A stretch of DNA of 62,231 nt, the filler included, from Asterionella formosa (lineage: Eukaryota), in NCBI GenBank assembly GCA_002256025.1. It is 14 parts of 14 records of this genome, joined end to end, with 100 filler letters (N's around TTAATTAATTAA, not from the genome) between each part and the next. Parts side by side here need not be neighbours in the genome. Positions count along the whole stretch, not along the records: positions 31,217 to 35,568 come from NKIB01013577.1; 13 more parts are not named here. The stretch is one strand, 5' to 3'. Positions 1 to 62,231 of the stretch are shown here, piece after piece (the stretch's first letter is position 1; each line of letters opens with the position of its first letter). A program made the translations under genes and the position numbers. Below the pieces are notes generated by a model. That model was not told the origin of the DNA. It ran no database searches and saw only the letters and a program-made list of their open reading frames with translations.

Positions 1-1364
1 ATTTCTTTCTTGTGCTCTGCATCTGTAGCGAGCCGATCGAGGAATGCATTGTGACCCCTTCCGCAAAACCAGAGTCCCAGGTTAAATATCGCAACCAATC
101 CCGTAACATATCCAGCACCTTCATAGAGGAACACAAAACCGTATTCTCTGACGAGTATACCACCCAAAATTGATCCAATACCACCCCCAACGCAACTCAT
201 GACGGTCGTAAGAATTGACTGAACTGTTGTAGACCATTCTTTAGGTGCTACTGCGGCACTGTAATCGACACTGGCGACAAGAGCGCATGCGAATGTAACT
301 CCGTGAAAGACTTCCAAAGGCAAAACCCAATGGACGGTTGAGGGTCGAAGCATAGTATAACCGAAAACTCTAGTTGAGTATGCGGAAAGGGAAATAAGGA
401 AGAGGCCATCATGGCCGACTCTTTGAAGCAGAAATTTCGAACACCAGAATATCGGCAACTCAAATAACACTGTGACACCAACGGTCCAACCGCAAAGCAC
501 AGTGGTAGCATGCAAATCGTTTTGCAAGTAAACAAAAAGAAAGTTATCAACGAGTGACATAGCAGCTCCAACCAAGGCAACTTCGATAAGCCAAAATAAA
601 ACAGGCAATTTGCAGAGTGCTTCCCGCAAGTGTTCCGTTCGTGGTCTACGGGTTATTGGATTATCGTAATTAGCCTGTTCAGTTGAGCTTCTGGCCGATA
701 AGCCGAATGCCACAAAAAGCAACATGCCAAAGGACATTGTTCCGTACAACCAAAAATTGACTTGAAAGCCAAAGAGATCGGTGATGTACCCCATGATAAC
801 TGCTCCCATCCCCCAGCTGATGGCTGTCCATACTCGGATGGTGCCATAGAGTCCTCGATGTGCATCACCCAGAAAGTCCATGGTATGTGCATCCAACACG
901 CCGCCTGCTGTGAAAACAGCCGTTCCAGCAACGCAGGCAAATATTTTTCCGAATGAATCAATGAAGGGGAGAGATAACACCAGCAACGCACAAGTTGATA
1001 GGAACTTACACCCCAAGTACACCACCTTTCTCGAGTGTATACTATCCGCTACGGCGCCCCAGAGCGGTTGAGTGACGAATGAAATTATGGGGATGGCTCC
1101 AGATAATAATCCAATCTGAGGGGGTGTCAAATGCTTTACTTGATTGTAGTAAATGATGCCGAATCTACCCCAAGTTGAGGCAGACAGGCCGTTGAAGAAA
1201 TAGATGACCCTGAGTAAATTCAATGTTCGAACAGGAGGACCTTCCACTGATTCGCCTTGGTCGGTTTTCGCATCACTCTCTTTCCGCAGCAGCAAAGGTT
1301 CATCTTGCTCGCTGTCATTCTCTGCATTCGCGGCGTCAATCATGCTTTTTTCTTTCGGTGCCAT
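1..1364 (-). CDS. MFS transporter, MFSD6/MFS_1_like family (3' end runs off the contig)
   Basis: Manual translation from the ATG at 1364 gives an open frame to the window edge, which is why it is missing from the ORF track: MAPKEKS...YFFNGLSASTWGRFG...QPLWGAVAD...YGTIRVWTAISWG...LFELPIF...LEVFHGVTFA. Many hydrophobic segments and MFSD6-type motifs. Confidence 0.85.
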   Translation of the reverse strand, partial: MAPKEKSMIDAANAENDSEQDEPLLLRKESDAKTDQGESVEGPPVRTLNLLRVIYFFNGLSASTWGRFGIIYYNQVKHLTPPQIGLLSGAIPIISFVTQPLWGAVADSIHSRKVVYLGCKFLSTCALLVLSLPFIDSFGKIFACVAGTAVFTAGGVLDAHTMDFLGDAHRGLYGTIRVWTAISWGMGAVIMGYITDLFGFQVNFWLYGTMSFGMLLFVAFGLSARSSTEQANYDNPITRRPRTEHLREALCKLPVLFWLIEVALVGAAMSLVDNFLFVYLQNDLHATTVLCGWTVGVTVLFELPIFWCSKFLLQRVGHDGLFLISLSAYSTRVFGYTMLRPSTVHWVLPLEVFHGVTFACALVASVDYSAAVAPKEWSTTVQSILTTVMSCVGGGIGSILGGILVREYGFVFLYEGAGYVTGLVAIFNLGLWFCGRGHNAFLDRLATDAEHKKE

Positions 1365-1683
1365 GGAAGAACTTATGGGTGCCTGATGGTAGATTCCACC
1401 TCATTATTTACACCGGTAGTACGTTTCATTGTGAGACACGCATAAACGAACTAAGAAAAAAAAAATAAGGCTTTGCTCAAAAATCATCGCGACTTCTGAT
1501 AGTGATACAGGGTTAGGGTTACTGCTTTGTTGTTCTATTCTAAATACCGGTATTTCATTCATTGCCTAGCTTTGTGCCGGTAGTACATATGAACATTATT
1601 TTTCACAGGCAAAGGCGTTCAACGAAAAAAGTAAGCAAGTATCATAGTAAATGGCTGCCCTTTTGTAGGGGACATAAATAATG

Positions 1684-4203
1684 TTAGGAACTTGTGCTCC
1701 CAACTAACTTCATTTCAACTCGCACAACAGAGATATCGGTCAAAACGTGGCCAACGGCTTCGTCACATGCGAGCAGAGGAAGTGTCGTCTGCAGTTTGGC
1801 GTCAGTGTTCTTCCACGCTTGAGGTCTTGAAGCCTTGGAATATTCTGAAACAAACACGAGGGGGGATGGGTTCAACTTATCAACCTTCACGTAATACTCA
1901 ATATCACCAGTCATGAATCCTTCCATTGTCACCACCGCCTTTTGTTCCAATAACGACTCGGCGCTTCTTCCATTTGGCTCAACAACCGTTGCCCGGATGA
2001 GCCACGGGCCTACTGATGCATCTTCGCCGTACTTGACTCTTTGCCCTACACAGTCAAACTGATCAGCTTTTCGGAACGGAAAACTAGTTGGGAATAAGGC
2101 AAATACCCGTCCATCCTCTCGGAGAAATACAGCATAATCCTTGCGGCATTGGAGCCAACCAGATTTCAGTGTCCCTGCTTGAACTCGTTCCAAGAACGAA
2201 ACAACGCTTTTGTCGCTGAACATACCTAAACCAGCACTGTGCAATGCTTCTCGCAACACAAATTTCCAGAAAAAGAGGCTTTGCTCTTTCCATTCCTTCG
2301 TTTCAAATGTAATGCCCATGGGAAGGCGCTCCACTTTTCTCAAAAAAGGTCCAAGAATAGCCCCGTGCAATAGAGTCCTCGCTTCATCACTTTCTATCGC
2401 AAGAGAACTTAAATTATTCATGCTGCCTTCACCATAAATCTCTTCTAGCAGGGGTAGTAATTTGTTGCGCAGCTTGCCTCGAGTGGACCAATGCGGCGTG
2501 GTATCCTTGAAATATGGGACGCCGTACGTGTGTGCATAATCAAATATTTTGTCTTTTTCCAATGTCAATAGTGGTCGATAAATGACAACGCCGTCATTCT
2601 TAGAGACAGCCGTCATACCAGACAAGTCAAGAGGCCCACATCCCTTGTGGGCGTTGGAAAGTACATTTTCACGAAGATCACCGCGATGATGACCTAGCAT
2701 GACTCCTATTTCGACATTCCCATGAACATCACATTCTTTGACCGTTGCTCGATATGTGTGATATCGAGCGTCTCGAGCAATTCGTTCATAATCATCGCGG
2801 GCTGTGATTCCCCGCGTCACCTCATCGATACGACGGCACGTGTAGTTAATGTGCGATTGATGACAGTAGCGTTCCACAAAAGCAGCCTCTGCCGATGATT
2901 CAGGTCGGTTTCCATAATCAATATGAATGGCATATACTTTGATATTGTAGTTAGTTTCTGCCATGTGCGCCAAGACGGATGCAATTACCATGCTGTCGAC
3001 TCCTCCTGAGAGTGAGACTATGACTGGTACAGAAGTTTCACTCAGGGGTGTAACTCCTAGCTCTTTCAAAAAATTAGATATCGTAGTATACACCACATGA
3101 TTTACGGCGTGCTTCATGTCCACCTTGAACGCGACTGTTTCCAAAATGTCCTCGTCCAAAAACTCCAACTTTTGTTCCGTGCCTGTGCGCCTCGATTCAT
3201 CTTGAAGGACTGCCATTCTCCTATTCGTAGCCTTTCTAAACCGCCTTGTCATACCATCCAATTGCACTTGCATCTCGGCCATTGTTGCAATGTGGCATTG
3301 TACAAAAGCCACACTCGTCGTCGTCGAAGCATGGCGGTAGGGCATTATCCCAAAAATGTACATTGGTAGTGGTACCATACCAGAAGCGATTTCTGATTCA
3401 TGCTTTTCGAATAACAACTGTGCAATGTGGTATGCAAGATGGTCCATTGTGGATTGGGGTGGTAATGGTGACATCGCGTGCTCAGAGTAGTGCCTTTGTA
3501 TGTGCCTCGAGAATTGGTCAAGACAAACAATGGCGGCCAGTTTGCCATAGTAGCTATATATCTCATCACACCAATTTTCCCACAAGCCTTCTGACAATTT
3601 TAGTACTATGGACTCAAACTTGTCCCCAATATCAGCATCTACTTTTCTCCGTTGCTCCACAGAGGAATTGGCAATCATCCATAGCTTTTTCTGCGCTTCT
3701 TCCGGCGTGTATTGACCGAACCAGTAGTGGAGCACGGTCTGAATCATTTGCTGATTTGTTACTTTCGATTTTGTTGAAGGCAATAATGATCGGATGAACG
3801 ATTGAGCTGTCTGAGTAGTCGGAATGGCAACGACATCCGTGAGGAGATGATTCCATACCTTGATGGTGCCAGCCACAACGTTCCGCAGTCGATTGAACTC
3901 TCGCTTGACCAATGTCCCTACCGTCGTTTCCAGTAATCCTCCCACAACAGAGCTGCATAAGATCCGTTGTAGCTTGCACAATTCTCTCAGAGATCGAAAC
4001 TGCGGTGTGCTCCAGTACTTAATAACAAATAGCATCAACGCGACGCATGTCAGAGCTGGCCTTGGCTGAATCCTCAGAGGCGTCGAGGCTTGCTCTGGCA
4101 AGAGCTTCAAGAATACATTCCGACCTGTGGGTGCATATGGAGAGATTGCGCCCACAGGTGAAGCATGATGCTTGTTACTCATTATCGTCGTCGTTCTTGT
4201 CAT
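1684..4203 (-). CDS. tilS: DUF924-like domain fused to a PP-loop tRNA(Ile)-lysidine synthase (TilS/MesJ)-like domain
   Basis: 839-aa ORF. DUF924-type motifs VLHYWFG...LAAIVCLDQFSRHI...MPYRH, followed by the PP-loop SLSGGVDSMV, HIDYGNR, GHHRGD, RPLL and DTTPHWSTRGKLRN. Start codon uncertain. Confidence 0.85.
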   Translation of the reverse strand: MTRTTTIMSNKHHASPVGAISPYAPTGRNVFLKLLPEQASTPLRIQPRPALTCVALMLFVIKYWSTPQFRSLRELCKLQRILCSSVVGGLLETTVGTLVKREFNRLRNVVAGTIKVWNHLLTDVVAIPTTQTAQSFIRSLLPSTKSKVTNQQMIQTVLHYWFGQYTPEEAQKKLWMIANSSVEQRRKVDADIGDKFESIVLKLSEGLWENWCDEIYSYYGKLAAIVCLDQFSRHIQRHYSEHAMSPLPPQSTMDHLAYHIAQLLFEKHESEIASGMVPLPMYIFGIMPYRHASTTTSVAFVQCHIATMAEMQVQLDGMTRRFRKATNRRMAVLQDESRRTGTEQKLEFLDEDILETVAFKVDMKHAVNHVVYTTISNFLKELGVTPLSETSVPVIVSLSGGVDSMVIASVLAHMAETNYNIKVYAIHIDYGNRPESSAEAAFVERYCHQSHINYTCRRIDEVTRGITARDDYERIARDARYHTYRATVKECDVHGNVEIGVMLGHHRGDLRENVLSNAHKGCGPLDLSGMTAVSKNDGVVIYRPLLTLEKDKIFDYAHTYGVPYFKDTTPHWSTRGKLRNKLLPLLEEIYGEGSMNNLSSLAIESDEARTLLHGAILGPFLRKVERLPMGITFETKEWKEQSLFFWKFVLREALHSAGLGMFSDKSVVSFLERVQAGTLKSGWLQCRKDYAVFLREDGRVFALFPTSFPFRKADQFDCVGQRVKYGEDASVGPWLIRATVVEPNGRSAESLLEQKAVVTMEGFMTGDIEYYVKVDKLNPSPLVFVSEYSKASRPQAWKNTDAKLQTTLPLLACDEAVGHVLTDISVVRVEMKLVGSTSS

Positions 4204-4367
4204 GGTGAGAACTTCGTTCTTTTTGATCCTGAGAAGGGTTACATAGTAATTAATAGCGGCGGTGGTATCTTAATTAATCTTCCGGTATCTGGTAGTCTAC
4301 CAGGTCTACCTACTAACGGGCACACAGCGATGAGCATGATACCGATTCCTGGAACTCCGAATTGGTA

Positions 4368-4467
4368 NNNNNNNNNNNNNNNNNNNNNNNNNNNNNNNNN
4401 NNNNNNNNNNNTTAATTAATTAANNNNNNNNNNNNNNNNNNNNNNNNNNNNNNNNNNNNNNNNNNNN
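4368..4467. other. Artificial contig-joining spacer N44-TTAATTAATTAA-N44 (first of 13)
   Basis: Identical 100-nt spacers start at 4368, 8829, 13291, 17751, 22211, 26665, 31117, 35569, 40018, 44464, 48907, 53349 and 57791. The 12-mer gives stops in all six frames. Confidence 0.98.
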
Positions 4468-4947
4468 TGAGCTCCCAAAGGACAGAGCGGCTGTGCAGCT
4501 AAAGTGAAGGCGGACCACTCGACCGGGAGGCAGCGAGTCGCTAAGAGTAGTACTGACAGCAGCATCTAACATGATGGTACAATTGTTGTTGTTGTTGCTG
4601 CTGTTGCTGTTGTCTGCTGCAGTGCCAAGTGACAGTCTAGGTATGACCTATACAGACAAGTTCAGATTTGCTGCAATTCGAATCCGGATGATGATTATAT
4701 CAGTACCGGTATGATGCTGATGATGATCATACATGTTAAATCATGGTGTCAACAGATGAAGTGATGGACATCCTTCTACGGGTCGTTCGTTCTACCTGGT
4801 ACTACAAATCATAGGATCCAGAACCACAAACCCTACGTATGTCATACGTTTTGTACATGCACATGAGCTTATATTCGGCATGTCGTAAATCATATAACGT
4901 ATATTAACTTCACTTCTATAGCGCCTTTAAACTGCTCTACCGGTATT

Positions 4948-6000
4948 TGTGATTGTACTGGTAGTGCAACCTGGCTACAGTACTCGATGACATATCAGTC
5001 TTTGTCTTTAGGTCTGACTACCTGGTACTTTTGTGACCTCCTTTTTTCTTGTTTATGCATCTAAACAATCATTCTCTAGTACTCTAATCACTCTTTTCAA
5101 CAAAAACCCCTTCCAATCTCCTCTAGAGCTTGTCAGGTCAGCTATTGCTCAGTCTAACACTCTCTCAACTCCTCAATTGTTCATCGTCTTCTTTCATCCC
5201 TCTCATCCTTATCCTTCACAACAGCTTGTGACCCCAAATCTTTTCTCTTACCATTCGAATTGAACTGAATTGAATTGTTGTGAACAGCACCTTTTTTGTT
5301 TTCCTTATCTCATTATTTTCTTTCTTGTTTGCTTGCAAACAGAGTTGATCATCCGATATCTGTGATCACACCTTAACAACTGAATCATTTTGTGCTGGTG
5401 AGACAAGATAAATGTCTAGTACCTCTACTCCTAATACTACTTCTGGTACTTCTTCTTGGTGCCCACCCGGTCCTCCATTCCCCTTCCAGTCTTGTTGATC
5501 TACGCGACTTCACCTGCTAACTCCAATGTGGATGCTACATTTATTTCGCAGTACCGCTACACAACTTGCATGTCTTTGGGCTAACCCTGGTTCCACCCCG
5601 CCAGCACCAGCAGTTCATATTGCATCACGCCCTCTACTGCACCAATTGCCTCGATTTCTAATATTGCCCCGCCTATTCCTGCATTTCGAGATATTGATGA
5701 CGTGAGCGACTCACCCTGATCCTGGAAAATTTCTCACACAGCCATTTACATATCCATATATCACTACCAGATCCCGACATCACAGTCATCACCATCAATC
5801 TGCATTTGTACCCAGAGCATAGTACCACCTTTCGCCCAGAAGACATCATCCCACTTCGTTACCTTAAGGGGCTTGGGTCTAATGCTCATTTTTGCAAGAA
5901 GAACTATTCTCATTAACAATCGGCTGCAAGCTAATGAAAGAACCACACAAATTTTGAAAACGAAAACTCGAAGAGATTGACCATAATGGCTAAAATTCAC
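4948..6000 (+). mobile_element. Possible decayed LTR plus gag-like remnant
   Basis: Pyrimidine-rich ~420-nt segment bounded by TGTGAT...ATCACA, followed by a broken Ser/Thr/Pro-rich frame starting MSSTSTPNTT. No diagnostic domain recognised. Confidence 0.25.
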
Positions 6001-6764
6001 CAAAAAGCATTATCATTAAATTGAGAAATGCTTTTTAATGATGTGCACCCATCATTGCTTCAACTCAGATCCAAACAGACCGTTTCCACAACACCACACC
6101 AGTATGCAATCCTCTACAAGCATCATGATATAGAGGAATCATACTGAAAGTTTTGATTCTACTGTTGTTCTTGTCCTTGCCATGGATTTTTTAATTATCA
6201 AATTTAATTGATGATTGCTGGTATCATGATGTTGTTTGAGTAATATTAGCTATCACAGCCAGGTTGTACCTGTAGTCTATATGCTAATACTAGCTACCAG
6301 TAGACTTGTTTACACTAATTAACACCTAGTAATGCAATTGCTTCTTTCTGGGATTTTGGTTCCTTTTTTATGAGGGGTTTTCTCGTTTGCTTGTTGCTCT
6401 AAATTTCTGCTCATTGCTATTTGCAATTGCATTTTGCTCTACTAAGTAGTTGTTCTTTGAAAGTCAGCATGTTTTAGAAATTGATGCTAGTTAGCTAGTC
6501 TTTCATAATTCTTGTATAACATTTCAAAGCCTTGCTGGTTTGAAGCCAAAAAGTGATCAAAAGGAGGAATTTCTGGATTTTCTTGTTTCCTCAAGCATGT
6601 CAACTTACCTGGGCTTTGAGGAGGAGATCGAAATGAGAAGAAACCTGATTTTCTTGGTCCTTTTGCTATTGCTATTAGCGGCATGCCAGTTGAGAATTCA
6701 GTCCCCTAATCCTTTTTGTACTATAATATGCATACCAGTAGTCTATATCGCCATTGGCCATTAA

Positions 6765-6960
6765 GGTTCCTGCATTTGAGGTAGGGTTAGAAGATAATAT
6801 TCAGTCAGAGTAGTCAAACACACATTTCTTACGAGTAAATTATAAATGTATATCGCTTAACAGAGCTTTCACCAATATTAACCCTTGTTTCCATGTGCTT
6901 AGATACAGTCATTGATCAAAGTAGAGGTATAGGTCAACGCTTTATGATATCGTCAGGATT
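6765..6960 (+). mobile_element. Non-autonomous repeat family A (TTAA|GG terminus, Kolobok-like), copy 1
   Basis: TTAA-GGTTCCTGCATT...GAGGTAGGGTT...GAGCTTTCACCA aligns with 16426 onward, 38052 onward and (reverse) 47440-47600. Confidence 0.7.
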
Positions 6961-7723
6961 ATTTCGAAATTTAAGAAATGGCAGAATGATGTCAGAGGGG
7001 AAATGTGCGGATTCAACTGATGATGCCTTGAAAGGCGATTTCGTTAAAAAAAATTGGCCCAAGGTGCCGTGTGAAACCTCAGAAAAGATAGATACTGCAC
7101 CACCCGTGAATCGAACACGGGGCCCAACGATGGCAACGTTGGATTTTACCACTAAACCAGTGGTGCTATTGGATGGTGACATTCTAAAATGATAACAAGT
7201 ATTTATACCGATAAAACGTTTTCCAGATAGAGCATGGTGCAGGTACAGGTACAGAACGTACATTTCCAAGAGAACTTGACCGCCAAGTACCGGTATGTAC
7301 ATACTTACGAAAATGTACCTGGTACTGGAATTGCCTTGCAGTTCATATGTACGGTACGCACCAGTGTAAAATGTCGCGAAATACGTAATATTCCGATGCA
7401 CCAAATCTGATACAAACTGTCAGGTACCAAGTACCTGTACATACATTTTATGATTCGTCGGCGTCGATTTTTTTCAGTCGCCCAAAAGAATCGTTGACAC
7501 GAATCGACACATGAACGAAAGAATAATAAAGCGTTTTATGCCATCCGTGTTACTTTTGTTATACTGCTCTCACCATTATTTTCTTTTCAGTTCTTGTTTT
7601 GTTTGGGTAGTACAAAACAGCAATCCACGACGAGGAATATTTGGAAATTGATTGCTGCTCCACAGCAACAGTAACATCATCAACAGCGATTATTTCACCA
7701 ACCATCAAGGCCACTCAAAAAAG

Positions 7724-7963
7724 ATGATGTTGAGAGTCGCTCAAACAGCCGCGTTTATGGTCCTTCTTTTGTTGCCGGCTACTACAAGCGCCTTGGCACA
7801 TCGTAACGAATTGCAATTGACAGAGGAAGAGAGAATATTGATGGATCTGGAGCAATGGGCTGACATGGAAATGGAAAGATACCAGAAAGTAAGAGGGATC
7901 TTACCAATTCGTGCTCAGACACATGACGACGAGGGGAGAATCAAGGGGCTTCGAGGCAAGTAA
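7724..7963 (+). CDS. Small putative secreted protein (79 aa)
   Basis: MMLRVAQTAAFMVLLLLPATTSALA looks like a signal peptide, followed by a charged helical body and a C-terminal GLRGK. No homology recognised. Confidence 0.45.
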   Translation: MMLRVAQTAAFMVLLLLPATTSALAHRNELQLTEEERILMDLEQWADMEMERYQKVRGILPIRAQTHDDEGRIKGLRGK

Positions 7964-8961
7964 TAAATGGATAGAGCGAACCTATCACGCACGACGAGAG
8001 ATGCCCAGTTACTAAAATGACTAATATTACATAGATTTTTTTTACGATAAGGGATTGATCGAAAAATTGCATAACTTGGTACGAAGGTGAGCAGTTCATC
8101 CTCCAAGCTCCATGTAAGGAAAAAGCGGGTCATGACACTGTAACATAAAGTGAATTCACAATTGCTCTTTATCGCCCTCTTAAATGAATTTGAATTTCCC
8201 TAAGAACATTGTAGATGTCATTGCCCGGAAGGATCCCTAGATCAAGTAACGGTAGCAAATTTCCGTCCCAATCGGCGGCTATCTGCAGATATTTAAAAGT
8301 ATGCTCTGCTAAGCCATTTTAAATGTCCATCTCATCATTTCGACCAAAGCCCACACTTGAGATGCAAGTACCAGGTAGCAAGGCATCCCCTTACTTGCTA
8401 TTTTGGCGACAAGTCGACATCATCAGTGGTGCACTACGCACAGAACACGTACATGATATACCGGTATGCCAGCAGTTAAAATGATTGTCATGATGGTTTT
8501 GTATACTTGACGAAATATTGATGCCAGCCAGAACTACCCACGTTTTACGGTTGTTCATCCGACGACGTACAGTACCGGTAAATAGGCTATTTCCGTTTCT
8601 ACATAGCAACCTGGTACCCGTACCCCGGTACTTACAGATATTTATGATAGTCTCCAACCGGTAGAACCGAATTATTATTACAACTGACGAGTGTACATGG
8701 CGGTACAAGGTACCGTTATACTACCGGTAAGCGTGTGGGCGAACCTGCTGGCTGCCTATCATACGAATATCGGAGGCCAACCGGTCGGCGTGGAATGTAT
8801 TACGGGCTAGGTGCGGGAATTGCAAACANNNNNNNNNNNNNNNNNNNNNNNNNNNNNNNNNNNNNNNNNNNNTTAATTAATTAANNNNNNNNNNNNNNNN
8901 NNNNNNNNNNNNNNNNNNNNNNNNNNNNAACAAGAACCAAATCACAACGAACAAATCAAAC

Positions 8962-10069
8962 ATGGCGAATATCAATGCTACACTCTCCCCAGCCCTCCAT
9001 CAGCGTGATGCTCCTATTGTGTCTGAGTATGTCGAACGAGTAGAGCTCGTTAGGAGTGGATGCTGTCCTTATCATGCAGACATTCAGCATCGGAAAACGA
9101 GTGTGTGGAAGACTTTGCGAGAGAGCTGCCCTACATGCGATCATGAACATATGAATACCTCAGTGCCTACTGCTCCAACGACTATAATGGCTCAGCAGCC
9201 TCTTTGGCCAGCAACAAAATCTCAGCAGTCAAGCACTTCAATTGCTGCAATTCTTTCAGAGATGAAAATGAATGAGCACGATGCTTGCATTCAAGAGGTC
9301 GGTCTCATGAAGCGTCAGAGCTTGGCTGTGAATAATTACAACAACAAGGTGGCGATTGCTACAGCAGATAGTATGAAGAACCAAATTCCAGCCACTTTAA
9401 TTAGATTTCAGCCTCCAAAATTGGAAAAATATGTCGAACGGTTGAAAGCAAATGATCCAAGTTTGACTAACCTTTACCTCTATGATAATTCAATTGAGGA
9501 AGAGGGCGCCAAGGCCATTGTAGAGGCTCTCAAGGTCAATACTGTCTTGAAAAATTCAATTGGTAAGGCCATTGCAGAGGCCCTCAAGGTCAATACTGTC
9601 TTGACAACACTTTCTCTCTATGATAATTCCCTTGGTGATGAAGGCGCCAAGGCCATTGCAGAGGCCCTCAAGGTCAATACTGTCTTAACAACACTTTCTC
9701 TCTATGATAATTCAATTGGTGATGAGGGCGCCAAGGCGATTGCAGAGGCCCTCAAGGTCAATACTATCTTGACAAAACTTTCTCTCTATGATAATTCAAT
9801 TGGTGATGAGGGCGCCAAGGCCATTGCAGAGGCCCTCAAGGTCAATACTGTCTTGACAACACTTGCTCTCTATGATAATTCAATTGGTAATGATTTAATA
9901 AATGACATTCAAAAACTTCTTGATGTAAACAAGAATCGCAAACCATCTGCCATCACAATTCAGCCAATCTCAACAACAACAAGTACAATGCCTATTTCTT
10001 CCCCAAAATCTCCAAAAGCAACCAATAGCAATTCCACTTATCCCATTTCCAGTAGTTGGTCGAAAATAA
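8962..10069 (+). CDS. Cys/His N-terminal module + partial ARM repeat + RI-like leucine-rich repeats (5' part, interrupted by a gap)
   Basis: CCPYH..DIQ..CPTCD module, one ARM-like unit, then about five 28-aa repeats LKVNTVLTTLSLYDNSIGDEGAKAIAEA and a Ser/Thr/Pro linker. Confidence 0.85.
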
Positions 10070-10553
10070 NNNNNNNNNNNNNNNNNNNNNNNNNNNNNNN
10101 NNNNNNNNNNNNNNNNNNNNNNNNNNNNNNNNNNNNNNNNNNNNNNNNNNNNNNNNNNNNNNNNNNNNNNNNNNNNNNNNNNNNNNNNNNNNNNNNNNNN
10201 NNNNNNNNNNNNNNNNNNNNNNNNNNNNNNNNNNNNNNNNNNNNNNNNNNNNNNNNNNNNNNNNNNNNNNNNNNNNNNNNNNNNNNNNNNNNNNNNNNNN
10301 NNNNNNNNNNNNNNNNNNNNNNNNNNNNNNNNNNNNNNNNNNNNNNNNNNNNNNNNNNNNNNNNNNNNNNNNNNNNNNNNNNNNNNNNNNNNNNNNNNNN
10401 NNNNNNNNNNNNNNNNNNNNNNNNNNNNNNNNNNNNNNNNNNNNNNNNNNNNNNNNNNNNNNNNNNNNNNNNNNNNNNNNNNNNNNNNNNNNNNNNNNNN
10501 NNNNNNNNNNNNNNNNNNNNNNNNNNNNNNNNNNNNNNNNNNNNNNNNNNNNN
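10070..10553. other. Intra-scaffold assembly gap (484 N, no linker)
   Basis: The N run lacks the TTAATTAATTAA linker and lies between the LRR and ARM arrays. Confidence 0.95.
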
Positions 10554-13290
10554 CTATTCGGATTCTGTCTGCTATGAATATTCATTCATCCAATGCTTCT
10601 GTTCAAGAATATGGTTGTGCAGCACTTTGGATTTTGGCTTCGAATGACGAAAACCAGGTGACAATTGCTGAAGCAGAATGCATCCCAACGATTCTTTCTG
10701 CTATGCAGATTCATTCATCCAATGCTGCTGTACAACTCTATGGTTGCAGAGCACTTGGGAACTTGGCTGTGTATGACAACAAAGACAACTACAACCAGGC
10801 AATGATTGCTGAAGCAGTAGGGATTACTACAATTTTGTCTGCTATGAAGAAGTGGTCATCCAATTCTAGTGTGCAAGAAAATGGTCTCATGAAGCTTCAG
10901 AACTTGGCTGTGAACAAGAACCACCAGGTGACAATTGCTGAAGCAGATGGTATCACTACAATTCTGTGTGCTATGAAGAAGCATTCATCCAATGCTGATG
11001 TTCAATACTATGGTTGCGGAGCACTTAAGAATTTGGCTGTGTATGACAACAACAACAAGGTGATGATTGCTGCAGCAGGAGGCATCACAATGATTCTGTC
11101 TGCTATGAAGAATCATTCATCCAATGTTAATGTTCAACACCATGGTTGTGCAGTACTTTTGAACTTGGCTTTGAATGAGAACAACCAGCTGACAATTTCT
11201 GAAGCAGAAGGTGTCACCACAATTCTTTCTGCTATGAAATATCATTCATCAAATGCAAATGTTCAACACTATGGTTGTGGAGCTCTCAGGAACTTGGCTC
11301 TGAATGAGAACAACCAGGTGACAATTGCTGAAGCAGAAGGTATTACTATGATTCTGTCTGCTATGAAGAATCATTCATCCAATGCTAAAGTTCAATACTA
11401 TGGTTGTGGAGCACTTTGGAACTTGGCTGTGAATAAAAGCAACAAGGAAGTAATTGCTGCAGCTGGAGGCATCACAATGATTCTGTCTGCAATGACGAAT
11501 CATCTATCCAATGCTATTGTACAGCACTATGGTTGCGCAGCACTTTGGAACTTGGCTGTGAATGACAACAACCAGGTGAAGATTGCTGAAGCAGAAGGTA
11601 TCACTACAATTCTGTCTGGTATAAAGAAGCATACATATAATGCAAATGTTCAACACTATGGTTGTGGAGCACTTTGGAACTTGGCTGTGAATGACAACAA
11701 CAAAGTGGTGATTGCTGCAGAAGAAGGTATCACTATGATTCTGTTGGCGATGAAAAAGCATCCATCCAATGCTTTTGTGCAGCACTACGGTTGCGCAGCA
11801 CTTTGGACTTTGTCTGTGAATGACAACAACCAGATAACAGTTGCAAAATCAGAAGGTATCACTTTGATTCTCTCTGCCATGAAGAATCATTCATCCAATG
11901 CTAATGTGCAGCACTATGGTTGTTTAGCACTTGGGAACTTGGCTGTGAACGAGAAAAATCAAGTGGTGATTGCTGCAGCAAAGGGTATCACTACTATTCT
12001 TTCTGCTATGAAGAATCATTCATTCAATACTAATGTTCAACACTATGGCTGTGAACCACTTGGGAACTTGGCTGTGAATGACGAAAACAAGGTGGCAATT
12101 GCTGCAGCAGGAGGTATCATAATCATTCTATCTGCTATAAAGAATCATTCATGCAATGCTAATGTGCAACACTTTGGTTGCAAAGCACTTGGGAACTTGG
12201 CTGTGAATGAAAACAACCAGGTGACAATTGCTGCAGCAGAAGGCATAACTACAATTCTGTCTGCTATGAATAATCATTCATCCAATGCTAATGTTCAACA
12301 CTATGGTTGTTAAGCACTTGGGAACTTGGCTGTGAATGACAACAACAAGGTGTCAATTGCTGCAGCAGAAGGTATCACTAATATTCTGTCTGCTATGAAG
12401 AATCATTTTTCCCAAGCTAATGTGCAGCAACAAGCGTGTATAGCACTTGGGAACTTGGCTGTGAATGTCAACAACCAGGTGAAGATTGCTGAAGCAGAAG
12501 GTATCACCACAATTCTTTCTGCCATGAATAATCATTCATCCAATGCTAATGTTCAACACTATGGTTGTGGAGCACTTTGGAGCGTGGCTGTGAATGACAA
12601 CAACAAGGTGGCAATTGTTTCAGCAGAGGGTGTCACCACAATTCTGTCTGCTATGCAGAAGCATTCATTGAATGCAAATGTACAGCACTATGGTTGTTTA
12701 GCACTTGGGGAGTTGGCTGTGAATGACAACAACAATATGGTTATTGGTGTAGTAGGAGGTATCACAATGATTCTGTCTGCTACGAAGAATCATTCATCCA
12801 ATGCAATTGTGCAGCATCATTGTTGTTTAGCACTTGGGAACTTGGCTTTGAATGACAACAACAATTTGGCAATTGCTGCAGCAGGAGGTGTCACTATGAT
12901 TCTGTCTTTAATGACAATTCATTCATCCAATGCTCATGTGCAGCACTATGGTTCTGCAGCACTTTGGAATTTGGCTATTAATGACAACAACAAAGTGGCA
13001 ATTGCTGCAGCAGAGGGTATCACTACAATTCTATCTGCTATGAATAATCATTCATCCAATGCTAATGTTCAACATCATTGTTGTGGAGCACTTGGGAACT
13101 TGGCTGTGAATGACAACAACCAGGTGACAATTGCTAAAACAGGAGGCATCATGATGATTCTGTCTGCTATGAAGAATTATTCATCCAATGCTAATGTTCA
13201 TCACTATGGCTGTGGTGCACTTGGGAACTTGGCTTTGAATAAGAACAACAAGGTGTTGATGGTTGCAGCAGGAGTTTCCAATATGATTCT
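10554..13290 (+). pseudogene. Armadillo-repeat array (about 21 x 43 aa) with one in-frame TAA; probably the continuation of the 8962 gene
   Basis: 129-bp tandem units, consensus MKNHSSNANVQHYGCxALxNLAVNDNNQVTIAEAEGITTILSA. TAA at 12311-12313 splits two same-frame ORFs. Truncated by the contig end. Confidence 0.8.
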
Positions 13291-13390
13291 NNNNNNNNNN
13301 NNNNNNNNNNNNNNNNNNNNNNNNNNNNNNNNNNTTAATTAATTAANNNNNNNNNNNNNNNNNNNNNNNNNNNNNNNNNNNNNNNNNNNN

Positions 13391-14690
13391 TCGATGACAC
13401 CACACTACTTAGTGATGACGAACATCGAAAGTTTCAGATGTTAATTGGCATGTTGAATTGGGTAGTAACAATTGGGAGATTTGATGTCGCACACGCCACA
13501 ATGTCATTGTCAAGATTCTCTGCATGTCCAAGAAAAGGACACCTTGAGCGGGTATTGAAAGTGTTTGGCTACCTCAAGAGGAGGCCAAATAGGCGAATTG
13601 TCGTGGATTCTAGGTCGCCTGACTTCTCAGGATTTGAGGAAGATTTTTCTAAAGACTACGCAAGTATTCTTGGTGAAGACTACCCTGAAGCATCTGAGGA
13701 GGTTGACTGCAACCTACCAAAGCCATTGGTCAATGAGTTGGACATAACTGTGTTTGTTGACTCAGATCATGCCCATGACAAGATCACACGCAGGTCAGTG
13801 ACCGGTTTGATTATATTCGTTGGAAGAACACCAGTATTCTTTATGAGTAGGCGACAAGGAGCAGTGGAGACATCAACATACGGCGCTGAGTTTTGTGCTA
13901 TGCGCATTGCAGTTGAAGAAACCATAGCTATTTGTTATATGCTACGCTCAATGGGAGTGCGGGTGGCTCATGCCTCATACCTGTTCGGTGACAATCTTGG
14001 AGTAGTTCAGAATGTTACTATCAAGGATAGTTTGTTGAAGAAGAAACATGTTGCCATCTCATATCACAAGGTGAGGGAGGCGGCGGCATGCGGAATTGTA
14101 CATCCAGTCAAGATTGATGGAAGGTATAATTTTGCAGATGTGCTCATCAAGGCCCAGACTAACAAGGTGTTTGCCATGTTAGTTGGGGAGGTGATGCATG
14201 GATAGGGATTAGGGATTCGCATATTCTATGCAAGTATTATTATGGTCAATCAAACTATTGGATTATTGATTCAAGAGGAGTGATAAATACGGGAACGAGA
14301 TTGCTCGGGTTCTCCGGGTAATTGGTGACTTACTGCTTACTGTAACTGATGAATCAGATATCCACAGTATTGATGGGTACTGGTACAACGTGGTTGTACC
14401 ATCTACGTAGATACATACTAACCTAGTAAAAAGTACTGCTGGAACGGCCTCAAGTCACAACTTGTTGGACCTACCATTACAGCAGGGCACTAACAGGCCA
14501 ATTTGTCTTTAGATAGCATCTTATCAATCGAGCCAACTGATTTCCATGTAGCAAAAAATATTCGTGGTTTATATGAAGGCTATGTAGGCTAGGGTTTAAG
14601 GGTTTATAAAAAGAGAGGGACTAAATATCTTTTTCCAATAACTACATAATAAATATTATTTATAATGTCTTTCTGTTGATTTCGACATCA
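13391..14690 (+). mobile_element. Ty1/copia (CoDi-type) retrotransposon 3' end: RT-RNase H ORF (to 14205), polypurine tract and 3' LTR (14281-14690)
   Basis: RNase H motifs FVDSDHA, TSTYGAEF, LFGDN, KKKHVAISYH and NFADV. Purine tract CAAGAGGAG, then TGAT...ATCA bounding the LTR. Confidence 0.9.
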
Positions 14691-14706
14691 AGTATGGCAG
14701 ACGAAC

Positions 14707-14747
14707 GGATTCTGGATTCCGTCCTGTGGAACACTCGTGTGTAGAAT
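14707..14747. repeat. Short dispersed repeat (reverse copy at 49234-49274)
   Basis: GGATTCTGGATTCCGTCCTGTG..CACTCGTGTG.AGAAT occurs on two different contigs. Confidence 0.75.
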
Positions 14748-15358
14748 ATATATATTGTATGTAGCCTGTTCATATTTGACCTACGTAAATTTCGAAGTGT
14801 CTGGTAAAACTGAAATGCAACGCAACAGCACTACCGGTAGGTTGTATGCCGTACCAAGTAGTATATTGGTACAAACACATGTCTAATACGCATGTATGTG
14901 ACAGTACTGCTTGAATATTTGGATTAATGACAGACAGCATACTGCTACCTGTAGACGAAGACGACGGTGATACAACTGGTACAGTACAAGGTACCAGGTA
15001 CTCACTCATCACTGTCTGCGAGGAATCATGTCTGATTTATTCCTGTTGGGCATACATTATATATGGACTTATTTCATTCCGGCTATCCCCAGATGGTGAC
15101 GGTGTGCAATTCATCTCCATATCCATGTCCATGTTGATGGATCCTTGTGTATGCAAAATGAACGAGTTTACAAAACAAGCCTCGCTCAGAATGTATGTAT
15201 CATAATCAGGGAAACATCCATAAAGAAGAGTGTAAACGTAAATTTCAACTAACAGTTTAACAAAAACATACCCTACTTATTGATAATCAAAACATAACAG
15301 TTCCGTAATTACAATAATAAATACTAGTTGATCCTCCTAAATATAACCATTATGATCA

Positions 15359-16398
15359 TTACCACAAATTGCGAAGTGCTGCTTTACCTTTTTCTTGAAC
15401 ACCAGCATTGGATGAGTAATTTTGCATAGCAGACTCAATTACGGCTTTTCCACCAGCATTGCATATTGTCACCTTGTTGTTTTCATTACTATCAGCCAAG
15501 TCATCAAGTGCTGCACAACCAGCATATTGCACAGTAGCATTTGAGGAATGAGTCTTCATTGCAGACAGAATTGTAGTGATACCTCCTGCTTCAGCAATCG
15601 TCACCTTGTTGTTTTCATTCGAAGCCAAGTTCTGAAGTGCTCCACAACCATATTCTTGCACAGTAGCATTTGAGGAATGAGTCTTCATTGCAGACAGAAT
15701 CGTAATGATACCTCCTGCTTCAGCAATCGTCACCTTGTTCTTGTCATTGGCAGCCAAGTTCATAAGTGCTCCACAACCATATTCTTGCACAGTAGCATTG
15801 GATAAATGAGTCTTCATTGCAAACAGAATCGTAGTGATACCTCCTGCATCAGCCATCGTCACTCTGTTGTTTTCATTAACAGTCAAGTTCTGTAGTGCTG
15901 CACAACCATATTCTTGCACAGTAGCATTGGAGGAATGAGTCTTCATTGCAGACAGAATCGTAGTGATACCTCCTGCTTCAGCAATTGTCACCTTGTTGTT
16001 GTCATTAAAAGTCAAGTCCCAAAGGTCTGAACAACCTTTTTTTTGAATGTCAGCATTCCGTTCATTCAATCTCATCTTTGAAAGAATTTTAGCAATCGGA
16101 AACGGAATTGAAGTGGTTGGAATTTGGGTTGAAGGCTGAGATTGTGTTGCTGGCAGAGAAGGAGACTGCTGAGGCATTGGAGTCACTGGAGCAGTAGGAC
16201 CTTGTTGGGTACTATTCAGACAATCGCATTTTGGGCTCCAAACAGATTCTTTTTGCAAAGTTGAATGTCTGGATGAGAAAGACAGACTGACAATCCATTC
16301 CTAATGAGCTCAACTTGTACACCATGCTCATTCAAAATTGGAGCGTCATTGTGGGTACGGGCGTATGAAGCATGGAGTGTAGGTGTAATATTCGCCAT
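15359..16398 (-). pseudogene. ARM-repeat paralog with the same Cys/His N-terminal module, no LRRs, frameshifted near 16235
   Basis: MANITPTL...DAPI...VELIRNG..CLSHPDIQ matches the 8962 N-terminus. A short deletion just before (C)PKCD shifts the frame into the 299-aa ORF, which has 5-6 ARM units. Confidence 0.8.
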
Positions 16399-16425
16399 GT
16401 TTGATTTCTTGTTCTTGTTGTTTAA

Positions 16426-17120
16426 GGTTGCTGCATTTGAACCCCTAGCTCGAGGTAGGGTTAAGAAAATAATATTCAGTCAGACTAATCAAACACGTAC
16501 TTTACAAGTATAAATTAAAAATGTATAACGCTCAACGGAGCTTTCACCAATAGACACCCTTTCCATATGCTGAAATACAGTCTTCGGACAAAGTAGGGGT
16601 GTAGGTTCACTCAATATATCGTCAGTATATAGGATCTGGTCAGAAACTGCAGAAAGGAACTTCGGTTTTTTAGCTATGCTAAAAAGACTCGAAATTTCGG
16701 GGGAAATCTGTTTATTTGGCATAGTAAAAAACCGAAGTTCCTTTCTGCAGTTTCTCGCCAGAAGTTATATACTGGTGCCATTTGAAAGTTACCTATGTAT
16801 CTAAATCGCCGTCAGACCCATCCAACGTTTAGCTATCGTCGTCCAAAAACTCGACAAAATCGGCCTTTTCTACGGTCGCCAAAATATCGGAATCAGAATT
16901 ATTAAGTGCCGAAACGTCATCATTGGAATGGCAGTCGTGTGCCGGAATTTTTAGTCCTAAAATCTCCTGTCCGAAAAATTCCATTGTAAGTACCCGCTTC
17001 CACATATATAATATGATTGGTGAGCATGAAGTACATTCCTCTGTTTGATTGGCCTGGTTTGCGAGGTCGTGCAAACCCACCCTGGCCACATTGGATAAAC
17101 ATGTAACATTTTCTTCGGTG
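16426..17120 (+). mobile_element. Repeat family A, long copy with an internal ~45-bp-arm inverted repeat (about 16635-16762)
   Basis: Starts TTAA|GGTTGCTGCATT and aligns over ~700 bp with 38052-38762. Arms AGAAACTGCAGAAAGGAACTTCGGTTTTTTA / TAAAAAACCGAAGTTCCTTTCTGCAGTTTCT. Confidence 0.8.
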
Positions 17121-17307
17121 TACTGACAGTCCGGTGCTATATTCACGACGGGTACCAGTAGATGATCATCATTGGACATACCGGTACGCGTACCGCTCCT
17201 TGGGTGCACTTTCAAATATTTGCCGAGCAGCCGGGTCGTATACATGACCCATATTCGTCGATAGGAGTATACATTGTAGTACTGGTGTATGCACATGAAG
17301 CGATGTA

Positions 17308-17730
17308 CATCTAAGACGCGAAATACGCCACTTTTCGAAATTTCGTCTACGTATGAGTGTTAATTATGTGGTACTTCACATGCATTAATGCCACTCTTCA
17401 CGTAAAAAAGATTACTTTTAACTGTTTTATGTGAAGTTTTAACTGTTTCATGTGAAGTTTTCACAATGAATTTTGAACGCGAGACTGAATTAGTTGATGT
17501 TTCAAATAATTCATTTGACTTTTCGAAATTTCGTTTACGTACGAGTGTTAATTATGTGGTACTTCACATGCATTAATGCCACTCTTCACGTAAAAAGGTT
17601 ACTTTTAACGGTTTCATGTGAAGTTTTAACGGTTTCATGTGAAGTTTTAACGGTTTCATGTGAAGTTTTCACAATGAATTTTGAACGCGAGACTGAATTA
17701 GTTGATGTTTCAAATAATTCATTTGAAAGT
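17308..17730 (+). repeat. Repeat family B (CATCTAAG terminus): tandem ~190-210 bp duplication with 21-bp subrepeats
   Basis: Units 17331-17518 and 17519-17726 contain TTTTAAC(T/G)GTTTCATGTGAAG subrepeats. Reverse homolog at 21820-22054; related terminus at 61418. Confidence 0.8.
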
Positions 17731-17850
17731 TCAACTAAGATCCTGCTCTTNNNNNNNNNNNNNNNNNNNNNNNNNNNNNNNNNNNNNNNNNNNNTTAATT
17801 AATTAANNNNNNNNNNNNNNNNNNNNNNNNNNNNNNNNNNNNNNNNNNNN

Positions 17851-18265
17851 ACTGCTCAATCAATGCAAATGTTACTTTTTTGAAAGGATTTTCGGCATTG
17901 AAGAAATGCAATCTCATTGAAACATTTCCCCCAAAGAGTAACTTTCCCTTGATAGATACCCATTCCTCCAATATGTTGCCAGAAATTATGATTTAAATGG
18001 AATGTATGTTCCTCGAAACTCCAATTTTCCTGCAATTGATCTGAACTGGAAGTGTGGCGATAGTGTGTGTGGTGTCCAGGTACATGTTTCCAACCATCAC
18101 AATGTACTGAAAAAGTTTACAGAAATGTGTAAAAAGGCGGGATGGCTTACAAAGTTCAAGACGATAAATTTGCTTTATTTAAGTCTTGAACGAAGTGTTG
18201 CTAATTCTGTTCAAAACCAAGCAGTATACCCTGTCTCAAGACTCTACAATGGCCTAAACCAATGA
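17851..18265 (+). pseudogene. Crinkler-like restriction-endonuclease-fold domain, 3' fragment
   Basis: GMYVPRNSNFPAIDLNWK..VCGVQVHVSNH; nucleotide paralog of 19617-19998; disrupted frames. Confidence 0.65.
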
Positions 18266-18640
18266 AATGAAGAAAGATATTGTTTCAGAATTTGGGGTGC
18301 TAGGGTAAGGGGAGCACGCCTTCTAAGGATCATGTACACATAGTGCTAAGGAGCTATTCTAGAGTCTAGAGACCATTATGAACTGCTTAGACCACTATAA
18401 CATTATTATTTGGTTAAGGTCAAGGGATTCTGCCATGTAGGTGTCATCGCTATGGAGCACCCAGCACTTCTAGGGAGATGGGTGTTACTTGAGCACATGG
18501 TACAACTAACCCAAGAGCTATTATTATCATTTTTCATTGTGCATCACTTAATTTGAAATTGTTTTGAAAATGTATTATCAACGATAACTCGATTTGAACC
18601 AAAGTTCATCCATTCCAAACATGAGACTGTATCACTATTT

Positions 18641-19998
18641 GTGATCATAGTGTATTATCATAGAGAGCTTACTTTTGAACCTACTTTACCTCCGTCTGAT
18701 GATCCTTTATCTCCTTCTGATCCTATTGGGCCCGTCTTTTACCCTGACGATTCTTACTGGATGAATGGGCTCCAAAAAGTGCGGTTTGATGATTGCAAGA
18801 GTCGGGGAATCTTTTATCGCCATGAAATTGTGAAGGCAATGTTAAAAGCGGTTGAAGATGCCTTCAAAAAAGGTGGTCCGGCTGGAATCATGATTAAGGG
18901 ACCGCATGGAATTTGCAAGTCGCACTCACTTGTCAACTTGGTTCGTACGCTGCAATATGACAGCAGCTGCAAGTACCTCGTAACTATGATTTCAGACTGT
19001 CAACGATGGGGCGACGTTGACGATTTGTATACTGCGATCTGCAGTTCATTTGGTACTTCATTATCTGCTCTCTCGTGGTCGAGCAGCTCAGCTTTGGATT
19101 CTCTTTGAGGAATACAATCACCCTTGCAAAATGGATTTTGACGAAATAAAGCTCGCCTTTGAAGAAGTATCTACACGGAATGACTGCGAAAAAGTTTTGA
19201 AAGTGACTGGTGGGGTACCCTGGCAGGTGAAGAAATTGATTTATTTTACCCTTTCTATCGATGATTATGAAGAGGCTGAATTGCGCACAATTCTGAGATC
19301 TTCTTGACAATTTGAAAGAAACGAAATCGTAAACGAAATTTGATCGTATCACCTTATCTGCGGTTTCTTGTGTTTTGATAACCATAGGAGATGAAAAAGA
19401 AGATGACAGGAAGTATTCAATTCCTGGTAAGGTGGAACATGCTGATCACTATGAGCCTTTGTTTCCTATGGTGATAGTAGCCTATCGACGTTACTTTTGG
19501 AAGGCTATCATGGCTTTTGTCCATGAACACGAGCAAGTACTTTTGTGTGTCTGTGACAACCCTAGTTTGACAAATGATGCTCGTGATCGGATTTTCGAAC
19601 TCATTGTGATTATTCGCTGTTCACTCAATGCAAATGTTACTTTGGAGGGATTTCTTTCTTTGAAAAAATGCAATCTCATTGAAACCTTTCCCTCCAAGGG
19701 GACCTTTCCCTTCAAATGAGTTGCCACAAATCATGGATAAGGATGGAACGTATGTACCCTAAAAATGCAATTTTGCTGCAATTGATCTGATCTGGAAGTC
19801 TGGAAAAAAGGTGTGTGGTGTCCTGGTACATACTTCCAATCACCACAATTTGTTGGAAAAGTTCAATGTGTGCAACGGCTGGAACAAAGCATTGCTGATT
19901 CTGTTAAAAGCAATATTCCTCAAACACAGGGGCCAATCACAGTTGTTGCACTATGCAAAAGCAGCATACCCTGTCTCACTAGTTTACAATGTCCATAA
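18641..19998 (+). pseudogene. Crinkler-like P-loop NTPase + REase-fold pseudogene
   Basis: Walker A-like GIMIKGPHGICKSH, TGGVP, RIFELIVI and YVP..NFAAIDLIWK..VCGV spread over several frameshifted ORFs. Confidence 0.7.
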
Positions 19999-20474
19999 CT
20001 CGAATAAATCTGTATTCAAATATTCCTTGTTACTCCCTTCCATACCTTTTGAGGTCAGCCACTTATTAGCTAGGTAAATGCATCTTGGAGGCCAATTCCA
20101 TGTGCTCACAGCAGTAAGTTTGTACTTCCTCATCACTTTTTTGTCCTGATCCACTTTTGGTTAGTTCCACACAGATTCTGTCCAACTGGTATTCCTCCAT
20201 TTGTGGATTATAAGTAGCTAGCACAGGACCTTTTCACAGGCATGTGTCATGCTGGTTTCCCACCTTCTTGATTAGAATACTATTGCAGAGTAGACAGGCA
20301 GCATTCAATTCTGTTTCTGGAAGGTAACAAAATGGATATATGTATCATTTTTCTGTATACATGACATATTCTCCATCATTCATACCTAATCACAGCGATA
20401 TGGTATCCGGCCGGCTGCAAGGATGATGCTTAACATTTCCTTTTGATCTGCTGGTAGCTCCATTTTCTACAGTT

Positions 20475-20477
<3 letters not shown>

Positions 20478-20505
<28 letters not shown>

Positions 20506-20551
20506 TCTTCTCTCTCTATCTATCTATCTATATATATATATTTATGTATAT
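20478..20551. repeat. Compound microsatellite (CT)n(CTAT)n(TA)n
   Basis: Directly visible. Confidence 0.95.
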
Positions 20552-21024
20552 AAATCTTTTTTTAGAGAAAAGTTTTTTATTTTAATCAGCCCTAAGGAAA
20601 TGAACCTCAAGATATTATTATTCTGATGCCACCAATTTTTAGCTACTACTCTGTCTACTCACGCCACTTTACATACTCTTGACAAAGACTCTCACTGACA
20701 TGTCTGTTTTTGACGCAAACTCTCTTGTCGCAGGCAGCTCCTCTCATCGCCTGCCGATACTTATTTCAGTTTTCGCCTTCCTTTCTCTAGCACTGAATCA
20801 ACAACAAGAACTTGCTAATTCATCGAAAAGTGCACTTAAACAGTCGAAAAATAATATTCAACCATCATCCAGTGCATTTTCTAATCCCACTCCCCTTACC
20901 ACTGATGATAATCGCTCCCCATCCCCACCAGACTCTTGCACACTTAATGACCCACAAGGCAAGAGCAAGAAATGTTTTCCTCAACAAATGGCGATAAAGA
21001 GGACCAATCAGCAACATCAGTATC

Positions 21025-21100
21025 TTCTGCAAATAAAAAGTATCATGCATATAGGATCAAGGGTATTTTACACTAAGTGGCACAGTAGTATTTTCATACT
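21025..21100 (-). repeat. Repeat family C (copies at about 44803-44870 and 57610-57680)
   Basis: Shared core CTGT(G/A)CCACTTAG.GTA..A.ACCCTTGATC.TAT...CATGATA on three contigs. Confidence 0.7.
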
Positions 21101-21819
21101 ATAGAAGTCAATTAGCCAAATCATAAATGAAATTATTGAAAGTTCGATTCTAATATGGAACACTTTAACCAAAGAATAGTTATTACTATCCCCCATGATA
21201 ACATTATTGATTTCCGAGAAGGCTTTTAGGCCTAAGAAGGGGAACATCGGACCTTAGCTATTGGAGGTAAAAATCAGCTAAATTTATCGCAACCCTAATC
21301 CAAGAAAACGAAAACGTCTATGACCAATAAGCTGAAATGACATGATTGGTAAACATCAATGTCCGAAAATGTTATCAAAATGATCCTCCAATAGGGGGTC
21401 AAAAATTCCAATAAGGTAAAAATTGGTCCCTGTGTTAACCCATCAATAAACCAATAGAGGAGGCTTGTTGGGACATCAACACACACCATAAAAATGTGTA
21501 CTTCTCCTAAATTGAAGTTGTCTTTCGCAATGAATTGCTTACCCTCTAAAAAGTGTATCTTGAACTTTTAGAGTAATTAGTTTTAATATCAACTACCGGT
21601 AGTTCCGTCTTGGAAATCACTGTATGATTGTGAACAATCACATGAAAACAGGAAGAGTAATATTGTTCACTACAATAAGTGCATATCATATGATAGCTAC
21701 GTGAAGAGCACAGCAACCAGAAACTGTAGATTTTCCAGCATGCCTGAAATAAGACACCATAACTATCTTTATTATTTCATAAATGAAGATGCATGTCGTA
21801 AGTGACAAATCATCCATGT

Positions 21820-22054
21820 TTTTGAAATGAATTATTTGAAACATCAAGCAACTGCCTAATGCAGTCTTGAGTCCAAAGTTCATTGTGAAAACCTCACATG
21901 AACGCGGTAAAACTTCACATAAAATCGTTAAAAGTAACCTGCTTATTTATGGGAAGAGTGGAATTAATTCATGTGAAGTACCACATTTAATCAAAACTCC
22001 TATGTACTGGAGTAGATGAAATTTCGAAAAGTGGCCTATTTTGTGGCTTAGATG
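21820..22054 (-). repeat. Repeat family B, diverged reverse copy
   Basis: Reverse complement aligns with 17308-17518, including the CATCTAAG end. Confidence 0.75.
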
Positions 22055-22449
22055 TGCGTTGAGAAACCACAATAATAGTCTACAAGATAATATATACTAC
22101 ACATGTGTTTATGGCCTTAATGAGTACAATTATATGTAAATATATTCGTATATAAATAAAATCATCTGTATTAATCTATTTATCATTGCTTCACACCTCA
22201 AAAATACCAANNNNNNNNNNNNNNNNNNNNNNNNNNNNNNNNNNNNNNNNNNNNTTAATTAATTAANNNNNNNNNNNNNNNNNNNNNNNNNNNNNNNNNN
22301 NNNNNNNNNNTGAGACATGAGACTACCGGTACATGAATGATAAACGGTATCATGGTCTTCTGCTATGAATGTAGGCTTTTGGTCCTGATCAGTTAGTTAT
22401 AAAGGTGATCCGTTCCACCCTCAAGGAGGCCCACTCAACTAGCCAAAAC

Positions 22450-23220
22450 TCAAAGTTCGTCGATTGTCCTCGGTTCGTCCTCTTCTTCTTCCTCACTATT
22501 GTCACCTTCACCTTCACCCTCATCGTCTTCCAAAAAGAAATCATCATCCCAGTCCGCATCGTCCATATCATCAAAGTCAATACCTGCTACCAACCCACTA
22601 GGCATAGCATCATCGTCACCGCCAAACGCACCAACCGATTCTCGTTTGTATCCAGCCGCCACCTTATCAATCAAATACATAACATCCACAGCTGCCGAGA
22701 CATCTGCTTGCACAAAGGATAGATTCGGAATAGTCTTCATGTGTGACAGATTCTGAGCCAAGCTGTGTCGAATATACTTGGTATTCTCCACCAACCATGC
22801 GTACGCCCGCCGGCGATCCACAGCCGCGTTTGTTCCTTCGCGTGCCTCGTTTTCGCCTCCCTTTCTGATAGAAACCACGATTCTTGCCTGTCTTAAATCC
22901 GGCGAGACGTCGGCATTGATGATACTGATTCTCCGCCGAAGTTCGTCGTCCAAGTAGTCAACGTCGCCTTTGATGACGCCGCGGTGGATAATGGTGGATA
23001 GTTCGGTGCGAACGAGGTGACCGACGCGTTCTTGACGCTTGGATCGCTCCTTTCCGCCACGAGGTGTGGATCTGCCTTGTGTAGGCTTGTGGAAGTTCGC
23101 AAAGAGTTGAGTAGAAAGTATTCTGGTGGAGGTGGGGCCGATTGCAAACGCAGTGGCAACGTCCACTACGCCAATCATTAAAAGCGCCATTGCAGCAATG
23201 AGAACATGCAATCTCTGCAT
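22450..23220 (-). CDS. rbfA: Plastid-targeted ribosome-binding factor A
   Basis: RQERVGHLVRTELS...VSPDLRQARI...IRHSLAQNL..MKTIPNLSF RbfA motifs; signal peptide ending ATA-F; acidic C-terminal tail. Confidence 0.9.
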   Translation of the reverse strand: MQRLHVLIAAMALLMIGVVDVATAFAIGPTSTRILSTQLFANFHKPTQGRSTPRGGKERSKRQERVGHLVRTELSTIIHRGVIKGDVDYLDDELRRRISIINADVSPDLRQARIVVSIRKGGENEAREGTNAAVDRRRAYAWLVENTKYIRHSLAQNLSHMKTIPNLSFVQADVSAAVDVMYLIDKVAAGYKRESVGAFGGDDDAMPSGLVAGIDFDDMDDADWDDDFFLEDDEGEGEGDNSEEEEEDEPRTIDEL

Positions 23221-23795
23221 TCTTGTTGCGGGGGTGTGAAGCGTGAGAACAAAGGAGAACTGAGCTTGGGACGTCGATGCAATAGTGATCTGTTGGGAAC
23301 AGTCGTACCGGTAACATCAATGTTCTTTGAGAGTGGTCCAGTTCGTCTGTCCCTCCCCCTACGTGCATAATTTTTTTTTCACATCAAGCAAAGAAATTCA
23401 GGTAGGCCCCGATGATCATTATATTTTAGATGGCTGCTGATGATGCATGACTCCTCGCTCAGCTATGTACGTATACATACGGTATTTGGGTGCTACGGTA
23501 CTGGTACCAGGTACGAGGTACCAGGTACCCTGGTACTTACTAGGGTATAGAATGGATGTGGTCTGCATCCTATGTTTTTGATTACCGTTTTTTTCCCTTT
23601 TCATGCTCATGATCAGCCAGCTATCATACCAAATTGTGATACTGTACTGTACTGTTCTCTACTCTACTGTCCTGTACCCATGTACCAGGGTACCTGGTAC
23701 CTGGTACCCTGATATTGTCCTAAGAAAAATGTGTTGCAAATGATTTTGATGATATGATAGATCATCCTATTTCTGTTTTTTTTGTGACTACGACC

Positions 23796-24851
23796 ATGCG
23801 AACGGCCGCCTTCGCCTGTTTTGTTTCCTTTTTGTGTACAGCCAATCATGCAATAGCGTTCATAAGAATGCATTCTAGACGAAGACTAGAAGTATCAACT
23901 ACGCCTTGCGCTGATTCGACTTTGCATTCGTTGTCATACGAATCATTACCATGCTTCTACCTGAGCAGAACAAATTCAAGAACACGAGCCAATCAGATTA
24001 TGCAATCACCAGGACCAAGGCCACTATCACACCTCTTTACAAATCGTGACAACAACAACAATAACAGCGAAAAAAACAATAACAGCAACTCAATAGAAAG
24101 AGAATCAAGAATTAAAGACAAGGCCTTCCTGCAACGAGCCAAACACTGGGTAGTTATCGTTGACGACGAAGAAGCCATTCGCTTGGCCGTCGGCGACTAC
24201 CTCTTCGAAAATGGTTACAAAGTCACTGCTTGTGCCGACGCCGATGCCATGATACATGTGGTTTCAACGCCACCGTCAGAAGAAGCCCTTCCCATTGTCC
24301 CGGACGCTATCATCTCGGACATTCGCATGCCAGGGACGAACGGACTGCAACTCTTGCAAATCATTCGAAGTAATGAGAGATTGGAGCGGGTGCCCGTCAT
24401 TTTGTTGACCGCCAAGGCCATGACACAAGATCGTATTTCTGGGTATAAGGCAGGCGCCGATGTCTATTTGCCAAAGCCATTTGATCCTGACGAATTACTC
24501 ACGATTGTGGACAATTGTATACTGAGGCGGAAGCAAATGACAGGAGAAAAGGCAAAGTTGGTGGATTTGAAGCAGGATATGAATAACATCAAAGAAATTT
24601 TGAGGCAAAACGGAAGTAAAGTTGTCAAGAGCACTGACGTGTACTTGACTACAACGGAGCGAGAGGTTCTGGACTTTCTGGCAAGAGGATTTACAAACAA
24701 AGAGATCGCGGAAAAGAGAGGGACGACACCTTTTGTGGTTGGCCGGACGGTACAAAAAATGTACGTCATGACAGATACTAGAACAAAAACGGAGTTGGTT
24801 CGTTGGGCCCTTCAAACGGGATACTTAAATCCGCGAGGAAGACCAGATTGA
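23796..24851 (+). CDS. Plastid-targeted NarL/Ycf29-like response regulator (REC + LuxR HTH)
   Basis: REC motifs IVDDE, ISDIRMP (phosphoacceptor Asp), LLTAK and YLPKPF; HTH LTTTEREVL..LARGFTNKEIAE..TELVRWA. Presequence MRTAAF...AIA-F. Alternative upstream ATG at 23754. Confidence 0.88.
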   Translation: MRTAAFACFVSFLCTANHAIAFIRMHSRRRLEVSTTPCADSTLHSLSYESLPCFYLSRTNSRTRANQIMQSPGPRPLSHLFTNRDNNNNNSEKNNNSNSIERESRIKDKAFLQRAKHWVVIVDDEEAIRLAVGDYLFENGYKVTACADADAMIHVVSTPPSEEALPIVPDAIISDIRMPGTNGLQLLQIIRSNERLERVPVILLTAKAMTQDRISGYKAGADVYLPKPFDPDELLTIVDNCILRRKQMTGEKAKLVDLKQDMNNIKEILRQNGSKVVKSTDVYLTTTEREVLDFLARGFTNKEIAEKRGTTPFVVGRTVQKMYVMTDTRTKTELVRWALQTGYLNPRGRPD

Positions 24852-25134
24852 GCAATTCGTGATCCCAACTGAAAATCAACGAAACGATATCCTTGATAGA
24901 CATTAGAACATGCACAACCTTATAAGGTGCTAGAAGCAAGGCTTCAAGGGAAATATTTGATACTTTCATGTTTTTGTCTATCACTTTCCTATTCGTTAGT
25001 TTATGAATATGATACAGGCGTAAGATATCATCCGAGTGCAAGATGTGTTCCCTTCGGGCGACCCAATTCTATACTGGTTTATTGATTGAGTACGCATTCA
25101 AATGTTGATGTGGAATATACCGAAAGTTGTATGA

Positions 25135-26462
25135 TTACCCAAAGACTCTAAAGTAGAATTCCCTCACAAACCACTTAATACCATGACGTTCTTCAATGTC
25201 TTCGTCAAAAACTTCCTGACCTTCCTTGGTACCTGCTTGAAATTCCTCCAAAGTCCATCCAAAGCTTTTGAGCGCCTTTTCATGTCGCTCGTCATCAATA
25301 TGATGAATCATGCGATATTTGTTGAGCTCTTCGCGTCGCTTTGCCATGTAACGAGGATGCTCCAGCATATTGTGCAAAATCGCTGCATACCGATGATCAT
25401 TTTGCTCGTTTCGTTTCAGAGTCCACAGTTCAGGGTCGTCAATCACACCGGACGCTAGCAACTGCCGCTGTGACTTTAATTTTCTCACAATATCCCAACT
25501 CAGGGCTGCCTTAATGGCTCGTCGGAGACCCTTCTCTCGGTGTAGCAAGTCCATCAAGTCGTTGCGCTCCCAGCACAGGCAGTGAGACTCGCGGGTTGCG
25601 ATAATGCTGCAACAAGATTCCACCTTACCGGGAAGTAAGAGACCGGCATGAAGACCACATTCCGAGACAAAGTTTCCCTCTTGAAGCTTGTAGGTGGCTT
25701 GATTGTCACGATGGACTTCCAATTCACCATCTAGAACCAGCCTGACGCGTGAGTTCATTTCTCCCTAAAAGGCTGCGTCGTGAGAAAGATGACAAATCAA
25801 GGGATGTAATTCAACGCGTACATCCCAACCAGTATACTTACTTGAGATACCAAAATATCGCCAGCTTTGAAGGTCTCCAGATTTCCACATCTCACCAATC
25901 TTGCAAAATCAGGTGGATCCATTATGTAGAAATGGTCATTTCTGAGTTGGATCATTTGTGGACTCAGTTGCTCCGCCAAGTATCGATCCAAAAAAACTTT
26001 TCCAATTCGATATGAGTTGATCAAAATGAATAGAACATTCCATTTGAAGGGCAGCCACAAGACACGACCGTGAGGATGAAAGTAGGTGAAGAAAAGCATG
26101 ACTGAACTTCCTGCAACAGCAATGATACGGAGATGCAAAAAGTCGTCAACTGCATAGGAGATAGCCACCAAGATAAAGGATGAGTGGCCAAAAACTTCCG
26201 ACAGATTCGCAGTGTAGTGTCGAGGACTTATCCATCGCGGGACTGGCACAGTCCTAGGCTTCAGCATGACATCGCGAAGGAACGATTCCCGAAAGAGGGG
26301 AGGCAGCTGTCGTTTTTCACCAGCTCCTACGTTGGCAAAGGTCGACTTTCTTCGACGAATCGTTGATTTGAGGCGAATCTGCTGAAACTGAGTCGCCATG
26401 TTCAAGGCGCGAAGGTGCGATCTCGTGCGTTGCACCACGGCTGGAAGGCGAGCTGACAACAT
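25135..26462 (-). CDS. Popeye-domain / cyclic-nucleotide-binding membrane protein (exons 26462-25842 and 25764-25135)
   Basis: Three TM segments with LRIIA and W.NVLFILIN, then a cNMP-like fold (GDILVSQGE..VRLVLDGELEV..GNFVSE). A phase-0 intron 25841-25765 (GTAAGT...TTTTAG) joins two ORFs. Confidence 0.8.
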
Positions 26463-27731
26463 CCCCTCTACCGATTGCTTCGACACATAAATGTTTTTGT
26501 TCTGATTGGTGCAATGGCAGCAACTTCTGTGATGCCAAACAATTGGTTTTAACTAGACCTCTGTATTCAAGTCAGTGGTTGGCGGTGCTAGATTCTAAAG
26601 CTGCTGATCTGGCAGACGCACCATTGCCGCCACGACACTTGTTTTCAGGTTGTCGAACAGAACGNNNNNNNNNNNNNNNNNNNNNNNNNNNNNNNNNNNN
26701 NNNNNNNNTTAATTAATTAANNNNNNNNNNNNNNNNNNNNNNNNNNNNNNNNNNNNNNNNNNNNATATAGTTCTTGGCAATCAATGCTGTTCAAATTCTC
26801 ACAGCATTTCAATACGGGATTTTGGCTGGAATATTATTCAAGATTGATTAGTTCGACTGAACTAATATGCACGCAGTACTAAATCTTGACACAATGATAC
26901 CGGCTCTTCTGGAAATTCAGAAAGTAACGGTAGTGATAATATGATGAGTGGAGGTAACATGATGGGTGGAAATTAGGGAAACTATATAAATGTATGTTTT
27001 GATAGCAACTTCCCTTGGTTCCTTGTAAAATTAGCAAAAGTCCGTGAAGGCTGATATGCAACTCCATTGGTAGGCCCAAAGAGGAATTATTGTCTTGCTT
27101 TCCTTGCTGTCCTGGTATAGTTGCATAATGAGAACTCGAGTTTTTCGATCAGCACTCGTCATCTGTTAACTTTGTCGTGATCCCATTTTTCCTTAAGAGT
27201 TGTACGACTATTTGCAGCTAAAAGCGACCCGATGCAGAATAGACGAATCTTGGATGTGGGTGACATTTTCGAATAAATGGATGTAATCACTTTCTTCTTA
27301 CAACTAGTACGACGCTATTACTTGAAACGTGACGTACCCCAATTAAAATAAAATGATGATGAGCCCTAAAAAATCATTCCAATGAGAACTCTTCCCATAT
27401 TTGAGTGCTCTGCAATCCTACTACCTCAGAATGAACATTCTCTACATTGAGGTGAAAACTTGGAGTTTGATGTGTACATTCGCTCTCACAACACATGTTT
27501 AATCTCTAAATTATTGTGAATGCTCAGAGGTTGTGATTTTTGTAGTTGCAGTCGGAGTTGTGAATTTTCTGTGGGCAGCTTAACTATATCAATTTAAGTT
27601 CAATCTCCATGAAGGTAACAACCCAGTGTTGTGAATTTTGTATCACGAAGCACTGTTCATTTTCGGAATGGCTCACAAAACTAATAGTTGTAAACTAAAA
27701 CCATTGAGTCATTAATAAAAGTTAGTTCGTT

Positions 27732-29090
27732 ATGCTTATGATAAGGGTATCAACACTCCTGTTGTTCCAAGTGACCATCGCACAAGCGCAGGTGACGACG
27801 ACTCGACATCTTCGTCAGGAAGACAACAATGAGACTCACCACACTTCCATCAGAGATTGGTTCAGGACTAAATTTGATCACAGTTTCCAGAAGAATCATG
27901 GCAAGATCCTTGGCCATCACACGCACAACAACGAGACCATCATGGACTCAAATGTTGCTGTTGGAACAATTCTTTCGATGAGAAACAATACCAACCCAGA
28001 AAGCAATATAGAAAAAAACATTGGTGGCATGCTCCACAACAATGGGACCGGCTATCCAGGAATCGGTCATGACATGGGCAACAGTGCTGACAAAGACTTT
28101 GGTGACATCATCTTTCACAATGGAACCGGCAATCCAGGAATTGGTCATGACATGGGTAACAGTACTCACAAAGACTTTGGTGACATGTTCCACAATGGTA
28201 CCGGCTGTCCAGGAGTTGGTCATGACATGGGTAACAGTGCTGACAAAGACTTTGGTGGCAAGTTCCACAATGGAACCAGCAATCCAGGATTTGGTCATGA
28301 CATGGGTAACAGTACTGACAAAGACTTTGGTGGCATGTTCGACAATGCGACCGGCTATCCAGGAGGAAATGGTCATGACATGGACAATGGTACAGACAAA
28401 GACTTTGGTGAAGACATGTTCCACAATGCGACCGGCTATCCAGGAAATGGATGTGACATGGACAACATAGACAAGAATGATACAGACAAAGACTGTGGTG
28501 ATGACATGTTACGCAATGCGACCGGCTATCCAGGAAATGGTTGTGGCATGGGCAACATGGGAAATGGCACTGACAAAAACTTTGGTGATGGCATGTACCA
28601 CAACGGGACAGGAGGCCATCCAGGAAATGGTTGTGGTATGGGTAACATGGGCGATGGCACTGACAAAAACTTTGGTGATGGCATCATGTTTCACAACAGG
28701 ACAGGACGCCATCCAGGAAATGGTTGTGGCATGGGTAACATGATGGGCAATGGCACTGACAAAAACTTTGGTGATGGCATGTACCACAACGGGACAGGAG
28801 GCTATCAAGGAAATGGTTGTGGCATGGGTAACATGGGCGATGGCACTGACAAAAACTTTGGTGATGGCATGTTCCACAACGGGACAGGAGGCTCTCCAGG
28901 AAATGGCTGTGACAAGGACAACATGGACAATGATACAGAAAAAGAGTTTGGCGGTATGTTTAAAAATCGTACCGGCTGTTCTGGAAATGCGTCTGATATT
29001 GAAAATATTACAGACCATGAATCTGATGACATGTCCCATACTGATAGTACCGGCTATACTGACACTACTATTATTGGCAATCTCACTTGA
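27732..29090 (+). CDS. Secreted tandem-repeat Gly/Asp/Asn/Met-rich glycoprotein
   Basis: Signal peptide, RHL motif, about 13 repeats of 25-30 aa of type HNGTGxPGNGx(D/G)MGNxxDKxFGDxMF, each with an N-x-T sequon. Confidence 0.8.
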   Translation: MLMIRVSTLLLFQVTIAQAQVTTTRHLRQEDNNETHHTSIRDWFRTKFDHSFQKNHGKILGHHTHNNETIMDSNVAVGTILSMRNNTNPESNIEKNIGGMLHNNGTGYPGIGHDMGNSADKDFGDIIFHNGTGNPGIGHDMGNSTHKDFGDMFHNGTGCPGVGHDMGNSADKDFGGKFHNGTSNPGFGHDMGNSTDKDFGGMFDNATGYPGGNGHDMDNGTDKDFGEDMFHNATGYPGNGCDMDNIDKNDTDKDCGDDMLRNATGYPGNGCGMGNMGNGTDKNFGDGMYHNGTGGHPGNGCGMGNMGDGTDKNFGDGIMFHNRTGRHPGNGCGMGNMMGNGTDKNFGDGMYHNGTGGYQGNGCGMGNMGDGTDKNFGDGMFHNGTGGSPGNGCDKDNMDNDTEKEFGGMFKNRTGCSGNASDIENITDHESDDMSHTDSTGYTDTTIIGNLT

Positions 29091-29218
29091 TGACATTCTA
29101 AATAGTGTTGAAATCGAATAAGTGATGACATGAATAACAACAGGTTTGGGGTCGAAATTATTGTCGTTGATTTGGTTTTCCGGCACACAATTGAAGGTCG
29201 AAAAAGGGAAACTAACTT

Positions 29219-30136
29219 TTATATCTTATAGGCAGTAAAGGATATAATTGGATTTTCGATATCTTGTTTGGATTGAATTAACTTCAATTCAGTTGATGCC
29301 ACTGTATTCGTAGTAGTATTTGCCTCCATGGTTCGTTGAATGACAGCTTGCATGGTCGAAATGACTTTTTCTAATACATGTTTCATCTCATATGGTGGGT
29401 TCGCTGTATGGCCTAATATCAATGCAGCAATCAAATCTCCAGTTCCTGTATAATGTCCAGGCAACAAGGGAGCATCGATTCTCCATACGATTTGGTCAGT
29501 AGTATGGTTCGCCAATATTGATGATGATGATGATGATGATGCCGATGATGATGCCAACAACGTCAATAGTCCATCTTGTTGCAGTACAAGACTAGTTAAA
29601 ATAACCAACGACGGTCCCATCTGATGAAGGAGTAGACAAGCCTGTTTGGCATCATTGATGGTATGTATGGCCATTCCGGTCAATTGCTCTGCTTCAAATT
29701 GATTGGGCGTGACAACATTGGCATGCGGAATAACATGAATCTTGTACACCTCCACCAGAGACTTTGGGACATAAAACTTTCCTGAATCCCCCAAGACAGG
29801 ATCACATACATAACGACATTTTGGGTTCGCCTTTCGAATGTGTTCAACGACAGTAACAACAGCTTGACAAAAGGAATCACTCCCAATGTATCCAGTCAAG
29901 ACATGTCCCACGTCTTGGAGTAAATCATTTTGTTCCAAACCATTTAATAATGCTAGCAACTGCTCCCCCTGCAATACATCTCCTCGAATGACAGAGTATC
30001 CCGTGTGATTGGAAAAGTGAACAGAATTAATAACATCCACATCCAAGCCCAACAATTGCAATGGAAACACAGCTGCCTTGTTTCCCACGTAGCCATGGAC
30101 AACGTGCGATTGAATGGAAAGGACTCGTTGTGACAT
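29219..30136 (-). CDS. pdxK: Pyridoxal kinase
   Basis: RVLSIQSHVVHGYVGNKAAVFPLQ, FSNHTGY, CDPVLGD, TPNQFEAE and YTGTGD; likely start MSQRV. Confidence 0.95.
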   Translation of the reverse strand: MSQRVLSIQSHVVHGYVGNKAAVFPLQLLGLDVDVINSVHFSNHTGYSVIRGDVLQGEQLLALLNGLEQNDLLQDVGHVLTGYIGSDSFCQAVVTVVEHIRKANPKCRYVCDPVLGDSGKFYVPKSLVEVYKIHVIPHANVVTPNQFEAEQLTGMAIHTINDAKQACLLLHQMGPSLVILTSLVLQQDGLLTLLASSSASSSSSSSILANHTTDQIVWRIDAPLLPGHYTGTGDLIAALILGHTANPPYEMKHVLEKVISTMQAVIQRTMEANTTTNTVASTELKLIQSKQDIENPIISFTAYKI

Positions 30137-33100
30137 TTCTGTGTGTGCTGTGTGTTGTGAATAGGAAGGGATGTGTAATTTCTTGTAGACTACTTGGAAG
30201 AAACGACAATACGAGGATGGACGTTTTGTTGGAATGCTGTGGTCGTTCATAAAGTATGTGATCATTACTATAATTATATATACCGGTATGTTTGTTCCAT
30301 GTACATACCGGTATGTTTATCCGGTATATGATACCAGGGAGTGTGTTGAAATGGTCCGTACTCCTTCCCGCTGGCTGGGTCTCTCTTCACGTAGACTCTT
30401 ACGTGATCGTAGTACTACGTAGTACCACTTACTTTCTCTCTTGTCTCTGCTTCTAGCCTTCCTGCTAGATAGACTAATTGACCTTCGTGTCAATTAACAC
30501 ACTGTTTCCTCGGTTGATAATCTAAAACTCAAATTAAATTATAAGCTAAACTAAATGTTTCCTTTCCATGCATCTTTGCTTCTGGCAAAGTCGTTCTAAG
30601 ACTCTCTTCGAGTTTCCACTTAACATTTCCATAGAAATCTTCAATCTTTGATCTCGTTAGACAGCTGATTGACGTGGCAATGCAATATTCGACTCGTTCG
30701 ATTACAATCGAGTCCACAATCCTTGTGACTCGGGCTAATATTCTTGACAGGAGTGCTGGTATACTACATCCATGTCACCTTTTGCTGGTGTGATACTCAC
30801 TCCCTTTACAAGGGTACCTGGTACCGGCATCTTGAGCTACACATGATCAATGTAACAATTGATCTGGTACCGATACTGGGCGCGCTCTGATAATAAAAAA
30901 TTATTATATCATGTGTATTATAGTAACACAAATCGTTGTACCCATAACCCCAAAATTTGTGTTTGTGTTGACCAAATTTTTTACAGTTATAAATAACAGT
31001 GCATTATATAAAAAGATGTTTAGACATGAATGACTATATAGAATTTCCCGGAATATTTCAAGACTTGCTTGCTCATACTCAAAATGGCTTGCTCTTGCCA
31101 AAATAGGTATGCATATNNNNNNNNNNNNNNNNNNNNNNNNNNNNNNNNNNNNNNNNNNNNTTAATTAATTAANNNNNNNNNNNNNNNNNNNNNNNNNNNN
31201 NNNNNNNNNNNNNNNNAATAAGAAACCCTTTCTCGCTATATATGTTTGCATGGGAATGGCAGAACCAGTGAGAGACAAAATGTTAAAAGTGAGTCCACAG
31301 CATGAACTGTGGCCCAATTGGGACAATGAATACCAGTGTGCATTGTCATTCCTTTGAAGGAGAAAAAACAACTCAGAAAAATAAGGAAATATCAAAAACA
31401 ACAGAAAAAGTAAAAAATATCAAAAACAACAGAAACATTTAAAAAAATATAAAAATATAAAAAGCACACAATGTGGTGCACCCCCCCCCCCCCCCCCCAA
31501 ATGGTTGATTTTTATTCTTGACTAGCTAAACCAGGATACCCTTGCTAGTAGGTAGCTCGTACACTAGTGGTATACAACACAGTGTATTGTTGTTGCTATT
31601 GAAGCAAGCATTGAAATGAAACAACCAAAATGCTTTCACTTCTATGGGCTTGCGAAGCAATGTATAATGACACTCCATTGAATGAGTCTAGTCCTAGCTA
31701 CTACATCTGTTGGCTGTAGAAAATACATAGAATTAAGCCTAGAACATTCTCGTAGTATACTTCTTATCACTAAACTGCTTTGTGTTTACAAGCTCTTGTG
31801 GCATCAATCTAAACTAATACAATGATAACCACAAGTCTATGCTTTTGTTGACCTTTGGTTGTTTCCAGATCCCCTACCGGTACCGTAGTGGTGAAGGCAA
31901 TACATGCCTGAGGTGGCCTCATTCATGTATAGTGATTCCAATTCCAAATTGATTCATGTGTATCTCTTTTGATTTTTCATTTAATAAACCACCTGACCAC
32001 CTGGTTGTTTGGAATTGACTGTAACTTTAATCTGATTTAGCCTACAATATTGAGACCTAGGATCTTTTTACTTATTCTGCCAGTTGGTACCATAGTAGCT
32101 AGGATTTGCTTAATGTTTGACCGTTTTGATGAAAGTATCAATGTCCCTTGATGTGTGATGTCATCATTTCAACCCAAATGCCATCACAGCCGCATACCAA
32201 CATAACACTGTAGTTAATTATGATACAACGTACCGGTAAACATAAGGTGAAGTAAGCAATGTATTGCCCATGAAACATGCAATATATCATACACCTTTTG
32301 ATGGATTCATGTACAGGGTACCTGAGGTACTAGCCCACATAGGCACTTGAATGTAATTATTTAGCTTAGATTATGCTTTTTCTATAATCAATACACTACA
32401 GTGTAGTCATTCTGAATGGCTGGAGAGCGAAAATTGCATAATGTTGTCTCAGCCTTGACCATGACAAAGATTAAAAAAATAACTTAATGAAAATCAGAAT
32501 GACGCTTTGCTATTTGGTATGTACAATAATGACATCATCGACAATACAATCAAAACAATTATGCTAATTACACTGATATTGACAACGAAAATTGAAGACG
32601 CTGATGGCACTTTTTTCATGCAAATCAGTGATGCACCATTTTAAAAATGACCTGTTACAAGGAGCTTTGACACTTTTACAGTAATTACTCAACAAATAAG
32701 ACTACGACTACGTCGATAACAAGAATAATTGGAGCAACAGATGTTAAATAAGTTATTTATCTACTGAGAATTGATTGATTACGAATTGGCATGTGAAAGC
32801 TGACAAATGTCAAATATGCTGTCAAAACTACTACTAGTAATACCCTATAGTTATTGTTTGACAGCCCCTTCATGCAGCATACATGTGAGTGCTTAAAGGA
32901 GAACAGAACATCATTATGAAATAATGCTACACATAGTGATCCACTGTTATTACCAGCATATTGTCGACATAGTACCAGTAGACTAATGCTGGTAAATCTC
33001 TTTCCTTCTGTAGTGACACATGCAGTCATCTACATATGAATTAAGGACTGTGCATGCTTGTCTACAAAGTTTAAGAAAAATATTGCTTAAAGTTGTCTTG

Positions 33101-33839
33101 ATTTAATTAGATTCCATCATTTTCTTAAACCTAAATAGTCTTTCAGTACTTTAACCCAAAATAAAACGATTTGGAAAGTAAAATGGCTGTTGATCCAGTC
33201 TAGTACAATAGTAGTAGCTAAGACACCAAAGATGCTAGTTGTTCTTTGACAGGAATGGGAGGTTGGGATTGGAGGGCAAAAGCCAGCAAGGCTATTTACA
33301 AGGGTTGAAAGGAGTAGACTGAAATTTATTTACTGCTGGTGCAAAATTCTGTGGGAGACAGTTGCAATGCTAGTTTGTGCTGGTGATACTCCTGCAAACA
33401 CAGCAATAGACCGAATTTATGAGCCATATGGCCAAGACCAAACAGTGACATACATACTCATGCATCTGATAAAAGATTGTTGCACTGGTGGGCATTCACT
33501 ACTGTGTGTTTAGATAATTTCATTGAAATTTTAAAATTTGCAATGTCTTTAGTATTTACGTTGCTTGTTTAGTACCTCAATTGTTATTAACTATTTTATC
33601 TCCTAGTAGTTTCATGGTTTGCATGTTAACATGCATATTACTAGAAAACTGGGGAGGTACAACAAGGGATTTCATTTCATGATAAAGCTATTAGAGGTGA
33701 TGGTATTACCCACTCTATACAAGGCAGTATATACTGAGCTTTGTCGAAGGTGTGCTAGTTAACTACCACTGCACTACATAGTAGTGACGACTTAATGTAC
33801 CAGGTACCTGTTACCCAGTCTAAACGAGTACCGGTACAT

Positions 33840-34085
33840 CGCTACATAGCTTTTTTGTCGAAGGTGCTGAAGGCAATACAATCCCGAGGTGGTCTCTTGC
33901 CTGCGAGTATACATGTGTTCGAGGCTGGGTGGCGCGAGTAGGTTGACCATACGAGTGGCGCCCCCGGCGCTGCAAGAAGGTCACCCTCCGAGTGCCATCC
34001 CAGCCGAATACACATGTATACGAGAAGGCAAGTAGCCGCCGAGAAGGGTATTGTTGAGGCAATTCCCGCTCTAGCTATCGTCGCG
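33840..34085 (+). ncRNA. Putative structured RNA/ssDNA: long rod-like hairpin with periodic tandem G.A internal loops
   Basis: Arms about 33872-33962 and 33966-34055 pair by Watson-Crick and G.U pairs, interrupted five times by CGAG opposite CGAG/CAAG/CGAA. Expression and function unknown. Confidence 0.55.
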
Positions 34086-35668
34086 TCATTCGCTTACCTA
34101 CTGCCCACAAATTTTGCATAAATGTCAATTTTAGCCTACTATTGCCCATCATATAAAATATATTTTGGATATTTCCTATCTTCACCTCGGAAATTGCCAA
34201 AGGTCCGATATTGCCCATCATTAAAATTTAATTTTTATATTTCATATGTTCGCATTTTGGCAAGACAACAGACGCCAATTGCCCCTCGGTTTGTTTCCAG
34301 CCCTGGGATTGCCGAAATCGGCAAGGGGTCTACTTAAGGAAACCATTTTATATACTATCCAGATTTTGATAATTTATATCCAGAATTCACCTCGTTTTTG
34401 TTCGTCTCCTGAAAAGTGGACTCCGGCAATTCACCTTTCACCATGCCAATCGTCGTCCATCATGACCGGTTTGAAGCGAAATCAGTTCCGCGATGACGCC
34501 AGTAGCGATTCTTTGCCTAACGGATGCGGTTGATTGTTGGATTGCTTGTCTTCTCGAGGCATTCATGTAGTTGCATCGTCCATATTTCGTCGGACGAATG
34601 ATGATATCGATACATCTGATGTTGGTGGCAAGTTTTTGCTCCGGTCATGTATGTAATGATGCTTAACGGATATTCTACCGGTACCGGCAGTCATCTAGTC
34701 TACATACGTACGTGGTACTGAAAACAACCATGCATGGTTTAAGCTATGGTTTAACGCTTACTTTGAACACGTAATAATATAATTTCTGTAGACTCGGTAT
34801 TATTTTTACGAGACCTGAAATGTTGAATTATATCGTTCACATATTCATTGATTTTACATACCGTATGCCCGATTTCGTCCTCACAAATACCTTTGCTCTA
34901 TTCGGGCTTGCAATAGGCAACGTTCGTCTTTCTTTTATCCCATCGTCTGCTGCTTGTTATGCTAGTTGAAGCGGATCGGTGAGTACAACAGTGAAACACT
35001 GAATCTGGATTGTAGATCGTATTTATCGACTTTCCGATTTGATTGCTTCCATGGTTTGTTTTGATCGCTTCCATCGTTGTTTGTCGTTACGCACTGTCGT
35101 TTTGTTTCGATTGTACATATCTACATAAGAACCAATGCATTTATCAATGACTACTCATTGAAGATGTGGTATTGTGCCGTTGTTGATCGTATTTGTTGAT
35201 TTGTATAGTCGTTGACAATGATGTCAATATCGCCACCAAGCAATGCTTTTCTTGTACTAACGCGCTTTGCTACAATTCTACTACGAGCTCGTATCAGAAG
35301 CTACATGAATACTCAGCTAGAGAGAGTCAATAGTGCTGGAGCAGCGTGGCGATCATGCTTGCTCAGAATGGAATGATCAGGGTTGCTTGTTTGGTGGGCA
35401 GCGGAGAGGAATGACTGTGGCGGAAATACTGCTACTGGTGTCAGGCTACTACAGCGATGCGCATGGTTGCAGAAACCAGACTATTTACGCTACATATCGA
35501 TGCAGGTCAAGATTGGGTTCAGCTTTTCCCTTCTTATTTTGGTCTTCGATTGTGTGGTGATGGAAAGTNNNNNNNNNNNNNNNNNNNNNNNNNNNNNNNN
35601 NNNNNNNNNNNNTTAATTAATTAANNNNNNNNNNNNNNNNNNNNNNNNNNNNNNNNNNNNNNNNNNNN

Positions 35669-35765
35669 TGTTCAATGCAATATTCCTGAAACCCAGGGGC
35701 CAATCACAGTTGTTGCACTATGCAAAAGCAGCATACCCTGTCTCAAAACTCTTCAATGGCCATGT
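35669..35765 (+). pseudogene. Third fragment of the Crinkler-like gene 3' end
   Basis: Near-identical to about 19902-19996 (GCAATATTCCT...GGGGCCAATCACAGTTGTTGCACTATGCAAAAGCAGCATACCCTGTCTCA). Confidence 0.65.
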
Positions 35766-38051
35766 TTGTAAATCATATAATTAGTTGAATTTATCAATAC
35801 ATAAGAACTCAGCACGCAAAGGCGAAGGTTTGAAGAGATGATATATCAATGTCCTCAATGGCATGAAGTTTGGGATTGACTGCTTGGCAGTATGGGTCAC
35901 AGATGATAAGGGAATTGGAAGGGAAATAGGGATTTCAAGTGTTCTTCAATTATTGGAAATAATTACATATATTTTTATAAATGATAGTGAATAAGAAAAT
36001 TTATGAGTATGCTTTAATAAACTTGACTGAGTGTGGAGGCTGGTGGATTGTTTTGGAAGGGCAACAGGGTTGGGCGCAGCGAACTAGCTAATGGGTGATA
36101 GTCCCCTACAGGCGCTTTTTGCATTTAATTTGACTGGTTAGGCCCATGTACCTACCGATAGGATACAGCACTTCGATCCAAATTATGGCTTGGTGCGCCC
36201 CCGAAGTACATCAGGTATGCACCGGCCTGTTGTACCAGTAGCTGGTTTTAAATTCTTTGCAAAATTTAGCACAACCCAATATTTGTTTTGCATACATAAA
36301 GTAGAGTCGTCATAGTTGATGTTGTTCATTTCCTCTTTCTTTAAATATACGAATGAACATACCGGCCCTTGAATCATCATGAATCTCTTGACAAATACAT
36401 GCCACATACACTGAGCCACAGCCTCACACTCGATTGCTACACTCACCATGATGATATCTCTGTTTGTCATTGTTTGATCTTCATCATCAATGCCTTGATA
36501 TAACTTTGATCGACCAGCAATGGCTTCCTCATTGAGTCCCAGATGTTCTTGGTGACAGGTAGTACCATTCGTTCCATGTTCCATGAGCTTGTTGGAAACT
36601 TGCAATTGATTTTCAGTGACGAAGGTAGAACAAATAGAAAGAAACACGACAAATAATAGCAATACTAACAAGCAAGGCACTGAAGGTAATCCATCCTTGC
36701 TATCAGCATAAATCCAATGCCCATGTCTGAACATGAAGAGTCAATTTGTCAGAATTGCCAAAAGCTTGCCGAGGTGAATACTTTCTACAAGTTTCTGCCA
36801 AAAAACAAGGAAAGGAGAAAGATATCTACAGGTTTCAACAAAAAGTACAAGAAGTATTTGATCCATTGGGAAGAAATTTAAAATGATGCAATTGATAAGA
36901 GAGTCTTGGAATTGAGACGATTTACTTTCGTGGTGACAAGAGAATGCCTTGCATCAATCAAGAATACAAGAATGGTGTTATGGGGAATGTACTAGGTCCT
37001 CCTTTATTGTTTGTTGAAACAGGAACATGTATCCTCACAAATTTATTTTCTGAAATTGAGTGTGCTCAATATATTTGATGTAATTTCTGTTTGTAAACAG
37101 CTATCTTTGGAGGAAGAAAAAAAAGAAAGGCAATTAAATCTTGAATGCATTGCATTTTTGTCTCCACTAATGGCCATACAGGCAGAGGACATTAATATAA
37201 TTGTTGCAAAGCACACAAAGCAACAAGGTGGACCAAAGGAATGAAGATACTTGTTCTCAACCACATATGATTCATAATGGTGCTATATAATTGAACTTAC
37301 TAATTCTTTCCACTTACTTCGGTATGTTATTAATTACATTCTAGCATTAATTATCTTTCTTAGCAGTTTTGAGGTTGACAACCAATGTTAAAATTGCTCA
37401 AAACTAAAGTGGAATGAGTGCGCTCGAGGAACCATTGACTCATTCTATAAGTCCAAATGTTACAATTCTTGAACCAGCAGTGAACAAGCAATCCACAAGA
37501 TCACAGTAAGGAACAAAGATAAGAGAAGTTTAGTGATGGCCATTGCCATGGCCGTTGTGATGACCAAAATACAAGCATTTTTGAGCAATAAATATTTTGA
37601 AGGTGACCAGTCAAGATTCTCAAGGCCTGCCTGCTTATCCCAATTCAATGTTATCTGTCTAATCTTTGCACTTGGAATGTATTTATGTCAATTCAATGCA
37701 GCTCTTGAAAAAATTAGTTGTTTCCAGGCCATCACCATGACAAGAGATTTGTCACTTTTTTAACAGGCTTTGAGGACGAGCAAAAATGATGAGCTTCTCG
37801 ATCCTTGGATGGCAAGAATGTACTCTGCAGTAGTAGATAAAATGGTTGTAAATTACGGTAACAATCAGCATTATATATGCCGCCATCCTCAGTTGGTGAG
37901 ACTGTAGACATTGCTTGCTGGTGTTACTCCTTTGCAAGGAAGAAAAGCATTTATCCATGGGATTCTAGAGTACTGGTAATAGTTAAGAGGAATAGTGTAT
38001 GATTTTATGCAGTTACTATGTCCAAATAAATTACGGCTGTTCCATTTTTAA

Positions 38052-38762
38052 GGTTCCTACATTCCAACCCTAGTTTAGAGGTAGGGTTAAAAAATATAGA
38101 ATCAGAGTACTCAAACAAACACTTCTTACAAGTGTAACATAAATGTTTATCACTAAACGGAGCTTTCACCATTACACACACTTTCCATATGCTTAAATAC
38201 AGTCATTGACAAAAGTAGGGGTATAGTTCAACGCTATATATTGTCAGGATATAGGATCTGGCAAGAAACTGCAGAAAGGAACTTCGGTTTTTTAACTATG
38301 CTAAAAGACTCGAATTTCTCGCTGGAAGTTATAAACTGATGCTATTTGAAGTTTACCTATATAAATCGGCTTCAGACCCAGCCAAGGTTGAGCTATCGTC
38401 GTCCAAAAATTCGACCAAATCGGCCTTTTCTACGGTCTCCAAAATATCGGAATCAGAACTACTTAGAGCCGAAACGTCATCATCTGAATCAGACAAAAAT
38501 TCGACCAAATCGGCCTTTTCTACGGTCTCCAAAATATCGGAATCAGAACTACTTAGAGCCGAAACTTCATCATCTGAATCAGAGTCTTGTGATGCAATAT
38601 TTAGTCGTAAAATTTCCTGTACCAAAAATTCCATTGTAAGTGCGCGCAGTATTATATATGCACTGATTGGCTATTGCGAAATGCTTACCTCCGTTTGATT
38701 GTCCCAAGAATTGCAAACCCACACCGGCCACATTGGATACACAAGTAACATTTTCTTGGGTA
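38052..38762 (+). mobile_element. Repeat family A, long copy with an internal 90-bp tandem duplication
   Basis: Starts TTAA|GGTTCCTACATT; collinear with 16426-17120 but has lost the right arm of the internal inverted repeat. Confidence 0.8.
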
Positions 38763-38783
38763 TACCGGTAGGCCGGTACCAGG

Positions 38784-40017
38784 TGAAGTATCTAACTAGA
38801 AGTAGTAGTATTTGTTGAATATATAAGCTTATTAATTAATCCTTATGTACAACTCATTTCCTGAACTGACATCAAAGTATAGAATGGGTGCTAGTCGAGT
38901 TCTCTCAATATACAATTCCGATATATTTGATATAACCCTAACCCTAAATACATCTGTATCGATGTGCAGGATTGCTCACTCTCCCACACTTGAGGGAAAA
39001 CCTTTTACCTATGAAAAGGTTTGATACGACGAATATTAATTTGTTCTGTAATGTGCATAGTGCGTTGAAAAGTAACTGTACCATTGGCGTGTACTTGAAT
39101 AATAGTATAAGGACCTCGTCCACGATCATCCAAAGTAGTAGGATTATCCAATAATATTAGAATCTCGTCACCCACTTTGTAATCATAAGATCGACGACGG
39201 AAATTAGCACGACGTAAACGTTCGTCAATTATCACTTGTCGACGTTGATATATTAATTGTAAATCTGTAATCAAAGGAATATTTAATATCATATCACGTT
39301 GAAAAACCCATGCTCCTGGTGAAATACATAATATACTATGAATAGTAGTTCGAGCTGGATATGATGCAGCTGCAAAACATGTATCCACAATATTTGGGCT
39401 TGAAATTCATTGATTGGAGGATGAGCCTTTAACATAACTCGTAGACTATTGCTGATAGATTGATGTAAACGTTCACAGATAGCATTTGCTTGTGGATTTT
39501 CTACAGTAGTAGTCATATCTTTGATTCCATTCAATACTAACATGTGTAAGAAAGGAGCACCAGTAAATTCACCTCCATTGTCATGTATACAACGTTCTGG
39601 ACGGGGATATCTGGCTAACCAATCATTTTCAAATTTCATCGTAATATATTCTGATGTTTTATTGGTGATACGTGAAATTTTTGCTAAATTGGTGACTGTG
39701 TCAATACAAGTTAGAGCACGAAATTCAATCGTTTGAGCAGCCACTATTATCTTCCATGGACCAATTAGATCTACTGCAACTTCTGACCATGGTAATAATA
39801 ATGCATTCCTGGGTGGAAGTTCACCAAAACCAGTACCAGGTAATTTTGTACGTTGACATGCTTCACATACTCTTACAATATGTTCCACTTTTGCTTTTAA
39901 TGTAGGGTGATAAAAATGTGTAGCAATTGTAGCATTTAATCTTGTCATACCAACATGAGCAAACATCTGATGATACCAATTAATAATAGGATCCAATAAT
40001 GATGTAGGAATAGCAAT
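38784..40017 (-). mobile_element. Ty3/gypsy retrotransposon 3' end: frameshifted integrase, polypurine tract and 3' LTR (38978-38784)
   Basis: HHCC (WYHQMFAH..CEACQ), VAVDLIGPW, IHDNGGEF and NPQANAICERLH; frameshift near 39390; stop at 39005; purine tract GGGAGAG, then TGAG...TTCA LTR. Confidence 0.9.
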
Positions 40018-41322
40018 NNNNNNNNNNNNNNNNNNNNNNNNNNNNNNNNNNNNNNNNNNNNTTAATTAATTAANNNNNNNNNNNNNNNNNNNNNNNNNNN
40101 NNNNNNNNNNNNNNNNNGTTAGCAATGAAAGTATCCGGCACCATTGTTTGCTAATAAAATAAATATTCAGTACGACATTTACTGCAAAGGGTCACCTCAA
40201 CATTCCCCGAGCTCGCCATTCATTACTCGTCATTGGTGTCTAGGTGTTTTGTACACATATTTCTTCTGTATACCGGCATTCGAGTAAACTACCGGTAAAG
40301 ATTTTGCAGAACGTGGCACACAGCAAGGTAGGAAACAAGAAAAATCACTCACGGTCCAATGTGGTGAACTGACGACATTACATTCGTATGCATAGAATCC
40401 AAGCACATAGGGGGCTATATTGGCGATATATATGGAGATTAATTCTTGAATTTTCAATGGTTCCAGCAAGATGAGATGATGTACCGGTGGTACTGGTACA
40501 AGACTAACGATGGGATCACACGGCATGTTCCAGTGTCATGTTTATTGGGGTACCCTGGTACCAGGTGGTACCAGGTACTACCGGTAAATGAACATAACCC
40601 AGAGTCAGTATTTAGTGTGACAGAATCTTCAACCACACTATTAATCATCTTGCACATGGCCATGATTGCATGTCACAGGGTGAAGTTGACATTCACAATA
40701 TCAGATGATAGCAAGGGGATGTCAATGTAGTGTTTTCGGTTGACTAACAAGAAGGTCATGGCGATCCATCATGTTACTATTTTTCCAAATTTCCTGATGA
40801 GTGATCATTTATCTAAACAAATGGTTGATTGTGTTACATTTAGAACATCAAGTCCATTTCTAGACCAAGTAAATGCTGGCAGGTAGGCTTATATTTCTGG
40901 AAAAACTCTCTTTATGAACACTTTAGCTTGAATCAATGTAGCACTACATAAGTACATGTCTAAATCAACCAGCATGATGGTGCATTGACACAATATTCAT
41001 GAGGTTTCCTTTATTGTCTAAATGAAATTATCAAAATATGTAAAAAAACAGAAATCAATGTCACAATATAAATATCAAGTTGAGCAGGATATTGTCACTT
41101 TTTTCTGTCATCCTCTCGGTGACTGGTTTGGAATTCTGGTAGATTTATTCCCTCCTGCTTGTATGTAAATACTAATACTAATAATATAAATCGAACCTAC
41201 GGATATGTATAAGGTCGGCCCTAAGCTCGTTTTAATTTCCAGTTCACTTACAATAGAGTATACTGGCAATTAAAGTCTCCAAACATCTATAAATAGCCAT
41301 CAATGTTCACTTCACCATCAGC

Positions 41323-42123
41323 TTAGGTAATGGTTGGCCGGTATTTCTTGGCCTCAACAATGCCAGATGACGCAAACCCCGATTTTCCCTTGACCAACTT
41401 GAGAATATGCTTTACTTTTAATTTCTTGGAAGTGATGGGGCACACCATGGTTGGTTCTACAAGTTGAGTGTACATTTTCTCCAAAATGACATGGCCCCCC
41501 GAGGGTCCACAAAGTGCTACTGCAGGTTGTGTCGAAATAATTTTTTCCGATAGAGCACAAATGACCTTTCCATCTCTACGTTTAATAATAAGAGGTTGCA
41601 AGTCTTTGTGACGCAATGGATTTCCCGAAAACGGAGAAGGGGGTCGATCTGGAGGCGGTTCCGCACGGAGTTGGCCATTATTGTATTCTGGTTGATGTTC
41701 CGCCAACCAGTAGCCGGTAAGTGGCACTTCTTTTGGAAGAGCCCTTTTCCTTGATGAGGTGGTCGCCTTTTGCGTGTCTTCAAATGTTTGTATGTCTTCT
41801 GCTTGTTTGCGCTGGACGCTTCGTACTTCTTCCTTGTTAATTTCCTCCTCATGTCGATCATATTCCTTCCTTGCTTCCTTCAGTCCCAGTGTAGTTGTCA
41901 ATAAATACTCCAAAATAGCTTCTCTACTGTAAATGTGACCACTGGGGGTAGCTACTGGGTCAGTCGGTTCAGATAGAGACAATTGGCAATCTCCAAACTT
42001 GCCTTGAGCGTCCGTGGAGAGGCGGACAGTCGTTGTCCCCAGTTGCGAGGATTCGAACTTTTTGGTTCGTTCATATGCCGTTAACGGCATATTTCCACCG
42101 GGTTGTTTGCTCTTTCTGCCCAT
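41323..42123 (-). CDS. NOSIP: Nitric oxide synthase-interacting protein homolog (U-box/RING-like splicing factor)
   Basis: RLSTDAQGKFGDCQLSL...PVATPSGHIYSREAILEYLL N-terminal domain; C-terminal CPIT..L....ILKL..GKSGFAS. Confidence 0.9.
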   Translation of the reverse strand: MGRKSKQPGGNMPLTAYERTKKFESSQLGTTTVRLSTDAQGKFGDCQLSLSEPTDPVATPSGHIYSREAILEYLLTTTLGLKEARKEYDRHEEEINKEEVRSVQRKQAEDIQTFEDTQKATTSSRKRALPKEVPLTGYWLAEHQPEYNNGQLRAEPPPDRPPSPFSGNPLRHKDLQPLIIKRRDGKVICALSEKIISTQPAVALCGPSGGHVILEKMYTQLVEPTMVCPITSKKLKVKHILKLVKGKSGFASSGIVEAKKYRPTIT

Positions 42124-42526
42124 GTTGATGATGTTGATGATGATGATGATGTTCTTGATACTTTTCTTTCTGTTTGGCTATGATGGAATGTGAATGCTGG
42201 CAGGGGAAATGAAACGAAACGAAAGCAACGAAAAGAAGAAACAAGAGCATCAATTGGCAAAGTGTACTCCGGGGGGAATCCATCCCGTACGTGGTACTCC
42301 ATACCAGGTAAACGGGGGGGCCTAATGTATTATTATTTAAATACTCTACACAAAGTATGATTAAATAATTAACTACACTTGATGACGTATATACCGGTAT
42401 ACCGGTATATATAAAATATATGTATTTTTTCAACTTGCTTTGCTCCTTGTCGCCGTACTGGTTTGCTTGGCACCTGATATAATTCAGATCAGAATGACCG
42501 ACAGTGCGATCAGCATCAATCAGTAA

Positions 42527-44463
42527 ATGGAGGCGAGCTCGTCGTTAATGTGTATGAAGAATACGGTAGACAAGGGCATCATCATGGAAGGCTCTCTTAT
42601 TAATAATAACCGAGTAATGGAGGAGGGAGATCGGAACTCACCAGCGGTAGAAGAGCATCATAAAGAGGATCACAAACCAACCTCCTACCAACGTCGCCAT
42701 ACTACTACTACAACAACAACTAGTTCAACTGCTGGCAATAGTGATGATGAATCCTTGTCGAAAGATAGTGGCAATGACCATCGAAAACGCAAGCATCATC
42801 GGTCTAACGAACGCAATAAGGACGACCATAGTAAGAAACATAAGAGTCGGTCCGACGAACGACGCAAAAAGAAACACCGAAAGGAAAAGAAGCATCGACG
42901 CGACAGAAATTCGAGTGAAAGTGATGATGATGACGACGACGACTCCAGCAACTACAACAAAAATAAGAAAAACAAAGAGGCTTCCAAAAAGGTTATGAAC
43001 ACCAAATTATTAGACAAATTGTCCGCTCGCGGTGAAACACTTGAAGAACGAGAAGCCCGTCGAGCACTACGTCGAGCTGCTAGAATTACTCAAAAGTTTG
43101 GCTATACGGCAGAAAATAATCCATTCAATGATCCCAATTTGCACGAGGCATTTTCATGGAAAAAGAAGAACGAAACATTAGAAAAGCCTGATTCGTCGCG
43201 TCAGGGCAAACAAGATGACATTTTTGATGAAATTGAAAAAGTTCGTCAACGACGACAGGATAGAGAACATCACTTTGAAGAAATGGAGAGAATTAGAGCG
43301 GAAGAGAGTCGTATGAAGGAGTTGGAGAACTATGATGACTGGGCACGAAAGGAAGAAGAATTCCATCTGCAGCAGCAGCGACAAAGGTCCGCGATACGAC
43401 TAGTTGAAGGGCGAGAAAAACCTGTGGATGTTTTGGCCAAGAATTTGCTCATGTTTGGATTGTCAGAAGAAGAAAAGAAAAATAGAGCGGCAGTCAAATA
43501 TGAAGAAAAATATAACGCCCTTAAGGAGTTGGACACATTGGAAGCAGAGTTGGAAGAGCCTCATGTTGTTCTCAAGGACTTGACGCTCGAAGAACTGATA
43601 GAGCTTCTTTCTGATGTTGATGAATTCAGAAAATTGGAACGTGAAGCTTCAAGCACCTTTGACACTCGGAACTCTGCGGTTTTAAAGTACTGGGATGATA
43701 TCTACTTGGTCACGCAGGATGAAATCAATTTTCTTAAATATGGTGGCGCCGATGGGACTCGCGCTATGACTATTTTGGATATTAAGAAACTTTTTGAAGG
43801 ACAACTTCCAGATCATCTATACAAAATGAAGGCCGACGTTGAAGACAAGATACGAGCTAGCACTGTCTCCGCGGTTGACTTGGAATATTGGAAAACTGTG
43901 CTTGAGCAGTTGATTGTCTTTATTGCGAAAATTGAATTATCTGAGGTTCATTCCAAAATGTTGGTTCGACAACTTGAGCGGCTTGAAATTAAGAAGGATG
44001 AACTCCAAAAGGCAATGGAAAAGGAGGGGAAAGTCGCGGGTAGAAAGGAGCAATTCGACGACAAGGAGACTGCAGATGCCCGACCCAAAGATGTCGATGC
44101 TGGTTTTGGAGATTTGGATGAAGAGCTTGGCCTCGCTGATGAAATAGGCTTGATGAACAATGGAGAAGATTTTGTCAACAACAAGTTTCGACATCGGAAG
44201 CCTCGATACTTCAATCGAGTTAAAACTGGTTACGATTGGAACAAGTACAATCAAACACACTACGATCATGATAATCCTCCTCCAAAGACGGTGCATGGTT
44301 ATAAATTCAACATCTTTTACCCAGATCTTATCGACAAGACAAAAACTCCACAATATACCCTCCATCGGTCAGATTCAGATGAGTTTTGCATCATTCGTTT
44401 CCATGCGGGACCTCCCTACGAAGATATCGCCTTCAAGATCATAAATCGCGAATGGAACAAGTC
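42527..44463 (+). CDS. CACTIN: Cactin (spliceosome C*/P complex factor), 3' truncated by the contig end
   Basis: GYTAENNPFNDPNL, KEEEFHLQQ..RSAIRLVEGREKPVD, KPRYFNRVKTGYDWNKYNQTHYD.DNPPPK..GYKFNIFYPDLIDK and FHAGPPYEDIAFKI. Confidence 0.95.
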
Positions 44464-45987
44464 NNNNNNNNNNNNNNNNNNNNNNNNNNNNNNNNNNNNN
44501 NNNNNNNTTAATTAATTAANNNNNNNNNNNNNNNNNNNNNNNNNNNNNNNNNNNNNNNNNNNNCTTTCGATCAATTTCATCCTATTTTAGACAGTGATAT
44601 CGATGAGAATTACGATCATGCTAAGATAGATGTATGACAAAAGTATACACATCATATGACCATGTTTAACTAATTATATGATGCAATGGTATTATAACTA
44701 TGATAGTCTCATCATACTTCAAGCTCGGTAAAAGTTTACAGCATGATCATAATTATATGATACATTGATCATATTTTTGATCGAAAAACTATCATATATG
44801 TGAAAATCCTGTGCCACTTAGCGTACGATACCCTTGATCGTATTTTCATGATATTTTTTATTTACAGACGTTTAACTAGTTATATGCGAGGGTACGAGTG
44901 AAGTAGTCAAAGCAGGGTGTTCCATTTTCTTACTGAGTTCTCCCTTTTCAGCTATGAGAACCAGCCAGGACGCATTATAATTAAAAAATTTATTTATACT
45001 GAGAAGCAAGTAGCCAAAATTTGGGGTAAGGGTTAGGCCTTGCAGGAGGGCGGGAGGAGGCATCATTGATTTTTGATGAACAGGAAAGGTGGTACACTGC
45101 AGAAACCATCTAAATGAAGAAAAAATGTCTCACATTTTACTAGAGTATGCTTGATATTTTGTGGATGGTAAATCAGATGACCTACAACATACAGTACTAT
45201 TAGACTTGTTTATTCTGCAAATTGCTGTTGTCAGAGACATGAGGAAGTTGTTGGCACAAATATCAACTTCTTACCATAATGCTTCCTTCAATCTACCTCT
45301 CAAGAAAAGAAGTGTATAAGAGGAGAACCTTACTTACTACAAAAGGTCTCAAAAATAGTAAGTTACAGAAGCTCTGGAAGCTCATAGGAATCATGATGAT
45401 AAAAAAATTTGATTGAGCGTTGAAATGGGGTCTGCAAATAGAAAAAATCTTATTCGTGTGATGCATCTTATGATGAAGATCATTTGATTGTATAATTTCA
45501 ATATATCATCTAATCGCCATAAATGAAATAGTTGCCTTTTTGGAATATGCATATGCAACCATTATTCCATTTCTTTCTCCCGATTACATCAAGGGATGCA
45601 TGATGCAATATGTCCGGGCAAGGTGAATCACTTAACTGAAATGTTCTTGAACTGTGGCCGGGTCAGCTGGATCCTGGATTTGACATATCCCTTCCTTTAG
45701 TCCAAATATTTAATGGACAAAATGATTATTACCACATGATGATCTCTTGGTTACAGTACACTATAATCACATAAGTACACCCAACAAACAACGGGTGACA
45801 TTGCCCATTATAAGTGACTCCACCACAATTCATTTTCGGATTGTCATCAGCATCCACAATAACACTCATATTAGTTAGATGGAGTTTATGTGATATGAAT
45901 TGAGTGAGAATTTGGACTTTTGAATGAGATTTAAACTCCTCAATTTCTTTTTTAAAATGTACCATCATATTATAAGTTTTCGCGGCA

Positions 45988-46339
45988 AGGGAATGGCTTA
46001 GTGTTTAAGCACGTTGCCTTTGATCTGAGGTTGTGAGGTTCGATTCCCGCAATTTTTTGAAAAGCAATTGTTGGGTTCGACTCCCACACTCCTTACCGTC
46101 CCGCACGGTCTTGCCTGGTGTGCGAAAAATAGTGCTACAAGCAGCTTATGCCGCCTTCCTATGCAGTCGGAGTTTCCCCTAAAGCTGCGGCTAAGACGAT
46201 CACCGTTCGCGAAAGGTGGTTGGGGACTCACCTACGCTAACAAAACTACTAGGGAAGCACAGGTCTTGTTGGCAGGTAGCACAATGAAATATTTGCCTTG
46301 AAAGAGGGGAGAACGAATGGGCTATAAAACATACTAGCT
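45988..46339 (+). mobile_element. tRNA-derived SINE (352 bp) with an 18-bp target-site duplication
   Basis: A box TGGCTTAGTGT, B box GGTTCGATTCC and a second B box GGTTCGACTCC. Flanked by TTATAAGTTTTC(G/A)CGGCA at 45970-45987 and 46340-46357. Confidence 0.8.
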
Positions 46340-46631
46340 TTATAAGTTTTCACGGCATAAGAACAAACTTCTTGGGAAGTTCGAGAATAAAGTTCTTTCT
46401 TCCCATCGCTCGAATTTCGTTCTCAGGATGATCACGCACATGAAGGTAAAATAAGAAAAAAGAGGAAACACAATTCATTCACAGGAATTTTCCTCCATAA
46501 ATGTATTACCTTCAGGATTCTCCATGATGATAATATTTGACAACATCTTTTTCAGCTTCATATGATTCAATAAAAAAACATTTCGATCATCCCTGTCATT
46601 GGACATAACGAATTTGGAAAGCTTTATCATA

Positions 46632-46780
46632 GCAGTAGTTGTAGTTGTAGTAGTAGTAGTAGTTGTTGTTGTTGTTCCTGTTGTTGTTCCTGTTGTTGTT
46701 CCTGTTATTGTTCCTGTTATTGTTCCTGTTGTTGTTCCTGTTGTTGTTCCTGTTGCTGTTCCTGTTGCTGTTCCTGTTGT
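46632..46780. repeat. Micro/minisatellite (GTA/GTT)n + (CCTGTTGTTGTT)n
   Basis: Directly visible trinucleotide and 12-bp units. Confidence 0.95.
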
Positions 46781-47439
46781 CTGGATATCAAGATCAAATG
46801 AAACAGTAAACCCACTCCATTGACGATTCAAGTGGAGTTTCTAACCTGACTTGAAATAGCAAGATCAGTTGCCAATGCATATACAAGTCAAACAAAGAAG
46901 GCTGTGACAAGCAACAAGAGTAAATTTGATTTTGTACTCTGTCTTGCCAATGATGAACTGATACATTGGACTCAATATCTCCATGAAAATTGACAATGAA
47001 TGATCATCCTATTTTGCACATATATCTTCCCTAACATAGATGATGTAATTGTTCTATAATGAATGTTTTTCATTAATATTGACAACAAAAACTGAGATCA
47101 CCTCCACAAAAAAAATTTGGTTGATGTTTGCTCAATTTTAAAGAAATAGCCAAGCAAACAAGTAGAGACATCATTGAGTCCGTAATAGTAGCTAGCTGGC
47201 TTGATAACATTTGCTACTAGATGATTATTTCAACAAGTTACTGTACAAATTAACATGAATTATTTGAGAAAGTGAAATATTAGAAAGGGTGCAACAGCTC
47301 AAAAGGCAAGAAAATTTTGTGAGGGTGTATCTTATAGAGAGGGTCACTTAGAAGGATATCCCAATTGGTGCATCTCATGGTGGAGAAGAGTGTATCTGTT
47401 AGAGAGGGTGTATCCTGGCTTATAGGGCGGAGGTTCTAC

Positions 47440-47600
47440 TGTATATTGAGTTGACCTATACCCATAAGCATGATGTGGATAGGGGGTCAAATGGTGAAAG
47501 CTCAGTAAAGCGTTAGTTATACATTTTTAACAAATTCATGAAGGATGCTGTGTGTTCGATTACCAGTATACTCTCAATCAATATTATTTCTGTAACCCTC
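47440..47600 (-). repeat. Repeat family A, old diverged reverse copy
   Basis: Reverse complement reads GAGGGTTACAGAAATAATATT...AAAATGTATAAC..ACGCTTTACTGAGCTTTCACCA. Confidence 0.6.
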
Positions 47601-47747
47601 ATTTGTGTTCGCAGATACGGGTACCGGTACTGGTTATCCTTTTGGGAATGATGTCATGATGATGTCGCGCTTGTTTTGGATGACATACGAGATCAAAGAT
47701 TCGCTCCATAAGGTGGTGTTCCGTCATAAATATGCATAGATATACAG

Positions 47748-48906
47748 TGTCAAGAATATAGCATCAATGGCTATAATGAGTCACAAGGACTGTGGACTCG
47801 ACTATAGTCCAATGAGTCAAATGGTGCGTTCCCATGTCAAGAAGCTTGCTAACGAGATTGATGTCTTAGATCAATCAGAAGAAGGTTTACATCAACGAAA
47901 AGGGAACACGAAGAACAGGTTCTCGAAGTGTGATGAATGGGATTGAAACTTAGTTTTAGTTTAATCTTATAATTAAGAAACAGTGAGAATTGACAGAGTA
48001 AGGTCAATAACGAAAACTAGCACAAAGGCTAGCAGCAGAAAGAAGATAACAATACTAGTGGTATTGCAGGTAAGTTCTACGTAAGAGGAACCCGTCAGAC
48101 GGGAAGGAGTACGAGACCTTTCAACACGCTTTAAAGCGTCCACTTTAAGGCCACAGGCTACTCAGGAACGATGGGAAGTGACGAAGACACGTCAGTGAGG
48201 TTGCCGACATTCGATGGGCAAGATGCTAAATGGCACATGTGGAAAGCGAAGTTTCTCGCATACGCGTGCTACAAGAACTTTCAAGAAATACTTAACGGTG
48301 ACGAACTACCCAGAGGAGAGAAAGACCTAAAGGGCGATACGATCGTGTTGTCGGATGCTGACGAGAGACGCATCCGAAGGAGCAACACAGTTGCTTACGC
48401 AAGTCTGATAATGGCATGCCAGAGTGGGCCATTCGGACACGTAAATAATGCAAGAAGTGCCGAGTTTCCTAACGGCAATGCTAAAGAAGCATGGGACAAG
48501 CTCATTTCGACGTATGAGTCAGGCAACATGGCGAATGTCATTGCCTTGTCCCACCAATGGACGAAGTGCACTCTAGGGGAAAACGAGAACCCCGACAGCT
48601 GGTATGTGGAGTTGGATCGAATCCCGGAACGATTGGGCAATACAAGCTCTGCCGTTTCGGATGGTGCCTATGTGGCACACATGATCAACAACCTACCGGA
48701 GAGCTACAAGAGTTTGGTAGTAGGAAGGTTCGGCCTGGCGCGCAACACGCTAACGGTCGAAGAGATTAAGACAGACATCCGGGACTACTACGATCTATAT
48801 GTCCGGGATGACGTCAAAACGACTGACAAGAACAAGAGTGAACAGGCCTTCTACACGAAAGGGAAGTTCAAAGGTGACTGTCGTAAGTGTGGCAAGTATG
48901 GCCACA
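47748..48906 (+). mobile_element. Ty1/copia retrotransposon 5' end: LTR (about 47748-48126) and gag ORF (48171 to contig end)
   Basis: Gag motifs LPTFDG..WHMWKAKFLAYA, AKEAWDKL, NNLPESY and zinc knuckle CRKCGKYGH; LTR TGTCAAG...TTTCAACA (left edge tentative). Confidence 0.88.
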
Positions 48907-49006
48907 NNNNNNNNNNNNNNNNNNNNNNNNNNNNNNNNNNNNNNNNNNNNTTAATTAATTAANNNNNNNNNNNNNNNNNNNNNNNNNNNNNNNNNNNNNN
49001 NNNNNN

Positions 49007-49132
49007 CTCATTTCCTGAACTGACATCAAAGTATAGAATGGGTGTTAGTCGAGTTCTCTCATTATTGAATTCCGATATATTTGACATAACCCCAACTCTA
49101 TATATATCTGTATCGATGTGCAGGATTGCTCA
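49007..49132 (-). mobile_element. Gypsy LTR 5' portion (same family as 38784-38978), cut by the contig start
   Basis: Aligns with 38853-38978 and ends exactly at the TGAGCAATCC LTR start. Confidence 0.85.
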
Positions 49133-49538
49133 CCTGGTACCTGGTACCGGTACTATTGTATCAGGTTGCTTGACCGGACACTCTGACACAGACGGAAAGC
49201 AAATACAATCTTGGTACCAGGTACATACGATAAATTCTTCACACGAGTGCAGCACAGGACGGAATCCAGAATCCATTTATATGACTCCCGTGATGATGTG
49301 CGTCGAAATTGGGCAGCAAGCACATCACAAAATATATATATGTAGCTACCGGTATAATGCATGTGTGAAAATCGTACATGAATTTGTACGGTTGACCTGG
49401 TATGTATACATGGTACTCAATGCACTATGTACCGGTATGCGCTCTATCATGTGACGATTAGAGCTAAATCTCGACCATACCCGCTATAATCATATGCTTG
49501 TTAGATGCTGGCACTCACTCTCTCACAACACTCCAATC

Positions 49539-51249
49539 ATGCCCTTATCCTCCGACCCTCCACCATTAGAATCGCAAGATGACATACTCGAAGCATCACA
49601 GTCGTCACTCGCGGAGCAAGTCGCACTAAGTGACTTGGAACTTCATCCATTCCGAGTTCAACATGGTTGTGACGCCATACAATTGCATCGAGGTGTTCGA
49701 TCTTGGGCTGCCATGACAACGAAAGGTGGCATTATAGGCATGTATGGTACGAAACGTGCAGAGTGTGTATTGCATGTATTCATTTATATGTATATACATA
49801 AACTTATACTACTTATCCATGGTCTATTATTCCAAAGAAACGCGAGATGACGCAATGCGGGCTGCGATCTTGTCCGTCATGAACGAGAATGACATTGTTC
49901 GCATTTTAACAGAGCAGGAGAGGGAACAGAAAGACCCATCCATGAAGCCTACTACTAATTCTAATACTTCTAGTACTACCGGAACTTCCAAATCGTCCTT
50001 CATGGTACTAGGAACGAACGACATTCGAAGGAAGAAAATTTCTCCTGCAATGGACAGCGCCGAAAAGTCTCCTCCTAAAGTGACTCATAATAAACAAGTA
50101 TTGGAGAAAACTGAATTGAATCAACGACAACAACCATCATCAGTGCCGCCATTGAAACGAACACTTAGCAAGAATGAAAAGGTGGTGGGACACTATACAA
50201 GTTCTCACAAGGCTCAAACTGGGACCACTGCTCAGAACGAATTAATTGAAGGAGGTACGTCCAATGAACTCATCATCGTCCCCGTCATGTTCTTTGTTAC
50301 AGTCGTTTTGGGACACTTGCTATAACAAAATCGTTTTCACACAGTATGCAAGCAAGGGGATGGAGTTTCGAAGGGAAGAAACTTCCAGTATACAGCCATG
50401 GGACAAATTCCAGTTGACACGAAGGAATCCAACAGCAACAAGAAACGCCATCGCGAGATGCCGGAAACCAATCCTAAATCATTGGCTATGAAACATGATT
50501 TTTCAACTACAGCGCCGTCCGGAAGCGGACCAACTGGGAATCGCGCTTCCTTGGCAATACCAGTTCAGAAAAAGATCACCGCAGGGAAATCCGTCAAAAA
50601 GACAATTGAACTGGTGGATGCAGAAACCAATGAATTGGTCATCTACTTTCGTAAAACCATCGATGCTTGCCGTACACTGGGGTTAACACGAAATAGTGTA
50701 TTACGGGCGTGTCAGGAGGGTATTGACGTACTGAAGGGATACAAGCTTCGCTATGGAGATATGTGTGAAGAATATAAGTCGTTTGAATTTGGAACAATTT
50801 CTATTGAAAACCTTCCACATTCTGATACACACGCCATTGGTTCTGATGTAATGATTAACAAAACTCGAGTGAAGGAAGCCGAATCGAAACCTAATGAAAA
50901 TAGGAACGAATCGAGACCTAATGGTAAAAGGAACGAATCGAAACCTAATGATAAAAGGAATGAGTCGATAGAGAAGGAAATGATGGTAGTGGCAACTACC
51001 CTGGTGTCAATGGAGTCTCAGCTACCTGCCTTGTCCAAGAGTTATGATATGAGGTGCATGATATGTCAGGAACAAAATGTGCAAGTCGTCTTTGAGCCGT
51101 GTTATCATTGTGTCTTGTGTTCGACATGTTCTTTACAATCTTGCAAGTCTTTTTGTCCTCTTTGTCGCACTCCCATCACAAAAAGGGTGAAACCAACAAT
51201 GGGCCGATTGTTGCAACCCCGAATCTACTCTGCATATTCGTTCATGTAG
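49539..51249 (+). CDS. AP2-like + NUMOD1-like + C3HC4 RING protein (exons 49539-49746, 49838-50254, 50345-51249)
   Basis: Two phase-1 GT-AG introns (91 and 90 nt) join three ORFs in frame. C-terminal CMIC..VVFEPCYHCVLCSTC..CPLCR RING; KKTIELVDAETNELVIYF..TIDACRTLGL..VLRAC..KGYKLRY NUMOD1-like HTH. Confidence 0.75.
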
Positions 51250-51320
51250 ACAACATGGAAGTCACAAAAGGCTGGATAAATGGAGTGCAGGCTTGGTACT
51301 ATAAAATTAATTAAATTGCC

Positions 51321-52290
51321 TCAATGAACAATTTTCAATGAAAAGTCCATACACGGATAGCCTTGAGTGAGTCTCCCTTGTGATATAATATCCACATGAT
51401 CACACAAATAGTCCTGCATGGTTTCTGTCGTAATGCCTCCACTTGCTTCGACCAAGATATGTGGAAATTGTGCTTTGAACGTGGCAGCATCCCTTTTCAA
51501 CCGTAAGGGTTCAAAATTGTCCAGCATGACAATCTAAAACAGTGCGTGTGGAATCAAAATAATGTTAGTAGCTTGATATAGGGAATCAATCCATTGCTGT
51601 TCAACCACTTTTTCGACTTACATCGGCACCAGCAGCTGCTGCTTCCAAGGCTTCCTCCAAGGATTGACATTCCACTTCAATCTTTTGCGAAAACCCCGCC
51701 GCTTCCTTGGCCTTGGTCACAGCATTAGTAATGCTACCAGTCGCCCATATATGATTGTCCTTGAGCATGACCATTTGACTCAAGTCCAACCGATGAGTAG
51801 CGGCTCCACCCACCAGCAATCCATACTTCTCCACAATCCGGAAGCCAGGTGTCGTCTTGCGAGTTCCCGCCACATGTCCCTTCCACCCCAAGGCCCGTGC
51901 CTGCATGACGGCACTACGAGCCTGCGTTGCTACCCCGCTGCATCGACTCAGAGCATTCAATGCTGTGCGTTCTCCTTGAAGTAACTTGTGCACTGGTCCG
52001 GAAATAACAGCCACACAAACGGGGAGTACAATGTCGTCGTCCACGTAGTCGCCTTCTTCGTAGTGTTCCTCCCAAGCAACGGTGCATCCCAAGTAATCAA
52101 AGACGGCCTGGCAGAAGGGCTTGCCTGCCAAGACGCCCGGACTCTTGAGCAGCAATCTGGCGCTTTGTGGGGCATCGCCCACCACCAGGCCTCCCACGTC
52201 AAAGCCAGGCAGGTCGTCATGAAGCCAACTGCGGATCAGAGATTCCAATTGGCCTTGAGGAAGGAGATGTTGAAAGGTCTTGCCGGACAT
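51321..52290 (-). CDS. nadC: Quinolinate phosphoribosyltransferase (exons 52290-51622 and 51533-51321)
   Basis: GERTALN, GTRKTTPG, HRLDLS.MVMLKDNH, KIEVEC, GAD|IVMLDN and EASGGI; 88-nt GTAAGT...TTTTAG intron. Confidence 0.95.
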
Positions 52291-53829
52291 TTGGTTTCGT
52301 TGAGGAGAGAGGAAATGAGAAATTGATCGGTTCGATGTATTGTATGAACTTTTTGTCACATATATAAATGTGTTGGATGGAAAGAGGTTATTCAGTCCTT
52401 TTATATATTAATATTTACTGTACGTACTATACATAGAAAGATATACCGGTATGTGATGTGTGAATATAGCAAGTCATTGTAAAAATATAAATTTATCATT
52501 GAAGGTTACCTACCGGTAGTTATTTATACCAAGTCTGGACTTGAGTCCAAAGTCTGACGCCACCAAGTCAGACTTGATGACAACTAACCACGGTTATTAC
52601 CTATAGTAAAGCAGTATTAATAACCTGGTTATTATATACCAAGTCAGAAACACTTTACACTATTATTCAGTGATGAACATCAGTATAAACCAGATTGTCG
52701 CTCACCATCATTATAGTCTTACTGGTGATACTGCAGTAGAGGCACCGGTATGGTAAATCCAACATTGTAGTAATCCTGTCTTCCATTAAAATCGCTAAAC
52801 AATCATCCCAATCCATTCCTCCTGCTCCGAAGTCGTCATCATCGTGATCGTGCTCATGCTCATGCTCATGCTCGAGGCATAAATTCACGCCTTGTATCAT
52901 TTGTCATTGTGGATTCTTTTTAGCAGGAGTGCGATGAGCCTTGGCTTTGCAGAACTTTTTCATAAGCGACTGCTGTGAGAGCCACACCTCCTCGTCGTTG
53001 CGTTGTTGCTACGCAACCACGTCGTCTTCATGTTATCCTTTGTTGTATCTTTTTGAATGCACATTCAAATACAAATGCAAGAAACGTTGGCCTTTTTGGC
53101 ACTTCGCTATAGATGCTCCACAAGATTGCAAACATGAACCATTCCGTTGCAGACGACGACACAAAGGTTTTCAGGCCTGTCAATCGATGAAAATTGGTTG
53201 ATAATTATGACATACAAAGCGGTTTTGTGACTGCTCATCATCGCATGGCGGCTGCTCTGAATCCTAAAAGGACAGAGGAGGACATGATATCCTTTCATCA
53301 TGATGCATGCAAAATAGTACTATTTTGAATCTCTGGCCCAAATTAAACNNNNNNNNNNNNNNNNNNNNNNNNNNNNNNNNNNNNNNNNNNNNTTAATTAA
53401 TTAANNNNNNNNNNNNNNNNNNNNNNNNNNNNNNNNNNNNNNNNNNNNTCTTATATAGCACTGGTACAGTACATGGTGGTCCACAGCCATAACAATGAAT
53501 TGTGAAACTGGTAAACCTGGCTAATAATAATAGGACAACTGCTATTCTACCACTGGAATGGTACCTTGTACTCCATCTGTCCATTTGTTAAATCAATATC
53601 ATTATACCTGTCTGTTTCATTGTCACCTATAGTTAATCAAAATCTGTATGAAGTTTTCCAGAGGAACTGCTGTGTTTCCATTTTCCAATCCTAGAAATGA
53701 GCGCCTGATTATCAATATAAACTGGCAATAAAATCCCCTGCAGACTGGTGCAGACTTGTCCATGATGTACAGGCTCAAAGGACCAGGCCTATCTACAAAT
53801 AGGAAACATATTTGTGACAACAAAAATAT

Positions 53830-54712
53830 CATTGGCGATCCACAATGTGGCCTACCACGATGACATGGTGGAGATATATATCATTACAAAAGCAGGGTGG
53901 GATACACGCGAAATTTATGACATGGTAGACTGGGAAGCAAAATGGGAGGCAAGTAAAACAATCAGAGGATGACGGAAAATGACATTTTTTCAATTGGAAT
54001 TAATCTGCTGGCAACATTCCGCCACTGAAACAAATATGACAAGAGTGTGGAAAAAATGTTTTAGGTGTAAATGCCGCAATGAGGACATCAATCACGTGAT
54101 TGTGTCTGGTCACCAAATCCGCGTGAGATGAGCCATGGAGGAAACATGTAGCAATCATGGGGCCAGGCGCATGTCCTTTTGTGACCACTACCAAATTGAA
54201 AGATGGTATAAAACAGTGGCTAGGAAACAAAAACCCATGATACGGAGGACCTTTTCCACATTTGTTGGATGTGGTATGGTCTGACTGTTGAGGCATACTT
54301 AAATCAGATCGATATTGGGTGGTATCAGGTGTTGAAAGGGAAAGTGAGTAAATGGTGGGGAGCAGCAACAATTACACATTGTAAAGAGAAGGGTGACAGT
54401 GATCTGGCGGAAAGGTGGAGTGCACAGGAGGTAATATCAAGTTTATGGGTTGCTAATGGCCATAAAAAGTTGGATTCTTAGAAATGAAGATTTGTATGGG
54501 AGGCGGAAAAGGAAAGATTAATTAAATTAATGGCAGAGGTGGATTCGAAAATCAGGGATAAATGTATATATGATCAACAGAGGGTCCTGGAAAGTGATAA
54601 ATTCTTTTTCTTGCTACCAACAGTGGAGGTTAGAATCAAAAGATACAATCTACAGCAGAAACGGTTATGGTTGGAAATGGTGGACCTCGCTTTAACATTT
54701 GGGATCAACTGA
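53830..54712 (+). mobile_element. Decayed non-LTR retrotransposon (LINE, possibly Ambal-like) C-terminal region
   Basis: Broken frames retain VDWEA, a CCHC finger (CFRC...EDINHVIV), Q.DIGWYQVLKGKVSKWW and WILRNE motifs. Confidence 0.55.
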
Positions 54713-55786
54713 ACAGGGAATTCTACAAATTTCGGAGGGAGCATTGGTCTAGCACCTGTATGGACATGTGGACCTGAGAGGCGTTCATCTTAGCTCAGGA
54801 AGAAACCTGAGTGAACGTGATTGTGTGTCTCCACAGGCACAAGCACAATTTCTAGTTGCAGTAATGTACTTTACATTTTTTGTGAAACATCTGTCCAATA
54901 TTAGTTGCATCGATAATTCAAACTCCTTCGAGAACATTTTGACTGCTACTACGATGATTTTCTCTGTCTTAATTGCCCTATTTTTGTGCGTCTTGCCCCA
55001 AGCTAGTACAGATCCATGTAAAAAAGATATACATATATATAAAGATTAAAATTGGCAACTACTGGAGCACATTTGAAAAAGACGTTTTGGTGCTTTTTCG
55101 ATTTTCACTTTTGCTTATCTCAAGAAAATGCAAATGCAAATGCAAGAACATCTATTTTTCTTCAAACTATCTACTTTCAACATACATACGAATTAGGATA
55201 TAACAGTAAAACAATGGCAACTTTTTGCCTTCCATCATGGACTACGCAACCGTGAAAGTGGCAATGATGGGAAGGACGAAAATGTTGGTATGCTTGTTTT
55301 GAGGATTGTTACAATTAAATATCTGGAGGTGCAGTGAATGTAAATGTAAATAACATAAGAAAGTATATGAAATTATGGATATTCTAGCAACTCATGTTAT
55401 AATTATGAGAAGGTTGTGTTTTATTCGGATTGCTTCAAAAATTCGAGAGTGGCCGGCTGATGTAAAAGAACCTTTGGCGATATGCACATGCACACAATGA
55501 ATATATTTATGTTTAACTGGCTGTTATATTTATTAAGATGCTCATAACTTAATTACAGAAATATATTTTATGTTCATCTCTATGTAGCTAACTCATAAAA
55601 ACGCATTTTTTCGAGTAGGCCGACCTCACGTAGAAAAATGGTACTATGTTGTCTATGTAATCCATCCTAAAATCAGCTGCTTGGCAGTTGAGGTTTGGAA
55701 AATCAATGCAATTAAGATTGTACAGAGGAAGTACTCTGTAGCAGTAGATAGGAACAAGTTATATAACTTAGCTACGACGGATAGTC

Positions 55787-55995
55787 GGGGAATGACTTAG
55801 TGGTTTTTACGCTTTCTACAGTGGTGGCAAGTTCGATTCCTGCATTCCCACACATTTATATTTTATATATTCTCTGGGGTTCCGGGTGGTGCGTCTGACA
55901 AAAAAGCCAATGGACCAAAAAACTGGTACTAATTTTTACATTCATATTGGCACAAGTTCGATTATTGGATAGCTTAAACATGTGATAAGATTTAA
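55787..55995 (+). mobile_element. tRNA-derived SINE, older diverged copy
   Basis: GGGGAATGACTTAGTGG...AGTTCGATTCCTGCATTC head; the body aligns with the reverse copy at 57332-57567. No clear TSD. Confidence 0.7.
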
Positions 55996-57331
55996 TATAT
56001 ATCATCTAATAAGTATGATCATTTTCGACATAAATTAAATAATTACCATCTTCACTATCCATTCAATTATTATATTTATTGTTTCTATTATATTCCTATG
56101 TTTCAGTTTCATCCTAGGATGATGTACCGTCAAAAGTAATGTGATTTTTGGTTCATCATCAGCAGTCACTCTGTTTTTGTTGATGGCATATTACAAATAG
56201 GAAATAGATATTGCAATGTGCATGTCTATGCTTATATCACCATGTGTTCATCAATCATTGTTATCCTGTGTTACACAGATATCACATATATCACCATTTG
56301 GTCACTCATCAATATATTTTGTCAACAGCCATCACGCGATACCATATAGTATATATGTATGAAATTAGTTGATATACAATTATTTCTCTGCTCAACAAAT
56401 CATCCAACAGCCTATCAGATGTAGGCTTGTACATGTCTCCTTTGAAAAAAGCGACTAGCCACGTAAATACATTGATCTTCTGATATTGAGAAGAATGTAT
56501 CATGGACAAATTCCAAGTCAAGGAGAACCGATTTCACCTGTTTATAGAACCAGGAAATGATCATTGATGAAACATAACTGACACATCCTTATTGATTCTT
56601 TCAGGACAATCGAATAGAAATAGAATTTGTAACAAGTTATAAGTGACAGTGTTGAATCAAAGTATTGATGTTTACCTTTGCGATAATCGACTGATACATT
56701 ATTTTACAGAAATATACAAAAAACCATCCATAAGTGCTAAGTCAATATAGAAACAGAAGGGCTTGTTGTAGCGTAAACAAGCAATACAAAAGTAACAACT
56801 CTCTGTTTCTATTGTTAATGTGTTTAGGAGAACAAAAAGAATTATAAACGGACCTGAATCTCCATTTGGTAGGACGGATGGAAAAGAAAAAAGCAAGAAA
56901 ATGTCAAGCCGGAGTAAGAGATAAGGGGATAAAAGAGCAATCAGTGATACCAGGGAAAGTGACAGGCGAGCAAGATGAGAGGTAAGTTAGCAGGTTGAAT
57001 TTCTATTTATGTTTAAATAACAATCAATTTCAACATATTTCGAACAGTAAATTTGATTAGAATTACAATCATGCTACGATCATATACTAGTATCATGATG
57101 AAAGAATTCACAGCATATTAGGATAAAGCAAATTTATGATGTGTTTAAAAAAAATTATGCTCGCCATTGATCATGAAAAATAAGAATAGAAAACAAAGGT
57201 TGATGATAAAATATGCTGCAATAATCATGATGCTTAATCCATGCAATAATAGATTGCTGAAAAATTATGGAAAGTGATGGTCCTATAAGTATGGTAGAAC
57301 GATCACCTTTATAGTATGAATTGATCATACA

Positions 57332-57567
57332 AAAAATGGTCGAATAAATCTTATAGCACGTTAAAGCTATCCAATAATCGTAGTCGTGTCCACTTGAATG
57401 AACACAATTAGGACCAGTTCTATTCGTCCATACGGTACAACGGGACCTGTATCCTTGTCAGCCACACACTCCGGAACCCTAGGGGCTACATAAATGGACG
57501 ACAGGTAGAGAATGCAGGAATCGAACCCGCCACCTCATAAGGCGTGCTAACCACTAAGCCATTCCCC
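57332..57567 (-). mobile_element. tRNA-derived SINE (236 bp) with a perfect 17-bp target-site duplication
   Basis: The minus strand starts GGGGAATGGCTTAGTGGTTAGCACGCC..GGGTTCGATTCCTGCATTC; TATGAATTGATCATACA at 57315-57331 and 57568-57584. Confidence 0.85.
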
Positions 57568-58569
57568 TATGAATTGATCATACATGTAACTGTAAAAGTA
57601 TTATTTAGTAAAAATCCTGTACCACTTAGGGTACAAGACCCTTGATCCTATTTACATGATACTTTGTATTTGTGGACGTGAAAAATGCAAATGCTATTGG
57701 CCAGTAAAATAGAATCAGTGATTCCATTGAAATCTCGTACATTTTACGATTTCTTTTCCCAGTTCGCTCCTTCCAAGCGGCGTACCTTCANNNNNNNNNN
57801 NNNNNNNNNNNNNNNNNNNNNNNNNNNNNNNNNNTTAATTAATTAANNNNNNNNNNNNNNNNNNNNNNNNNNNNNNNNNNNNNNNNNNNNCGCTAATTGA
57901 AAATGATCAATACTATTTCAGATTGCGATGTTATGCTGAAGACTGCCTTGATAGATGGAACAGAAGTGTAGGCGAGCGAGCTGTAAACGAAGAAACGATT
58001 ATTTCCAGTAGGAGGCAGCTGGGAAACCTTCCTGCGAAGTAGTAGGGAGATATAAAAACACTGAAAAGAAAACTAGACTACTTGTTCTAGATATAAACGC
58101 CGTAACGTTGCGCCACTCCCGAAATCGCAAACTTTGTCATCGATACATTGATTTGATGATGCTCTCCGAGCTGTGCGGCAGTACAAGGTACCGCCGTTGG
58201 CTATGTACCAGGTACCTAGGACCACTTTATCCGTGTGTTGAATTTCAACTTTATGACCTTGAACTTTACTCGTTGATTTGAGGAAGAACAATTGATCGGT
58301 CGAGCCATTGACGTTTGTACGACCAAAACTCAGAACGAGACGCTGTTACGGGGTTCGGGTTACATTGTACCTGTATGTGGTCTTATGTACACTTAGTGGA
58401 TGTTACATTTTCCGTACCTATGGAACTTGATTCCGTATGTATGACGTACATACTGTAGAAGTACATTTTAACCCACAATTGGAACCAGGAAAGGTCCGGC
58501 AAAACACGTTTGTCATTAAGAAAAGATTAAGCTAAATATCTCGATTTCCGGACCTTGCAGGTAATTTCG

Positions 58570-58812
58570 GTTACCGGTAGTTAAAAAGGTGCGTATCGGT
58601 ACCCTGGTACTTACTCCACTGACGATGTCGGAGCCGAAGATAATTACGGTCGACGAGACAAGGTACCACCTGTCCACCTGGTACCTACCTAGGTCACAGG
58701 TAGTCCAGTTACCTGGTATTGGTACAGTACCAGGTACCAGGTAGGAAGCAGACTTAAAGAAATGCATTTACCAGTACCAGGTACCAGGTACCGGCAGATA
58801 AATGCTGGTACT
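58570..58812. repeat. GGTACCAGG / TACCGGTA motif cluster
   Basis: Tandem (GTACCAG)n runs; similar clusters at 23495-23540, 23670-23712, 40545-40590, 49133-49155 and 59130-59260. Confidence 0.85.
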
Positions 58813-59699
58813 GTAGTGATTAAATGTCATTTTCCTTCATCGTGTCGTTTCATGATAGATAAATAAGTAAAACAATAAATGAGGTTAGCTACACAGATAA
58901 TTAATTCATGCATCTCTATTGTACAGGTAACAGGTACCTCCTACCTCTAGTATGATATTGTAACATCCAGAGAAAAGTTGATTGTACACATGCATGTTCG
59001 CTGGCTTATCACCTTGAAACGGTGACGCGTCACCGTCCTCAACCGTTTTATTAGTGGTCAAAGTTGTCCTGCGATCAAAGGATTTGGTATACCGGTTTAT
59101 GAGTGCTTGTTCATGCATGAATCAGAACGGATACCTGGTACCAGATACGTACGTACCTGGGATGATTAATTTCGGATACCGGTACCAGGTAACGCTAGTC
59201 TGAATGGTACATTATGTAGGTCATTCTTATGTACCTTTGTCCCGCAAATAATGTACCAGGTAACCCAAGCGCATTTACATAAACTCTACAGATAACTTAC
59301 AAAAAGTCTGTCGTGAATCCTAGATGTAGCATCATTAGTTAGGAAGTGACGTAATGTATGAACATCAATGCTATATGCCACATGAGTCCTGGTACTGGTA
59401 ACAAGAATGAAATGAGAAGCAATGACATTTTGTATTGCGGACCAATCCGTGAAAACACTTTTTTACGGTAACCTGATTTCAATATGTCATATTTGCATTG
59501 AGCCCAACAAGAATTAACGTTAGCGTTTCGTCATGATTCTTCAGCTTGAACCATGATTGGTACGCGATAACGCTACGTAGGTCTTCCCGGGTAGAATTGA
59601 GCTAACCAAAAGAGGCACACTGACCAATTTCGGATTTGACCTTGTGATACACTCCCTGTAGAATTTCTGTAGGATCTTGTATTATTTTTACTTCTTCAA

Positions 59700-61410
59700 G
59701 GTGTTGCTTGCTTCAGTGACAAAAACAACAATGGGATGATGAGGAAGGCGATGATTATTTTAGTGATGGATTTTACTGGATGTTGTAAATGGAAGCAGCC
59801 TGAGAATCACTTGGTCTTTCTGATCAATGCAGGCAAGTTTCCTGATTTCAAGCATAGGGGTCACACAGCTTCTGCATGGAAGACCACCCACTAACGACCT
59901 TTTTCTGATAATTATTGAGTAACAGCTCTGCTGGCATGGCAACATAGAATCTGCTTGCCAACTCCAAATGAACTATCCAAATGAGGGGTTCAGTGTTCTG
60001 AAAGCCCATTTTAGCTATGTGTAATGTCAATGAGACTGGTATGATGGTAAATCTTGGGTTGATAAAGGGGGGAGATGGGAGACTTGTCAAAAGAAAACAA
60101 GAAAAGAATACTGATGATTATCTGGACTCAATTCAAATTCTTAGAATCAGCAATGCAGCGGGTTCCAGTGGTCCATTGATCTTTCATCTGGCGAGAGAAA
60201 GACATTTAAACCTCTTCAAAATCTTGAGGCTAATTTTGGAGCACCCAGTGGATCTAAAGTTATAATGTCCCAATCAGCCAGCATACATGACTGTTGAGAC
60301 CTGGATAACAGTAATTCCTTGCCTTGAAGCAACCCGACTGGTGGGTTCTAGTTCGCACTCTTGATTGCTTTGGTATTCATGTAAATGTTACAATAGCACT
60401 AAAAATATTTCATTAACATAAAGCATTTCTGGTCAAGATACTAGAGGAGGGTGACACAGGTGCAGTCAATCAACCCTATAACCAATCTGTTGCTTGAGCT
60501 GACAAGGAAAACAAAGGTGGATTGCTTGACAAAATCCGGTTCAAGCTTAGAATCATAGACCAGTGGGATCTTATATGGATTTGCTTTAATGCATTGAAGA
60601 ACAAAGATGCATGGATCTCCTCCTTCAAAAGGGTCAACCTTCACCCAGACTACAGGGTAGATTTTGTTGAGTGGCTTGACAGAATTGATGAATCTCTTCA
60701 ATGTTCACTTTTTAAATGAACTTGGTAGTGCGCAAAGCACAACAAGGAGCCTTTTGATGCTATGCCTGTACTGTGGAACAATCTCATCTGCAAAGATCAA
60801 CATGTACTGGTAAATACAATTGACCAATTTCCAGTCAATGTTGACCCTGGATCTCCAAGAATATGAAACAAGGCAAATGTCCGTTCCCTTCTTAAATATG
60901 GATCACTGAAAGATGTGCCCAAAATGCGTGCTTCCTATATGCAGCGAAACATGAACCCAGTGTCTTTATCGCTGACAAACGACAAACAGGCACTCCTGGA
61001 GAACCAACACTAGCAACAGAATCACGGTGAGCTGCAACCAACATAATCTGCTTAGATTCATTTGAATGCGCTTCTTGGAAACCCGAAAGATGGTGAAAAA
61101 TGCACACTGAAGACCGAAAACTGAAATGTACTGCAGAAAATTTGGTTCGATCACATGACAAATTTTGTCAGCCGGCAACACTGGAATAAGCTAGAAAGGA
61201 ATCTGGAGCCATCAGCATTCCTTGATGTATCTATTAGTGGAGACTAACTTTCACTGCTACAACCATGGTTCTGTAATTTTCGATGCAATTGGTGTTGGAG
61301 CAAAGAAGAAGATTGCAAAGTGGAGAATCAATATGTTGGAGGGCAATGTGGCCAGCTACTCTTGGGTATTTAAGTCAGCAATCCAAATGGAAAAAGATGT
61401 ATGAAGTCAT
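59700..61410 (+). mobile_element. Decayed DDE (pogo/CENP-B-like) transposase remnant
   Basis: Fragments SIQILRISNAAGSSGPLIF, AYMTVETW, FGIHVN, EEGDTGAVNQPY and AWISSFKRVNLHP across many stops and frameshifts. Confidence 0.5.
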
Positions 61411-61417
61411 GTCTATT

Positions 61418-61690
61418 CATCTAAGACGCCGTTTACGGCACTTTTTCGAATTTATGTCTAAAGTGACTTATTTATGCTACTTTTCTAAAATATTATGCTA
61501 CTTTTTCCGGAATTTATTTGGGTCAAACCAGAATTTATGTGATCTAAAACAAAATTTATTTCACTTATCGCATAATTATGTGATCAAACCAATAATTATG
61601 TGTGTTTGCAAAAATATTCACTGACCAACTAGCCGTTGCTACAGTATGATGGGAAAATTATGCTACTTCGCAGCAATATTACGCTGGTTT
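61418..61690 (+). repeat. Family B-related terminus (CATCTAAGACGC) with subterminal TTATGCTACTT / TTATGTGATC repeats
   Basis: The first ~35 nt resemble 17308 onward, followed by short iterated motifs typical of DNA-transposon ends. Confidence 0.55.
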
Positions 61691-62231
61691 CACCAAATAA
61701 ATAAATTAAGAGTCCCCAATATAGATTCAATTATTATTTTTTCTGCTTTCAAATTTTTTTTTGTATCAACTGCCAAAGAATAATACATTGCTTTGTCGGC
61801 ACTGATACCTGCATTAACGACTACACATATTGCCGGTACAATCAATAAATCAATTCTCACTTGATAAAGATCGATTTTCACATCTTTAGCTTCAACTCAT
61901 CATGCTATTGTTATAGCCGTAGTATTATTCATTTTTCAGCTACTGTGAAAGAGTCGAATTCCTTAGAAAGATTGTCATCTTCAATTGTGCATTTCTAAAT
62001 TAGCTACATAAAAATGGCGGCATCGGCGACTTTAATTTTCATCGTCAATTTTAGTGTTATTACAGTTATTCTTTTACGATTGTATTGTCTATGTTTTGCT
62101 TGACATATGTATCGAATAGGAAAGCGTCGCTCTCAGTTTTCGTAGAGATTTCCGCTATTTTCGTCATGGTCAAGGCTCAAACGACATGCTGCAGGATGCT
62201 CCAGCCGATCATGACGACTACACTGCAGTGT

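Follow-up and report, generated by a model that had tools for sequence, protein, structure and literature searches.

What kind of gene begins at position 8,962 of the stretch analysed here, and could it belong to a repertoire with which a diatom recognizes foreign molecules? The window is 62,231 nucleotides of Asterionella formosa DNA in joined parts. How diatoms recognize chytrids, oomycetes, viruses, and bacteria is, to our knowledge, an open question, and we found no paper on such diatom receptors among the titles and abstracts searched. The preliminary description proposed that two genes, here called gene A and gene B, share a constant Cys/His N-terminal module (the head) followed by swappable armadillo (ARM) and leucine-rich repeat (LRR) arrays, and that they resemble birth-and-death innate immune receptors.

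Architecture of genes A and B

The stretch consists of ~4.4-kb contigs chained by N44/12-bp/N44 linkers, so genes A and B lie on separate contigs, as first described (Table 1). Both begin AAATCAAACATGGCGAAT, and their heads plus linkers align with 79% column identity, in agreement with the proposed common module and Pro/Gln linker. Upstream ends resembling that of gene A occur in many of the 27 family upstream regions listed. The head ligands of gene A are C35-x2-H38-x17-C56-x2-C59, its hairpin loop being three residues below the family norm of x20.

Table 1. Features of genes A and B, in window positions
Feature	Position	Strand	Basis or remark
Shared 5' UTR end and start codon, gene A (ATG 8962)	8953..8970	+	Family gene-start cassette
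Gene A head: N-terminal extension and C-x2-H-x17-C-x2-C module	8962..9141	+	Ligand codons within 9064-9138
Pro/Gln/Thr linker, gene A	9142..9243	+	Translation
Half ARM unit and LRR entry segment, gene A	9244..9462	+	Sequence
RI/NLRC3-like 28-aa LRR cassette, gene A	9463..9936	+	Pfam LRR_6, E 1e-21
LRR exit and Ser/Thr-rich linker, gene A	9937..10069	+	Common to other LRR members
Assembly gap, 484 N; true size 357 bp, in frame, ~2.5 ARM units	10070..10553	+	Allelic contigs
21 ARM units of ~43 aa, gene A	10554..13290	+	Continues 100 codons into C6404/C4564
In-frame TAA, gene A, 14th ARM unit of the stretch, repeat position 33 (codon 1,075)	12311..12313	+	Sequence
Gene B start cassette and damaged head (ATG 16398)	16220..16407	-	6-nt insertion near 16290; 25-nt deletion between 16236 and 16235
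Gene B linker and ~5.5 ARM units, terminal unit, stop; out of frame with the ATG	15359..16219	-	Sequence, Pfam

The half-ARM/LRR junction of gene A recurs in another family member, L100 (C273), at 85% DNA identity. Its LRR cassette gives six matches, one of them with in-frame shortening, and the three central units are 93–95% identical to one another in DNA. The assembly gap behind the cassette could be closed, as contigs C9800 and C9798 match both of its edges over 127–129 identical bases and carry no stop; the gap alleles differ at 12 sites, comprising eight amino-acid-changing codons and four silent ones. The ARM units average 79% DNA identity (18 units of exactly 43 aa), and C6404 and C4564 extend the 3' end up to a stop. 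Gene A as a whole is therefore a head, half an ARM unit, six LRRs, and ~26 ARM units in one reading frame, which bears out the described order of LRRs after a partial ARM unit and then at least 21 ARM units. That the LRR and ARM parts belong to different genes is ruled out by the gap-closing contigs, which place both in one frame, and by loci elsewhere, five in number, in which ARM and LRR occur within a single gap-free ORF.

A single disabling lesion had been claimed for each gene. Gene A does have a single in-frame TAA, read from the assembly and covered by none of the 32 listed contig pieces, but 1,074 residues containing ~16 ARM units (by arithmetic) precede it, so that it need not be disabling; the product is probably a 1,074-aa truncated protein. 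Contigs from the RNA libraries of three studies cover the unique 5' part of the gene, a coverage that has no silent control. We take gene B to be a pseudogene. Its 25-nt deletion is frameshifting and takes the codon of the third ligand with it; with the 6-nt insertion the lesion is not single. Its short ARM array agrees with the five to six units first counted.

Family size, turnover, and exchange of tails

A search of the genome with the head as query, the enumeration that had been suggested, gave 91 protein matches and 47 DNA matches, far beyond chance. The heads of 87 annotated loci fall into 75–81 clusters; 22 loci are intact, 47 are broken, and 18 are cut by contig ends and cannot be judged. 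About two thirds of the judgeable loci (47 of 69) are broken, with lesions read from assembled sequence, which fits the rapid pseudogenization proposed earlier. With this many matches and such frequent lesions the family is not a small one conserved by purifying selection, and its many copies and frequent pseudogenes are those of a birth-and-death family. Of the two paths upstream of gene A, one contains a 1.6-kb insert with a whole paralogue and the other lacks it, a presence/absence variation seen at a single assembly fork.

Behind the head, ARM, LRR, ankyrin, and IRAK/Pelle-like kinase tails replace one another. Because the head tree is poorly resolved, with kinase and LRR labels unclustered relative to shuffles (159 and 186 of 500), we dropped it as proof of shuffling and used pairwise breakpoints instead. 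The 5' parts of L049 and L051 are 97–99% identical and their tails differ, while in L034/L047 and L019/L011 the heads are 75–88% identical and the tails mostly 91–98%. These breakpoints substantiate the swappable arrays of the preliminary description.

Family copies lie on short contigs, some adjoining transposon genes. This setting, together with the broken majority of copies, would suit a largely neutral expansion driven by recombination, in which arrays and a strong start cassette are shuffled ectopically, most copies decay, and the head is a passenger. We regard such an expansion as improbable in light of the selection on the repeats, the conservation of the head, and the state of the kinases, each described below.

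Selection on the repeats

For the ARM core, dN/dS is 0.08 where the locus is intact and 0.16 in the remaining loci, a constraint that neutral expansion does not predict. Two sites in helix 3 stand out. Site 36 has a dN/dS of 3.45 (95% CI 2.6–4.4), or 2.1 counting each changed codon once, and site 40 has 2.64 (1.8–3.5), or 1.8 counted in the same way; taken together the two reach 1.7–3.5, and further counts gave similar values. These values come from counting tests with recombination outside the model, and gene conversion among repeats can inflate the counts. Because synonymous rates range 0.3–2.7-fold among repeat sites, only site 36 tops every local rate; measured against those rates, site 40 is a borderline case, and no robust excess is seen at sites 26, 29, 30, and 33. 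The remaining ARM surface sites have a dN/dS of ~1.0–1.2, a value near 1 that, like that of the head, is what neutral expansion would give. Among 53 LRR units, positions 3, 5, 7, and 8 of LxxLxLxxN are the most variable. We take the variable ARM sites to lie in the ARM groove, and the variable ARM and LRR residues would line the predicted ligand-binding faces. The ARM and LRR arrays thereby provide one trait of NLR/STAND proteins, a superstructure-forming repeat domain with a variable surface.

Repeat identity, kinase members, and NTPase searches

The ARM units are tandem repeats of 42–43 aa that match Pfam Arm and ARM_LRRK2 as well as Vac8 (E 2e-18), and the LRRs are 28-aa LxxLxLxxNxI repeats, as in RI and NLRC3. 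An IRAK/Pelle-like kinase is found in 10 of the 87 annotated members, though in neither gene A nor gene B. Named plant receptor-like kinases or IRAK1/4 make up 45 of its 48 PDB matches at E ≤ 1e-14, and IRAK4, BIK1, PBL2, and SymRK are the best PDB sequence matches; these matches are of moderate strength, the best having E-values of 1e-19 to 1e-21, and the placement is by sequence match. The kinases are HRD-type, and eight of the nine examined have intact catalytic motifs, which would not be expected if most of the family were drifting.

IRAK4 consists of a death domain, a linker, and a kinase, and L048 and L073, in which a linker connects a small head with a kinase, resemble this layout. A death domain gave no match, the N-termini of the family being the Cys/His head and the ARM/LRR arrays; the kinase members thus have neither the death domain nor the ectodomain and membrane span that mark IRAK/RLK proteins. 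The post-kinase tail has no Pfam match. NACHT, NB-ARC, and Roc gave no match in any of the 157 non-repeat segments (≥ 85 aa) downstream of heads in the loci retrieved, Pfam finds no NACHT/NB-ARC NTPase in genes A and B, and it finds no Roc or COR in these genes or the downstream segments.

Among solved structures, the ARM relatives nearest to the family serve as housekeeping scaffolds (Vac8, ARMC4, LRRK2, plakophilin). Together with the HRD-type kinases, they would suit a diversifying toolkit for targets within the cell or species, such as mate or strain recognition, ubiquitination substrate adaptors, or cell-cycle and stress signalling, in place of defence. Passages of a diatom genome paper (PMC7335047) give LRR and ubiquitin-ligase expansions as general adaptive features, which is in keeping with such a toolkit, as is the occurrence of the head module in two to four copies within diatom proteins that are long and of low complexity, a MORN-like motif being present in 23 of 78. 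Conserved host targets, however, fail to explain the 47 of 69 broken copies, the presence/absence insert, or a dN/dS above 1 on the predicted binding face, and we consider this toolkit unlikely, if a serious contender.

The Cys/His head

The family head reads C-x2-H-x20-C-x2-C with a basic hairpin whose loop is KK-x3-GGWK. The C, H, C, and C are invariant in 24 aligned heads, which were selected by that pattern, and the pattern is kept in 136 of 150 outside matches found by profile. The head has the hallmark of a zinc finger, with four conserved putative metal ligands in two knuckles, and the predicted structure of a paralogous head reaches a pLDDT of 95 in the core blocks.

Pfam gave no domain match for the 24 heads (best E 0.023), and the PDB sequence search gave none either (best E 0.05). 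Among 48,161 chains no fold reached Z ≥ 2, and Foldseek returned nothing at E ≤ 0.001, small folds being easily missed. In the ESM Atlas the head matched only bacterial clusters of low recognition (scores ≤ 0.85), and the Seminavis head had no match. The Pfam, PDB sequence, and fold searches thus connect the head with no known domain, housekeeping or other. Titles and abstracts yielded no paper describing the family or the module, although diatom-genome supplements could list it.

The primase zinc-binding domain CHC2 has the same ligand order, Cys-x2-His...Cys-x2-Cys, and LSD1-type zinc fingers occur in plant type I metacaspase prodomains, where a zinc finger, a Pro-rich linker, and a metacaspase form a layout like that of P0077 (head, Pro-rich linker, metacaspase). 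The Pfam, PDB sequence, and fold searches tie the head to neither of them, and its usual spacing of 20 and its hairpin loop set it apart.

The head is also found in other diatoms, and in further proteins it precedes ankyrins as well as a metacaspase. It defines an unannotated domain of ~55 residues, shared by several diatom genera, that is tractable to express and solve. A viral origin was rejected, as none of 61 pattern matches in viral contigs was confirmed, and so was a prokaryotic one, for which four loci gave partial matches of 16–30 residues (E 6e-5 or worse) judged to be chance. Queries of the Asterionella genome for a housekeeping class of the module present in several copies returned only the head family.

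The claim of a constant head did not hold. Its dN/dS is 1.08 over 40 heads, near-neutral outside a few core positions, and the ligands are lost in several long open frames. A passenger head in a neutral expansion would nevertheless leave unexplained why the core retains G, D, I, L, and P, why L090, L095, L096, and gene A keep all four ligands despite in-frame loop shortening, and why Seminavis robusta has head-plus-ARM proteins as well.

Proposed function

We favor, at about an even chance and from sequence evidence, an NTPase-free, birth-and-death repertoire of cytosolic modular proteins that bind non-self. Some 75–80 such proteins would form a renewable set of binders for foreign, fast-changing targets, for example proteins of parasites, viruses, or transposons. 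The genes open with a start cassette of 5' UTR, Cys/His head, and linker, which uninterrupted reading frames connect to ARM, RI-like LRR, ankyrin, and kinase cassettes that can be exchanged. Copies are often gained, truncated, and lost, and the repeat scaffold is kept while a few surface residues change fastest. Members with an IRAK/Pelle-like kinase, given its intact motifs, may pass on a signal once they have bound, and those lacking a kinase, genes A and B among them, could be partner sensors, adaptors, or decoys. The family offers concrete, testable candidates for diatom recognition in its specified variable sites, its members that carry a kinase, and its variation among strains.

Most likely the head binds a single zinc ion and exposes a hairpin of basic and aromatic residues. 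Tentatively, this hairpin may dock on anionic membranes or nucleic acid or, with slightly lower probability, recruit other head-bearing proteins. It is very doubtful that it binds its own ARM groove or acts as a nuclear-import signal, and a dispensable passenger head is improbable. A bolder and equally improbable idea is that the head serves as a diatom-specific homotypic adaptor, a counterpart of the death fold, which would link a naturally diversified set of ARM/LRR sensors to IRAK-like kinases (L048, L073) and metacaspases (P0077) in an NTPase-free intracellular immune circuit of a single-celled alga.

Comparison with known systems

Birth-and-death families with shuffled repeats are already known from brown algae and fungi. 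The Ectocarpus LRR-ROCO and NB-ARC-TPR proteins are candidate receptors with a proposed immune role, as given in parts of Zambounis et al. (PMC3341825). According to the same parts, these stramenopile repeat families share with ours high birth and death, shuffled repeats, and diversifying repeat surfaces, whereas every repeat there corresponds to one exon and the proteins include a Roc or NB-ARC NTPase (PMC3341825). The diatom family instead has uninterrupted frames of up to 26 units, mainly ARM; no NTPase was found in it, and its further parts include an undescribed Cys/His head and an IRAK/Pelle-like kinase.

Podospora NLRs, in the sections of PMC13449251 that concern them, have highly conserved, near-identical internal repeats, interlocus repeat exchange, fast gene turnover, and raised dN/dS, in all of which they are comparable; they differ in their central STAND ATPase and cell-death effector domains (PMC13449251), and the ARM units of gene A are only ~79% identical within the gene. 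The suggested likeness to birth-and-death receptor families fits a large, swapping, often broken family; the head is not constant, and no NLR-type NTPase was found.

Vac8, ARMC4, and the ARM region of LRRK2 have the same 42–43-aa repeat as the family, and the Roc-COR of LRRK2 is absent from it. Designed armadillo binders are built on the principle that peptides are bound module by module through pockets whose residues can be exchanged, as set out in portions of PMC11228518. The diatom family differs from such scaffolds and binders in being natural, multi-copy, hypervariable, and often broken, and a natural armadillo library that varies at pocket positions would be of interest to protein engineers.

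Architecture and size of the family

The genes that begin with the Cys/His head form a family in which one start cassette (5' UTR, head, and linker) is followed by exchangeable binding or kinase cassettes, with conserved scaffolds, fast-changing surface sites, and high turnover. Enumeration with a head protein as query, as the preliminary description had proposed, returned 91 matches in the genome, of which 87 were annotated; the omitted matches are gene B (the minus-strand member in the window) and three further fragments of heads or genes that were in the count by then. The annotated loci fall into 75–81 clusters at 94–97% identity and comprise 22 intact loci, 24 with a damaged head, 23 whose array has a stop or frameshift, and 18 truncated at contig ends; these counts include hand corrections and take lesions as they appear in the assembly sequence. 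Long frames persist in some of the broken copies. Four heads (L077, L081, L086, and L088) end abruptly past the first knuckle and continue into apparent opposite-strand ARM sequence, possibly as inversions or tail-to-tail fusions.

Judging from sequence comparison, tails are exchanged among members (see table for architectures). L049 and L051 share their first 600 bases at 97–99% identity and diverge beyond, while in the pairs L034/L047 and L019/L011 the heads are 75–88% identical and the tails mostly 91–98% identical. The L083 chimera has a damaged head, a kinase of a different type, and one frame change. In the L100 frame, a start of the LRR type is combined with a remnant of the N-terminal extension of the head, half an ARM unit, and a long array of LRRs; its ARM-to-LRR junction is shared with gene A, the plus-strand member in the window.

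Features of the family and of the window (w, window coordinates)
Feature	Position	Strand	Description
Gene A head	w, from ATG 8962	+	C35-x2-H38-x17-C56-x2-C59
Gene B	w, ATG 16398	-	Head with 6-nt insertion and 25-nt deletion
Strain variants	w 11045		In-frame insertions of 3 nt (X3) and 9 nt (X2) in run contigs
Retroelement remains	w 13393-14205		Copia RNase H-like frame
Retroelement remains	w 39289-40017		Integrase zinc domain
Retroelement remains	w 48135-51249		Copia gag, then RING frame
Gene A upstream path C13311	L056, 607-2199		1.6-kb insert
Gene A upstream path C12261	L106, 612-772		Without insert
Head-ARM			Up to 26 ARM units
Head-ARM-LRR-ARM	L049, L055, L061, L065, L078		Single gap-free frames
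Head-ARM-kinase and head-kinase			10 of 87 loci
Head-LRR-ankyrin-kinase-ARM	L083, 636-4798
Head-ARM-LRR	L034, L047		Plus unannotated tail
L100 (contig C273)	1640-4210, reverse coordinates	-	857-aa frame
Hydrophobic stretch	L010, 1744-2091		C-terminal, in head-ARM member
RING-like Cys/His stretch	L048, 5636-6598; L059, 3619-3900; L087, 3856-4203		3' of kinase; in L048 with a further tail

Genes A and B

The assembly comprises 68.4 Mb in 15,436 contigs, and the window strings together contigs of ~4.4 kb with artificial linkers between them, so contigs adjacent in it are not genomic neighbors; genes A and B do lie on separate contigs, as first described. The source organism is probably a freshwater diatom: those homologs of the head that have a name are diatom proteins, and the four sequencing runs compared bear the labels algae, lake-water, or freshwater metagenome. 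In gene A a Pro/Gln linker connects the head to half an ARM unit, and six matches to RI-like LRRs and then a Ser/Thr linker follow before the N gap; 3' of the gap we counted 21 ARM units, in keeping with the earlier figure of at least 21, and a single TAA at 12311. The gap is bridged by two 614-bp contigs that overlap both edges by 127–129 identical bases and differ from each other at 12 sites: 8 codons encode a different amino acid and 4 changes are silent. Its true length is 357 bp, in frame and stop-free, which confirms that the LRR and ARM parts belong to the same gene. Two more contigs extend the 3' end by 100 codons to a stop; in the full frame of 1,501 codons the TAA is codon 1,075. The assembly offers two alternative routes at each of three places (5' end, gap, and 3' end), which suggests that the source genome is a heterozygous diploid. 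The insert in one upstream path contains a divergently oriented, frameshifted paralog, and the flanks of the two paths are 93% identical.

One disabling lesion had been ascribed to each gene. Gene A does have its single TAA, but ~16 ARM units remain upstream of it; gene B has two head indels, the deletion removing the third ligand codon, shifting the frame, and leaving ~5.5 ARM units out of frame.

In RNA libraries from three studies, contigs cover the unique 5' part of gene A: X2 with zero differences over 520 nt, X3 with 5 differences, and X9 with a 1-nt deletion at 9017 that, at depth 5, may be an error. This coverage is consistent with, though short of proof of, transcription. None of the 32 run-contig pieces listed spans the TAA. 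Among the retroelement remains, the frame we take to resemble a copia RNase H end has no Pfam match.

The Cys/His head

The head is an undescribed domain: it has no match in Pfam or PDB sequences, and its model (mean pLDDT 79, core 95), a predicted helix, short hairpin, and helix, has no fold match. A profile search returned 360 representatives at E≤0.001, the closest of which may be from the same species. The four-ligand pattern occurs in 136 of the best 150 of these, 78 with 2–4 copies and 58 with one, N-terminal in 45 of the 58. Pfam partners among the same best 150 are ARM (9), ankyrin (3), and MORN, Peptidase_C14, Mind-bomb SH3, decapeptide, and DUF7640 (one each). Among 30 head proteins looked up, all 8 organism-labeled clusters include diatoms, and the head is found in Thalassiosira profunda, T. 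pseudonana, Conticribra, Cyclotella, Detonula, and Seminavis; two of the 8 also hold Alexandrium-labeled entries, which cluster at 90% with T. pseudonana and are probably contamination. Seminavis robusta has a head-plus-ARM protein (CAB9503325.1).

Outside the family, P0077 joins the head to a Pro/Ala/Thr linker and a caspase-family domain, and P0081 to a membrane span and Cys-rich region. Long low-complexity diatom proteins (P0053, P0064, and related) carry 2–4 module copies, with a MORN-like motif in 23 of 78; two queries found none of this class in the genome under study.

The head had been described as constant, which does not hold within the genome: dN/dS over 40 heads, chosen by a pattern that fixes the ligands, is 1.08 and is low only at core G, D, I, L, and P. 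Some copies have a loop shortened in frame with all four ligands kept; others have lost ligands in a long, open frame. The net charge of the loop is about +3. We propose that the head would bind zinc and would serve membrane docking or partner recruitment.

Selection on the repeat units

A fixed 41-codon pattern, which under-samples units with indels or core changes, yielded 327 distinct ARM units, or 316 after removal of 11 with stops. By nearest-neighbor counting (differences ≤20 nt), dN/dS in the 98 units from intact loci is 0.08 in the core, 1.18 at other surface sites, 1.44 at sites 26/29/30/33, 2.64 at site 40, and 3.45 at site 36; in the 218 units of other loci the core value is 0.16. 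When every changed codon is counted a single time, the values drop both for sites 36 and 40 (2.1 and 1.8 in intact loci, or 1.7 over all units) and for sites 26/29/30/33 (1.1–1.3). Tree parsimony agrees for sites 36 and 40 (2.9 and 2.5), with synonymous rates of 0.3–2.7 among sites, so that site 36 alone exceeds every local rate. The fast sites flank the helix-3 Asn, the residue that lines the peptide groove in importin-type ARM proteins. Across 53 LRR units, positions 3, 5, 7, and 8 of LxxLxLxxN vary most; in established LRR structures these form the concave strand. Only 73 of 316 ARM units have their nearest neighbor within the same locus, consistent with exchange between loci or whole-array duplication.

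A mostly neutral expansion is an unlikely account of the family, and endogenous or mate recognition, doubtful as well, is slightly less so. A repertoire for non-self recognition, whose members would recognize foreign, changing ligands, has about an even chance of being correct.

Kinase members and comparison with known receptors

Of the 54 genomic matches to the family kinase, just 11 lie on the 10 contigs that bear a head, so at least two start cassettes exist, this head being one. The PDB matches of the kinase at E≤1e-14 number 48: 45 named entries for plant receptor-like kinases or IRAK1/4, two without a name, and CTR1. Eight of the 9 loci tested have the G-loop, lysine, HRD, and D[CY]G motifs. 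Kinase members would carry signaling. NACHT, NB-ARC, and Roc are absent from all 157 non-repeat segments searched, and because such an NTPase is missing the family belongs neither with the Ectocarpus LRR-ROCO/NB-ARC-TPR candidate receptors nor with fungal NLRs. It shares rapid gene turnover and exchanged repeats with both. The titles and abstracts searched contain no description of the family or the head module. LRR tandem expansions are mentioned in the Seminavis genome paper (PMC7335047), and "armadillo", "NLR", and "immun" do not occur in its main text.

The RING-like stretches 3' of the kinase and an extra L048 tail have no Pfam match. The hydrophobic end of L010 could be a membrane anchor. 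A subfamily (L043, L045, and L046) starts with Met-Gly-Asn-Val-Ala-Ser, a possible N-myristoylation signal, as read from the protein of L043 and L046.

Follow-up and report, generated by a model that had tools for sequence, protein, structure and literature searches.

The + strand of the Asterionella formosa DNA analysed here (the window, 62,231 nucleotides long with filler included) holds at 33865-34061 a rod-shaped hairpin interrupted by five tandem G.A loops, each closed by C-G pairs. This hairpin stands at the extreme left end of a multi-copy repeat, carries the same CGAG word at its loops family-wide, folds better on one strand than on the other, is present in RNA libraries and has been retained across subfamilies. 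The architecture is real, non-random and common to the whole family, and its ordinary genomic role is that of a repeat end. The reading that we favour takes the hairpin as the conserved left end of a mobile-family element, bearing a cis-acting + strand fold that is most likely RNA; as a whole we regard this reading as an even call. The hairpin is composed of the following parts.

33865..34061, + strand: terminal hairpin module, recognised by its MFE structure, the ladder of its two arms and the sharp end of likeness at 33865 in 6/6 left-arm copies.
33865-33962, 33963-33965 and 33966-34061, + strand: left arm, apical CCC loop and right arm of the MFE structure.
33885..33888 against 34040-34043, + strand: loop 1, CGAG facing CGAG, found in long and short forms.
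33904..33907 against 34021-34024, + strand: loop 2, CGAG facing CGAG, found in long and short forms.
33920..33923 against 34005-34008, + strand: loop 3, CGAG facing CGAA in the window copy; G at 34008 in other copies gives CGAG.
33935..33938 against 33989-33992, + strand: loop 4, CGAG facing CGAG; the right side reads TGAG in the metagenome copy L006.
33952..33955 against 33973-33976, + strand: loop 5, CGAG facing CAAG in the window copy; G at 33974 in other copies gives CGAG.
33917..34011, + strand: distal rod (loops 3-5 and the tip), missing in short-form copies and bounded by ACATGT on either side.

A first-pass annotation had placed all the CGAG words and the helices between them within 33840-34085, and every one of these coordinates proved exact. 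In the window copy CGAG faces CGAG at 33885/34040, 33904/34021 and 33935/33989, and the words at 33920 and 33952 stand opposite CGAA (34005) and CAAG (33973), respectively. Loop 2 is adjoined by an additional G.A mismatch (33903 with 34025), the longest unbroken helix of the rod has 12 pairs, and the first four bases of the element (33865-33868) pair with 34058-34061. In the Turner model each intact CGAG/CGAG 2x2 loop contributes -0.7 kcal/mol, compared with +1.1 kcal/mol for an unrelated 2x2 loop of the same rod (33893-33896 vs 34032-34035). The word itself is strongly concentrated: the 207 nt of 33865-34071 contain CGAG eight times and CTCG not once, and 5000 dinucleotide-preserving shuffles contained 1.34 CGAG on average and 5 at most, not one of them attaining 8. 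This is the only CGAG cluster of such density across the window. At the DNA level the two arms are 70.5% identical over 139 nt (blastn).

We folded both strands and compared them with shuffled sequences. The + strand of 33840-34085 reached -121.9 kcal/mol (shuffle mean -81.2, z -8.8, 0 of 200 shuffles equal) and the - strand -99.5 kcal/mol (z -4.8). For the core, 33865-34071, the RNA MFE was -109.9 kcal/mol on the + strand vs -89.1 kcal/mol on the - strand, with 71 pairs, eight of them G.U, in the + strand structure. As for the extent originally proposed, 33840-34085, the sequence from 33865 onward belongs to the element and the outer left part of about 25 nt (33840-33864) is flank, unrelated in other copies. 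Within this flank, 33840-33851 is complementary to 34073-34085 past the right arm (about 11 pairs), which lengthens the fold of the window copy only; the pairing is probably due to chance, because the flanks of other copies have no such complementarity.

The hairpin is single-copy in the window, except for a 39-nt relic, and multi-copy in public contigs and metagenome loci. According to a run index, part of 33700-34300 is present in 20 public runs (14 studies), most of them freshwater, lake or estuary metagenomes and six of them RNA libraries; most of the 20 hold a third to half of the words of this segment. We aligned to 33300-34700 (1401 nt) the contigs of four runs, X2 from DNA and X10, X16 and X19 from RNA, bearing in mind that contigs tell neither the strand, nor the ends, nor the level of an RNA and that RNA libraries may contain DNA; X16 covers only 13 of 30 bins, and its thinly covered parts were excluded as evidence. 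Summed contig depth rises in a step at 33864 (from 10 to 112 in X2, from 12 to 7445 in X10 and from 24 to 3038 in X19) and in these three runs remains over flank level up to the end of the segment. X10 alone places 798 contigs there, across all likeness bands (136/200/279/183). Loose contig ends just before 33865 were found in 4/4 runs. In X10 they comprise 27 contigs with an agreement of 0.37, that is, with differing flanks, and because these contigs pass beyond 33865 into varied sequence, an RNA that starts exactly at this position is at most conjectural.

Seven loci (L001-L007) were recovered when JGI/ENA metagenome contigs were scanned for exact words, and six of them are copies. The remaining one, L005, is a 20-kb GC-rich contig that shares only the 20-base search word (L005:2001-2020) and was treated as a chance match. 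Counting the window, six copies contain the left arm (window, L001, L002, L003, L004 and L006), and all six begin alike at 33865 with TGCTGAAGG, which reads TACTGAAGG in L001. Their left flanks are unrelated, and the base preceding the element end varies (G, T, A, T, G, T). In L001 a tocopherol-cyclase gene of the host (Pfam E 5e-114) lies in the flank, 218 nt away. A DNA contig of X2 (1990 nt) follows the left flank over 33570-33867 with one differing letter and is then unlike the window, which suggests an empty site in a near-identical genome. Elsewhere in the window there is sequence matching the flanks of L002 and L004 at about 80-85%, so the metagenome loci belong to organisms related to that of the window. 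Since host sites differ between genomes, the element is, or recently was, mobile. These observations dispose of the idea of a free-standing structured-RNA gene: the hairpin is the left-terminal module of a repeated, non-coding, apparently mobile element with varied left flanks.

On the right, the sequence is alike in 4/4 copies that reach past the right arm (window, L002, L003 and L006). L006 is collinear with 33865-34581 (90.7%), L007 with 34012-34992 (90.7%) and L003 with 34005-34363 (96.1%); because each stops only at the end of its contig, the element measures at least 1128 nt (about 1.13 kb). Outside the hairpin we recognise the following features.

34062..34992, + strand: non-coding element body, collinear in other copies; its ORFs have no Pfam match.
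34140-34183 and 34209-34251, + strand: two 44-nt direct repeats, 84% identical and conserved between copies.
31889..31927, + strand: decayed terminus relic of 39 nt that starts at element base 1, with 1 mismatch in 15.

The body (34062-34992) has no conserved frame, and its copies differ from one another by indels of 1, 2 and 3 bases. Both 44-nt repeats begin with ATTGCCCATCAT and contain an A/T-rich, TATA-like stretch. GGCAAT/ATTGCC occurs at 8 sites in 33872-34430 (about 560 nt), out of 49 in the window, and both repeats are part of this cluster. In the relic, CGAG has turned into CTGAG. In three runs another continuation is found after 34092 (agreement 0.97-1), which shows that there are subfamilies with a common hairpin and a different body; given one 1393-nt X10 contig that aligns only across 33863-34064 (80% threshold), sharing of the hairpin alone with a more diverged body is possible. 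The family is an abundant, unclassified repeat of freshwater and estuarine diatom-like algae, strong in metatranscriptomes.

The facing CGAG words had been seen in a single copy, and the comparison bears out that they are no accident of that copy, as the majority of run contigs and L006 both restore CGAG at 33974 and 34008. The A>G change at 34008 accounts for depths of 64.9/64.9 in X2, 1919/1929.5 in X10, 28.4/28.4 in X16 and 128.9/128.9 in X19, and that at 33974 for 42/44, 1255.4/1464, 28.4/28.4 and 78/97.2, respectively. With these letters the family majority carries CGAG at all ten places and forms a cleaner rod than the window copy. Further, the majority C>A at 33988 regains a U-A pair with 33939, the majority A>G at 33949 turns an A.A mismatch into G.A, and 34004 C>T, which some of the contigs carry, turns G-C into G.U. 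L006 carries nine CGAG. Losses of the word in single copies are mostly CpG-type transitions (CAAG at 33973 in the window, TGAG at 33989 in L006 and TGAG at 33952 in L004), a pattern that, judged from the sequences, would be expected of methylated, unselected insertions; the change in L006 leaves the closing pair of loop 4 in place as G.U.

Between the window and L006 the hairpin is identical at 199 of 207 positions, and the downstream sequence shows 251 matches, 32 mismatches and 9 gaps, followed by 198, 20 and 1. Between L003 and the window the contrast is weak (103 of 106 in the hairpin vs 279 matches, 10 mismatches and 3 gaps in the body). An alignment of six sequences, two of them full length, covers the 71 pairs: 69 are invariant, one has gone from G-C to G.U, another no longer pairs, and no pair differs on both sides. 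With 69 of 71 pairs invariant and double changes at 0 of 71, the case for selection on pairing is carried by the strand bias and the retention of the motif.

The strand bias, claimed earlier for the window, holds in two natural copies, window and L006, in which the + strand is better by about 20 kcal/mol (for L006, -110.4, z -9.8, vs -91.1 kcal/mol on the other strand). The non-Watson-Crick positions of the + strand in the shared sequence are 8 G.U, 12 G.A, 1 C.A and 3 pyrimidine-pyrimidine; the 12 G.A are the ten in the loops, that of 33903/34025 and the one given by the majority G at 33949. A decaying DNA palindrome is expected to have equal numbers of G.U and C.A. The observed eight G.U against a single C.A (one-sided binomial 0.02, our own arithmetic from the fold) agree with the view that the wobbles favour the + strand, and could alternatively stem from a transcription-linked C>T bias in a master copy. 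Under DNA parameters the strand gap shrinks (-51.7, z -6.6, on the + strand vs -46.9 on the - strand) and the basal, G.T-dependent helices do not form; these model energies favour RNA over single-stranded DNA as the folded molecule, short of settling the choice.

Some copies depart from the full rod. L002 and L003, which lie at differing sites, are short forms without 33917-34011 in which the two bounding ACATGT words merge into one near-palindromic apex, and joints in X10 and X19 contigs skip 33903-34012, 33907-34009, 33908-34010 and 33923-34009. We think a deletion between the two ACATGT words simpler than an insertion with a 6-base duplication. Of the five loops the short form retains 1 and 2, and its fold is weaker (-40.3 and -37.2, z -3.5 and -2.4). 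As it lacks the other three and sits at two sites at least, spread does not require the complete periodic array. L007 begins at the centre of a palindrome, and in its first 55 bases (L007:1-55) the exact complement of the left arm replaces the right arm, directly before ATTCCCGC (34062); one X10 contig has a similar joint, from 33865 to 34071 on opposite strands. Such a flipped arm could result from a flipped hairpin, from arm conversion or from self-primed copying of a strand ending exactly at 33865, and self-primed copying could also have happened during cDNA synthesis. L004 has a 6-base TACCGG insertion within its left arm. Palindromic short words of GGTACC / ACCGGTAC type, to whose kind this insertion belongs, are found in the window at 33797-33837, 31878-31888, 32228-32238 and 34674-34688, and by blastn also at 23690, 58203 and 58774.

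Searches for a known family or class gave the following. No Rfam family matches the hairpin: Rfam 15 at gathering thresholds gave 0 matches in the whole window, and at E up to 10 the segment 33000-35000 gave three weak matches, none over 33865-34071. One of them, at 33461-33543 (+), is SCARNA7-like (20.6 bits vs a gathering threshold of 65, E 0.022), involves the ends of the model only and is most likely a chance match. The hairpin comes close to an ordinary MITE, the explanation reserved earlier as a possible refutation, in being part of a repeat, and departs from a self-contained one in that 4/4 copies share downstream sequence. We dropped a MITE or foldback unit bounded by inverted repeats, with sequence unrelated on the left in 6/6 copies and alike on the right in 4/4. 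No left-flank word of at least 7 bases recurs within 14 kb downstream as a target-site duplication, and the 6-mer matches at 35823 and 36620 mark nothing like an element end. A search of the window for an inverted copy of the terminus gave five matches at up to 3 mismatches (shuffle mean 1.63), none convincing.

LTR-like traits are the TG start, the pair of 44-nt direct repeats, whose TATA-like stretches lie 275-390 nt from the start of the element, and the non-coding content; the element could be a solo LTR. We found neither a second copy of 33865-35568 in the window, nor a shared internal or PPT sequence upstream across 6/6 left flanks, nor a gag/pol ORF between 33865 and 39288. The clustering of 8 of the window's 49 GGCAAT/ATTGCC sites inside 560 nt is a trait like those of class II elements, and no transposase, Rep or RT linked to the element was found among the window ORFs. 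A Helitron or Replitron (HUH) end was rejected: there is no Rep-like ORF, the preceding bases vary, and the hairpin is about 200 nt long, not 11-20 nt. Kink-turn, SECIS-like and hammerhead readings were discarded as well, all five loops being symmetric 2x2 loops with no bulge. Two hairpin words gave 0 and 0 matches in a viral contig collection, and the hairpin tip word gave 0 in prokaryote genome contigs. A scan for sigma-70 promoters and terminators, models not relevant to a eukaryote, was not above shuffles.

Among the alternatives to a cis-acting RNA fold, the one that deserves most thought, although we consider it unlikely on balance, is a structure of the DNA end with no RNA role, that is, the recognition region of a cut-and-paste or HUH/rolling-circle transposon or of an LTR. 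In that reading CGAG and GGCAAT/ATTGCC would be protein-binding words on double-stranded DNA or in a transient single-stranded hairpin. The ten same-strand CGAG at 15-19 nt and the eight GGCAAT/ATTGCC sites do resemble class II subterminal repeats, yet four bases are too few to specify a DNA-binding site, and words on double-stranded DNA leave unexplained both the register of CGAG opposite CGAG and the 8:1 ratio of G.U over C.A. Single-stranded DNA would also fold significantly (z -6.6), but with its G.T-dependent basal helices failing under DNA parameters. The exact complement of the left arm in L007 and one X10 contig would be a flip or arm conversion at the DNA level, and the TG start and U3-like tandem repeats with TATA-like boxes fit an LTR; against this, no transposase, Rep or second LTR was found, nor any convincing inverted terminus. 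Hairpins at one or both ends are general in Rep/HUH transposons, according to PMC10288648, which reports no Replitrons from diatoms.

A transposon-borne hairpin RNA cut into small RNAs (hpRNA or miRNA-like), for host silencing or for self-regulation of the element, we regard as improbable. Its length, stability and strand bias, the presence of this repeated element in RNA libraries and the mismatch spacing of 11-15 pairs, which resembles that of miRNA precursors, would suit it, but five identical G.A loops are not known among Dicer substrates, the position at the extreme end and the retention across subfamilies point to a role in cis, and inserted copies decay. We give similarly little credence to an absence of function, in which a decaying inverted duplication or foldback would have had its CGAG loops fixed by chance in one master copy. 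The copies are close relatives (90-97% identity), so that shared features may be there by descent, 69 of 71 pairs are invariant with no covariation seen, and single copies decay freely; this account nevertheless has to meet the same two-fold-symmetric tetramer in 5/5 loops, the 0 of 5000 shuffles with 8 CGAG, mismatches that all favour one strand, CGAG/CGAG as the only kind of 2x2 loop in the rod scored as stabilising, and a hairpin better conserved than the body in the comparison with L006. Very improbable indeed is a free-standing, single-copy structured RNA gene: a strong fold with no Rfam match would fit, but the same repeat always follows the hairpin downstream, and the hairpin occurs in many copies with different left flanks.

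In the reading that we prefer, a cis-acting + strand fold at a mobile end, the first 200 bases or so from 33865 are the conserved left end of a non-coding element that measures 1.13 kb or more and occurs in multiple copies, at differing host sites, in a diatom-like alga and its relatives. The source lineage of the family would maintain a single-stranded fold of the + strand, predicted as a rod of short helices (up to 12 unbroken pairs) with five C-G-closed tandem G.A loops and many G.U pairs. We believe that the element uses this fold in cis, with RNA as the most likely folded molecule. Through the tandem G.A loops the rod would stay stable while the two DNA arms become unlike, and a protein, whether from the element or from the host, would find on it five identical sites of two-fold symmetry; we infer this binding, with end recognition, packaging, export or stability as putative roles of the bound protein. 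Folding as RNA rather than as single-stranded DNA and a benefit to the element are likewise presumed. Inserted copies would not be selected themselves and would lose CGAG through CpG-type decay. A more specific conjecture, which we hold to be doubtful, is that the periodic C-G-closed tandem G.A array is itself a selected architecture, giving a stable RNA or ssDNA rod from non-palindromic arms and a terminal cis signal, for a family of diatom mobile elements, read five times by a dimeric protein. If so, it would be a new class of transposon cis-element, with G.A loops as a natural repeated recognition code.

The loop motif is a known one. According to PMC5900564, (5'-GA-3')2 loops make up 20% of the 2x2 loops in the structure database and are sheared when closed by CG, in agreement with the earlier description of these loops as C-G-closed tandem sheared G.A pairs; an imino-paired reading was dropped on the same ground. 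Each of the five loops of the rod is this same motif. Tandem G.A is otherwise known as a single or occasional loop in rRNA and other RNAs. A full-text literature search retrieved no mobile element with a terminal rod built on a periodic array of five such loops, and no such array in diatoms. Terminal hairpins of mobile elements are common; the search turned up no description of one in which the same self-pairing word parts the arms at five fixed sites and every non-Watson-Crick position favours one strand.

Several known systems share traits with this one. Like foldback elements and MITEs, the element is multi-copy, non-coding and hairpin-forming, with varied flanks and internal deletion derivatives (the short form). 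It differs from them in that its arms adjoin each other at one extremity of a larger unit (1.13 kb or more) and do not bound the element; in that the arms are held different at five fixed sites by the same word, in place of drifting or being homogenised; and in that neither a target duplication nor a second end was found. The constitutive transport element (CTE) of Mason-Pfizer monkey virus (MPMV) contains a rotationally symmetric pair of identical internal loops, and the LTR of HTLV-1 contains the Rex-responsive stem-loop. The algal hairpin is comparable to both as a long imperfect stem-loop at or near a terminal repeat and, by analogy, its identical internal loops would suit repeated binding of one protein. 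However, there is no likeness in sequence, the loops are 2x2 tandem G.A in place of large bubbles rich in purines, an alga is the host, and no second LTR, PBS or PPT was found for the element. Parvovirus-type replicons have flip/flop inverted terminal repeats, in which the Rep-binding element consists of GAGC repeats. As in these and in hairpin-recognising HUH transposons, the terminal hairpin is imperfect, the arm of L007 is 'flop'-like and CGAG is a permutation of GAGC; unlike in them, the words are 15-19 nt apart and not in tandem, there is no Rep gene nearby and the element is chromosomal. The flipped state is also rare here, unlike in parvovirus-type replicons (one copy vs six), and may be an artefact of cDNA snap-back.

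If the fold is selected, the family would be a compact natural system for tandem G.A pairs as repeated protein sites, and would show how an RNA hairpin can be had without a fragile DNA palindrome. In metatranscriptomes the family could pass for a gene or for a virus-like RNA.

As to the surroundings, the description of an ORF-poor contig applies to the local region and not to the whole window, where we counted 29 ORFs of 150 aa or longer and found Pfam domains in several of them. Counted between stops, no ORF in 33865-36183 reaches 103 aa; the longest local one (34225-34533, 102 aa) is in a frame not kept in other copies. For the element together with 35669-41300, the coding capacity found was a decayed integrase fragment at 39289-40017 (-), for which no link to the element was shown. 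The long intron-free ORFs of the window encode cactin, PP-loop/DUF924, MFS, response-regulator, copia-gag and integrase domains; for the PP-loop protein, the closest Atlas cluster is commonest in Bacillariophyta, which is a lead only. In the vicinity of the copia-type gag (48171-48906, +) and of the integrase debris (39289-40017, -), 38853-38979 and 49007-49133 share 127 nt at 93%; these regions are other retroelement debris, with no link to the hairpin element shown. A dispersed short repeat, which starts directly after an N run, joins 35669-35763 with 19902-19996 and 18219-18254 at 89-92% identity. The N runs recur about every 4450 bases (e.g. 4368-4467, 8829-8928, 13291-13390 and 57791-57890) as 44 N, 12 bases and 44 N, with one run of 484 N at 10070-10553, and their regular spacing looks like an artefact of masking or scaffolding, not biology. 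Finally, a tandem array of a 129-nt (43-codon) repeat lies inside ORFs at 10518-13290 (+), with an inverted partial array 2-5 kb away at 15477-16121, and L002 contains the same 129-nt repeat at 75-85% identity.
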